From an uncultured Chlamydiae bacterium (lineage in GTDB: Bacteria > Chlamydiota > Chlamydiia > Chlamydiales > Parachlamydiaceae), in NCBI GenBank assembly GCA_963754655.1, contig CAVWGN010000001.1, forward strand, positions 2,019,565 through 2,083,564: DNA of 64,000 bases, given 5' to 3'. The translations under genes were made by a program, and so were the position numbers. Each line of letters starts with the position of its first letter. Within the stretch, counting starts at the first letter, position 1. The notes below the pieces were generated by a model. That model saw only the letters and a program-made list of their open reading frames with translations. It ran no database searches and was not told where the DNA came from. Shown piece after piece: positions 1 through 64,000 of this stretch.

Positions 1-18370: not shown

Positions 18371-19648
18371 TCAAAAGCCAAAAGAGCAAGAATTGCATGT
18401 ACCTCTAAAATCCAAATATTCTTCTTGATTGATAAAGGCAACTCTATGAGCTTCACTATCTTCAATCCATTCTAAGGATTCAATTTGGCTATGAACTACC
18501 TCTCTAGGGACGTGATAATTTCTAGATTGGTTTCCTTGATAAATGGAATATTCAGAAACATGTAGAACAATCATCGTTACAAGTGCATGATAATCATAAC
18601 CTAATTGAGCAATTATTGATCTAAAATCTTTTCTTAAATTTGTAGCATCCCACACAACTTTATCATGATTTCGTAAATAATTTTTTAGCTGTTCTTTAGC
18701 TTTAGAAATAATGAAACTATTGTTTTCTTGATTGCTCCTGTTTTTGCCAAACTCCTCCCTTAAGTCATCCAAAGAAATTTTCTTATAAGCTCTTAAATGT
18801 TCTTGAATCCAAGTACTTTTTCCTGATCCACTAGGTCCTGACATAATGATAAGTTGAGGAAAAGAATTTAAATAAGGGTAACGACGAGCTATAGCTTCCT
18901 CTGGTGTAAAGATCATTCCTTGCTCAAAATCTTGAATAGCATAGCCCAGTACTGCATCCCGACTTTCAGGACATACATGATCTAACTCTGTATTAAAGAA
19001 TTGTTTCCAATCATTGTAAGGATTTTCATTTCCCCATAAATGATACTCTTCACAAAACAAACGAAATAAGTCTATGTAATCGCATTGACCTTGTTGATCC
19101 TTACAACATCTGCCGAGAATATCTGCTTTTGCCAAGTAAAAGAGTAGCTCTGTATTAACCAGACGTGCTAACTGAAAATATTCTTTTTTAGATGCATTGT
19201 GCAACACTAAACGCCTTGGCTTATGATGATATGCCACTAGGCGAAGCGTTTGTTGAACAATGTTATAAGGCATATTTAATTCTAAAAGTCTATATGCTAA
19301 ATAAGCACATCCACGCTCTGCATGATGTGGAGCGACTATTCTTGATAAACCGTCAACTTCTTTAATTTTAGTCGCAAGCGGTTTGCCAATATCGTGTAAA
19401 ACAGCTGCTAAAATAAGAGATAGCTTATGGTCCGAAGATAAATGGTTAGCTTCAGAGTCTAAAAGTTTGTAAACTTCATCTAAAACATATTGAGTGTGGA
19501 TGAACACATTTCCTTCTGCATGCCATTCTGGATCCTGTAAAGTTTCCTTGAATTTAGATAGCAGATCTAAATTGCTTTCAAAAGCTAGAACAAATTCATC
19601 CAAACTAGGCCTTTTACCTTTTATAATCTTTCTAATTAAATCATTCAT
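18371..19648 (-). CDS. HD-Pnk: N-terminal HD phosphoesterase (Cca-like) fused to C-terminal P-loop polynucleotide 5'-kinase
   Basis: 425 aa. Has PEWHAEGNVFIHTQYVL and AAVLHDIGKP (HD motif), then a second His cluster APHHAERG / YHHKP. The Walker A IIMSGPSGSGKST sits at aa ~270, followed by a kinase-like domain (VVWDATNLRKDFR). Confidence 0.8.
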   Translation of the reverse strand: MNDLIRKIIKGKRPSLDEFVLAFESNLDLLSKFKETLQDPEWHAEGNVFIHTQYVLDEVYKLLDSEANHLSSDHKLSLILAAVLHDIGKPLATKIKEVDGLSRIVAPHHAERGCAYLAYRLLELNMPYNIVQQTLRLVAYHHKPRRLVLHNASKKEYFQLARLVNTELLFYLAKADILGRCCKDQQGQCDYIDLFRLFCEEYHLWGNENPYNDWKQFFNTELDHVCPESRDAVLGYAIQDFEQGMIFTPEEAIARRYPYLNSFPQLIIMSGPSGSGKSTWIQEHLRAYKKISLDDLREEFGKNRSNQENNSFIISKAKEQLKNYLRNHDKVVWDATNLRKDFRSIIAQLGYDYHALVTMIVLHVSEYSIYQGNQSRNYHVPREVVHSQIESLEWIEDSEAHRVAFINQEEYLDFRGTCNSCSFGF

Positions 19649-20285
19649 ATATTGTCTTAGCTAATAAATTTGGAATAACTTCTTTATTCATCCAGTGTTC
19701 TTCATTAGGCATTACATGTTCTTTTCTTACCCATTTAGCAACATGACAATTAAATTCATCATAAGAAAAACTTTCCGTTGTACGCACGACATAACCTTCA
19801 CAAAAGGCCGTATCAATAGTCATTTGAGAAATTAATTTTTCATTCCACATACCTAAATAGAATTGCTTCGGTGTTTTCAAACCTAATAACTCTGCCCATT
19901 CTAAGGTTTGGACCCAGTTTAAACATACGTTTTGATCATTCCAAATGGAAAACAAATAAAAATAACTCTCTAATTGGTCATAGGCAATTGAATGTCTCGC
20001 ATAAACGTTTTCACCGCAAAACCTCCAGCCGAGTGGGATTAAATAGGAAATATTGGCGTGCAATTTTTTTACCCATTCTCTTGAAACATGAGGACGATTA
20101 TTGATTGAGCGAGCATGAATATAATCCATATACATGGTCGTATTTTCGCCATCCAATTTTTCTGTTACTACAACTTCCTTGCCTTCAAAGTGTCTAATGT
20201 TCAATAAAACAATATCATCATCAGTATTCCCAGACGACCAAGGAAGATGAGGAGTTCGGGGATATTTAAATCTATTTGTTTCCAT
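19641..20285 (-). CDS. ATP-dependent polynucleotide (RNA) ligase, minimal nucleotidyltransferase domain
   Basis: 214 aa. The N-terminus is KYPRTPHL. Ligase motifs are present: I (EKLDGEN), III (FCGENVYARH), IIIa (YFYLFSIW), IV (EGYVVR) and V (VAKWVRKEH). Its stop overlaps the HD-Pnk start by 8 nt. Confidence 0.8.
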   Translation of the reverse strand: METNRFKYPRTPHLPWSSGNTDDDIVLLNIRHFEGKEVVVTEKLDGENTTMYMDYIHARSINNRPHVSREWVKKLHANISYLIPLGWRFCGENVYARHSIAYDQLESYFYLFSIWNDQNVCLNWVQTLEWAELLGLKTPKQFYLGMWNEKLISQMTIDTAFCEGYVVRTTESFSYDEFNCHVAKWVRKEHVMPNEEHWMNKEVIPNLLAKTIYE

Positions 20286-20544
20286 ATCTACATTGATTTT
20301 AATTACATATTTGCAATATTAAAAAAATTAATTAACACAATCTATATTTATGTTAGTAAAAACAACTTACAAAAAATATTCAATATTATTATAAACAATT
20401 GACATTTAAAAATGAAGAAATGATTCAGAGGCCTTATGCGAGTTTGGAAAGTACGTTACTATTCCCCTAGTTTTTCTTTTTTATTAACTAGTTGAACATC
20501 TTCAAAATCTATTATAGCATCTTTTTGTTCCATGTATGTCTCCT

Positions 20545-20760
20545 TTAATATGCAATTGAGTGATCGTCTTGTACATCATAAATCCAATTATCTTTTTCCC
20601 AAGAGGAAATAAAGTTTTTATTAATTGGCAGTTGTTTTTCAAGTGGATTTCCTGCTTGCCATTTTCCAATGAGCTTTGTAAAAGGAATCTTCACAATAAA
20701 AGGGCCATCAGCGCCACCTCCAACATGTATGGCTGAAAAATAATGAACAAATTTTGTCAT
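20545..20760 (-). CDS. Hypothetical 71-aa protein
   Basis: ORF only, with no recognisable motif. Its TAA stop sits inside a strong aaggag that precedes a 24-codon micro-ORF (20459-20533). Confidence 0.35.
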   Translation of the reverse strand: MTKFVHYFSAIHVGGGADGPFIVKIPFTKLIGKWQAGNPLEKQLPINKNFISSWEKDNWIYDVQDDHSIAY

Positions 20761-21291
20761 TTATTACAAAAGTCCGAATATCCTTCAAATCAAGCGAATC
20801 TTTATGCTAAGATGCGGAAATGCAAGTCGGCGGATTTTTACACCAAAAACCTGAATAGATTTGTCTTAAGTCAGAAACTTAAGTGATATGACAATTCATT
20901 CAGTCGACGTTCGACGTTCCACCACGCTCCTCCAATAGGATATCGAGAAACTTTATAAAAAAATAGATCAATGAGATTCTTTAAAAATTTGCTACTCAGC
21001 TTTCTAACTGTAAGACTTTCACTAAAGTCTGATCCCATTTGTTTGTGTCCATAATTGCAAATTAGTTATCAACTAACACTTTTAATCACCACTCACGAGA
21101 AAATGAGCAATTTGAAATTTCTTGACTAATTAAATCTTAGACACTAAGATTTTTGATATTTAATGATTATAAACAATTATATTGTTATTTATATATATAT
21201 TAATTTTTATTAAATTAAATCATATTTAATTGAATTTAATTTTTAAATTTGATAAATTAATAATATTAAAAATTTAAATAAAGGGAGAATT

Positions 21292-22107
21292 ATGAAACAT
21301 ACCGCCTCTATTTCACCAGAACCAATTGCCTATTTTCCATTACCTACTCTTGAAAAAATTACTTATCAGGGGTCCAACAAAAGTTTAGTCAATTTGTGCT
21401 CTCGCGTTAACTCTCTGATTAATAAAATCAATGGAGGTAAAGAAATTTCCGATTCTTTAGGACTTCTGAATAAATTAGAAGTACAGGTTTCTCAAATAAA
21501 GGAAAGTCAAAAACTTCAAGATCGAGATGAATTATGCTTCAATCAAATTGCGTCGCTTATCATAAACAAATTCAATATCACTCAACTCATTAAAAATGGC
21601 TCTCCGATTGATCCATCATTAGGTCCCCTTGCAACCCTCGAAGAAAGATCGCTTTATCCACGTATTTTTTCTTTTCTTACCAACCCTAAAGATTTATGTA
21701 ATCTCAGTTTAGTTTCTACCATGTTTAAAACAATTGCAAACCACGATGATTTATGGAAAGGGATTTGTCAGAAGGAAGATTCGGAAACCTGTACAACACA
21801 TCAAATTGACTTACCTTGGAAAGATTTTTATAAAGATCGCATAGATTTATCTTCTTATGCAAAAGGCTCCTTCGTATCTATAATCGATCAAATTCACCTG
21901 AACATTCTTAAAATACAGATCAATTATGATAAAGCAAAGATCATTCATTTAAAGCGCTTAATCCATAAACAACAGCCGACACTTCCTATTAAAGAGATGC
22001 AGATTCTTTGTGGTAGAATAATGTTAACGGATCATGTCTCCCTAAAAAATTTTAGTCAAAGCAACACTTATTATCTTCAGAAAAAAAATCAACTTGATCA
22101 TAAATAG
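21292..22107 (+). CDS. F-box-like protein without recognisable repeat domain
   Basis: 271 aa. Central motif LYPRIFSFLTNPKDLCNLSLVSTMFKTIANHDDLWKGIC (F-box consensus ...IfsfL..kDL..lslVsk.f..i...d.LWk). gggag RBS; extremely AT-rich upstream region. Confidence 0.6.
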   Translation: MKHTASISPEPIAYFPLPTLEKITYQGSNKSLVNLCSRVNSLINKINGGKEISDSLGLLNKLEVQVSQIKESQKLQDRDELCFNQIASLIINKFNITQLIKNGSPIDPSLGPLATLEERSLYPRIFSFLTNPKDLCNLSLVSTMFKTIANHDDLWKGICQKEDSETCTTHQIDLPWKDFYKDRIDLSSYAKGSFVSIIDQIHLNILKIQINYDKAKIIHLKRLIHKQQPTLPIKEMQILCGRIMLTDHVSLKNFSQSNTYYLQKKNQLDHK

Positions 22108-22343
22108 CCTGTATCACTCTATTTAATAAATTTTCATCGACATAAGTTCAAGGTAAAGAAAGAACTATCTATTAGAATTTATTAAAATGATAAATACTGT
22201 CTTATCTTTCATCTTTTATTTTTTTATTTTTTAAATGAAAATTCGCATTTTATTTAGTTATTTACAATTTTTTAGTCTTTTTTACTTATATTATTAATAA
22301 TAAAAATATAAAATAATTTTGAAACCAATTAATTTTATTATTA

Positions 22344-22372
22344 TTGACAGTGCGCTTATAAATGTTTATACT
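22344..22372 (+). promoter_or_regulatory. Candidate sigma-70/66-type promoter of the sctU operon
   Basis: TTGACA (22344-22349), 17-nt spacer, TATACT (22367-22372), ~55 nt upstream of the sctU ATG. agaggga RBS before the ATG. Motif match only. Confidence 0.35.
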
Positions 22373-22426
22373 ATTATATGAAGGGATTAGCTATTTGTCA
22401 TTTTGCAAATCTTTTAAGAGGGATTT

Positions 22427-23497
22427 ATGGGTGAAAAAACCGAAAAGGCCACCCCAAAAAAGTTAAAAGACGCTAAGAAAAAGGGACAAGTTGCCAAGGC
22501 GCAAGATCTTCCTGCTGCTTTTACTTTTGTTGCTTCAGTTGCTGTTGTTCTTGCCTTAGCAGGCAGCTTATATCATCAAATGGCTAATTTTTTGGTAGGA
22601 ACTTTTCGTTCTGTAAACACCCCTGATTTAAGTAATATGATTTTGGCTTTATTTTATAAAGCGAATGAAGTGATTTTTTTAGCCAGCATTCCTACACTTG
22701 GAATAGTGTCGATGGTAGGAGTGACGGTCACTTTTTTAGCAGTTGGCCCGGTTTTTGCACCTGAAGTATTTAAGTTTGATATTAAAAAATTCAATCCGAT
22801 TGATAATTTAAAAGCAAAATTTAAGCTTAAAACACTGGTTGAACTCTTGAAATCTCTCATTAAAATTGGGATTGCAGCTTATTTAATTTATCTTGTGATG
22901 TATAAAAGTATCCCTATTTTGATTCAAACAGTTTCGATGCCGATTACGGGAGCATTAATTGTCTTCAATTCCTTTTTAATAGAAGTCTTGGTTAAGGTAG
23001 GCATTTTTTTCCTGATAGTAGCGATAGCAGACTTTATTTATCAAAAAAAGAATTTTGCTAAAGAAATGATGATGGAGAAGTTTGAGATCAAGCAAGAATA
23101 CAAAAATAGCGAAGGTGATCCTCACATTAAGAGTAAGCGAAAACAAATTGCTCAAGAAATCGCTTATCAAGAAGGGCCTACGGGCGGGGTGAAGCGAGCA
23201 CAAGCAGTCGTGACGAATCCTACGCATCTTGCCATTGCGATTGGATATGAAAAAGAAGTTGATGCTGCTCCTTATATTCTTGCTATGGGAAAAGACACTT
23301 TAGCTGAACGCATGATCAAAATTGCTGAACAGCACAACGTTCCTATTTTGCGTAACATTTCCCTGGCTCATACATTATGGGATGAAGGGGAAATTTATGA
23401 ATATGTTCCTGAAGAAACTTATGAAGCACTCGCGGAAATCCTGCGCTGGGTTGCTTCTTTAAAAGATGGAACAGAAGTATCACAACCTCTAGAGTAA
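22427..23497 (+). CDS. sctU: Type III secretion export-apparatus switch protein SctU (CdsU/YscU/FlhB family)
   Basis: 356 aa. N-terminus GEKTEKATPKKLKDAKKKGQVAKAQDL, four TM segments, NPTH autocleavage motif (VVTNPTHLAIAIGY). Confidence 0.95.
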   Translation: MGEKTEKATPKKLKDAKKKGQVAKAQDLPAAFTFVASVAVVLALAGSLYHQMANFLVGTFRSVNTPDLSNMILALFYKANEVIFLASIPTLGIVSMVGVTVTFLAVGPVFAPEVFKFDIKKFNPIDNLKAKFKLKTLVELLKSLIKIGIAAYLIYLVMYKSIPILIQTVSMPITGALIVFNSFLIEVLVKVGIFFLIVAIADFIYQKKNFAKEMMMEKFEIKQEYKNSEGDPHIKSKRKQIAQEIAYQEGPTGGVKRAQAVVTNPTHLAIAIGYEKEVDAAPYILAMGKDTLAERMIKIAEQHNVPILRNISLAHTLWDEGEIYEYVPEETYEALAEILRWVASLKDGTEVSQPLE

Positions 23498-23530
23498 TCG
23501 CTTTAATTTAAGTGATTGTGGAGAATTTAA

Positions 23531-25699
23531 ATGGATGTCATTCGTAAAGTCCTCGATGGGATCACAGTTAGATTAGGAGGCGATCGCTCGCTAAATACCA
23601 TTTCGCGATCAAGCGACGTCGCCCTTGCTGTAGTGATTATTGGGATTTTGGCAATGATCATTTTGCCCATTAATCCTCACATTATAGACTATTTGATTGC
23701 CGTCAATTTAACAATTTCGATTGCTTTGTTGATGGTTGCTCTTTACATTCCCAGCGCTGTACACTTATCTATCTTTCCCTCCTTATTGTTAATTACAACC
23801 CTTTATCGTTTGGGTTTGAACATTGCTTCTACACGCCAAATTCTCCTACATGCCAATGCAGGTCAAATCATTTTCCAATTCGGAAATTTTGTTGTAGGAG
23901 GTAACTTTGTCGTCGGTGGTGTTATTTTCTTAATCATTACCTTAGTCCAATTCTTAGTCATTACTAAAGGTGCCGAACGCGTCGCTGAAGTTGCCGCTCG
24001 TTTTACTTTGGACGCTATGCCAGGTAAGCAAATGAGTATTGATGCCGATATGCGGGCTGGCGTTTTGGATTCCAATCAAGCACGCGAAAAGCGTCTAGCC
24101 ATTCAAAAGGAAAGCCAATTATATGGTGCCATGGATGGTGCGATGAAATTCGTTAAAGGAGATGCCATTGCAGGGATTATCATCACCTTGATCAACGTCG
24201 TTGGAGGATTGATTATTGGAACTACAATGAATGGCATGGAAACTGCTGAAGCAGCTAAAACCTATGCGTTATTGTCCATTGGTGACGCTCTCATTTCTCA
24301 GATTCCAGCTCTTTTAATTTCGATTGCTGCAGGTATTGTGACTACCCGTGTTTCAAGCGAACGCTCTGAAAACTTAGGTAGTGAAATCTCTGGTCAGATT
24401 TTAAAGCAACCTAAAGCTTTGATGGTTTCAGCCGCTTTCTTGATGGGTATGAGCTTAGTCCCTGGATTTCCGACCCCGCCTTTCTTAATTTTATCTGCTG
24501 CGTTGGGATTAATTGGTTACGCTCTGTGGAGTAGAGATCAAAAAGAAACAGCAGCCCGTGCAGGAGGAATTGGAGGTGCAACAATTCAATCTGCAGGCGA
24601 CTCTTCAACAGATATGCCTGTGCGTGGACATAAAGTCATTTCCGGCGGCGGCGTGGAAAGTTATGCATTGACCTTGCCTGTGGTGCTTGAAGTAGGAAAA
24701 GGATTATCAGCAGAGATTCAAAAATCAGCTAAAGGAGGAGTCAGCTTTATTGATCAGATGATTCCTAAAATGAGGCAAGCACTTTACGCCGATTTGGGAG
24801 TCCGCTTCCCTGGCGTCCATGTCCGGACTGATTCTCCCATTCTCGAAAAAGATGAATACTCTATCCACCTAAATGAAGTCCCCATTATTCGCGGCAAGGT
24901 TCTTGAGGGACATTTACTGACTAATGAAGCTGAAGAAAATCTGAAGCGCTACAACTTGAGCTTTAGTTCTTATAAAAACTCTTTGGGATTGCCCTCGCTT
25001 TGGGTAGATGCCAAAAATAAAGAAATCTTAGATAGGGCAGGAATTAAATATTGGAACGCGCTTGAAGTCATGATTTTGCATGTTTCTTACTTCTTTCGCC
25101 ATTATGCCAATGAATTTGTGGGAATCCAGGAAGTCAAATCAATGCTCGAATTTGTTGAGAAATCTTTTCCCGATCTTATCAAGGAAGTCACCCGCTTAAT
25201 TCCTCTACAAAAAATGACAGATATCTTTAAACGGCTGATTCAAGAACAAATTTCGATTAAAGATTTGAGAACAATTTTGGAAGCTTTAGGCGAATGGGCG
25301 CAAACAGAAAAGGATACTGTTTTATTAACTGAGTATGTTCGCTCCTCTTTAAAGCGCTTTATTAGCTATAAATATTCTCAGGGACAATCTGTTTTATCAG
25401 TTTATATATTAGATCCTGAAATTGAGGACATGGTTCGAGGAGCTATCAAGCAAACCTCGGCTGGATCTTATCTAGCTTTAGATCCTGACTCTGTTCAATT
25501 GATTCTACAAGGTGTGAGAACAACAGTTTCTCCCCCACCTCCTGGAGGACAACCCCCCGTTATTCTTACTGCTATCGATGTGCGCCGATTTGTACGCAAA
25601 CTAGTTGAAATGGAATTTACGGACATTTCTGTAGTTTCTTACCAGGAAATTGTTCCAGAAATCCGCATTCAACCTCTGGGACGTATCCAAATTTCTTAA
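23531..25699 (+). CDS. sctV: Type III secretion export gate SctV (CdsV/LcrD/FlhA family)
   Basis: 722 aa. Has the FHIPEP-type N-terminal membrane domain (GAERVAEVAARFTLDAMPGKQMSIDADMRAG) and a large cytoplasmic C-terminal domain. Confidence 0.97.
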   Translation: MDVIRKVLDGITVRLGGDRSLNTISRSSDVALAVVIIGILAMIILPINPHIIDYLIAVNLTISIALLMVALYIPSAVHLSIFPSLLLITTLYRLGLNIASTRQILLHANAGQIIFQFGNFVVGGNFVVGGVIFLIITLVQFLVITKGAERVAEVAARFTLDAMPGKQMSIDADMRAGVLDSNQAREKRLAIQKESQLYGAMDGAMKFVKGDAIAGIIITLINVVGGLIIGTTMNGMETAEAAKTYALLSIGDALISQIPALLISIAAGIVTTRVSSERSENLGSEISGQILKQPKALMVSAAFLMGMSLVPGFPTPPFLILSAALGLIGYALWSRDQKETAARAGGIGGATIQSAGDSSTDMPVRGHKVISGGGVESYALTLPVVLEVGKGLSAEIQKSAKGGVSFIDQMIPKMRQALYADLGVRFPGVHVRTDSPILEKDEYSIHLNEVPIIRGKVLEGHLLTNEAEENLKRYNLSFSSYKNSLGLPSLWVDAKNKEILDRAGIKYWNALEVMILHVSYFFRHYANEFVGIQEVKSMLEFVEKSFPDLIKEVTRLIPLQKMTDIFKRLIQEQISIKDLRTILEALGEWAQTEKDTVLLTEYVRSSLKRFISYKYSQGQSVLSVYILDPEIEDMVRGAIKQTSAGSYLALDPDSVQLILQGVRTTVSPPPPGGQPPVILTAIDVRRFVRKLVEMEFTDISVVSYQEIVPEIRIQPLGRIQIS

Positions 25700-25721
25700 G
25701 TTTCTCTAAAAGAGGGTTAAC

Positions 25722-26696
25722 ATGTCAGAAGATAGTTTGACTAATCTAAGCAGATTAAATACCGCAGCATCTGAACGAGCAAAAGAGACTCTGGCCAATA
25801 CCCAAGAAACTGGAGATGCTCTCAAATTAGCGCAAGTTGAAGCAGCGCAAGCTGCCAGCCAGAAAAAGCTTTTGGATGAAGCTGAAGACAATTCAGCCAT
25901 GGGCATTCAAATTAAAACTCAGAAGCTCGAAGGAAAAAAACAAATCAAAACCGAAAAAGCCAAACAGGCACAGGACTCTGTTCTTATTCGCAAAGAGGAT
26001 GCCGATGGTTTGGCTGATGGATTTTCGCAACGCCAAGGTAACCGCGAGTATCGCATCGATCCTCGGATCTTAAGCCAGTTAGCAGAAGATTTAGGAATTG
26101 GAATCCACGAAAAATTAAATGCTGATGACATGATTTTATTCATTCGTCGACGCATGACGGTCGATGGCCAATCGCCAGATGTTTCAGTTGTTGATAAAGC
26201 ATTTGAATTTTTACTTGAAGCCACTCGTTCCCAAGCAGGAAAATCCACAGGGATTGCCAAGGAGCGTCTGGAAAACATTTATAAAAGTATAGAAATTGCT
26301 AAAAATAAGCATTTTGAAGCAAATTCCGTTGAGATTCAAGTTGCTCAAAAAATCATTGGAGCTGTTGATGCCGTTGTTACAACAACAGGTCAGACTGTCA
26401 AAGAGACCCTAGATCGTTATCGCGACGTTGTGCATAACCCCCCCGATATTCAAGCCTTACGTAAGTTTTATCAAATGAAGGGCTATAAAGCAATGATTCT
26501 TGAGCTTAAAGGATTAAGTACCTATTTAGGAGGAAATTTTAAGCGAACTAATTTAGAAACCCCTGAAATGATTCAATTGGCAAGCGCTGCTAGAAAGATG
26601 CAAACTTTGCTTAACGTCTTTCGATTAACTAAAGAACATACTCGAAGAACAGAAAACTTTTTGTTTGAATATATTTTCAAGAAATATGCTGCTTAG
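25722..26696 (+). CDS. sctW: T3SS gatekeeper, YopN/CopN/SctW-like part
   Basis: 324 aa at the position occupied by copN in the chlamydial cdsU-cdsV-copN-scc1-malQ cluster. Helical protein with a YopN/InvE/MxiC-like region (ETLDRYRDVVHNPPDIQALRKFYQMKGYKAMILELKGLSTYLGGNF). Confidence 0.7.
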   Translation: MSEDSLTNLSRLNTAASERAKETLANTQETGDALKLAQVEAAQAASQKKLLDEAEDNSAMGIQIKTQKLEGKKQIKTEKAKQAQDSVLIRKEDADGLADGFSQRQGNREYRIDPRILSQLAEDLGIGIHEKLNADDMILFIRRRMTVDGQSPDVSVVDKAFEFLLEATRSQAGKSTGIAKERLENIYKSIEIAKNKHFEANSVEIQVAQKIIGAVDAVVTTTGQTVKETLDRYRDVVHNPPDIQALRKFYQMKGYKAMILELKGLSTYLGGNFKRTNLETPEMIQLASAARKMQTLLNVFRLTKEHTRRTENFLFEYIFKKYAA

Positions 26697-26738
26697 AGCG
26701 TGTTTGCTCTATAAACCCAGACGATAAGAAGAGAGTAT

Positions 26739-27092
26739 ATGGCATTAGACCGCAAAGCTTTTCGATCGCATTTAAACTTTGAAGTATTGGCCAAACTTTT
26801 TTTTGACCTTGCAGAAGAACGTTATCCATCTGCTGAAAAAATGAAACAATCGGTTTCAACTCTCATCAATCCTTTAGCATCCAATCCTTTAGAAAATGTG
26901 CATATTAAAATTGCCGTTTTAAGCGTCATGCGTGACATGGTAAAAGAAGTTTCCCCTACTCAAATCTATCGCTCGTTACAACATCGTGATGATTTATATA
27001 TGGCCATTATTGAGGGACTAGAAGATTTAGAAGATGAATTGGAAGAACTAGAAGAAAAATATGCTGAAGAGGAAGAAGAAGCTGAACTGTAA
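26739..27092 (+). CDS. Small acidic-tailed protein, possible TyeA-like C-terminal gatekeeper module
   Basis: 117 aa, in the same frame as the preceding ORF but separated from it by two stops (TAG, TAA), with its own agaagagag RBS. Ends in EDLEDELEELEEKYAEEEEEAEL. The TyeA assignment rests on position and size only. Confidence 0.4.
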   Translation: MALDRKAFRSHLNFEVLAKLFFDLAEERYPSAEKMKQSVSTLINPLASNPLENVHIKIAVLSVMRDMVKEVSPTQIYRSLQHRDDLYMAIIEGLEDLEDELEELEEKYAEEEEEAEL

Positions 27093-27107
27093 AAGGAGGT
27101 CGGGCAT

Positions 27108-27569
27108 ATGGTCAGTTCGCAATTTGGAGCTATTTTAAAAGAATTTGAAACATTCTTTAATTGTAAATTGGAACCCGATATCAATGATTCTTGTTTAATT
27201 AACTTAGAAATGGGGATGAATCTTCAAATAGAATTAGACCGCTATGGCCTTATTTTAATTGGATGTCGCTTAGGTGCTGTTCACATGGGACGTTATCGCG
27301 ACAATCTCATTCGAGAAGCACTAAAATCTAATGAGGCAACTCGTCCTTCCACTGGAATTTTAGGATTTAGTCAAAAATCTAGTCAACTTATTCTTTTCAT
27401 CAAACTTAACCCTAATTTTATTTCAATTCATCAAATTCCTACCTTATTACCCCCCTTTTTAACTAAAGCCAAACTATGGGCTGAAGCTATCGGCAAAGGA
27501 GAAGTTCCTACCCCTATTAATTCCATAGGCTCTTCTAAGCCTTCTGGAATTTTTGGCTTAATCTCTTAA
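27108..27569 (+). CDS. Class I T3SS chaperone (Scc1/SycE/CesT-like)
   Basis: 153 aa. Sits at the scc1 position between copN and malQ. The N-terminal pattern FGAILKEFETFFNCKLEPDINDSCLINLEMGMNLQIELDRYGLILIGCRLG is typical of CesT-family chaperones. Confidence 0.6.
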   Translation: MVSSQFGAILKEFETFFNCKLEPDINDSCLINLEMGMNLQIELDRYGLILIGCRLGAVHMGRYRDNLIREALKSNEATRPSTGILGFSQKSSQLILFIKLNPNFISIHQIPTLLPPFLTKAKLWAEAIGKGEVPTPINSIGSSKPSGIFGLIS

Positions 27570-27671
27570 AAGCAACCCTAAAAATAAAATATGGCAAAAG
27601 AATATTTTATTTTTATTCCATATTGTCTAATGTCATAATCATGTCAGGATTGTTTTGATTCATTCTAATTT

Positions 27672-29258
27672 ATGAAAGATCTTTCTTATCTCTCTCATTC
27701 TCCCGCTGCTCGGCAATGGGAACCTATTGGCATTAAGCCTCACCATGGAATTGCTATTCCTTTATTCAGTATTCACTCTAGTCATTCTTATGGAATTGGA
27801 GAATTTACCGATTTACCCTTATTAATTGATTGGTGTGCCTCTATTGGTTTTGATGTCATTCAATTGCTTCCCTTAAATGACACGGAAATGGGATTGAGTC
27901 CCTATAGCGCGATGTCTGCTTTTGCTCTTAATCCCCTTTTTATAGGGCTTGATTCTTTACCCCATGTGGATGATTATCCCATTCTAAAAGAAGAATTAAA
28001 ATCCTTACCCAAATTTTCTTCTATTCCTTTTGTCGACTATGACCGCGTGCGAGCTTATAAAGAACGCTTTTTACGTCATTATTTTCGCTTGATGGGATCT
28101 CAATTATTGAAAAGCGCAGCTTTTGAGCATTTTATGCAAGAAGCAGGCTTTTGGTTAAAGGGATATGCTGTTTTTAAAATTTTAAAAAGACGCCATCAGT
28201 GGATGAGTTGGGAAACTTGGCCCGAAGCTGAATCTCGTGCAACCCCTGTTTTACTTGACTCAATCGCCTATCAACAACAAGAAGAATTTAATTGGTTCTG
28301 TTTTTTGCAATTTATCTGCGATCAACAAATGAAAGCTGCAAAATTGCATGCTGATCATCAAAAGGTCTTTTTAATGGGGGATATTCCCATCCTTATTGGT
28401 CGCGACAGTGCAGATGTCTGGTTACATAGAGAGTTATTTAACCTTGACTACTCGGCAGGAGCACCTCCTGATCTATTTAGTGAAAGTGGACAAAATTGGG
28501 GATTTCCCATTTATCAATGGGAAACTCTAGCCAACCAAGATTATCACTGGTGGATCCAACGTCTACGCTGGGCAAGCCGCTATTACCATATTTATCGCAT
28601 TGATCATATTGTTGGATTTTTTCGCATTTGGTCTATCCCCTTAGGACTTACAGGAAAAGATGGGTATTTTCTTCCCAAAGATAAAACGATGTGGATTGAC
28701 CATGGACAAAGGATAATGCTGATGATGTTAAAGGCATGCGATATGTTGCCAATCGGAGAAGATCTTGGCATCGTTCCCCTTGAAGTCAGAACTTGCCTCA
28801 AGGCGCTTGGAATTTGCGGAACAAAAGTCATGCGTTGGGAGCGAAAGTGGGAAGAGAATGGAACGTTTATTTCGCTTCAAGATTATCCTGTAGATAGCAT
28901 GACGACTGTCTCTACGCATGATACCGAAACTTTACAACAATGGTGGATAGATTTCCCCATCGAAGCTCAACTTTTTGCCCAATTTAAAGGTTGGTCTTAT
29001 CAGCCTATTCTGAGTCGAGATCACTACCGAGAAATCTTATGGGATAGCCATCACTCGGCAAGTTTATTTCATATCAATTTCTTACAGGAATATTTACCCC
29101 TCATTCCCGGACTAAGCTGGCCTAATCCAGATGATGAGCGCATTAATATTCCAGGCCTTGTCACGGATCGCAATTGGCGCTATCGTTTACTTCCAAGCCT
29201 TGAAGATCTTGCTCAACAAAGCAGCTTAAAACACATCATGCAAGAGCTCATCAAATAA
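27672..29258 (+). CDS. malQ: 4-alpha-glucanotransferase (amylomaltase, GH77)
   Basis: 528 aa. GH77 signatures: GIGEFTDL, LLPLNDT, SPYSAMSAFALNPLFI, YRIDHIVGFFRIW, IGEDLG, STHDT. Confidence 0.95.
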   Translation: MKDLSYLSHSPAARQWEPIGIKPHHGIAIPLFSIHSSHSYGIGEFTDLPLLIDWCASIGFDVIQLLPLNDTEMGLSPYSAMSAFALNPLFIGLDSLPHVDDYPILKEELKSLPKFSSIPFVDYDRVRAYKERFLRHYFRLMGSQLLKSAAFEHFMQEAGFWLKGYAVFKILKRRHQWMSWETWPEAESRATPVLLDSIAYQQQEEFNWFCFLQFICDQQMKAAKLHADHQKVFLMGDIPILIGRDSADVWLHRELFNLDYSAGAPPDLFSESGQNWGFPIYQWETLANQDYHWWIQRLRWASRYYHIYRIDHIVGFFRIWSIPLGLTGKDGYFLPKDKTMWIDHGQRIMLMMLKACDMLPIGEDLGIVPLEVRTCLKALGICGTKVMRWERKWEENGTFISLQDYPVDSMTTVSTHDTETLQQWWIDFPIEAQLFAQFKGWSYQPILSRDHYREILWDSHHSASLFHINFLQEYLPLIPGLSWPNPDDERINIPGLVTDRNWRYRLLPSLEDLAQQSSLKHIMQELIK

Positions 29259-29274
29259 AACACGCTATTCGAAA

Positions 29275-30906
29275 ATGAATCAAGACGTTAAACTGTTCAA
29301 AATGGAAAACAAACACTATTTTAAAAAATTTAAAAGAAGTAATTTTTATTCTACCCGGTTCTTAGCTCCTATTTTTTTGCTTCTCATCTTGAGCTTTGCC
29401 ATGGGATGGAATAGGTGCTGTTTTAGTGTAGAATCATCCGATGCAAAGCTCAAAACGCTTTATCAGAGCTTAGATCCGACTTCCGTCTCTCAACATTTGG
29501 CTTTTTATGAACTTTATGCTCATCACTCTTGGGGCCAACAAGCTTTAAAGGAAGCTTGGCAGCTTTTAGCTGGAACGCAGAATAATCCACTTCTCTCTTC
29601 CCATGCCCTTCCTCTTTCCACTACTGCCGTTAACTCTCTTGTGGCGCTAGTGAACAAACCCATGGATCAAGAAATCTCACTTTCTGATGAAGAAGCGTTA
29701 GGAACTTTAATTAAACTCTCTACCAGACTCTCTCATTTTTCTTTCAAAGGCCATCATGTTTGGAGTGAGCAAGAGGTCCTAGCCCTTCGTTTAAATGAAA
29801 TAGATCTCGCTCGCGGTCTTTTTTTAAGTCAATTTGGTTCTGACCGCCTGCGTATTCAATCTTATGAAGCCTTAATTGATTTGATGGCTTTGCAAATTCT
29901 TGCCCGTTTGCCAAAGGATGCTTCTCCTGAAGAAAAAATTATCGCCATCAATACTTTTATTTTCGATGAAATGGGTTTTCGTTTCCCTCCCCATTCTCTT
30001 TATGCCAAAGACATTGATCTCTACACCTTTCTTCCCTCAGTTTTAGACTCTCGCCGGGGCGTTTGCTTGGGAGTTTCTATTCTTTATCTCTGTCTAGCCC
30101 AACGCCTTGCATTACCTTTAGAAATGATTACTCCACCCGGACACATTTATGTTCGCTATTGTATGGGCGACAAAGTCGTGAATATTGAAACCACAGCTAG
30201 GGGCATTCATATCGATTCTAAAGAATACTTAAGCATCAACACTCGCTCTCTTCAAAAACGGACAATTCGAGAAGTGATTGGAATGGCGCATTTTAATCAA
30301 GCCTCTGTCCATTGGCAAAATGGGGAATATGCAAAGGCTTTAAAAGCCTACCAGAAAGCAGAACCTTATATGCCCGATGATCCTCTCTTAAAAGAGCTCA
30401 TGGGCTATAGCCTCCTTTTAACAGGTCATCTTGAAAAAGGGAAAAAGCTCATTGAGGAGATTAAAGACATCATTCCTGACTATGCCATTGTCAAAAATAC
30501 AATGGCCGAAGATTATTTGCAGGGAAAAGTTGATGCTAAAGGAATTGCAGTCATTTTTACAAAAGTGGATGAAGATCGCCAATCCATTTTAGTTAAAAAA
30601 CAAGCTCTTGAACAAACCTTAGAACATTACCCCCTTTTTCGCCAAGGCCTATTAAACCTTGCTGTTACTTGGCTGCAGCTCCATCGAACAGGCGAAGCCT
30701 TAGATATCCTCAACCGTTATCAATCTATAGATCCAAGTGATCCTGAAGCCCACTATTACCTATCCATTCTTTATAATGAGCGGCGCGATTATCCCAAAGC
30801 TTGGTACCATCTTCAACAAGCCGAAGTCATTGTCAAAACCCATCAACATTATCCTAAAATTCTCAAAGAATTACGACGCGAACTTCTCAGTTGCTGTCCT
30901 GAATAG
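29275..30906 (+). CDS. Transglutaminase-fold (SirB1/UPF0162-like) + TPR protein with N-terminal TM/signal anchor
   Basis: 543 aa. RRGVCLGVSILYLCLAQRLALPLEMITPPGHIYVRY resembles the SirB1-family core, and the C-terminal half has TPR-like helices (GEYAKALKAYQKAEPYMPDDP...). Confidence 0.55.
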   Translation: MNQDVKLFKMENKHYFKKFKRSNFYSTRFLAPIFLLLILSFAMGWNRCCFSVESSDAKLKTLYQSLDPTSVSQHLAFYELYAHHSWGQQALKEAWQLLAGTQNNPLLSSHALPLSTTAVNSLVALVNKPMDQEISLSDEEALGTLIKLSTRLSHFSFKGHHVWSEQEVLALRLNEIDLARGLFLSQFGSDRLRIQSYEALIDLMALQILARLPKDASPEEKIIAINTFIFDEMGFRFPPHSLYAKDIDLYTFLPSVLDSRRGVCLGVSILYLCLAQRLALPLEMITPPGHIYVRYCMGDKVVNIETTARGIHIDSKEYLSINTRSLQKRTIREVIGMAHFNQASVHWQNGEYAKALKAYQKAEPYMPDDPLLKELMGYSLLLTGHLEKGKKLIEEIKDIIPDYAIVKNTMAEDYLQGKVDAKGIAVIFTKVDEDRQSILVKKQALEQTLEHYPLFRQGLLNLAVTWLQLHRTGEALDILNRYQSIDPSDPEAHYYLSILYNERRDYPKAWYHLQQAEVIVKTHQHYPKILKELRRELLSCCPE

Positions 30907-30987
30907 TCGCTTTTGCAGTATGATGGAGATTTTATAATTTAAATTTTGTTTCAAAATGCAGAAAAATTCAATTTAAGGTGATAGGCT

Positions 30988-31563
30988 ATGAAAATCTATA
31001 CGCGTACGGGTGATAAAGGCACGACTTCTTTGTTTTCAGGTGAAAGAGTACCCAAAGACAATCCTTTTATCGAAGCAGTGGGAACTGTTGATGAGGGAAA
31101 TTCTGCTCTTGGTCTAGCCCTTTCCATGCTTCCCAAAGAAGAACAATTCCAATCTACCCTAGAACAGCTTGAAATGATTCAACATACTCTATTTGATGTT
31201 GGAGCTGCTTTAGCCACCCCTAGGACCTGCCATCAAAACCAAAAATTAGAAAAAACACGTTTTGATAACGAAGCCATTGAATTATTAGAAAAATGGATTG
31301 ATGCCATGGATGCCCAATTGCCTATTTTAAAGACATTTATTCTTCCCGGGGGACATCCTGCAGGAGCAGCTTTACATCTCTCGCGTAGTATCATTCGTCG
31401 AGCAGAGCGGCTGGTTATCCCTCTGTATGAACAAGCAGATGTGACTCAATCTGTTCTTGTCTATTTAAATCGTCTTTCTGATTATCTTTTTATGGCCTCT
31501 CGATTCGTCAACCATCAGCTTCAAGTTCCTGAAACACAATGGCAACCTGTTAAAAAGATTTAG
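30988..31563 (+). CDS. ATP:cob(I)alamin adenosyltransferase, PduO-type
   Basis: 191 aa. The N-terminus MKIYTRTGDKGTTSLFSGERV and the later LPGGHPAGAALHLSRSIIRRAER are hallmark PduO/MMAB motifs. Confidence 0.9.
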   Translation: MKIYTRTGDKGTTSLFSGERVPKDNPFIEAVGTVDEGNSALGLALSMLPKEEQFQSTLEQLEMIQHTLFDVGAALATPRTCHQNQKLEKTRFDNEAIELLEKWIDAMDAQLPILKTFILPGGHPAGAALHLSRSIIRRAERLVIPLYEQADVTQSVLVYLNRLSDYLFMASRFVNHQLQVPETQWQPVKKI

Positions 31564-31658
31564 AAAATCTAGATGCAGCTTTTGAAATTACTTGATATAC
31601 GATGAGGGGCTTTTCAATCTAAAATTCTTTTCGACAGATCTTAATTTTTCAAAAGCTG

Positions 31659-32157
31659 GTACTCAACCACATTAGTTTTGTGTATTTAGACTGCTTCAAA
31701 GCCCCGGGGCTAGGGTGTTCATTTTGTGCAAAAAATGAGCTTTATTTTTCACAATAATTGGCATAGTTGAATAGAAGGTCGCATGTTTATGCCGTCCTTT
31801 CAGGACTCGATGTCTTTTTGATAGAACCCAGGCCTCCGCTTCGCTGCGACCTGGGCTGTAACATGACGGCCCTTCAGGCCTTAACAAGAGATGTTTAAGT
31901 CTCTCTTCTATAGTCCCTAAATCATCTTTTTGTTAAGGCCTGAAGGGCCGTCATGTTACAGCCCAGGTCGCAGCGAAGCGGAGGCCTGGGTTCTATCAAA
32001 AAGACATCGAGTCCTGAAAGGACGGCATAAACATGCGACCTTCAATTTAACTATGCCAATTATTGTGAAAAATAAAGCTCATTTTTTGCACAAAATGAAC
32101 ACCCTAGCCCCGAGGCTTTGAAGAGTCTAAATACACAAAACTAATGTGGTTGAGTAC
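31659..32157. repeat. Large modular palindrome, copy 2 (simplest form: two ~227-nt arms around a 47-nt spacer)
   Basis: gtactcaaccacattagttttgtgtatttagactgcttcaaagccccgggg...core... on the left and its reverse complement on the right, ending ...ctaatgtggttgagtac. The non-palindromic spacer is at 31886-31932. Confidence 0.95.
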
Positions 32158-32206
32158 TAGGAACGAAATGCTTCTGGCAAACTCCAGAAGCTAAATTTGT
32201 CGCTCA

Positions 32207-32440
32207 AGCGGCGTTAGCCGCGCATGGATAGTAGCCGTGGGTGTAGGCGAAGCCGGAACCCACGGTGTATGGTAAAAAAAATGAAGCCACGTTAGTGGCG
32301 TAGGAAATGTGATGGTGGAGCAATGTTTATTTAAACGAATGCTACGCCACTAACGTGGCTCAAATTTGTTTTTTGGGTAACCGTGGGTTTCGGCTTGCGC
32401 CTACACCCACGGCTACTATCCATGCGCGGCTAACGCCGCT
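32207..32440. repeat. Unrelated imperfect palindrome (~234 bp)
   Basis: agcggcgttagccgcgcatggatagtagccgtgggtgtaggcg... pairs with ...cgcctacacccacggctactatccatgcgcggctaacgccgct. The inner arms are gaagccacgttagtggcgtag / ctacgccactaacgtggctc. Confidence 0.85.
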
Positions 32441-32516
32441 CGTCGCTGAGGGAAAGGATATGGATCAAGCAACATTGCAAAAACAAAGATAAAGATTCCA
32501 ATTACCTAGCCATATG

Positions 32517-32660
32517 CCGGGACTTAATAAAGAACTGTTTTGGGGTTGATATTTTTCGCGTCATTTTCGGGAAATATCCCTCTAAAGTCTATTACAGGCG
32601 TGGTATTGTTAAATTGATGCGACGAATATCAAGTCCAAAACAGTTCTTTGTTAAGTCCGG
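32517..32660. repeat. Third, unrelated palindrome (~144 bp)
   Basis: ccgggacttaataaagaactgttttgg... pairs with ...ccaaaacagttctttgttaagtccgg. Confidence 0.8.
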
Positions 32661-33001
32661 CCCAGAGCATCGCCCTGAGTTAGATTAGCCCTCGTCATGA
32701 TGTAGTCTGAAGGACTACAAGAGAATCATCTCATCCCAAGCCCGGAGCTTTCAGCAATCCCAATAGGCAAAAACTAGTGGATCATTCGGCGTGGGCATAA
32801 CAAAATAAGACTCTATATAAATGGCTTTAAGGATCAGTTTAGAAAATTTTTTTAGTCTTTCAGGCTGCGCAGAAGCGTGAAAAATAACCCACTAGTGTGG
32901 TTTGAGTACTAGAAAAGGTTTCATTATTGGAATAGATTTAAATCAGTAAATTTGATATAAGTTATGCCATTAACCTCAAAGCATTTAACTATTATTTTAT
33001 T

Positions 33002-33763
33002 ATGCCTATACATTTCAGTTCTTTTTCTAATTATATACCCTCTCTATTCAAAGAAAGCCTCATCCCAGCTTTAACTGCTCAGCAGAAGAAGATTTTAACT
33101 ATTGTTTCGATTGCTTTTGGATTCTTCGCAATATGCTATATTGCAAAACGTTGCTGCATGGCAAATAGTCAGGATGGGAAGGGAAAAACCTTTTCTCTTT
33201 CTGAACTTTGTATAAAAGAGGGGGAATTTGCAAATAACAAATTAAATGGTCTGGCAAAGAAAAACTATTTATTTTTAGGAATTATACACGAAGGAAACTT
33301 CAAAGATGACTTACTCAATGGAACAGGCAAGAAGAATGATTTTAATGGAACTCTATATGAAGGTGAATTCAGAAATGGTAATTTAAATGGACAAGTTAAG
33401 GTAACTAAGACCAATGGAGATGTCTATGAAGGCGAATTTAAAGATGACAAATTCAATGGTCAAGGCAAGATAACTAAGGCCAATGGAGACGTCTATGAAG
33501 GTGAATTCAAAAAGGGCAAATTAAATGGCCAAGGTAAGATAACTTGGACCAATGGAGATGTCTATGAAGGCGAATTTAAAGATAACAAATTCAGTGGTCA
33601 AGGCAAGCTCTCTTTGCCCAATGGAGTTATCTATGAGGGTGAATTCACAAAGAACACATTAAATGGCCAAGGTAAGATCACTTGTGCTAATGGAGATGTC
33701 TATCAAGCCGAATTTAAAGAGGATAAATTAATAGCCAAGGAAAAATTAGTCTTGCCAATATAG
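33002..33763 (+). CDS. MORN-repeat membrane protein, apparently truncated by a 1-nt frameshift
   Basis: 253 aa. An N-terminal TM segment (ILTIVSIAFGFFAICYIA) is followed by about 7 MORN repeats (NGDVYEGEFKDDKFNGQGKIT). MORN-like coding continues in another frame to 33954. Confidence 0.8.
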   Translation: MPIHFSSFSNYIPSLFKESLIPALTAQQKKILTIVSIAFGFFAICYIAKRCCMANSQDGKGKTFSLSELCIKEGEFANNKLNGLAKKNYLFLGIIHEGNFKDDLLNGTGKKNDFNGTLYEGEFRNGNLNGQVKVTKTNGDVYEGEFKDDKFNGQGKITKANGDVYEGEFKKGKLNGQGKITWTNGDVYEGEFKDNKFSGQGKLSLPNGVIYEGEFTKNTLNGQGKITCANGDVYQAEFKEDKLIAKEKLVLPI

Positions 33764-34014
33764 TCTATGAAGATGAAGTCAAAACATCCCAATTAAATGA
33801 CCAAGTCCAAGTCAACATCACTTATTCTAATGTTGTCTATAAATTCGAACTTACAGACAACCTCAAACATTCTAGAAACTCGCATTCAACTAAAGAAGTT
33901 GTCTTAAAAGCTCACCTTACGCAAGTGAGATTAAAAATCAGTGATATTCCTTAAATAACCAAATAGTTTAATTTATTTAATAGCCTGAAAGGCTCTATAG
34001 AAACCCAAATTAGG

Positions 34015-35040
34015 ATGATTACAAGGTTCAAAATGCATCACTTAATCTTAAATGTCTTAATTCTAGGAGGTACCAATTTTTTAGGGCCTCATTTAGCTGA
34101 AGAGCTACACCAACGCGGACATGAAATCACACTCTTCCACCGCGGAACCCCCTCTTCTCATTCTCTTGAGTATGCCTCACATCTTTATGGAGATAGAGAG
34201 GGAAGCCTCAAAGCTTTAGAAGGCAAGCGTTGGGATGCTGTCATAGATACATCAGGGCATCTCCCGCGAATTGTAGAATCTTCTTCGAAAATCCTTTCGC
34301 AAGCAACGGAGCACTACACCTTTATTTCAACAATAGGTGTTTATGAGGATTTTTTAACCTCTAATATTAATGAAAGCCATCCTGTTGCAAAGTTGGAAAA
34401 TGAAAATGATGAAGAAATTACGGAAAAAAACTATGGGGCTTTGAAAGCGAAGTGTGAGCAAGTCATTCAAAGTTATTTTCCACACCATTCGCTAATTATA
34501 CGTCCAGGACTTATCGTAGGACCCTATGATACAACAGGTCGTTTTACATATTGGCCTCGACGCATAATAAAGGGTGGAGAAATACTCGCTCCCGGTGATC
34601 CAAAACAACAAGTACAATTTATTGATGCGCGCGATCTTGCAAAATGGATTGTGGACATGATTGAGAAGAAGTCAACGGGAATTTATCAAGCAACCGGGCC
34701 CTCTACTCCCCTAACATTTGAGCAATTTCTCCAGACCTGCATGAAGCATAGTCAAAAAGAAGCTCAGCTTTATTGGGTAGATGAAAAATTTCTCTTAGAT
34801 CAACAGGTCCAAGATTGGACGGACCTTCCGCTGTGGCTTGCAAGCAAAAGAAACATGCCGGGATTCCAAAAGATGGATATCACAAAGGCTATTCAAGCAG
34901 GACTGACTTTTCGCCCTCTTTCTGAAACAATTGCAGATACTCTTTCATGGGACCTTTCTCAGTCTAATGAAAAAAAGTTCACAGGTTTAGAACAGGAAAA
35001 GGAAAAAAAACTTTTGCAAATTTGGAAGGATCATAAATAA
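34015..35040 (+). CDS. NAD(P)-dependent epimerase/dehydratase-family (extended SDR) protein
   Basis: 341 aa. Rossmann motif VLILGGTNFLGPHL near the N-terminus; the true start may be the Met at 34033. Confidence 0.75.
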   Translation: MITRFKMHHLILNVLILGGTNFLGPHLAEELHQRGHEITLFHRGTPSSHSLEYASHLYGDREGSLKALEGKRWDAVIDTSGHLPRIVESSSKILSQATEHYTFISTIGVYEDFLTSNINESHPVAKLENENDEEITEKNYGALKAKCEQVIQSYFPHHSLIIRPGLIVGPYDTTGRFTYWPRRIIKGGEILAPGDPKQQVQFIDARDLAKWIVDMIEKKSTGIYQATGPSTPLTFEQFLQTCMKHSQKEAQLYWVDEKFLLDQQVQDWTDLPLWLASKRNMPGFQKMDITKAIQAGLTFRPLSETIADTLSWDLSQSNEKKFTGLEQEKEKKLLQIWKDHK

Positions 35041-35222
35041 AAAGACTGTTTCCAGCCCACCGTGACAGAACTCCTTATGCGATTAGTTTTTGCCTATTGG
35101 GGCTGCTTCAAGCCCCGGGATTGAATGGGCATAAGTGGGTCCAATATTATATACACCGCAATTTCTTGCTATATCGCTCCGCGATATAGCAAAAAATTAA
35201 AGCTGAGATGAAAAAATCTTGT

Positions 35223-37208
35223 CTATATTGTAAAGCTAGGCTCATTTTCTTCTTGAACAGGCTCAATCCACCGTCCCTGTGCTTGAATAAGCGCAACCAA
35301 ACGATCATCTGCTTCTGAAAAATCAATATTGCGTTCTACACATGCTTTTCCCACATAGAGATCAATTTTTCCTGGTTTAGAGCCCACATAACCAAAATCA
35401 GCATCGGCCATTTCACCTGGCCCATTGACAATGCATCCCATAATGGCAATCTTGACACCCGGAAGATGAGAGGTCCGTTTCTGAATGCGCTTGCTTACCT
35501 CTAATAAATCAAACAACGTGCGCCCACAGCTAGGACAAGAAATAAAATCTGTTTTGGACATTCGCATACGAGCTGCTTGAAGAATAGAAAAGCTTAGCTG
35601 CCGAATAAAATCCAATGAGTAGGGTCCTTCTAACCATATCCCTTCGCCTAGTCCATCGCAAAGAAGCGCACCATACTCCATGCTTGCTAATAAGGTGACA
35701 TCTTCTTGAGCACATTGATAACTAAAATGAAGAATGACAGGAATGGCTAACTTCTGCTTTTTCAACCATTCAAAAAATTGACGAGAATAATGCAAGCGAT
35801 TTTCCGCTAGCGATAAAATAATCAAAGCAGGTTTGAGATCTATTAAAGCATTCCAACTATTAGGCGATTCTTTTTCAATTTTAATGATAAGCGGCATAGT
35901 CGTTGCCTGAAAGGGATGCAATGCAAATCGCTCCGTTCTTGCTTGCAGATGCTTAGCTCGCATAGCATCTGAAAGCGTGACAATAGGAATGCTAGGTACC
36001 CCAGGATTTTGTGAAAAAACTCCTACTCCAATCTCACGCACCCGCTGCAAAACTTGAGTAGCCTCTTTGCCAATGTTAAATTCATTTAAGACAAGATTGT
36101 CAACTGTCATCGATTTTAATTTGGGAGAACCGAATGATCCTTCGCATCCAATCTGCTTAAAAAAATCGGCATGCTTAACCGCTTGTTGCGGAATTGTTAC
36201 AAATACCGTTCCATTGCGGTGTAGAGGCACTCGAGCATCAAAATGGACAGAGCGTCTTTGCATTTCATCAATCGAACGCAGCTCTTCGTGAAAAGGCTCG
36301 ATACCTTTTCCTTCTTGAGCTTGCGCTAAACGCATCAAACGCTGACAAGGATCAATTTCAAACCAAGGATCTTCTGTCAAGGAAACACGTATCGTATCGC
36401 CAATGCCATCCAACAGTAAGGTCCCAATTCCCATCGCTGATTTTATACGGCCATCTTCTCCCTCTCCAGCTTCCGTGACACCTAAATGTAAGGGATAGTC
36501 CCATCCCAATTTATACATGGCAGCTGTAAGCAGACGATAGGCCTGAATCATGACTTGAGGATTGGAGGCCTTCATGGAAAAAATGATGTCATGATACTCC
36601 ATTTTACGGCAAATACGGGCAAATTCAAGCGCCGATTCAACCATGCCAGTGGGCGTGTCTCCATAACGATTCATAATGCGATCAGATAAAGATCCGTGAT
36701 TTGTCCCAATGCGCATCGAGCGTTTGAGGCGCTTGCATTTCTCAACGAGCGGACTAAATTTTTCCTCAATTTTGAGAAGTTCTTGTGCATATGATTCATC
36801 ATCATATTCAATTTGTTTAAAAGTTGCCCGCTTATCAACAAAATTTCCTGGATTGATGCGCACTTTGTCCACAAAATCAACGACCCGCATGGCAGCTGGC
36901 GGATAAAAATGAATATCAGCTACTAAAGGAACTTGATATCCGCGTTGCAAAAGACCATTTTTAATCCCCTCACAAGCCTCAGCCTCTTTCATTCCTTGCA
37001 CTGTGACACGCACAATCTCACATCCCGCATCTGCTAAACGCATGACTTGAGTCATGGTTGCCTCTACATCGCGCGTGTTAGAAGTGGTCATCGATTGAAT
37101 GCGAATAGGATGATGTCCTCCCACTCCTACATCTCCAACCATGACGACCCGCGTTGGGCGCCTTTTAGTTTGATAGATAGCTTCACAATATTTGATGCTC
37201 ATTTTCAC
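35223..37208 (-). CDS. ispG: 4-hydroxy-3-methylbut-2-enyl diphosphate synthase IspG (long, insertion-containing form)
   Basis: 661 aa. N-terminal TIM-barrel part (VGGHHPIRIQSMTTSNT), a large central insert, and a C-terminal 4Fe-4S domain (FISCPSCGRT ... MGCIVNGPGE). Confidence 0.95.
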   Translation of the reverse strand: MKMSIKYCEAIYQTKRRPTRVVMVGDVGVGGHHPIRIQSMTTSNTRDVEATMTQVMRLADAGCEIVRVTVQGMKEAEACEGIKNGLLQRGYQVPLVADIHFYPPAAMRVVDFVDKVRINPGNFVDKRATFKQIEYDDESYAQELLKIEEKFSPLVEKCKRLKRSMRIGTNHGSLSDRIMNRYGDTPTGMVESALEFARICRKMEYHDIIFSMKASNPQVMIQAYRLLTAAMYKLGWDYPLHLGVTEAGEGEDGRIKSAMGIGTLLLDGIGDTIRVSLTEDPWFEIDPCQRLMRLAQAQEGKGIEPFHEELRSIDEMQRRSVHFDARVPLHRNGTVFVTIPQQAVKHADFFKQIGCEGSFGSPKLKSMTVDNLVLNEFNIGKEATQVLQRVREIGVGVFSQNPGVPSIPIVTLSDAMRAKHLQARTERFALHPFQATTMPLIIKIEKESPNSWNALIDLKPALIILSLAENRLHYSRQFFEWLKKQKLAIPVILHFSYQCAQEDVTLLASMEYGALLCDGLGEGIWLEGPYSLDFIRQLSFSILQAARMRMSKTDFISCPSCGRTLFDLLEVSKRIQKRTSHLPGVKIAIMGCIVNGPGEMADADFGYVGSKPGKIDLYVGKACVERNIDFSEADDRLVALIQAQGRWIEPVQEENEPSFTI

Positions 37209-37468
37209 TCTTTTGTCTTATATTAAACGTCTTTTACAAACTCTATTTCTATTTTAAGTTTTTTTGCTTCAATTACAAGTACTTTTTTATTAAAAAATTG
37301 ATTCACATTCGACTTTTTAAAAACTAGCAACTAAGATTTAGATTTAAAAATTCTTCATTTCGCCTTGACAACCCTTCTTAAAAATCTTATTTTGAATGAT
37401 GATTCTCTCTAAAAAATCAACAAGACCATAGAGACTTGTCAATGCATTTTAATCCATGAGGCACTCAA

Positions 37469-40099
37469 ATGGCTAACCAATTTACAGATAGTGTGACAGA
37501 AGCCTTACAAGCTGCTTTTGCTGAGGCTCAAAGGCGCAATCAAACCGAAGTGACAGAAAACCATCTTTTATGGGCTTTTTTACAAGATCCTCAAGGCTAT
37601 TTTAATTCTATTTTATCTAATCTAGGGACAAAACCTCAAACACTTTTACGTGAGGTCGAGCACAGCCTGGAGCATTTACCGACATTTACAGGAACAACAG
37701 CTCAGCCACCCACAGCCTCTCGCAACCTTCAAAGTCGAATTGCTGATGCCCAAAATATAGCGCAAAACTGGAAAGATTCTTATACAAGTAGCGACCACTT
37801 TTTAATTTCCTATTGGAAAAACGGAGGCGAACCTTTTGCTTCTTGGAAAAAGGAAACGAAGCTTTCGCTTAATCAAGTTGAAGAGCAAATTAAAAAAATT
37901 CGAGGTGATCGATCTATGGACTCTCCCGGAGCAGAATCAAATTTACAAGCGCTTGATAAATACTGCAAAAATTTAACAGAGCTTGCTCGCAAAGGGAAGC
38001 TTGATCCCGTTATTGGACGTGATGAAGAAATCCGGCGCACTATGCAAGTTTTAAGCCGTCGCACCAAAAACAATCCAATGTTAATTGGAGATCCAGGTGT
38101 AGGAAAAACAGCCATTGCCGAAGGGCTTGCCCAGCGCATTATCCAACAAGACGTGCCTGATTCTCTGAAAAATCGACAATTGCTCGCCTTGGATATGGGA
38201 AGTTTAATTGCAGGAACGAAATACCGGGGGGAATTTGAAGAACGCTTAAAAGGCATCTTGCAAGATATCGAGAAAAGCAATGGACAAATTCTTCTCTTTA
38301 TTGATGAAGTCCATACTCTGATTGGAGCAGGGGCAACAGAAGGAGCAATGGATGCCGCCAACTTACTCAAACCAGCTTTAGCAAGAGGAACTTTACACTG
38401 CATTGGTGCAACTACGCTCAATGAGTACCAAAAGTACATTGAGAGAGATGCAGCGCTTGAACGCCGTTTTCAACCCATTATGATCAACGAACCTAGCGTA
38501 GAAGATTCCATTGCCATTCTGCGTGGATTGCGCGAGCGATACGAAATTTTCCATGGCGTTCACATTACAGAATCTGCCATTCATGCCGCGGTCCTTTTAT
38601 CCTATCGCTACATTACTGATCGACGTTTGCCTGACAAAGCCATCGATCTGATTGACGAAGCGGCAAGCTTAATTCGCATGCAATTGGGTAGTCGTCCTCT
38701 TCCTATTGATAACAAAGAACGCGAACTCGCAACCCTAATTGTTGAACAAGAGGCAATGAAGCGTGAAAATACTCCTTTGGCTAAAAATGAAGTTGAAAAA
38801 CTCGAGGGGCGCATTGCGAAGATCAAAGAAGAGTTAAGCATTCTGCGCCAACAATGGGAACAGGAAAAGAAGATCATTGAAGCTCTAAAGGAAAAAAAGG
38901 ATCAATTAGAGAAACTTCGTTTTCAAGAAGAAGAAGCAGACCGCAAAGCCGATTACAATCGCGTGGCTGAATTACGCTATAATAGCATTCCCAAGCTGCA
39001 AAAGGACATTGAACAGCTTCAACAGCAATTGAATGAAAAACCCAATCGCCTTTTACAAGAAGAAGTAGATGAACACCTCATTGCCCAAATTGTTGCAAAA
39101 TGGACTGGCATCCCTGTCCACAAGATGTTGGAAGGAGAAGCCGAACGGCTTTTGCATCTTGAAAAAGAAATTGAAAAGCGCGTAGTAGGACAAGACCTAG
39201 CTGTCAAGGCTGTTTGCGAAGCAATTAGACGCTCAAGATCAGGCTTGAGCGATCCTAATAGACCCATGGGAGCCTTTCTCTTTTTAGGTCCTACAGGCGT
39301 TGGAAAAACTGAATTAGCCAAAGCACTTGCTTTTCAACTATTCAATCAAGAAGAAGCATTGATTCGGGTTGATATGTCTGAATACATGGAAAAGCACACT
39401 GTTTCCAAACTCATAGGCTCTCCTCCCGGATATATTGGCTATGAAGAAGGAGGACAGCTAACGGAAGCTTTGCGCCGTCGGGCCTATTCTGTTGTGTTGT
39501 TCGATGAAATTGAGAAGGCACATCATGATGTCTTTAACATTCTGCTACAAGTCTTCGATGATGGTCGTTTAACTGATAGCAAGGGGCGAGTCGTTAACTG
39601 CAAAAATGCCTTGTTCATCATGACGTCGAATTTAGGATCTGATCGCCTCTTAGAAGCCATAGAGCGCATTCATAAAAACTTGAATAAGGATGAAATTATG
39701 CTGATCCTAGACCCGGTGATTAAGAACCATTTTCGGCCTGAATTCATCAATCGCCTTGACGACATTTTACCGTTCTTGCCTCTACGCGAACAAGATATGG
39801 AAAAAATCGTCACGATTCAACTCCATCTCCTTGCCAAGCGATTGCATAGCCGGGATGTGGAATTGGGCTGGACACCTCAAGTTTTAGCCCATTTAGCCAC
39901 AGAAGGATATGATCCTGCATTTGGCGCTCGTCCCCTCAAACGTTATATTCAGCAAGAAGTAGTGAATAAGCTTTCATCCGCCATTTTAGAAGGTAAAATT
40001 CCACCCAAGAGCAAGGTGAAGCTAGAATTAAGTCAACAGGAAATAACCTTTAAAGTGACTCATGGAAAGGTTACAGATGACGAAATGAACGACGGATAA
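37469..40099 (+). CDS. clpB: Disaggregase chaperone ClpB
   Basis: 876 aa. Two AAA+ modules (GDPGVGKTAI and GPTGVGKTEL) with a long coiled-coil middle domain between them. Confidence 0.98.
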   Translation: MANQFTDSVTEALQAAFAEAQRRNQTEVTENHLLWAFLQDPQGYFNSILSNLGTKPQTLLREVEHSLEHLPTFTGTTAQPPTASRNLQSRIADAQNIAQNWKDSYTSSDHFLISYWKNGGEPFASWKKETKLSLNQVEEQIKKIRGDRSMDSPGAESNLQALDKYCKNLTELARKGKLDPVIGRDEEIRRTMQVLSRRTKNNPMLIGDPGVGKTAIAEGLAQRIIQQDVPDSLKNRQLLALDMGSLIAGTKYRGEFEERLKGILQDIEKSNGQILLFIDEVHTLIGAGATEGAMDAANLLKPALARGTLHCIGATTLNEYQKYIERDAALERRFQPIMINEPSVEDSIAILRGLRERYEIFHGVHITESAIHAAVLLSYRYITDRRLPDKAIDLIDEAASLIRMQLGSRPLPIDNKERELATLIVEQEAMKRENTPLAKNEVEKLEGRIAKIKEELSILRQQWEQEKKIIEALKEKKDQLEKLRFQEEEADRKADYNRVAELRYNSIPKLQKDIEQLQQQLNEKPNRLLQEEVDEHLIAQIVAKWTGIPVHKMLEGEAERLLHLEKEIEKRVVGQDLAVKAVCEAIRRSRSGLSDPNRPMGAFLFLGPTGVGKTELAKALAFQLFNQEEALIRVDMSEYMEKHTVSKLIGSPPGYIGYEEGGQLTEALRRRAYSVVLFDEIEKAHHDVFNILLQVFDDGRLTDSKGRVVNCKNALFIMTSNLGSDRLLEAIERIHKNLNKDEIMLILDPVIKNHFRPEFINRLDDILPFLPLREQDMEKIVTIQLHLLAKRLHSRDVELGWTPQVLAHLATEGYDPAFGARPLKRYIQQEVVNKLSSAILEGKIPPKSKVKLELSQQEITFKVTHGKVTDDEMNDG

Positions 40100-40601
40100 C
40101 TTTGCGTAAAATGTCATCGTTAACCAATTCCCCTTTTAATGAAAAGTAAAGGGCAAGTAATCCAAGGCCTAAGGTAGGACTGATTAATCCAAGCATAAAA
40201 CCAAATCCAGCAACAAAGGTATTTATGACAATCTTCCAAAAACTTCGTAAACCTTGATTAAGACCTCGATTTTGAAATAAAGACAAGGTTGCAAGAACGG
40301 TCAAAGCAATTGACCAAAGAAGCATTCCTAATCCAAATACAAAGCAAAAAATGAGTCCTAACAAACAAATAAAACGCAATGAAACAGGCCCTTTTGAAGA
40401 TTTCGTTTGTTCTTTTTTGGCCTGGGAGGAGCCATTAGGCTTGTTAGAAGAATCAGACTCAAAATGGGTATATTGAATTTTTCCGGGACGATCATCAATC
40501 AGAATAAATTCAGGACGCTTAAATTGAGGTTTTTCCTCTTCTGTATCACCACCCTGATGAGAAAAATCCTCTTCTTGGGGGAAAAGTGGAGTATTTGACA
40601 T
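40071..40601 (-). CDS. Hypothetical membrane protein with two paired hydrophobic lobes
   Basis: 176 aa. The polar N-terminus is followed by FICLLGLIFCFVFGLGMLLWSIALTVLATLSLF and IVINTFVAGFGFMLGLISPTLGLGLLALYF. Its 3' end overlaps the clpB 3' end by 29 nt (convergent). Confidence 0.5.
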   Translation of the reverse strand: MSNTPLFPQEEDFSHQGGDTEEEKPQFKRPEFILIDDRPGKIQYTHFESDSSNKPNGSSQAKKEQTKSSKGPVSLRFICLLGLIFCFVFGLGMLLWSIALTVLATLSLFQNRGLNQGLRSFWKIVINTFVAGFGFMLGLISPTLGLGLLALYFSLKGELVNDDILRKVIRRSFRHL

Positions 40602-40707
40602 GAAATAATCCTAATAATTTCACTCTAAAGACTATACAATTATATTAACATATTTAAAGATGAAATTCAATGAATTAAAATTTAAAATCTGAAGATGAAT
40701 CTAGGCA

Positions 40708-42105
40708 TTATCTTTTAAATTTAATTTTATTAATGCCATTGAGCGCTGCAATACGATATCCCTCAGCATAAGTGGGATAATTGAATACATGATCAATAAA
40801 GTAATCGAGATGGGCTCGCAAACTAATGGCCATTTGCCCGATATGAACCACTTCGGTAGCATTACGGCCAATGACATGGATCCCTAAGATTTCAAGAGTT
40901 TCTGAATGAAAAAGAATTTTAAAAAGCCCTGAATTACTTCCTGCGATATGACTTCTTGCAATTTCATAGAAATGTGCCCTTCCTACTTCATAGTGAAATC
41001 CCCAAGCCTTTAATTCTTCTTCCGTATAACCACAAGAGGAAATTTCGGGAATTGTATAAATTCCAATAGGATAAAAAGTGGGAAAATGGTGGGTTTGAAC
41101 GCCACAGGCATGGCGTGCGGCCAATCGCCCTTGTTCCATACTTGTCGAGGCCAAGCACGGGCCCCCAATGACATCTCCGACCGCGTAAATAGAAGGCACC
41201 ACTGTTTGAAATAGGGCGTTGACAGGAATGTATCCTTTAACATCTACTTTAATTCCTGTATTTTCAAGATGTAAAGCCTCAACATTTGCTGTGCGCCCTA
41301 GAGCATAAAGTAACACATCTGCCTCTAAAGTTGAGCCATCTTTAAAACGAACAAAAGCATGATTATCTTGGCGTAAAATTTGAATAGGTTCTTTTTTTCC
41401 TTTAAACTTAAGTCCAATATCAGTCAACGCTGTTTGCAGATGAATTCCAATTTCTGCATCTAACATAGGCAACATGTGTTCTTTGCGGTCAATGACAGTG
41501 ACTTCTGTTCCCAATGCAGCAAAAAAACTGGCATATTCAGATCCAATCACCCCTCCTCCTAAGACAATCATGCTTTTGGGAACTTTTCCAATTCCCAATA
41601 AAGTTGTTGAATCCAAAATGACCTCGCGGTCAAAAGGAACATCGGAAGGATTGCGAGGATTAGAGCCAGTCGCAATAACAAAAAACTCCGCCTTAATTTG
41701 GTATTTAAGACGAAAATCCCTATCCACCACAATGAGGGTATTTTGATTCTCAAAGCGAGCAGAGCCTTGAAGAAATTGAATATTATTCTTTTTGAATTGC
41801 CTTGAAATAATATTGCGCTCTTCTTGTATCACAGCATGGAGACGGTAATTGAGGTCATCAATTGTCACTTCTGATCGAATCTGCTCACGTCCCTCAAAGT
41901 GACGATCATAAAACCGAGTTAAATCGACAACCGCTTCTCTAAATGTTTTAGAAGGCATCGTACCGGAATAGAGACAAGCTCCTCCTGGATCAGGATCTTT
42001 TTCAACGACAATGACCCGTTTCCCCAATTTTGCTGCTTGAATGGCAGCTTTTTGACCTGATGGACCCGATCCAATCACAACCATATCTACTTTAAAATGT
42101 TCCAT
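40708..42105 (-). CDS. sthA: Soluble pyridine nucleotide transhydrogenase-like flavoprotein (SthA/UdhA type)
   Basis: 465 aa. FAD motif VVIGSGPSGQKAA. The active-site region GGACLYSGTMPSK has only one Cys, as in SthA and unlike Lpd. A second Rossmann motif is VLGGGVIGSEYA. Confidence 0.8.
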   Translation of the reverse strand: MEHFKVDMVVIGSGPSGQKAAIQAAKLGKRVIVVEKDPDPGGACLYSGTMPSKTFREAVVDLTRFYDRHFEGREQIRSEVTIDDLNYRLHAVIQEERNIISRQFKKNNIQFLQGSARFENQNTLIVVDRDFRLKYQIKAEFFVIATGSNPRNPSDVPFDREVILDSTTLLGIGKVPKSMIVLGGGVIGSEYASFFAALGTEVTVIDRKEHMLPMLDAEIGIHLQTALTDIGLKFKGKKEPIQILRQDNHAFVRFKDGSTLEADVLLYALGRTANVEALHLENTGIKVDVKGYIPVNALFQTVVPSIYAVGDVIGGPCLASTSMEQGRLAARHACGVQTHHFPTFYPIGIYTIPEISSCGYTEEELKAWGFHYEVGRAHFYEIARSHIAGSNSGLFKILFHSETLEILGIHVIGRNATEVVHIGQMAISLRAHLDYFIDHVFNYPTYAEGYRIAALNGINKIKFKR

Positions 42106-42337
42106 ATTCTATCCTAGAACTAAGGGCTTTATCGCTGAAGTTCGATCTATACATACACTCTACATACATAGAAAACGACTAATTTTCAACACAACTTATA
42201 AATAAAATATTTAGTTGAAAATTTCTATTAATTTCTTGATTTCTATTTTGATTAAACCTTTGTAATTTATCACTTACTCAGTAATTGCTAATTAATTCTT
42301 AAAAATTTATAATAAAGTTGTATTATTTGAAGGATTT

Positions 42338-42781
42338 ATGCCTAAAGTCAACTTTTCTAAAGTCGAAAAATCTTTTGATAGGGCTTTACAAAAGCTCGTC
42401 ATTGATTATCTTTCCGAATTGGCAACGATTGCTGACGTAATTCAAGATCCAAAAGCTAATATAACAAGCAAAGCAATTGGAGAAATTATTGAGCGTTTTC
42501 AGAAGGAATTAAAAAAACTCAAGAAACGAGATCCTAAATTGTTTGAAAGGTTAAATCTTTTACCTGAAGAAGAGCAGCGTTTTGACCTTTCAGCACATGA
42601 ATATTTGCAAGAAGATTGGCTTCGTTTAAAGACATTAAAATTACGTATTGACGAATTAAAGCATGAATTATATGGACAAGAGCACCTAGATGCCAAAAAT
42701 GAAGCTCAAGTTGTCAAAGAACGTCGGCGCCACATCAATAAGCGCTTCAATATTCGAGAAGGGTGGCTTCCGTTACATTGA
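42338..42781 (+). CDS. Hypothetical coiled-coil protein
   Basis: 147-aa ORF, charged and helical, with no recognisable motif. Confidence 0.5.
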   Translation: MPKVNFSKVEKSFDRALQKLVIDYLSELATIADVIQDPKANITSKAIGEIIERFQKELKKLKKRDPKLFERLNLLPEEEQRFDLSAHEYLQEDWLRLKTLKLRIDELKHELYGQEHLDAKNEAQVVKERRRHINKRFNIREGWLPLH

Positions 42782-42910
42782 ATTTAGGTCATTAGACCGT
42801 GGGATAGATCCATTCATTTCTCTTCAAATTACCTATTTTTAAACTTGTCTTTTAAGTTTCTTTCTGCTACATTTCCTATTTTATTTGTTGATCGCTATTG
42901 GAGAAACATT

Positions 42911-43186
42911 ATGTCAAAAGTATGTCAAGTTACAGGCAAAAAGGCCTCTCGGGGTTATAAATATGCTATTCGCGGTATTGCCAAGAAGCAGAAAGGGATT
43001 GGTCTTAAGGTCACTGGTAAGACAAAGCGCCGCTTTCAACCTAACCTCTTCAAGAAGAGGATTTGGTTTGCTGATGAAAATCGGTTTGTTAGCCTTAAGC
43101 TATCTACAGCAGCTATGAGAACGATTGATCGTCGAGGCATAGCCACTGTTGTACGTGAAATGCGCGCAAGGGGCGAATCCGTCTAA
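42911..43186 (+). CDS. rpmB: 50S ribosomal protein L28
   Basis: MSKVCQVTGKKASRGYKYAIRGIAKKQKGIG...FQPNLFKKRIWF is L28-like. ggag RBS precedes the ATG at 42911; the upstream extension in the ORF track is rejected. Confidence 0.92.
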   Translation: MSKVCQVTGKKASRGYKYAIRGIAKKQKGIGLKVTGKTKRRFQPNLFKKRIWFADENRFVSLKLSTAAMRTIDRRGIATVVREMRARGESV

Positions 43187-43424
43187 CTTATCGCAAACGC
43201 GAGCCTAATTTAAGCCTTTAGTTTTTGATTTAAGCTAAAGGCTTCTTTTTCTTTATAGATTTTGTTGAAATAAACTAATAACGATTTTAAACGAAAAAAC
43301 CTCTAAGTTTCCGCTCAGAATCAACGCACGACAATCCCATGCGGATTTGATGCCATGCAGTCCAATCATATGGGCTTAAAATATTTCGCCGCTTCGCTCT
43401 ATCTCCTAGTAGGTTTAGCCTATT

Positions 43425-44210
43425 GGGAGTGCTTGAAAGCTCCGGGCTAGGGTGTTCATTTTGTGCAAAAAATGAGCTTTATTTTTCACAATAATTGGCA
43501 TAATTAAATTGAAGGTCGCATGTTTATGCCGTCCTTTCAGGACTCGATGTCTTTTTGATAGAACCCAGGCCTCCGCTTCGCTGCGGCCTGGGTTGTAACA
43601 TGACGGCCCTTCAGGCCTTAACAAAAAGATGATTTAGGGACTATAGAAGAGGGACTTAAACACCTCTTGTTAAGGCCTGAAGGGCCGTCATGTTACAGCC
43701 CAGGTCGCAGCGAAGCGGAGGCCTGGGTTCTATCAAAAAGACATCGAGTCCTGAAAGGACGGCCCTTCAGGCCTTAACAAAAAAGATGATTTAGGGACTA
43801 TAGAAGAGGGACTTAAACATCTCTTGTTAAGGCCTGAAGGGCCGTCATGTTACAGCCCAGGTCGCAGCGAAGCGGAGGCCTGGGTTCTATCAAAAAGACA
43901 TCGAGTCCTGAAAGGACGGCCCTTCAGGCCTTAACAAAAAGATGATTTAGGGACTATAGAAGAGGGACTTAAACATCTCTTGTTAAGGCCTGAAGGGCCG
44001 TCATGTTACAACCCAGGTCGCAGCGAAGCGGAGGCCTGGGTTCTATCAAAAAGACATCGAGTCCTGAAAGGACGGCATAAACATGCGACCTTCAATTTAA
44101 CTATGCCAATTATTGTGAAAAATAAAGCTCATTTTTTGCACAAAATGAACACCCTAGTCCCGGGGCTTTGAAGAGTCTAAATACACAAAACTAGTGTGGT
44201 TGAGTACTAG
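43425..44210. repeat. Large modular palindrome, copy 3 (expanded; degenerate left outer arm; right terminus abuts/overlaps metG stop)
   Basis: Same core, spacer and outer modules as copy 2. The right end is ...ctagtgtggttgagtactag at 44191-44210. Confidence 0.9.
43605..44073. repeat. Three tandem copies of a 156-157-nt unit inside palindrome copy 3
   Basis: The unit ggcccttcaggccttaac-spacer-ttaaggcctgaagggccgtcatgttacagcccaggtcgcagcgaagcggaggcctgggttctatcaaaaagacatcgagtcctgaaaggac starts at 43605, 43761 and 43918. Confidence 0.9.
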
Positions 44211-46276
44211 CTTACTTCGCTTCCAGGCGGGCAATGTTCCACCTGAACTAATTCAAAGCCTTCTGCATATTTCGCTGCAAGCAGCATCCCCTCACTTTGA
44301 ACTCCCATTAAACTGGCAGGCTGCAAATTAGCTACAAGGACAATGCGGCGTCCAATTAAATTTTCTGGTCGATAACTTTCGCCAATTCCTGACACAATCG
44401 TCCGCTCTTCTAAACCAATGTCTACTGTTAGCTTAAGCAGTTTTTTGCTTTTTGGAACAGGCTCCGCCTGTCGAATGATGCCAATGCGCAAATCCAATTT
44501 GCGTACATCTTCAATGCTGATTGCAGATTTTAAGGGTGGGATAGAGAGAGCTAAGGGGGCCGCTGAAGGCTTCTGTTCCTTGGTTGCTTGCGCTGCAGAA
44601 AGTTGTTGTAGTTTTTGAATTTCTTCTTCAATTTGGCTATCTTCCACTTTTTGAAACAAAATCTTGGGAGCTAGAATAGCTTGTCCTTTTGGAAATTTCT
44701 CAGAAAGAATAAGCGACCAACCTCTTTTCTCCAATGAGTCTTGGTAACCCAGCATCTTCCAAACACGTTCGGCAGTCGCGGGAATAATAGGGAATGAAAT
44801 GAGAGCTAATGTTTTTAAACACTCTAGGCAACAAGCCAGCGTCGTTTCCATGCGCATACGCGTCTCTTCTTGCTTTGCATCCTGCCAAGGACGTTTGCTA
44901 TCAAAGTAGATATTTCCAAGTTGTGCCAATTCCATGACAAACTGACTAGCTCTGCGCAACTTAAATTGTTCATAGCTTTCAGCTACCTGGCGAGCAATTC
45001 CTTGAATATTCTGAAGAAAGTCTTGATCGATCGACTCTAAAGATTGCGCAGTAGGAGTGATTCCTTGGCACTGATTTTGAATAAAAACTAAAACACGATT
45101 CACTAAATTGCCATATTTTCCTAGCAATTCCCCATTACAACGATGCTGAAAATCTTTCCAAGTAAATTCGCTATCAGCTGTTTCAGGAGCGTTGGATGCA
45201 ATGGTATAGCGAATTTGATCCGTTGTATAGCGCTTAAAGAAATCTTCCAAATCAATATACCAACCGTCTGATTTACTGAATTGCCTTCCTTCCAAGTTAT
45301 AAAATTCATTTGCGGGCAATTCATCAACAAGCTTATAAGGCAGATTTTGTCCCATTTCCATTGCAGGGAAAATAGAAGCATGAAAGGGAATGTTATCTTT
45401 TCCAATAAATTGAACTAATTTTGTATGGGGATCAAACCAATAGTCCTTCCAACGATCTGGCTGCTGAATGTTTAGCGCCCATTCTTTAGTGGCGGAAATA
45501 TAACCAATGGGAGCATCAAACCAAACATAGAGGACTTTACCTTCTGCATCAGGCAAAGGAACAGGAATTCCCCAAGTCATATCACGAGTAATAGCCCTTG
45601 GATGTAAGTTCTCGATATAATCCTTGATGAAATTAATAACATTGGGTTTCCAATGTTTGCCCTCCAGCCAAGATTTTAGTCGGTCCTTAAACAGATCCAA
45701 TCGCAAAAACCAATGCTTAGTAGGCTTAAGAACTAAGGGAGAGTTGGTAAGTTTAGAGCGTGGATTTTTTAACTCAGTTGCATCATAACTCGCTCCACAA
45801 CGCGGACATTCATCTCCACGAGCATTCTCAAAACTACAACGCGGACAGGTTCCCGCTACATAGCGATCTGCCAAGAACTTATGATCCCTCTCTGAATAGA
45901 GCTGACCAGTCGTACGCGGTTCGATATAACCATTGGCAAGCAAATCTAAAAAGAATTGATGAGTAGGTTCTATATGTCCTTCCCAAGAGGTGCGAGAATA
46001 ATGATCAAACGAAATCTGCAATTTCTCAAAAAAGTTGCGATTCACTTGATGGAAAATATCGACATGTTCTTTAGGACTTCTTTTAGCCAAATCGGCACTA
46101 AGAGTAATGGCAATGCCATATTCATCCGAGCCGCAAATGTATACAACATCTTGCTTCATGAGGCGCTGAAAACGAACATAGCAATCAGCAGGAAGATAAG
46201 CACCTGCAATATGGCCAAAATGTAGCGGACCATTCGCATAGGGAAGGGCGGATGTAACAAGAATTTTTTGTGTCAT
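44207..46276 (-). CDS. metG: Methionine--tRNA ligase with C-terminal tRNA-binding (EMAP/Trbp111-like) domain
   Basis: 689 aa. HIGH-type motif PYANGPLHFGHIAG, a zinc knuckle CPRC...CPRC, KMSKS-type FSKSDG, and a C-terminal OB-fold (LDLRIGIIRQAEPVPKSKKLLKLTVDIG). Confidence 0.97.
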   Translation of the reverse strand: MTQKILVTSALPYANGPLHFGHIAGAYLPADCYVRFQRLMKQDVVYICGSDEYGIAITLSADLAKRSPKEHVDIFHQVNRNFFEKLQISFDHYSRTSWEGHIEPTHQFFLDLLANGYIEPRTTGQLYSERDHKFLADRYVAGTCPRCSFENARGDECPRCGASYDATELKNPRSKLTNSPLVLKPTKHWFLRLDLFKDRLKSWLEGKHWKPNVINFIKDYIENLHPRAITRDMTWGIPVPLPDAEGKVLYVWFDAPIGYISATKEWALNIQQPDRWKDYWFDPHTKLVQFIGKDNIPFHASIFPAMEMGQNLPYKLVDELPANEFYNLEGRQFSKSDGWYIDLEDFFKRYTTDQIRYTIASNAPETADSEFTWKDFQHRCNGELLGKYGNLVNRVLVFIQNQCQGITPTAQSLESIDQDFLQNIQGIARQVAESYEQFKLRRASQFVMELAQLGNIYFDSKRPWQDAKQEETRMRMETTLACCLECLKTLALISFPIIPATAERVWKMLGYQDSLEKRGWSLILSEKFPKGQAILAPKILFQKVEDSQIEEEIQKLQQLSAAQATKEQKPSAAPLALSIPPLKSAISIEDVRKLDLRIGIIRQAEPVPKSKKLLKLTVDIGLEERTIVSGIGESYRPENLIGRRIVLVANLQPASLMGVQSEGMLLAAKYAEGFELVQVEHCPPGSEVS

Positions 46277-46863
46277 TTGATGGGTTTTTGTACGATTAAT
46301 AATTCAAAATCAGTTCCTGGAACCACTTGCCAGCCTAACAAGATTTTTGTCTCCAAATCAACATATAAGGGTCCAGGTTTTGTATAGGCATACTCCGATT
46401 CAATCCCTCGCGGAGCAGGAGTAGGAGAACATTCTGCTATTTGGAACCTCTCTAAAGTCCCATGGACCTCTCGAACAGCATCTTGTTGATCTTTACTCAA
46501 GCTGCCCCAAGAAATCCAATTACCGGGATAGCGCTTTTGCAGGAAAGTCCAATCGAGTTTAATGGTATCAAACCACGTGACACAATCCTGGAAAATGCGA
46601 CCTGTTTCTCGACAGAAAGCAGCTCGACTTAATTTAAAAATGCGATTGTCATACTGATGAAAATCATATAAATAGCGCAAAATGCGTTCAGCTGAATAAT
46701 AAGAAATTTCCGTTGTACGTCGCAAAGGAACTCCTGTATAGGGACTAACAGATTGAGAGCGTTGCGTAATTCGCCACCCTATCCAAAATAATAAGGCAAG
46801 AAAAGCGAATGATAGCAAAATCAATACTGCAAACAGAATGACCCAAAGCCCCTCTTCTCCCAT
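46273..46863 (-). CDS. Hypothetical membrane-anchored protein
   Basis: 196 aa with an N-terminal TM segment (LWVILFAVLILLSFAFLALLFWIGW). Its stop overlaps the metG start by 4 nt (ATGA), which suggests co-transcription. Confidence 0.6.
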   Translation of the reverse strand: MGEEGLWVILFAVLILLSFAFLALLFWIGWRITQRSQSVSPYTGVPLRRTTEISYYSAERILRYLYDFHQYDNRIFKLSRAAFCRETGRIFQDCVTWFDTIKLDWTFLQKRYPGNWISWGSLSKDQQDAVREVHGTLERFQIAECSPTPAPRGIESEYAYTKPGPLYVDLETKILLGWQVVPGTDFELLIVQKPIK

Positions 46864-46877
46864 AAGAGTGTCGTCTC

Positions 46878-47213
46878 CTATTTTTCTCCCTCAAACGCCT
46901 CAGCTGCCCGATACTTACGTTTTTCTGCACGCTCTTCATAGATGCTGGGTTGTGAACTTACACCATTTAAACCAGGTTCAGAACCGGTAGAGGAAGTGGT
47001 GATTTTAATTTCATCGAACTGATCTTTTCCTTCATGAATTTCTTCCAAAATCAACATCGCGCGATTTTGAATTTCAGATTTAACACGCGCATCACGGCCG
47101 GTTTTAATCATATTTTCTGCCAAGCTAATAGCATAACTCACAAGATCAAAACTACTCTTAAATTTTTTTATTATTTCTTCATTGGTTAAATGAACTTTAC
47201 CTTTTTTTTCCAT
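46878..47213 (-). CDS. rpoZ: DNA-directed RNA polymerase subunit omega
   Basis: 111 aa. KKFKSSFDLVSYAISLAENMIKTGRDARVKSEIQNRAMLILEEIHEGK aligns with the E. coli RpoZ pattern GNRFDLVLVAARRARQ...G.D.LV....K..VIALREIEEG. It lies immediately downstream of gmk, as in many bacteria. Confidence 0.7.
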   Translation of the reverse strand: MEKKGKVHLTNEEIIKKFKSSFDLVSYAISLAENMIKTGRDARVKSEIQNRAMLILEEIHEGKDQFDEIKITTSSTGSEPGLNGVSSQPSIYEERAEKRKYRAAEAFEGEK

Positions 47214-47238
47214 TTTTTCTCCTTAATTATTCATTTAT

Positions 47239-47835
47239 TTATTTCTTATGGCGTATTCGATGACACTCGGCAATAAAAATACTTTTGAGGATTTGGTAAG
47301 CAATATCGAGATCATCATTAATCAATTGGTAATCATATTGCTGAACTGCTTCAAGTTCCCTTTTGGCCCATTCCAACCGTTTTTTCATCATTTCAGAGCT
47401 CTCCGATTGCCTTTGCGTTAAACGGGTTCGCAAGACTTCAATAGAGGGAGGCCGGATAAAAATTAAGGTAGCTGGAATTTTTCCCTTCAGCTGTAAGGCT
47501 CCTTGCGTATCAATGACTAAAACAACATGCTTGCCTTTTTGTTGTTGCTCTTTAATCCATTGATGAGAGGTGCCATAATAAGTTCCATACAGTTTCACAT
47601 GTTCCAGAAAATCATTCGCAGCAATTTTAGCTACGAATTCTGAATCCGTGATAAAATGATAGTGTACTCCTTCAATTTCCCCTTCCCGAGGTAGACGCGT
47701 TGTATAAGAAATACTGGCTATAATTGAGGGAAATTCATGCACTAATCTTTGCACAAGTGTCGTTTTTCCAGTTCCTGCAGGGGCGCTCACAATAAAGACT
47801 AAACCTTCATTTGTTTCACCCAGCAGCGATGTCAT
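47239..47835 (-). CDS. gmk: Guanylate kinase
   Basis: 198 aa. P-loop VSAPAGTGKTTLV, TTRLPREGEIEGVHYHF, and a lid region. Confidence 0.95.
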   Translation of the reverse strand: MTSLLGETNEGLVFIVSAPAGTGKTTLVQRLVHEFPSIIASISYTTRLPREGEIEGVHYHFITDSEFVAKIAANDFLEHVKLYGTYYGTSHQWIKEQQQKGKHVVLVIDTQGALQLKGKIPATLIFIRPPSIEVLRTRLTQRQSESSEMMKKRLEWAKRELEAVQQYDYQLINDDLDIAYQILKSIFIAECHRIRHKK

Positions 47836-47844
47836 AGAAATGAA

Positions 47845-48729
47845 TTACTCAATATTTTGAATTTGTTCGCGAATGCGCTCCAGTTCACTTTTGATATCGA
47901 TGACAGCGCGCGCAATATCGAGATCAGAAGATTTACTGCCAATGGTGTTAATTTCTCGATTTAACTCTTGCAGCACAAATTCGAGTGTCTTTCCAACAGA
48001 AAGGGTGGTCGAGTGAATCAATTCCTCAAAATGAGTGAGATGACAATAAAAACGAGTTAGCTCTTCCGTAATGTCAATCTTTTCGGCAAACAGAGCGATT
48101 TCACGCAAAATACGCTCTTCATTTTCTATATGGCCAGGCACTAACTCATTCAATCGGGCAATCAATTTTTCCCGATATTTCTTTGTAGCAAAAGGCATTT
48201 TTTGTTCAATCATCTGCAAGAATTGACGCATTTTTTCCAAGCGCTGCGCAATGTCCGCTTGCAAAACCGACCCCTCTTGGGTTTTCATGTGCAGAAACCC
48301 CTTCAGCGCAACTTCCAATGCCTGTTTTAAATATGCTCGGTAATTCTCTTCTTCCTCTCGATTCTCTTCATAACTTAATAAGCCTTCTGTCTGCTGTAAA
48401 AGAGAGAGGCGGAATTCATCGACGTCGAGTTTCAATTCTCTTGCAATTTCCTCCCAAGCTTCTTTAAGTTGACGCGCTAAGGGAAGATTGGGGCGAACAA
48501 GAAAAGGAACGGCCCCTTCAAAAGTGACATTGACTTTAATCGTTACTTGCCCCCTAGCAAGATAAGGTAACAACCACTTTTTCAACTCAATATCAAATTG
48601 ACTCAATTCACGAGGAAGAAAAACATTGACTTCCAGAAATTTACGGTTGACAGATTGAATTTCAACGACGAAGTGGCCAACCTTTGTATTTAAGCTTGCT
48701 CGGCCATAAGCTGTCATACTCTTTAGCAT
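47845..48729 (-). CDS. yicC: YicC-family protein (UPF0701, stress-induced/endoribonuclease family)
   Basis: 294 aa. N-terminus MLKSMTAYGRA and C-terminal EFVLQELNREINTIGSKS, the characteristic YicC N- and C-terminal domains. Confidence 0.9.
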   Translation of the reverse strand: MLKSMTAYGRASLNTKVGHFVVEIQSVNRKFLEVNVFLPRELSQFDIELKKWLLPYLARGQVTIKVNVTFEGAVPFLVRPNLPLARQLKEAWEEIARELKLDVDEFRLSLLQQTEGLLSYEENREEEENYRAYLKQALEVALKGFLHMKTQEGSVLQADIAQRLEKMRQFLQMIEQKMPFATKKYREKLIARLNELVPGHIENEERILREIALFAEKIDITEELTRFYCHLTHFEELIHSTTLSVGKTLEFVLQELNREINTIGSKSSDLDIARAVIDIKSELERIREQIQNIE

Positions 48730-48916
48730 AAAAATAGAGAATCGTCATTAGATTGAGAATGAGCTAATTATATTAAAAATTTCTTTTCTGTCAAGAAGCG
48801 TTAACTAGTACTGAGTTTATTAGGACTAGACTCACGTACAAGCCGCTTTCCAGCATTTCGTTGTGAATAAGCTATTCTAAAGTTCTCTATAAGCAGCTTT
48901 TTTTAAATCATTTAAG

Positions 48917-48955
48917 ATTTGACACTGACAGCCCTTCAGGCTGTCAGTGTCAAAT
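48917..48955. repeat. Perfect 17-bp stem / 5-nt loop hairpin in a divergent intergenic region
   Basis: atttgacactgacagcc-cttca-ggctgtcagtgtcaaat, followed by atttttag on the + strand. Confidence 0.85.
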
Positions 48956-49227
48956 ATTTTTAGTAAAAAATAATCTGAAGTGATTAAGGAAATAGTGAAC
49001 AGCCATTTAAAAGCCTATTTCCAAAAATAAGGCGAATAAATTTAGCCTAAATAGGCTAAATGTTAAATCTCCTATTATCTCAATTTCATTAATTTAAATT
49101 TTTAATTATATAATTAATAAATTATTTTAATTTAATTAATATTTATTTAACAATCACTTTATCTAATTTTTTTAAAATTGTCATAAATTAATAAATCGAA
49201 TAATTAATAATAAATCAAACTGGATGT

Positions 49228-51348
49228 ATGTATAATTATATAAATCATATTATTTACGATAATAAATATTATCAAAGGCAATTTGAAAACGATTTGCCAA
49301 AAGCGAATGTTATAGTCGGGATGGAGACTGCTAAAAGAGTTACTCTTATTGTTTTACCCTTTATCAGTTTATATGGACCTGCTGGAAAAGGAATTTCGAT
49401 CGCGATGGGATCTACGCGCTGTGTGACTCATCTTTTTGAAGGAGGATTGGCGCTGTATCACAAAGATGTTTGGGCTGTTGGCGGACACATGACTCAAGTG
49501 GCTTTAGCAGCCATGGCTGTTGCAGCAACAGTTTTTAGTTTTCAAGTTGGTTTGCTCATTACAACAGTTGCCGACATTGGGACTTCTTTAACAACTGTTA
49601 TGAATCATCTAACGGAAGGTGAATACGAAAAAGCTCTAGCCGAGATGCTCCAAGCCGCTTCTTCTATGCTTTATCTTTCGATTATGCTGACTGGATCATT
49701 GGAATTAACCTTAGCCTCTTTTCTCCTCCAAGGAGCGATATCGCTTTATCAAGCTCAAGATGAATGGAAGGCTGGCAGATGGCCTGAATTTATCGCAAAA
49801 TTGATCATGGGAAGCCTTCGATTCAATCAAGCACTTCAATATGTGGATCAGATCAAACAGCGGAATGCTTTTTTAGCCCTCGACAAATATGTCAAACTCA
49901 TGGAACAGGTCAAGAAGGGGCGCGAAGCATCACATTTGATCAACTCTCCCTTGCAAAACCCTGGACAAGAAGTAGTCATGGTTGATGCGGATGGCAATGA
50001 TTTTAACTTTGGCGAGAATATCAATGGATACGGCAAAGGCCTTATAAAAGGAATGAATTTACAGTTTCGCACCACTGTCATCAATGGAAAAAACATGAAG
50101 GAAATCGACTTTAAGGTTAATCATGTTTTTAGAGATCAGCTACAGATGATTGTCGATGGGATGAATGATTTTAATCCTAGTGAAATGAAAAGCTTTTTGG
50201 AATTAACACAGTCGCATGCTCATGGCATAAAAATTGAAAAGGTACCGTTTGAATTGTGCGCTGAAACAAAAAGAATAATTGGAGATGCTTACCAAATTAC
50301 CTTTGATGGGCTTGGTAAGGTTTTAATTGGTGCTTCTAAAGATATGCCTAATATGTACGACCGTATTCGATTTATTGTAGATTCAGACAAGTCCGTTTAT
50401 GATGTGCATGAAATGATGTCTTTTTTAAACTTGAATGATGCCTTTAAAACTTCTTCTGGAGATGATATTGAACGCTTAAAAATTGGACAGCTCTATCGAA
50501 TTTTTTATCCCAAAGAAGCGACTTTTTTAGAGCGAAGTGAGGACTATTTTGAACTTCCAACCGATCAATTAAAGGGAAAAATCATCGCCCAAAATCCTAA
50601 AATGCGATCTATTTTAGAAAAAATGCTTCCGACAATGACACCCGAGGAAATTCTGCCTGGACGCTTAAGATATGTGGTCCCCGAGATTTCTAAAATGATT
50701 TATGCTCAAGGAGGGCGAGCTCTTATTTCTACAATTACAGGAACTCATCACTCATCTGAAGAAGGATATAAACGCTTCGCTTCAATATTAAAAATGGGAA
50801 TGTTATCAAGCGATGTGCGTTATCGGAATGGAATGCAAGTAGGAGGGCTAAGTCCCAGTGCTGATTTCTATACAGGGGGTGCTGATAGTATTTTTACACA
50901 ATTTCTAACTAAAAAAGAGTTTGCAGAAAAGATGAGCTTAGACAATCTGTATAGTGGAGATATTCGCATATTAATCTCACTAGACGCATTAAATACAGGA
51001 ACCTATCAATATAATTTTGATGCGTATGGAACTAGACAAGTCAATAATAGCACATTTAATTTCTTTGATTGGAACACCTACTTGAATCGCCCAAATATTT
51101 TTGACTTTAGTAAGAAAGAAAATCAATCCTTCAATTTTGGAAATGAAGTGATGATTAAGGAGCGCTTAGATTCTTCTTACATTACTGGCGTGATTGTTCC
51201 TTCAGTTAGCATGCGCAATGGATTATTGCATACATTAAGAAGCCAGGGATTAGTTGCCTCAACGAATGGGGTAGAAACAATCATGAACATCCCCGTCCAT
51301 AAGTTTATTCGTGTGGCTGATCGATTATCTCATTCTATGCTTACATGA
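49228..51348 (+). CDS. Large hypothetical protein: N-terminal multi-TM region + ~500-aa soluble domain (candidate effector)
   Basis: 706-aa ORF. aa ~35-175 contain several hydrophobic segments (VTLIVLPFISLYG, VALAAMAVAATVFSFQVGLLITTVADIG, MLYLSIMLTGSLELTLASFLLQGAI). The rest is unmatched; the true start could be a downstream Met. Confidence 0.7.
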   Translation: MYNYINHIIYDNKYYQRQFENDLPKANVIVGMETAKRVTLIVLPFISLYGPAGKGISIAMGSTRCVTHLFEGGLALYHKDVWAVGGHMTQVALAAMAVAATVFSFQVGLLITTVADIGTSLTTVMNHLTEGEYEKALAEMLQAASSMLYLSIMLTGSLELTLASFLLQGAISLYQAQDEWKAGRWPEFIAKLIMGSLRFNQALQYVDQIKQRNAFLALDKYVKLMEQVKKGREASHLINSPLQNPGQEVVMVDADGNDFNFGENINGYGKGLIKGMNLQFRTTVINGKNMKEIDFKVNHVFRDQLQMIVDGMNDFNPSEMKSFLELTQSHAHGIKIEKVPFELCAETKRIIGDAYQITFDGLGKVLIGASKDMPNMYDRIRFIVDSDKSVYDVHEMMSFLNLNDAFKTSSGDDIERLKIGQLYRIFYPKEATFLERSEDYFELPTDQLKGKIIAQNPKMRSILEKMLPTMTPEEILPGRLRYVVPEISKMIYAQGGRALISTITGTHHSSEEGYKRFASILKMGMLSSDVRYRNGMQVGGLSPSADFYTGGADSIFTQFLTKKEFAEKMSLDNLYSGDIRILISLDALNTGTYQYNFDAYGTRQVNNSTFNFFDWNTYLNRPNIFDFSKKENQSFNFGNEVMIKERLDSSYITGVIVPSVSMRNGLLHTLRSQGLVASTNGVETIMNIPVHKFIRVADRLSHSMLT

Positions 51349-51501
51349 TTCAATTTTTACGCCGTGTACTGAGGTGTTTGCAAAATGCTAGCATTTTGTA
51401 AACATGCTCCTATCCAAGCACACGGCGTAAAAGCTCGGTTTAAGAAAAGGAAATGAAAAAGCTTTTAGTGAATCTTATTCGTTGCAGTAATCAATTTTCC
51501 T

Positions 51502-52893
51502 TTAGTCGTTGGGAACATTTGGATAAGGTTTGTAATGAACATATAGATCATTTAACCAGCTATTTATTTGGTTTCTAAAATGGTATTCCAAACTAATCAT
51601 GTCAATTTTCTGGCATGTATCAATTACCAATAAGGTTAGATTTCTCATCTTTTCAAGATATTGAATTCCTCCATTGTCGATATTAGGAAGAGAAACTAAC
51701 CGTAATGTTCTAAGACTCGGATAGGTAGCAATAATGTTCAAAGCTCCATTATGTAGGCCCACTAAATTTTCCAGGTGTAATTCTTTTAAATCATGCATGG
51801 CCAAAAGGTTCTTAAAACCCTCATCTTTTATTAACGGGCACCCTGCAAGGCGTAAACAACTTAAGCTTAATCCACTAATTTTTCTCAAAAACTCTCCCGT
51901 TATTCGAGGCGCAGAAAAAATCCCAAGTTTGTCCAGCTTCAGTTGACTTAAAGTAGAGGCACATTCATCGTCTGTGCAACCACGGAGATATAAGGAAGTT
52001 AAATTAGTCAAAGCCTTCAATCTTGCCAACCCTTGATTAGGGACATTTTGACCAAAAATACTCAGGTGTTGTAATCCAGTCAACTGAACAATAGGCTGAA
52101 AGCTGTCTGGTGTTGACATTGTACAATTACCTAAGATGAGATCCCGCAGTCCAGTTTGTCTGGGGAGGTGAGCAAAATCACTATCTGGAATTGGTCTATT
52201 TAGTGTCCAAAATTCTAGCCGCTTTAGAGAATTCGTACCCACAGAAGATATCAACTGGTCGTTTTCTCCCATATTGATTCCACGTATACCTAGAGTTTGT
52301 AACTTGGTGAGTGAATGGAGCACAGGCGTCAAGGCCGAGCCGTCCAAGTTGCAGTAATCTATCTCGAAGTGCTCAAGCTTTTGCAAGGCAGTAAAGCGTA
52401 AGAAGCTCTCAGAACTCAAGTTTGTCACTTTTGCACCCAAGAATAGTGTGTTGAGATTGGATAACTGAATCAGCGAGCTTAGAGTTTCGTCATTGAATGA
52501 ATGGCGAGACTGGTCATCATCAGGGGGTTTAATCTCTACAACTCTCAGGTCTTTGCAAGAGTGCTTAGACATCTCATTAAGCATAGCTTGTAGATAAAAC
52601 ACCTCTCTTGATTTCTTGATGATAATCTTATCAGTATATGTAAAGACTAGAGAATAGAACTTTTTGCTGGAACCCAAAAGGCCCTGCAACTGAATAAGGT
52701 CTGTTTGCTGGATGATAGTCATCAAGATATCGGTCGGTAAACTAGTAAAAGGTCCTTCTTCTTGAACGTCTGTTATTTGATTAGCCTCAGAGCTAACACC
52801 TTCTCTTCTTCTCTTTATGCCTCCTAATAATCTCTCTTCTAGAGGATCACCATAAGTCGTCATTGGTTGAATTGAACGGATGGATGTATTCAT
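51502..52893 (-). CDS. F-box-like + cysteine-containing LRR protein, paralogue 1
   Basis: 463 aa. F-box-like motif FTSLPTDILMTIIQQTDLIQLQGLLGSSKKFYSLV, followed by ~24-26-aa LRRs (LTNLTSLYLRGCTDDE, LRTLRLVSLPNIDNGGIQYL, LTLLVIDTCQKIDMISL). aggag RBS. Confidence 0.85.
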   Translation of the reverse strand: MNTSIRSIQPMTTYGDPLEERLLGGIKRRREGVSSEANQITDVQEEGPFTSLPTDILMTIIQQTDLIQLQGLLGSSKKFYSLVFTYTDKIIIKKSREVFYLQAMLNEMSKHSCKDLRVVEIKPPDDDQSRHSFNDETLSSLIQLSNLNTLFLGAKVTNLSSESFLRFTALQKLEHFEIDYCNLDGSALTPVLHSLTKLQTLGIRGINMGENDQLISSVGTNSLKRLEFWTLNRPIPDSDFAHLPRQTGLRDLILGNCTMSTPDSFQPIVQLTGLQHLSIFGQNVPNQGLARLKALTNLTSLYLRGCTDDECASTLSQLKLDKLGIFSAPRITGEFLRKISGLSLSCLRLAGCPLIKDEGFKNLLAMHDLKELHLENLVGLHNGALNIIATYPSLRTLRLVSLPNIDNGGIQYLEKMRNLTLLVIDTCQKIDMISLEYHFRNQINSWLNDLYVHYKPYPNVPND

Positions 52894-55800
52894 AATAGTC
52901 TACTCCTAAAAATGCATTGAAATGGATTTTATAAATTTTATTCGCCTTTAGATTGACGACATATCAATAATAAAAATTCTGTTAATATTTTTGAATTTCA
53001 AAAATTAATTAACTTTAAATCTTAGTTTATATAAATTTATTCACTTTTTTGCAATGTTTAACTAAAAATCAATCAAAAAAAATTTATAAATTTCAAATTT
53101 TTTAAATCTATTTCAAGACATTTAGTTGAATTATAAATGATTTTAGAACCTTTTAAACAAGAATAAGACCTAAAACAAACAATTTCTAGATATTCTTCCT
53201 TTACTCGTCGAGAACATGTAGATAAGGTTTGTAATTAATGCTTAGATTATTTAATCGGCTATTTAGGTGATTTTTGACAAGGTAATCTATACCCCGTGTG
53301 TCGATTTTCTGACATTGGTTAACTTCTAACGCTTGTAGATTTTGCATATTTTCAAGAGATTGAATTCCTTTGTTGTCAATATTAGGAAGGGAAACTAGGA
53401 CTAAATTTTTAAGAGTAGGATGCAGAGCAATCACCTTCAAGGCTGTGTTACTTAGACCTTCTAATTTTTCTAGGGCTAACCTTCCTAAATTTAAATTGAC
53501 CCAAAGGTTTATGAGATCTCGATCCATTATTAATGAACATTTGTCAAGGCGTAAAGATATTAATTTCAGATGGCTTATTTTTTTTAAAAACATTCCCGTT
53601 ATTCGGCTTTGTGGCCTGGAGATAATTGCAAGGTACCGCAGCTTCGGTTGAGTTAAACTAGAGGCACATTCATCGTCTGTGCAACCAGCGAGATGTAAGG
53701 AGGTTAAATTAGTCAAAGTCGTCAATCTTGCCAACTCTTGGTTAGGGATATTTTGACTAAAAAGACCCAGGTGTTGTAATCCAGTTAACTGAGCAATAGA
53801 CTGGAAGCTGTCTGGTGTTTGCGCTCTACAATTACCTAAGATGAGCTCCTGCAGTCCAGTTTGTCTGGATAGATAAGGAAAATCACTATCCGTAATGGGC
53901 CTGTTTGCCTCTTGTGTCCAAAGTCCTAGCTGCTTTAGAGAGGTCGTAGCCACAGAAGATATCAACTGGTCGTTTTCTTCCATATTGATGCCCCGTATGC
54001 GTAGAGTTTGTAACTTAGTGAGCGACTGGAGCACGGGCTTTAAGACCGAGCCGTCCACGTTGCAGTAAGATATCTCGAAGTGCTCAAGCTTTTGCAAGGC
54101 AGTAAAGCGTAAGAAGCTCTCAGCACTCAAGTTTGTCACTTTTGTACCCAAGAACAGCTTATTGAGATTGGATAACTGAATCAGCGAGCTTAGAGTTTCG
54201 TCATTGAATGAATGGCGAGACTTGTCATCATCAGGGGGTTTAATCTCTACAACTCTTAGGTCTTTGCAAGAGTGCTTAGACATCTCATTAAGCATAGCTT
54301 GTAGATAAAACACCTCTCTTGATTTCTTGATGATAATCTTATCAGTATATGTAAAGACTAGAGAATAGAACTTTTTGCTGGAACCCAAAAGGCCCTGCAA
54401 CTGAATAAGGTCTGTTTGCTGGATGATAGTCATCAAGATATCGGTCGGTAAACTAGTAAAAGGTCCTTCTTCTTGAACGTCTGTTATTTGATTAGCCTCA
54501 GAGCTAACACCTTCTCTTCTTCTCTTTATGCCTCCTAATAATCTCTCTTCTAGAGGATCACCATAAGTCGTCATTGGTTGAATTGAACGGATGGATGTAT
54601 TCATAATAGTCTACTCCTAAAAATGCATTGAAATGGATTTTATAAATTTTATTCGCCTTTAGATTGACGACATATCAATAATAAAAATTCTGTTAATATT
54701 TTTGAATTTCAAAAATTAATTAACTTTAAATCTTAGTTTATATAAATTTATTCACTTTTTGCAATGTTTAACTAAAAATCAATCAAAAAAAATTTATAAA
54801 TTTCAAATTTTTTACATCTATTTCAAGACATTTAGTTGAATTATAAATGATTTTAGAACCTTTTAAACAAGAATAAGACCTAAAACAAACAATTTCTAGA
54901 TATTCTTCCTTTACTCGTCGAGAACATGTAGATAAGGTTTGTAATTAATGCTTAGATTATTTAATCGGCTATTTAGGTGATTTTTGACAAGGTAATCTAT
55001 ACCCCGTGTGTCGATTTTCTGACATTGGTTAACTTCTAACGCTTGTAGATTTTGCATATTTTCAAGAGATTGAATTCCTTTGTTGTCAATATTAGGAAGG
55101 GAAACTAGGACTAAATTTTTAAGAGTAGGATGCAGAGCAATCACCTTCAAGGCTGTGTTACTTAGACCTTCTAATTTTTCTAGGGCTAACCTTCCTAAAT
55201 TTAAATTGACCCAAAGGTTTATGAGATCTCGATCCATTATTAATGAACATTTGTCAAGGCGTAAAGATATTAATTTCAGATGGCTTATTTTTTTTAAAAA
55301 CATTCCCGTTATTCGGCTTTGTGGCCTGGAGATAATTGCAAGGTACCGCAGCTTCGGTTGAGTTAAACTAGAGGCACATTCATCGTCTGTGCAACCAGCG
55401 AGATGTAAGGAGGTTAAATTAGTCAAAGTCGTCAATCTTGCCAACTCTTGGTTAGGGATATTTTGACTAAAAAGACCCAGGTGTTGTAATCCAGTTAACT
55501 GAGCAATAGACTGGAAGCTGTCTGGTGTTTGCGCTCTACAATTACCTAAGATGAGCTCCTGCAGTCCAGTTTGTCTGGATAGATAAGGAAAATCACTATC
55601 CGTAATGGGCCTGTTTGCCTCTTGTGTCCAAAGTCCTAGCTGCTTTAGAGAGGTCGTAGCCACAGAAGATATCAACTGGTCGTTTTCTTCCATATTGATG
55701 CCCCGTATGCGTAGAGTTTGTAACTTAGTGAGCGACTGGAGCACGGGCTTTAAGACCGAGCCGTCCACGTTGCAGTAAGATATCTCGAAGTGCTCAAGCT

Positions 55801-56020
55801 TTTGCAAGGCAGTAAAGCGTAAGAAGCTCTCAGCACTCAAGTTTGTCACTTTTGTACCCAAGAACAGCTTATTGAGATTGGATAACTGAATCAGCGAGCT
55901 TAGAGTTTCGTCATTGAATGAATGGCGAGACTTGTCATCATCAGGGGGTTTAATCTCTACAACTCTCAGGTCTTTGCAAGAGTGCTTAGACATCTCATTA
56001 AGCATAGCTTGTAGATAAAA
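52600..56020. repeat. 2 x ~1.71-kb near-identical tandem duplication inside the LRR gene array
   Basis: 52600-54310 and 54311-56020 are the same sequence by eye, apart from a T6/T5 run (53044 vs 54755), one a/c change in the intergenic part and one c/t change (54256 vs 55966). Gene stops at 53201 and 54911 are exactly 1710 nt apart. Confidence 0.9.
53201..54604 (-). CDS. F-box-like + LRR protein, paralogue 2 (chimeric: 5' part = paralogue 1, 3' part = paralogue 3)
   Basis: 467 aa. aa 1-~126 are identical to paralogue 1, and aa ~99-467 are identical to paralogue 3. Confidence 0.85.
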   Translation of the reverse strand: MNTSIRSIQPMTTYGDPLEERLLGGIKRRREGVSSEANQITDVQEEGPFTSLPTDILMTIIQQTDLIQLQGLLGSSKKFYSLVFTYTDKIIIKKSREVFYLQAMLNEMSKHSCKDLRVVEIKPPDDDKSRHSFNDETLSSLIQLSNLNKLFLGTKVTNLSAESFLRFTALQKLEHFEISYCNVDGSVLKPVLQSLTKLQTLRIRGINMEENDQLISSVATTSLKQLGLWTQEANRPITDSDFPYLSRQTGLQELILGNCRAQTPDSFQSIAQLTGLQHLGLFSQNIPNQELARLTTLTNLTSLHLAGCTDDECASSLTQPKLRYLAIISRPQSRITGMFLKKISHLKLISLRLDKCSLIMDRDLINLWVNLNLGRLALEKLEGLSNTALKVIALHPTLKNLVLVSLPNIDNKGIQSLENMQNLQALEVNQCQKIDTRGIDYLVKNHLNSRLNNLSINYKPYLHVLDE

Positions 56021-56314
56021 CATCTCCCTTGATTTCTTGATGATAATTTTATCAGTATATGTAAAGACTAGAGAATAGAACTTTTTACTGGAACCCAAAA
56101 GGCCCTGCAACTGAACAAGGTCTGTTTGCTGGATGATAGTCATCAAGATATCGGTCGGTAAACTAATAAAGAGTCCTTCTTCTTGAAGGCCTGTTATTTC
56201 ATTAGTCTCAAAGCTAAGACTTTCTCTTTTTCTCTTTATGCCTCCTGATGATCTCTCTTCTAGAGAATCACCGTAAGTTGTCATTGGTTGAATTGAACTG
56301 ATGGATGTATTCAT
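54911..56314 (-). CDS. F-box-like + LRR protein, paralogue 3
   Basis: 467 aa, same architecture as the family. Confidence 0.85.
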   Translation of the reverse strand: MNTSISSIQPMTTYGDSLEERSSGGIKRKRESLSFETNEITGLQEEGLFISLPTDILMTIIQQTDLVQLQGLLGSSKKFYSLVFTYTDKIIIKKSREMFYLQAMLNEMSKHSCKDLRVVEIKPPDDDKSRHSFNDETLSSLIQLSNLNKLFLGTKVTNLSAESFLRFTALQKLEHFEISYCNVDGSVLKPVLQSLTKLQTLRIRGINMEENDQLISSVATTSLKQLGLWTQEANRPITDSDFPYLSRQTGLQELILGNCRAQTPDSFQSIAQLTGLQHLGLFSQNIPNQELARLTTLTNLTSLHLAGCTDDECASSLTQPKLRYLAIISRPQSRITGMFLKKISHLKLISLRLDKCSLIMDRDLINLWVNLNLGRLALEKLEGLSNTALKVIALHPTLKNLVLVSLPNIDNKGIQSLENMQNLQALEVNQCQKIDTRGIDYLVKNHLNSRLNNLSINYKPYLHVLDE

Positions 56315-56612
56315 AATAGTCTGCTCCTAAAAATGTCTTGAAAGAGTTGTATTTATTTTCTTGGCTTTTGAATTGACAACATATCAATAAGAAAAAGTTT
56401 TTAAATATTTTTAAATTTTAAAATCAATTAATCCAAAAATTAATTTATATAGTTTTAGTCGTTTTTTTGCAATATTTAATTAAAAGATTAAACCAATAAA
56501 AATTTATAAAATTCAATTTTTATTGAAACCATTTAAAGAATTTTTATTTAACTATAAATAATTTTTAGGAATCTTTTACACAAAAATGAAGGCTGATATT
56601 CCTTATTAAAGT

Positions 56613-57992
56613 TTAGATAGGTCTGTAATGAATTTGTAAATTATTTAACCAGCTATTTATGTGATTTTTGATAAGGTAATCTATACCACTTATGTCGATT
56701 TTCTGACATTGTTGAACCAGCAACTCCTGTAGATTTGGCATTTTTTCAAGATATTGAATTCCTTCATTGTCAATATTAGGAAGAGAAGTTAGAGCTAATT
56801 CGCTAAGAGTAGGATGCTGAGCAATAATCTGCAAGGCTGTGTTATTTAGCCCTTCTAATCTGTCTAGATCTAACCTTTCTAAATGTAAATTGACCAAAAG
56901 GTTCCTGAGATCTACATCCGTTATTAACGGGCAATTAGTGAGGCGTAAATATGTTAATTTCAGATGACTCATTTTTTTTAAAAACTCTCCAGTTATTCGG
57001 CCTTGGGGCGTGGAGATAATCACAAGGCGCCGCAGCTTTGGTTGAGTTAAAGTAGAAGCACATTCATCGTCTAGGCAACCACCGAGAGATAAGGAGGTTA
57101 AATTAGTCAAAGTCTTCAATCTTGCCAACTCTTGAACAGGGATATTTTGACTAAAAAGGCCCAGGTGTTGTAATCCAGTCAACTGAGCAATAGGCTGAAA
57201 GCTGTCTGGTGTTGGCGTTGTACAATTACCTAAGATGAGATCCTGCAGTCCAGTTTGTCTGATTAGGTAAGCAAAATCACTATTCGGAATTGGCCTATTC
57301 GCTGTCCAAAGTCCTAGCCGTTTTAGAGAGGTTGTAGCCACAGAAGATATCAACTGGTCGTTTTCTTCCATATTGATGCCCCGTATGCGTAGAGTTTGTA
57401 ACTTGGTAAGAGACTGGAACACGGGTTTTAAGGCCGAGCCACCTACGTTGCAGTAATCTATCTCGAAGTGCTCAAGCTTTTGCAAGGCAGTAAAGCGTAA
57501 GAAGCTCTCAGAACTCAAGTTTACAACTTGTGCACCCAATAACAGCTTATTGAGATTGGGTAACTGAATTAGCGAGCTTAGAGTTTCGTCATTGAATGAA
57601 TAGCGAGACAGTTCATCATTAGGGGGGTTAATCTCTACAACTCTCAGGTCTTTGCAAGAGTGCTTAGACATCTCATTAAGCATAGCTTGTAGATAAAACA
57701 TCTCCCTTGATTTCTTGATGATAATTTTATCTGTATATGTAAAGACTAGAGAATACAACTTTTTGCTGGAACACAAAAGGCCCCGCAACTGAATAAGGTC
57801 TGTTTGCTGGATGATAGTCATCAAGATATCGGTCGGTAAACTAATAAAGAGTCCTTCTTCTTGAAGGCCTGTTATTTCATTAGTCTCAGGGCTAACACTT
57901 TCTCTTCTTCTCTTTATGCCTCCTGCTGATCTCTCTTCTAGAGGGTCAGCACAAGTCGCCATTGATTGAATTGAACTGACGGAGATATTCAC
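56613..57992 (-). CDS. F-box-like + LRR protein, paralogue 4
   Basis: 459 aa, same architecture as the family. Confidence 0.85.
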   Translation of the reverse strand: MNISVSSIQSMATCADPLEERSAGGIKRRRESVSPETNEITGLQEEGLFISLPTDILMTIIQQTDLIQLRGLLCSSKKLYSLVFTYTDKIIIKKSREMFYLQAMLNEMSKHSCKDLRVVEINPPNDELSRYSFNDETLSSLIQLPNLNKLLLGAQVVNLSSESFLRFTALQKLEHFEIDYCNVGGSALKPVFQSLTKLQTLRIRGINMEENDQLISSVATTSLKRLGLWTANRPIPNSDFAYLIRQTGLQDLILGNCTTPTPDSFQPIAQLTGLQHLGLFSQNIPVQELARLKTLTNLTSLSLGGCLDDECASTLTQPKLRRLVIISTPQGRITGEFLKKMSHLKLTYLRLTNCPLITDVDLRNLLVNLHLERLDLDRLEGLNNTALQIIAQHPTLSELALTSLPNIDNEGIQYLEKMPNLQELLVQQCQKIDISGIDYLIKNHINSWLNNLQIHYRPI

Positions 57993-58333
57993 GATATTCT
58001 GCTCCTAAAATGTATTGAAAAAGGGTTTTATTTATTTTATTCGCTTTTGAATTGACGACATATCAATAAGATATTTTTTTAATATCTTTTAATTTTTGAA
58101 AATCAATTAATCTTAAACCTTAGTTTATATAAATTGAGTCGATTTTTGCAATATTTAATTAAAAGATTCAACCAAAAAAATTTTATAAAATTCAAATTTT
58201 AAAGAAATTTTATTCAAGTATGAATAATTTTTAATAACTTTTAAAAAAATGGAGACTTGAAATAAACATTTCATTGATATAGATAATGGCAAAGCAAAAG
58301 ACCTGAGTCCTCTTAGACACTAGCCTTTGCCTA

Positions 58334-58901
58334 CTAGTACTCAACCACACTAGTTTTGTGTATTTAGATTGCTTCAAAGCCCCGGGGTTGAATTGACGTA
58401 AGTGGGTCCATATTGCTAATATTGACCCACTTACGTCAATTCAACCCCGGGGTTAGGGTGTTCATTTTGTGCAAAAAATGAGCTTTATTTTTCACAATAA
58501 TTGGCATAGTTAAATTGAAAGTCGCATGTTTATGCCGTCCTTTCAGGACTCGATGTCTTTTTGATAGAACCCAGGCCTCCGCTTCGCTGCGACCTGGGCT
58601 GTAACATGACGGCCCTTCAGGCCTTAACAAAAAGATGATTTAGGGACTATAGAAGAGGGACTTAAACATCTCTTGTTAAGGCCTGAAGGGCCGTCATGTT
58701 ACAGCCCAGGTCGCAGCGAAGCGGAGGCCTGGGTTCTATCAAAAAGACATCGAGTCCTGAAGGACGGCATAAACATGCGACTTTCAATTTAACTATGCCA
58801 ATTATTGTGAAAAATAAAGCTCATTTTTTGCACAAAATGAACACCCTACCCGGGCTTTGAAGCAGTCTAAATACATAAAAACTAGTGTGGTTGAGTACTA
58901 G
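58334..58901. repeat. Large modular palindrome, copy 4 (with a nested 57-bp mini-palindrome in the left arm)
   Basis: Termini ctagtactcaaccacactagttttgtgtatttaga... and ...tctaaatacataaaaactagtgtggttgagtactag. Same core and spacer as copy 2. Lies between two LRR paralogues. Confidence 0.95.
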
Positions 58902-59083
58902 AATGGTTTTAAAATCCCTATGCGTTAATTTAAAACCATCCTAATAGGCAAAAGCTAATGTAATCGAGTACACTAATCCTAGCATTTTGTAAACAGGCTC
59001 CCCGAGCACACGATGTAAAAACTCGGTTTAAGGAAAGAAAAGGCTTTGAGTCAATCTCATTCATTCCAATAATAAATTTTCCT

Positions 59084-60472
59084 TTAGCCGTTGTTAAAAT
59101 TTAGATAAGGTTTGTAAGCAATGGTTAGACTATTTAACCAGCTATTTATGTGATTTTTGATAAGATAATCTATACCACTTGTGTCAATTTTCTGACATTG
59201 TTTAACCAGCAACTCCTGTAGATTTGGCATCTTTTCAAGATATTGAATTCCTTGATTGTCAATATTAGGAAGAGAACTTAGAGCTAATTCCCTAAGAGTA
59301 GGATGCCGAGCAATAATCTGCAAGGCTGTGTTATTTATCCTTTCTAATTCGTCTAGCTCTAACCTTTTTAAATTTAAATTGACCAAAACATTCTCGAGAT
59401 CTACATTCGTTATTAATGGGCAATAACTGAGGCGTAAAGATATTAATTTCAGATGGCTCATTTTTTTAAAAAACTCTCCAGTTATTCGGCTTCGGGAAAT
59501 CGCAAGGTGCCGTAGCTTTAGTTGATTTAAAGTAGAAGCACATTCATCGCCTATGACACCACCAAGATGTATGGAAGTTAAATTAGTCAAAGTCCTCAAT
59601 CTTGCCACCTCTTGAACAGGAATATTTCGACCAAAAAGACCTAGGTGTTGTAATCCGGTCAACTGAGCAATAGGCTGAAAGCTGCCTAGTGTTGGCGTTG
59701 TACAATTACCCAAGATGAGCTCCTGCAGTCCAGTTTGTCTGGACAAGTAAGCAAAATCACTATTCGGAATTAGCCCACCTACCGTCCAAAGTCCTAGCCG
59801 TATTAGAGAAGTCGTAGCTACAGAAGATATCAACTGGTTGTTTTCTTCCATAGGGGTGCCCCGTATACGTAGAGTTTGTAACTTGGTAAGTGACTGGAGC
59901 ACGGGCCTTAAGGCCGAGGCGTCTACGTTGCAGTAAGTTATCTCGAAGTGCTCAAGCTTTTGCAAAGCGGTAAAGCGTAAGAAGCCTTCAGAACTCAAGT
60001 TTGTAAATCTTCCGTTCAAGAGCAGCTTATTGAGATTGGGTAACTGAATCAGTGAGCTCAGAGTTTCGTCATTAAATGAATAGCTACACTGGTCATTATT
60101 AGAGAGGTTAATTTCCAAAACTCTCAGGTCTTTGCAAGAGTGCTTAGACATCTCATTAAGCATAGCTTGTAGATAAAATGCTTCTCTTGATTTCTTGATG
60201 ATAATTTTATCAGCATATGTAAAAACTAGAGAATACAACTTTTTACTAGAACATAAAAGCCCCTGCAACTGAACAAGGTCTGTTTGCTGGATGATAGTCA
60301 TCAAGACATCGGTGGGTAAACTAGTAAAAGGTCCTTCCTCTTGAATGCCTCTGATTTGATTAGCCTCAAAGCTAAGACTTTCTCTTCTTCTCTTTATGCC
60401 TCCTGATGGTCTCTCTTCTAGTGGATCACCATAAGGCATCATTGGTTGCATTGAACTGACGGCGGTATTCAT
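59084..60472 (-). CDS. F-box-like + LRR protein, paralogue 5
   Basis: 462 aa, same architecture as the family. Confidence 0.85.
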   Translation of the reverse strand: MNTAVSSMQPMMPYGDPLEERPSGGIKRRRESLSFEANQIRGIQEEGPFTSLPTDVLMTIIQQTDLVQLQGLLCSSKKLYSLVFTYADKIIIKKSREAFYLQAMLNEMSKHSCKDLRVLEINLSNNDQCSYSFNDETLSSLIQLPNLNKLLLNGRFTNLSSEGFLRFTALQKLEHFEITYCNVDASALRPVLQSLTKLQTLRIRGTPMEENNQLISSVATTSLIRLGLWTVGGLIPNSDFAYLSRQTGLQELILGNCTTPTLGSFQPIAQLTGLQHLGLFGRNIPVQEVARLRTLTNLTSIHLGGVIGDECASTLNQLKLRHLAISRSRITGEFFKKMSHLKLISLRLSYCPLITNVDLENVLVNLNLKRLELDELERINNTALQIIARHPTLRELALSSLPNIDNQGIQYLEKMPNLQELLVKQCQKIDTSGIDYLIKNHINSWLNSLTIAYKPYLNFNNG

Positions 60473-61031
60473 GATAGTCTGCTCCTAAAAATGTAGGGAA
60501 AGGGTTTTATTCATTTTATTCTTTTTGAATTGACGACATATCAACAATAAAAATTATGTTAATATTTTTTTAATTTTTGAAAGTCAATTAGTTTTAAACC
60601 TTATATAATATGATTCGATTTTTTTTGCAATATTTAATTAAATATTCACTAAAAAAGTTTATAAAATGCAAATTTTATTAAAAACATTTAAATAAATTTT
60701 ATTCGAGCATGAATAATTTTTAATAATTTTCAAAAAAATGAGGGCTGAAATAAAGATTTCATAGATACAGATAATGGCAAAGCAAAAAACCTAAGTCCTC
60801 TTTGACACTAACTTTTGCCTATTAGAACAGGTTTAAAATCCCTATGCGTTAAGTTAAAACCATCCTAATAGGCAAAAGCTAAAGTAATTGAGTAATCATG
60901 TTAGTATTTTGCAAACATGCTCCTATCCAAACACACGGGCGTAAAAACTTGGTTTAAGGAAGGGAAATGAAAGAGCTTTTAGTCAATTTCATTCATGCAA
61001 TAATAAATTCTCCTTTATTCCTTATTAAAGT

Positions 61032-62411
61032 TTAGATAGGTCTGTAATAAATCTGTAAACTATTTAACCAGCTATTTATGTGATTTTTGATAAGGTAATC
61101 TATACCAATTGCGTCGATTTTCTGACATTTTTTAACCAACAACCCCTGTAGATTTTGCATCTTTTCAAGATATTGAATGCCTTGATTGTCAATATTAGGA
61201 AGAGAACTTAGAGCTAATTCGCTAAGAGTAGGATGTTGAGCAATAATCTGCAAGGCTGTATTATTTAGCCTTTCTACTTTGTCTAGATCTAACCTTTCTA
61301 AATTTAAATTGACCAAAATGTTCCTGAGATCTACATCGGTTATTAACGGGCAATTAGTGAGGCGTAAAGATGTTAATTTCAGATGGCTCATTTTTTTTAA
61401 AAACTCTCCAGTTATTCGGTCTCGAGGCGTGGAGGCAATCGCAAGGTGCCGCAGCTTTGGTTGAGTTAAAGTAGAGGCACATTCATCGTCTATGCAACCA
61501 CTAAGATGTAAGGAAGTTAAATTAGTCAAAGTCTTCAATCTGGCCACCTCTTGAACAGGGATACTTTGACTAAAAATACCCAGGTGTTGTAATCCAGTCA
61601 ATTGAGCAATAGGCTGAAAGCTATCTAGTGTTGGCGTTGTACAATTACCTAAGATGAGCTCCTGCAGTCCAGTTTGTTTGGATAGGTAAGCAAAATCAGT
61701 AGTCGGAATTGGCCTATCCGCTGTCCAAAGTCCTAGCCGTTTTAGAGAGGTTGTAGCCACAGAAGATATCAACTGGTCGTTTTCTCCCATATTGATGCCC
61801 CGTATGCGTAAAGTTTGCAACTTGGTAAGGGACTGGAGCACGGGTTTTAAGGCCGAGCCATCTACGTTGCAGTAAGCTATCTCAAAGTGCTCAAGCTTTT
61901 GCAAGGCAGTAAAGCGTAAGAAGCTGTCAGAACTCAAATTTGTCACTTGTTCACCCAATAAAAGCGTGTTGAGATTGGGTAACTGAATCAGTGAGCTCAG
62001 AGTTTCGTCATTAAATAAATTGCGAGACTGGTCACCATTAGGGGGTTTAATCTCTACAACTCTCAGGTCTTTGCAAGAGTGCTTAGACATCTCATTAAGC
62101 ATAGCTTGTAGATAAAACATCTCCCTTGATTTCTTGATGATAATTTTATCAATATATGTAAAAACTAAAGAATACAACTTTTTGCTGGAACATAAAAGGC
62201 CCTGCAACTGAACAAGGTCTGTTTGCTGGATGATAGTCATCAAGATATCGGTCGGTAAACTAATAAAGAGTCCTTCTTCTTGAAGGTCTGTTATTTGATT
62301 AGCCTCAGAGCTAATACTTTCTCTCCTTCTTTTTATGCCTCCTGATGATCTCTCTTCTAGAGAATTACTGTAAGTTATCATTGGTTGAATTGAGCTGATG
62401 GATGTATTCAT
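61032..62411 (-). CDS. F-box-like + LRR protein, paralogue 6
   Basis: 459 aa, same architecture as the family. Confidence 0.85.
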   Translation of the reverse strand: MNTSISSIQPMITYSNSLEERSSGGIKRRRESISSEANQITDLQEEGLFISLPTDILMTIIQQTDLVQLQGLLCSSKKLYSLVFTYIDKIIIKKSREMFYLQAMLNEMSKHSCKDLRVVEIKPPNGDQSRNLFNDETLSSLIQLPNLNTLLLGEQVTNLSSDSFLRFTALQKLEHFEIAYCNVDGSALKPVLQSLTKLQTLRIRGINMGENDQLISSVATTSLKRLGLWTADRPIPTTDFAYLSKQTGLQELILGNCTTPTLDSFQPIAQLTGLQHLGIFSQSIPVQEVARLKTLTNLTSLHLSGCIDDECASTLTQPKLRHLAIASTPRDRITGEFLKKMSHLKLTSLRLTNCPLITDVDLRNILVNLNLERLDLDKVERLNNTALQIIAQHPTLSELALSSLPNIDNQGIQYLEKMQNLQGLLVKKCQKIDAIGIDYLIKNHINSWLNSLQIYYRPI

Positions 62412-62861
62412 GATAGTCTGCTCCTAAAAATGTAGGAAAGGGTTTTATTTATTTTCTTGGCTTTTGAATTGACGACATATCAATAAGAAAAATTTTGTTA
62501 ATATTTTTAAATTTTAAAATCAATTAATTCCAAAAATTAATTTATATAAGTTTAGTCGATTTTTTGCAATATTTAATTAATTAAAAGATTCAAACAGCAA
62601 AAAAACTTATAAATTCAAGTTTTCTTAAAATTATTTAAATAAATTTTATTGAACTATAAATGATTTTTAGGAATTTTTTACACAAAAATGAAGGCTGAAA
62701 TAAAGATTTTATAAATACAGATAATCTTAAAATAAAGAACCTAATTAGTTTTGCCACTTTGCACAGGCCGTAAAAACTTAGTTTAAGGAAGGGAAATAAA
62801 AGAACTTTGAGTCAATCTCATTCATTGCAATAATAAATTTTTCTTTATTCCTTATTAAACT

Positions 62862-64000
62862 TTAGATAGGTCTGTAATAAATTTTTAAACTATTTAACCA
62901 GCTATTTATGTGATTTTTGATAAGGTAATCTATACCAATTGCGTCGATTTTCTGACATTGTTTAACCAGCAACCCCTTTAGATTTAGCATCTTTTCAAGA
63001 TATTGAATTCCTTGATTGTCAATATTAGGAAGAGAAATTAGAGCTAATTCGCTAAGAGTAGGATGCTGAGCAATAATCTGCAAGGCTGTGTTATTTAGCC
63101 CTTCTAATCTGTCTAGATCTAACCTTTCTAAATTTAAATTGACCAAAATGTTCCTGAGATCTACATCCGTTATTAACGGGCAATTAGTGAGGCGTAAAGA
63201 TGTTAATTTCAGATGGCTCATTTTTTTTAAAAACTCTCCAGTTATTCGGCCTCGGGGCGTGGAGATAATCACAAGGTGCCGCAGCTTTGGTTGAGTTAAA
63301 GTAGAGGCACATTCATCGTCTAGGCAACCACCGAGATGTAAGGAAGTTAAATTAGTCAAAGTCTTCAATCTTGCCACCTCTTGAACAGGAATATTTCGAC
63401 TAAAAAGGCCCAGGTGTTGTAATCCAGTCAACTGAGCAATAGGCTGAAAGCTGTCTAGTGTTGGCGTTGTACAATTACCTAAGATGAGCTCCTGCAGTCC
63501 AGTTTGTCTGATTAGGTAAGCAAAATCACTAGTCGGAATTGGCCTATCCGCTGTCCAAAGTCCTAGCCGTTTTAGAGAGGTTGTAGCCACAGAAGATATC
63601 AACTGGTCGTTTTCTCCCATATTGATGCCCCGTATGCGTAAAGTTTGCAACTTGGTAAGGGACTGGAGCACGGGTTTTAAGGCCAAGCCACCTACCTTGC
63701 AGTAATCTATCTCGAAGTGCTCAAGCTTTTGCAAGGCAGTAAAGCGTAAGAAGCTCTCAGAACTTAAGTTTGTCACTTGTGCACCCAAGAATAGCGTGTT
63801 GAGATTGGGTAACTGAATCAGTGAGTTCAGAGTTTTGTCATTAAATAAATTGCGAGACTGGTCACCATTAGGGGGTTTAATCTCTACAACTCTTAGGTCT
63901 TTGCAAGAGTGCTTAGACATCTCATTAAGCATAGCTTGTAGATAAAACATCTCCCTTGATTTCTTGATGATAATTTTATCAGTATATGTAAAAACTAAAG
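62862..64000 (-). CDS. F-box-like + LRR protein, paralogue 7 (5' end beyond the window)
   Basis: Homology to the siblings continues upstream of the ORF-track Met (63951-64000 encodes ...TYTDKIIIKKSRE). The gene is therefore cut by the window edge. Confidence 0.8.
   Translation of the reverse strand, partial: LVFTYTDKIIIKKSREMFYLQAMLNEMSKHSCKDLRVVEIKPPNGDQSRNLFNDKTLNSLIQLPNLNTLFLGAQVTNLSSESFLRFTALQKLEHFEIDYCKVGGLALKPVLQSLTKLQTLRIRGINMGENDQLISSVATTSLKRLGLWTADRPIPTSDFAYLIRQTGLQELILGNCTTPTLDSFQPIAQLTGLQHLGLFSRNIPVQEVARLKTLTNLTSLHLGGCLDDECASTLTQPKLRHLVIISTPRGRITGEFLKKMSHLKLTSLRLTNCPLITDVDLRNILVNLNLERLDLDRLEGLNNTALQIIAQHPTLSELALISLPNIDNQGIQYLEKMLNLKGLLVKQCQKIDAIGIDYLIKNHINSWLNSLKIYYRPI

Follow-up and report, generated by a model that had tools for sequence, protein, structure and literature searches.

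Among the described systems closest to the elements studied here are the REP, BIME and REPIN sequences, GC-rich extragenic hairpins that occur in tens of copies and are mobilized by RAYT tyrosine transposases (PMC3733652, PMC3116915, PMC2817692). Pairs of REP units, arranged head to head or tail to tail, can fold as larger hairpins and may lie within longer palindromes, and REPs serve as targets for insertion sequences (PMC3733652). The individual REP is a single hairpin of 20–40 nt with an unpaired GTAG or CGTC tag. Among the insertion sequences targeting REPs, IS1397 is a specific example. Two further systems are relevant, the IS5-type MITEs and the IS200/IS605 elements, and IS5 has been reported to duplicate CTAG (PMC10379815). 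A fourth relative is annotated as RNA. The Acido-Lenti-1 motif (Rfam RF01687) was named in 2010 for the phyla Acidobacteria and Lentisphaerae and graded as likely RNA, and its published examples are multicopy, with units either in tandem or alternating in orientation (Weinberg et al. 2010, PMC2864571).

The window, the whole 64-kb stretch of chlamydial DNA that we analyzed, contains four near-perfect modular palindromes, which a repeat finder and BLAST recovered at or near the positions given in a preliminary description of this DNA. The loci had been placed correctly, while the exact limits of three of them, drawn inside the flanking CTAG, shift slightly: locus 1 spans 230–809, locus 2 spans 31660–32156 (497 bp), locus 3 spans 43410–44206 (797 bp), and locus 4 spans 58338–58897 (560 bp), none of them with an assigned strand. 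The inverted-repeat arms are 194–351 nt long and 92–99% complementary, both within and between loci, and a BLAST search of the window with locus 2 as query returned exactly these four loci. When up to three mismatches are allowed, one 54-nt stretch of the core is found 10 times in the window, against 0.00 expected from shuffled sequences. Folded as single-stranded DNA, locus 2 forms a single hairpin of −293.4 kcal/mol, compared with −54.4 ± 4.4 for shuffled sequences (z = −53.8); the single modules, folded as RNA, are unremarkable, with z-scores of −0.4 to −2.6. The only ORFs inside the elements are mirrored, start with TTG and encode 43–63 aa, and the elements therefore have no credible coding capacity, in agreement with the preliminary description.

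Locus 2 displays the architecture most clearly, in the order A-L1-B-C-S(+)-C'-B'-A'. Its outer A shell is bordered by CTGG at 31656–31659 and CTAG at 32157–32160. Within the centre of this shell (CCCCGGGG/CCCCGAGG) sits a B shell (GGTGTTC...GAACACC, 31714–32103), again bordered by CTAG (31710–31713 and 32104–32107), which we read as a nested insertion with CTAG duplication. The B shell encloses two copies of a GC-rich core, the left core C at 31785–31886 on the plus strand (106.7 bits with an extended covariance model) and the right core C' at 31931–32032 on the minus strand, which form a tail-to-tail dimer around a 47-nt spacer S (31887–31933, plus strand). The length previously given for this spacer is correct; it had been called nonpalindromic, and its edges in fact prolong the palindrome imperfectly, making it a degenerate palindrome. 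The orientation of S is a mere marker of element orientation, and a flip-flop inversion of the spacer was dropped from consideration, as the two orientations only reflect that of an almost palindromic element.

The other loci vary on this plan. Locus 4, which lies between two F-box/LRR paralogue genes and is bordered by CTAG at 58334–58337 and 58898–58901, has the same order as locus 2 with the spacer in minus orientation, its cores lying at 58521–58629 (plus) and 58674–58781 (minus). Its left arm carries in addition a perfect 58-bp hairpin at 58388–58445 with CCCCGGGG on either side and a related copy at 35113–35149, an additional nested small palindromic element. Locus 3, in the convergent region between metG and rpmB, is bordered by CTAG at 43406–43409 and 44207–44210 and consists of a variant left end, B, C, three tandem 157-bp units, B' and A'. 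Each tandem unit comprises S and positions 14–109 of C', so that the inverted core pairs described earlier are present throughout but locus 3 holds four cores rather than two: 43515–43623 on the plus strand, and 43668–43763, 43825–43920 and 43981–44089, all on the minus strand. Locus 1 is organized as C-S(−)-partial C' / partial C-S(+)-C', with arms of 99% complementarity (230–509 and 530–809), full cores at 322–430 (plus) and 609–717 (minus) scoring 106.7 bits, spacers at 428–474 (minus) and 565–611 (plus), and partial inner cores at 475–564. Its outer arms are unlike those of loci 2–4, as had been noted, although in the arm alignment about 25 nt adjoining C still resemble the inner end of B. 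In total, 12 cores were counted within the window.

Long inverted duplications can arise during assembly, and many copies in other metagenome-assembled genomes (MAGs) lie at contig ends, which would be expected if the palindromes were assembly artefacts or a purely local duplication. Real dispersed repeats also yield contig ends at repeats, however, and the flanks of the four loci are unrelated, complete dimers are found inside contigs of independent short-read MAGs, and an independent assembly (L001) breaks within module A beside metG with an identical junction. We regard an artefactual or purely local origin as having a negligible probability.

The core unit is about 100 nt long. Of its three hairpins, a and c are small and b is large; an AT-rich linker separates a from b, and a conserved linker separates b from c. 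In the left core of locus 2 the stems are GTCCT-TTC-AGGAC for a, CCCAGG-17 nt-CCTGGG for b, and GGCCC-TTC-AGGCC for c. By alignment to the covariance model, this core is an extended form of Acido-Lenti-1, the Rfam motif corresponding to the 3' two-thirds of the a-b-c module (31827–31881 in the left core of locus 2). The alignment covers all 46 positions of the model, from hairpin b through the GGCU-linker-AUGNCG segment and hairpin c to the trailing CU, and the window cores share the defining two hairpins with covarying stems and the conserved 12-nt linker (GGCU...AUGNCG). An Rfam scan at the gathering level gave no match in the window, and an E-value scan with RF01687 gave 12 matches of 29.7–36.4 bits, below the gathering score of 37, the best window copies falling short because their hairpin b loop is 13 nt longer. 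Homologous cores at Parachlamydiaceae MAG loci reach 37.1–41.1 bits, above the gathering score; by homology, the window copies can thus be counted as borderline members. Matches to microRNA families and EF0408 in the same E-value scan lay far below thresholds and were set aside as generic long-hairpin artefacts.

The relationship extends beyond the annotated motif. The Lentisphaera and Koribacter examples published earlier (PMC2864571, supplementary files 61 and 183) likewise have hairpin a and the AT-rich linker in their flanking sequence, and thus contain the full a-b-c unit. Across Chlamydiae, Lentisphaera, and Koribacter, 92% of the cells in the three stems are paired and nine pairs have changed on both sides, a result equaled in 0 of 500 shuffles, although covariation alone leaves DNA and RNA hairpins indistinguishable. 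The chlamydial elements differ from the published family in their host phylum, which lies outside those named in PMC2864571, in the longer a-b-c module and its arrangement as inverted dimers inside palindromes of 0.5–0.8 kb, and in mismatch and loop statistics that suggest the opposite strand to be the folded one. In the RF01687 seed alignment, A.C and C.A mismatches number 38 and G.U and U.G pairs 8, an excess to which two alignment columns and related sequences contribute most. Read on the opposite strand, the seed loops conform to GNA in 56 of 70 cases and to GUGA or GUAA in 37 of 70; GCGAAGC and GNA loops are known from hyperstable DNA mini-hairpins (PMC13037366, PMC3201870). Together, the mismatch asymmetry and the GNA/GNRA loops point to the complement of the annotated Rfam strand as the one that folds.

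These observations bear on whether the core represents a true gene for a small structured RNA, which the palindromes carry or express from both strands, the shells being incidental. The match or near match to RF01687, the covariation of three stems across phyla with conserved single-stranded linkers, and the rating of the motif as likely RNA (PMC2864571) would all be in line with this. Against it stand copy numbers in the dozens for each genome, with units arranged as tandem arrays and as dimers of both the head-to-head and the tail-to-tail kind, the differing presence and absence at orthologous sites, the nesting of the core within CTAG-flanked shells, a mismatch pattern that contradicts the annotated strand, and loops that are classic DNA mini-hairpin caps; furthermore, no promoter-like or terminator-like signal was associated with the a-b-c units. 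We consider an RNA gene quite unlikely.

The extended model gave 54 matches of at least 84 bits over the window and the sampled MAG sequence. The core was found in at least five MAGs of Chlamydiae/Parachlamydiaceae, one of them with about 45 copies in some 250 kb sampled, and occurs there as head-to-head and tail-to-tail dimers within differing outer palindromes. Core C alone is conserved across MAGs, at 82–88% identity; the outer modules A and B and the spacer S were detected in the window's genome only, and a metagenome scan for module A gave no match. Single 20-mer matches in Streptomyces, Rhizomicrobium, and Ruminococcus mostly look like chance hits in GC-rich coding sequence and were discarded. 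A second, divergent three-hairpin subfamily lies beside locus 2 at 32202–32445, where two units (32202–32308, minus strand, and 32337–32445, plus strand) form a head-to-head dimer with arms of 79.5% complementarity and match the model over its full length with 22–22.5 bits. Every stem of this subfamily has been swapped for compensatory sequence, the apex of b again carries GCGAAGC, and a homologue is found at another locus in L052. Hairpin b has itself received insertions: at least eight copies carry a 133-bp MITE, flanked by a 10-bp duplication, at the same position of the loop.

The conservation pattern weighs on the idea that the loci are ordinary long-TIR MITEs of one DDE transposase, with the GC-rich core a passenger without a role of its own. 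Loci 2, 3, and 4 do agree in full architecture and CTAG-flanked ends, and a CTAG-flanked IS5-family element is present in the window. Yet it is the core and not the shell that is conserved across genera and phyla, the core occurs in differing shells (locus 1 versus loci 2–4, and the MAGs) and in both dimer orientations, and the second subfamily keeps the architecture with wholly different stems. Such patterns are unexpected of a passive passenger, and we assign the idea a low probability, similar to that of the RNA gene.

The comparison with relatives points to mobility. The spacer between metG and rpmB measures 64 bp in L050/L051 versus about 1020 bp in the window, with the metG stop codon at the same position, and L056/L057 have no element downstream of the adenosyltransferase gene; both are comparisons between species. 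The intergenic sequence beside the empty sites is unalignable, so that the exact preinsertion sequences are inferred rather than observed. The preliminary description had named two findings that would speak against a mobile element, confinement of the copies to this region and their presence at identical positions in all relatives; with the core in other MAGs and two orthologous sites empty, neither holds. Its proposal of a nonautonomous mobile element with CTAG termini is supported by the CTAG flanks, the empty sites, and the copies elsewhere. CTAG stands at five of the six outer ends of loci 2–4, the sixth being CTGG, and it also borders the B shell of locus 2 and the resident IS5-family element. 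As CTAG is itself palindromic, a target duplication is inseparable from a terminal CTAG belonging to the element.

The HUH and IS5 leads that the preliminary description suggested for a cognate transposase have some support. The search yielded the resident IS5-family insertion sequence and, in a MAG, an IS200-like element with the same hairpin apex, and nothing with ends matching module A. The insertion sequence occupies 14880–15717 on the minus strand, with ORFs matching DUF4096 and DDE_Tnp_1, the TIR GGAGCGTACCTAAAAGATT, and CTAG at 14876–14879 and 15718–15721; its TIR (GGAGCGTACC...) is unlike the A end (TACTCAACC...) or the B end (GGTGTTCATT...), the terminal sequences of the modules being TACTCAACCACA... 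for A and GGTGTTCATTTTG... for B. Neither the window nor the sampled loci nor the metagenomes yielded an autonomous element with A-type ends, and no transposase gene linked to the elements was detected. The elements thus resemble IS5-type MITEs in having TIRs, being noncoding and shorter than 1 kb, existing in several near-identical copies with empty sites in relatives (compared between species), and carrying CTAG on both sides as for IS5 (PMC10379815), where the palindromic CTAG may represent terminal bases, in the company of a CTAG-flanked IS5-family element. They differ from such MITEs in that their ends do not match the resident IS, no cognate IS being found in the window, and in being palindromic over their entire length and visibly nested, shell in shell, with a hairpin dimer at the centre.

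The genomic contexts of the elements are biased: among 21 loci, 11 are convergent, 9 tandem, and 1 divergent, and none is intragenic. Such a distribution could indicate host-domesticated 3'-end elements, comparable to REP/BIME or ERIC, that act as mRNA 3' stabilizers, as transcription barriers separating convergent genes, or as sites for nucleoid proteins or gyrase, their mobility being a thing of the past. The location of 20 of the 21 loci in convergent or tandem intergenic regions and a like bias of REPs (PMC3733652) agree with this, as does element 3, whose right-hand CTAG (44207–44210) provides the TAG stop of metG and which, abutting that stop codon, is therefore part of the metG 3' UTR. 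No hairpin-plus-T-run terminator pattern was found inside the elements, however, rpmB has its own terminator at 43212–43244, and the same sites in close relatives do without the element; the location bias fits equally well with selection against promoter insertions or with the targeting of preexisting hairpins. A 3'-end role would be compatible with a composite mobile element rather than exclusive of it, and as an explanation of its own we find it rather unlikely.

Evidence on a possible mobilizing enzyme comes from an unrelated MAG, JAYWCB01. Six of its contig ends share an element end with the hairpin CCCCGG-[17-nt loop of hairpin b]-CCGGGG, which has the apex GCGAAGC and lies about 12 nt from the right-end element boundary, directly after the C terminus of an ORF. 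The best matches of this C terminus are PF01797 (Y1_Tnp, E = 0.012) and NF033573 (transpos_IS200, E = 0.0028), weak because just 40 aa are available; a homologous protein fragment carries PF01797, and L049 contains a related remnant with a hairpin at the corresponding position. The link to IS200 consists of this one hairpin in one unrelated MAG. A metagenome scan for the Paceibacterota-type hairpin and a scan of viral contigs for the hairpin loop gave no match. Tblastn searches of the window and of roughly 300 kb of chlamydial loci, with IS200 TnpA and E. coli RAYT as approximate queries, detected no Y1/RAYT gene. For 86 ORFs lying no more than 2.5 kb from a core, the best 25 of the 104 families matched in a Pfam scan were housekeeping families only. 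In common with IS200/IS605, the elements have the subterminal hairpin seen at the JAYWCB01 right end, identical in its 17-nt loop and covarying in its stem, and more generally hairpins of a type stable in single-stranded DNA. In contrast, the ends of IS200/IS605 (PATE) elements are direct, with no TIR and no target duplication, whereas the cores here are inverted dimers in TIR-like shells; the chlamydial copies lack a linked tnpA, and the similarity is limited to hairpin b.

The likeness to REP/BIME/REPIN covers more features. GC-rich hairpins in tens of copies, head-to-head and tail-to-tail dimers inside longer palindromes, and extragenic sites with a 3' bias are common to both, with no core of the window or the MAGs inside an ORF. 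In both, other elements insert into hairpin loops and the halves change symmetrically, the arm alignment revealing three substitutions common to both arms of one element. The preliminary description had recognized no described repeat class, a view that we revise: the core is an extended Acido-Lenti-1 motif, and its dimer organization matches that of REP/BIME/REPIN (PMC3733652). The differences are nevertheless substantial. The chlamydial unit, at about 100 nt, has three hairpins instead of one and lacks the GTAG or CGTC tag, the palindromes are 5–10 times longer than REPINs and have outer shells with MITE-like CTAG flanks, and no RAYT gene flanked by repeats was seen in the window or the roughly 300 kb of loci, the genome totaling 3.12 Mb. 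CRISPR-like and integron attC-like readings were also considered and dropped, as the units stand in inverted dimers and there are neither unique spacers nor cassettes, respectively. A literature search for an earlier description in Parachlamydiaceae or Protochlamydia found nothing.

Taken together, we consider it probable that the loci are composite, noncoding, nonautonomous mobile DNA, in which REP/REPIN-like hairpin dimers are nested in CTAG-flanked MITE-like shells. The tail-to-tail dimer C-S-C' occupies the centre of two concentric palindromic shells, B within A, each bounded by CTAG, as is typical of IS5-type target duplications. A trans-acting DDE transposase would recognize the A ends, insert at CTAG, and have copied the full A-B-C-S-C'-B'-A' unit to at least three loci. 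The working form of the core would be folded single-stranded DNA of the strand complementary to that of Rfam, with GNA/GNRA caps and a GCGAAGC apex, and the core may be the recognition module of a trans-acting HUH enzyme (Y1, IS200/RAYT-like), present or past. Arm-to-arm copying, through gene conversion or hairpin-state repair, could maintain the identity of the arms.

A broader proposal, which we advance tentatively as one possibility, is that Acido-Lenti-1 itself is not a small RNA but the single-stranded DNA recognition module of an old REP-like selfish family, related to the right-end hairpin of IS200/IS605 and built into the chlamydial palindromes by CTAG-MITE nesting and arm-to-arm correction. 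Such a family may be shared by Chlamydiae, Lentisphaerae, Planctomycetes, and Acidobacteria. Its module would be read from the complement of the Rfam strand, its three hairpins bearing GNA, GNRA and GCGAAGC mini-hairpin loops. The modules and MITEs that target CTAG would time and again enter the palindrome centres of one another, and this mutual insertion would give rise to the perfect palindromes of 0.5–0.8 kb in environmental chlamydiae.

For Acido-Lenti-1, an Rfam motif without a function since 2010, the analysis offers a testable DNA-level explanation, namely a REP-like module recognized by an HUH enzyme. The motif is extended here both in host range, to Chlamydiae, and in length, to a unit of three hairpins, and the analysis suggests that the annotated strand of the family is wrong. 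The loci also constitute an unusually clear case of mobile palindromes nested in one another at CTAG centres. Perfect palindromes with arms of 230–280 nt persist here in a bacterial chromosome; such long perfect palindromes are unstable in E. coli, and their persistence raises questions about hairpin processing, for example by SbcCD, in these endosymbionts. The elements break genome assemblies of Parachlamydiaceae and could serve as strain markers.

The four palindromic loci of the preliminary description (loci 1–4, at 230–809, 31660–32156, 43410–44206 and 58338–58897) proved real and well described, with a repeat finder and BLAST in agreement: the former reported inverted repeats within and between the loci with arms of 194–351 nt and 92–99% complementarity, and the latter, using locus 2 as the query against the window, returned exactly the four loci. 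We cut modules from locus 2, namely A (35 nt), L1, B (61 nt), C (the 109-nt GC-rich core) and S (the 47-nt central spacer), and mapped them across the loci, a prime denoting an inverted copy. Locus 2 reads A-L1-B-C-S(+)-C'-B'-A', and locus 4 has the same layout but with S(-) and an additional 58-bp hairpin. Locus 3 consists of a variant left end, B, C, three tandem 157-bp units (S plus C'), B' and A', and locus 1 of C-S(-)-partial C' / partial C-S(+)-C', with outer arms unlike those of the other loci. S merely shows which way round an otherwise near-palindromic element lies. The cores of loci 1, 2 and 4 are identical across 109 nt, and a 54-nt core stretch occurs 10 times at three or fewer mismatches, with none expected. 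Locus 2 folds into one hairpin (–293 kcal/mol, z = –54), and the only ORFs within the elements are mirrored, TTG-start frames of 43–63 aa, in line with the earlier statement that no copy encodes a protein.

An Rfam scan of the window gave no match at the gathering score; in an E-value scan, RF01687 (Acido-Lenti-1) matched the 3' half of every core over the full 46-position model, with 12 matches of 29.7–36.4 bits against a gathering score of 37. An exact 20-mer of hairpin b, the second of three stems in the core, matched at least 47 stretches of GTDB genomes; among the matches listed, most were Parachlamydiaceae or Chlamydiae MAGs, many at contig ends. At these MAG loci C alone is conserved (82–88% identity), and A, B and S are absent. 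Their cores score 37.1–41.1 bits, above the Rfam threshold, so the window copies are borderline members of the family while their homologues qualify. Acido-Lenti-1 has been described as multicopy in Lentisphaera araneosa, in tandem arrays 69–192 nt apart and also in alternating orientation, and occurs in Koribacter and Rhodopirellula; the sole remark on its context is that it sometimes lies near group II introns (PMC2864571).

The published flanks of Acido-Lenti-1 also hold an upstream small hairpin and an AT-rich linker (alignment of PMC2864571), which indicates that the real unit is ~100 nt long; the conserved upstream hairpin is omitted from the Rfam model. In order, the unit has hairpin a between AUGCCG and CUC; ~22 nt of AT-rich linker; hairpin b and, after it, GGCU; a second linker whose last bases are AUGNCG; and hairpin c with a trailing CU. 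When 23 chlamydial, three Lentisphaera and one Koribacter sequences were aligned, the three stems were 92% paired and nine pairs showed two-sided changes, a result matched by none of 500 shuffles. A covariance model built on the entire unit found 54 matches of at least 84 bits in 473 kb, plus a weaker class. One member of the latter, the palindrome at 32202–32445 adjoining locus 2, is a head-to-head dimer that keeps the architecture and linkers with every stem swapped for compensating sequence, and it escapes the Rfam model. A homologue in the relative L052 (13027–13250, with a further match at 13416–13512) lies between clpB and a 175-aa gene; these two genes overlap in the window, where the site is therefore empty. 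Among the comparison stretches, L043 (about 5020–5270) has one copy with a c-type arm on both sides of hairpin b (c'-b-c), a symmetric chimera of two orientations joined at the palindromic b stem. In L023 (7070–7200), from the actinobacterium Dactylosporangium sp., CGGGG-CCTCCGCTTCGCTGCGA-CCCCG lies between two small hairpins ACCTC-CTCTGAM-GAGGT, with the same loop as hairpin b and an a-b-c-like layout; the likeness could reflect chance or distant relationship.

Comparison with relatives, proposed in the preliminary description, revealed empty sites at two places. The metG–rpmB gap is 64 bp in L050 and L051, the closest relatives with contigs (MetG 88% identical), versus about 1020 bp in the window, 797 bp of which are element 3. 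The metG stop codon occupies the same codon position in all three, and in the window it is formed by the CTA of the element-flanking CTAG. Downstream of the adenosyltransferase gene, L056 and L057 have no element, and similarity ends at the stop codon. With element limits set at TACTCAACC...GGTTGAGTA, the flanks are CTAG on both sides at loci 3 and 4, and CTGG on the left and CTAG on the right at locus 2. Module B of locus 2 (GGTGTTC...GAACACC) has CTAG on either side as well, and sits at the exact center of a would-be 103-bp palindrome ...CCCCGGGG-CTAG-CCCCGAGG....

The main rival explanations, each less likely, are that the core is a true sRNA, that the loci are a domesticated 3' element, or that they are a plain MITE with the core as a passenger. 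Copy number, dimer organization and nesting, and the presence/absence pattern all favor mobile DNA, active now or in the past, in support of the earlier reading of a mobile element. Locus 4 (GAAAGTC), the outer cores of locus 3 (GGGTTGT) and locus 2 (CACATTAG) each show one substitution, three in all, that is present symmetrically in both arms and absent from every other element. Some five others occur in one arm only. From the three shared changes we infer that a change in one arm is copied to the other.

Further elements were noted in the window and in one MAG. An 838-bp IS5-family element of the window (14880–15717) has a 19-nt TIR, GGAGCGTACCTAAAAGATT, and two overlapping ORFs, DUF4096 first and DDE_Tnp_1 second, which a frameshift probably joins. 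It is flanked by CTAG at 14876–14879 and 15718–15721; CTAG duplication has been reported for IS5 (PMC10379815). The left arm of locus 4 holds a 58-bp perfect hairpin (58388–58445) with CCCCGGGG on either side; a hairpin 86% similar to it is found at 35113–35149, between convergent genes at 35040 and 35223, and the two probably represent another small palindromic repeat family. The MAG MGR_bin366 carries at least eight copies of a 133-bp MITE with TIR CAATGGCATTCGGTTAAG at a fixed position in the hairpin b loop (L047 6817–6949 and 7073–7199, L043 5079–5211, L040 3814–3946, and further copies in L003, L007, L028 and L046), inserted with a 10-bp duplication, AGCGGAGGCC. Hairpin b is an insertion target, resembling in this the REP sequences, which are known targets of IS insertion (PMC3733652). 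The inner end of module B in the window (AATTGGCATAGTT) resembles the MITE TIR.

We considered which strand folds, using non-Watson–Crick cells in the RF01687 seed alignment (70 distinct sequences; PMC2864571, supplementary file 183). The annotated strand has eight G.U/U.G cells, against 38 A.C/C.A cells, equivalent to wobble pairs on the opposite strand, and eight others. On the opposite strand the small hairpins are capped by GNA triloops with the G and A fixed and the middle base free (GAA in 40, GUA in 7, GCA in 5 and GGA in 4 of the 70), and hairpin b by GUGA or GUAA in 37 of 70. Chlamydial copies agree, with TTC/TAC on the annotated strand (GAA/GTA opposite) and a C.A closing cell in 17 of 27 sequences; their hairpin b apex reads GCGAAGC on the opposite strand in both subfamilies. 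Both GCGAAGC and C-GNA-G belong to the classic DNA mini-hairpins of extraordinary stability (PMC13037366, PMC3201870). The mismatch asymmetry, which is dominated by two alignment columns, together with the GNA/GNRA loops and the GCGAAGC apex, points to the strand opposite to the Rfam annotation as the one that would fold. The evidence leans towards single-stranded DNA and is compatible with RNA too.

No transposase was linked to the cores: among the top 25 of 104 families listed for the 86 ORFs lying within 2.5 kb of a core, all were housekeeping, and tblastn of chlamydial DNA with IS200 TnpA and RAYT queries gave no match. In JAYWCB01, a MAG labelled Candidatus Paceibacterota, six contig ends have one element end in common (the starts of L004, L011 and L019; the ends of L013, L029 and L030). 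About 12 nt from its boundary lies CCCCGG-CCTCCGCTTCGCTGCGA-CCGGGG, with a 17-nt loop identical to that of chlamydial hairpin b and a stem carrying a compensatory change. An ORF on the opposite strand ends ~35 nt from this hairpin. For the final 40 residues of this ORF, the best matches were the C-terminal end of PF01797 Y1_Tnp (E 0.012) and NF033573 transpos_IS200 (E 0.0028). Just two related fragments were present in the database: one bears the annotation putative transposase, the second has PF01797. L049 holds a related remnant in which the flanking sequences are the same and the hairpin at that place between them differs. The sequence recovered from JAYWCB01 covers the right end of this multicopy, IS200-like element, where the hairpin lies, with GCGAAGC on the tnpA-sense strand, the strand on which such transposases act in IS608. 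On the strength of one hairpin in one distant MAG, we hypothesize that hairpin b might be tied to HUH enzymes. The CTAG at their flanks makes an IS5-type DDE transposase the possible mobilizer of the shells. The search for a cognate transposase suggested in the preliminary description yielded no element with A-type ends, and the ends of the resident IS5-family element are unlike those of the shells.

Among the products of genes around the loci are a chlamydial DUF818 protein, F-box/LRR paralogues, L28, MetG (75% identical to Protochlamydia naegleriophila and up to 89% to metagenomic relatives) and a PduO-type adenosyltransferase. These place the window in a Protochlamydia-like member of the Parachlamydiaceae. 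At 6532–18085 and 51502–63950, 75-bp tandem arrays in five genes comprise 53 copies encoding 25-aa leucine-rich repeats. The array genes are followed by seven paralogues of ~460 aa each, two of which, when checked, gave weak F-box and LRR matches under Pfam's thresholds. These are large gene-family expansions, and comparable ones occur in amoeba-associated chlamydiae. No terminator of the hairpin-plus-T-run type was found within the elements; rpmB is served by a terminator of its own. At the sites of palindromic elements in the window, the relatives L050 (8068–8131) and L056 (about 5900–5975) have AT-rich hairpins of an ordinary kind that resemble bidirectional terminators, and the L050 spacer contains two CTAG tetranucleotides. 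Among 21 assessable chlamydial loci, 11 lie between convergent, nine between tandem and one between divergent genes, with none intragenic, a REP-like 3' bias.

The loci are best explained as nested composites of mobile DNA, in which an ancient three-hairpin module would form a REP/REPIN-like inverted dimer at the center, two concentric, CTAG-flanked, MITE-like shells would enclose it, and the whole unit would have been copied to at least three sites. REP dimers are known embedded in longer palindromes, head-to-head and tail-to-tail, with a 3' bias (PMC3733652). The chlamydial elements share the embedded dimers, both dimer orientations and the bias, but differ in unit size, three-hairpin layout and palindrome length, have no GTAG or CGTC tag and so far lack a RAYT. 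The earlier remark that the elements belong to no recognized class was only partly right, because the core had already been catalogued as an orphan motif and is organized in a REP-like way. New are the host range in chlamydiae, the longer unit of three hairpins and its second subfamily, and the CTAG-based nesting, with perfect palindromes of great length. A further novelty lies in the signs that Acido-Lenti-1 is an opposite-strand element at the DNA level, with a possible tie to IS200-type enzymes; RF01687 may be annotated on the wrong strand.
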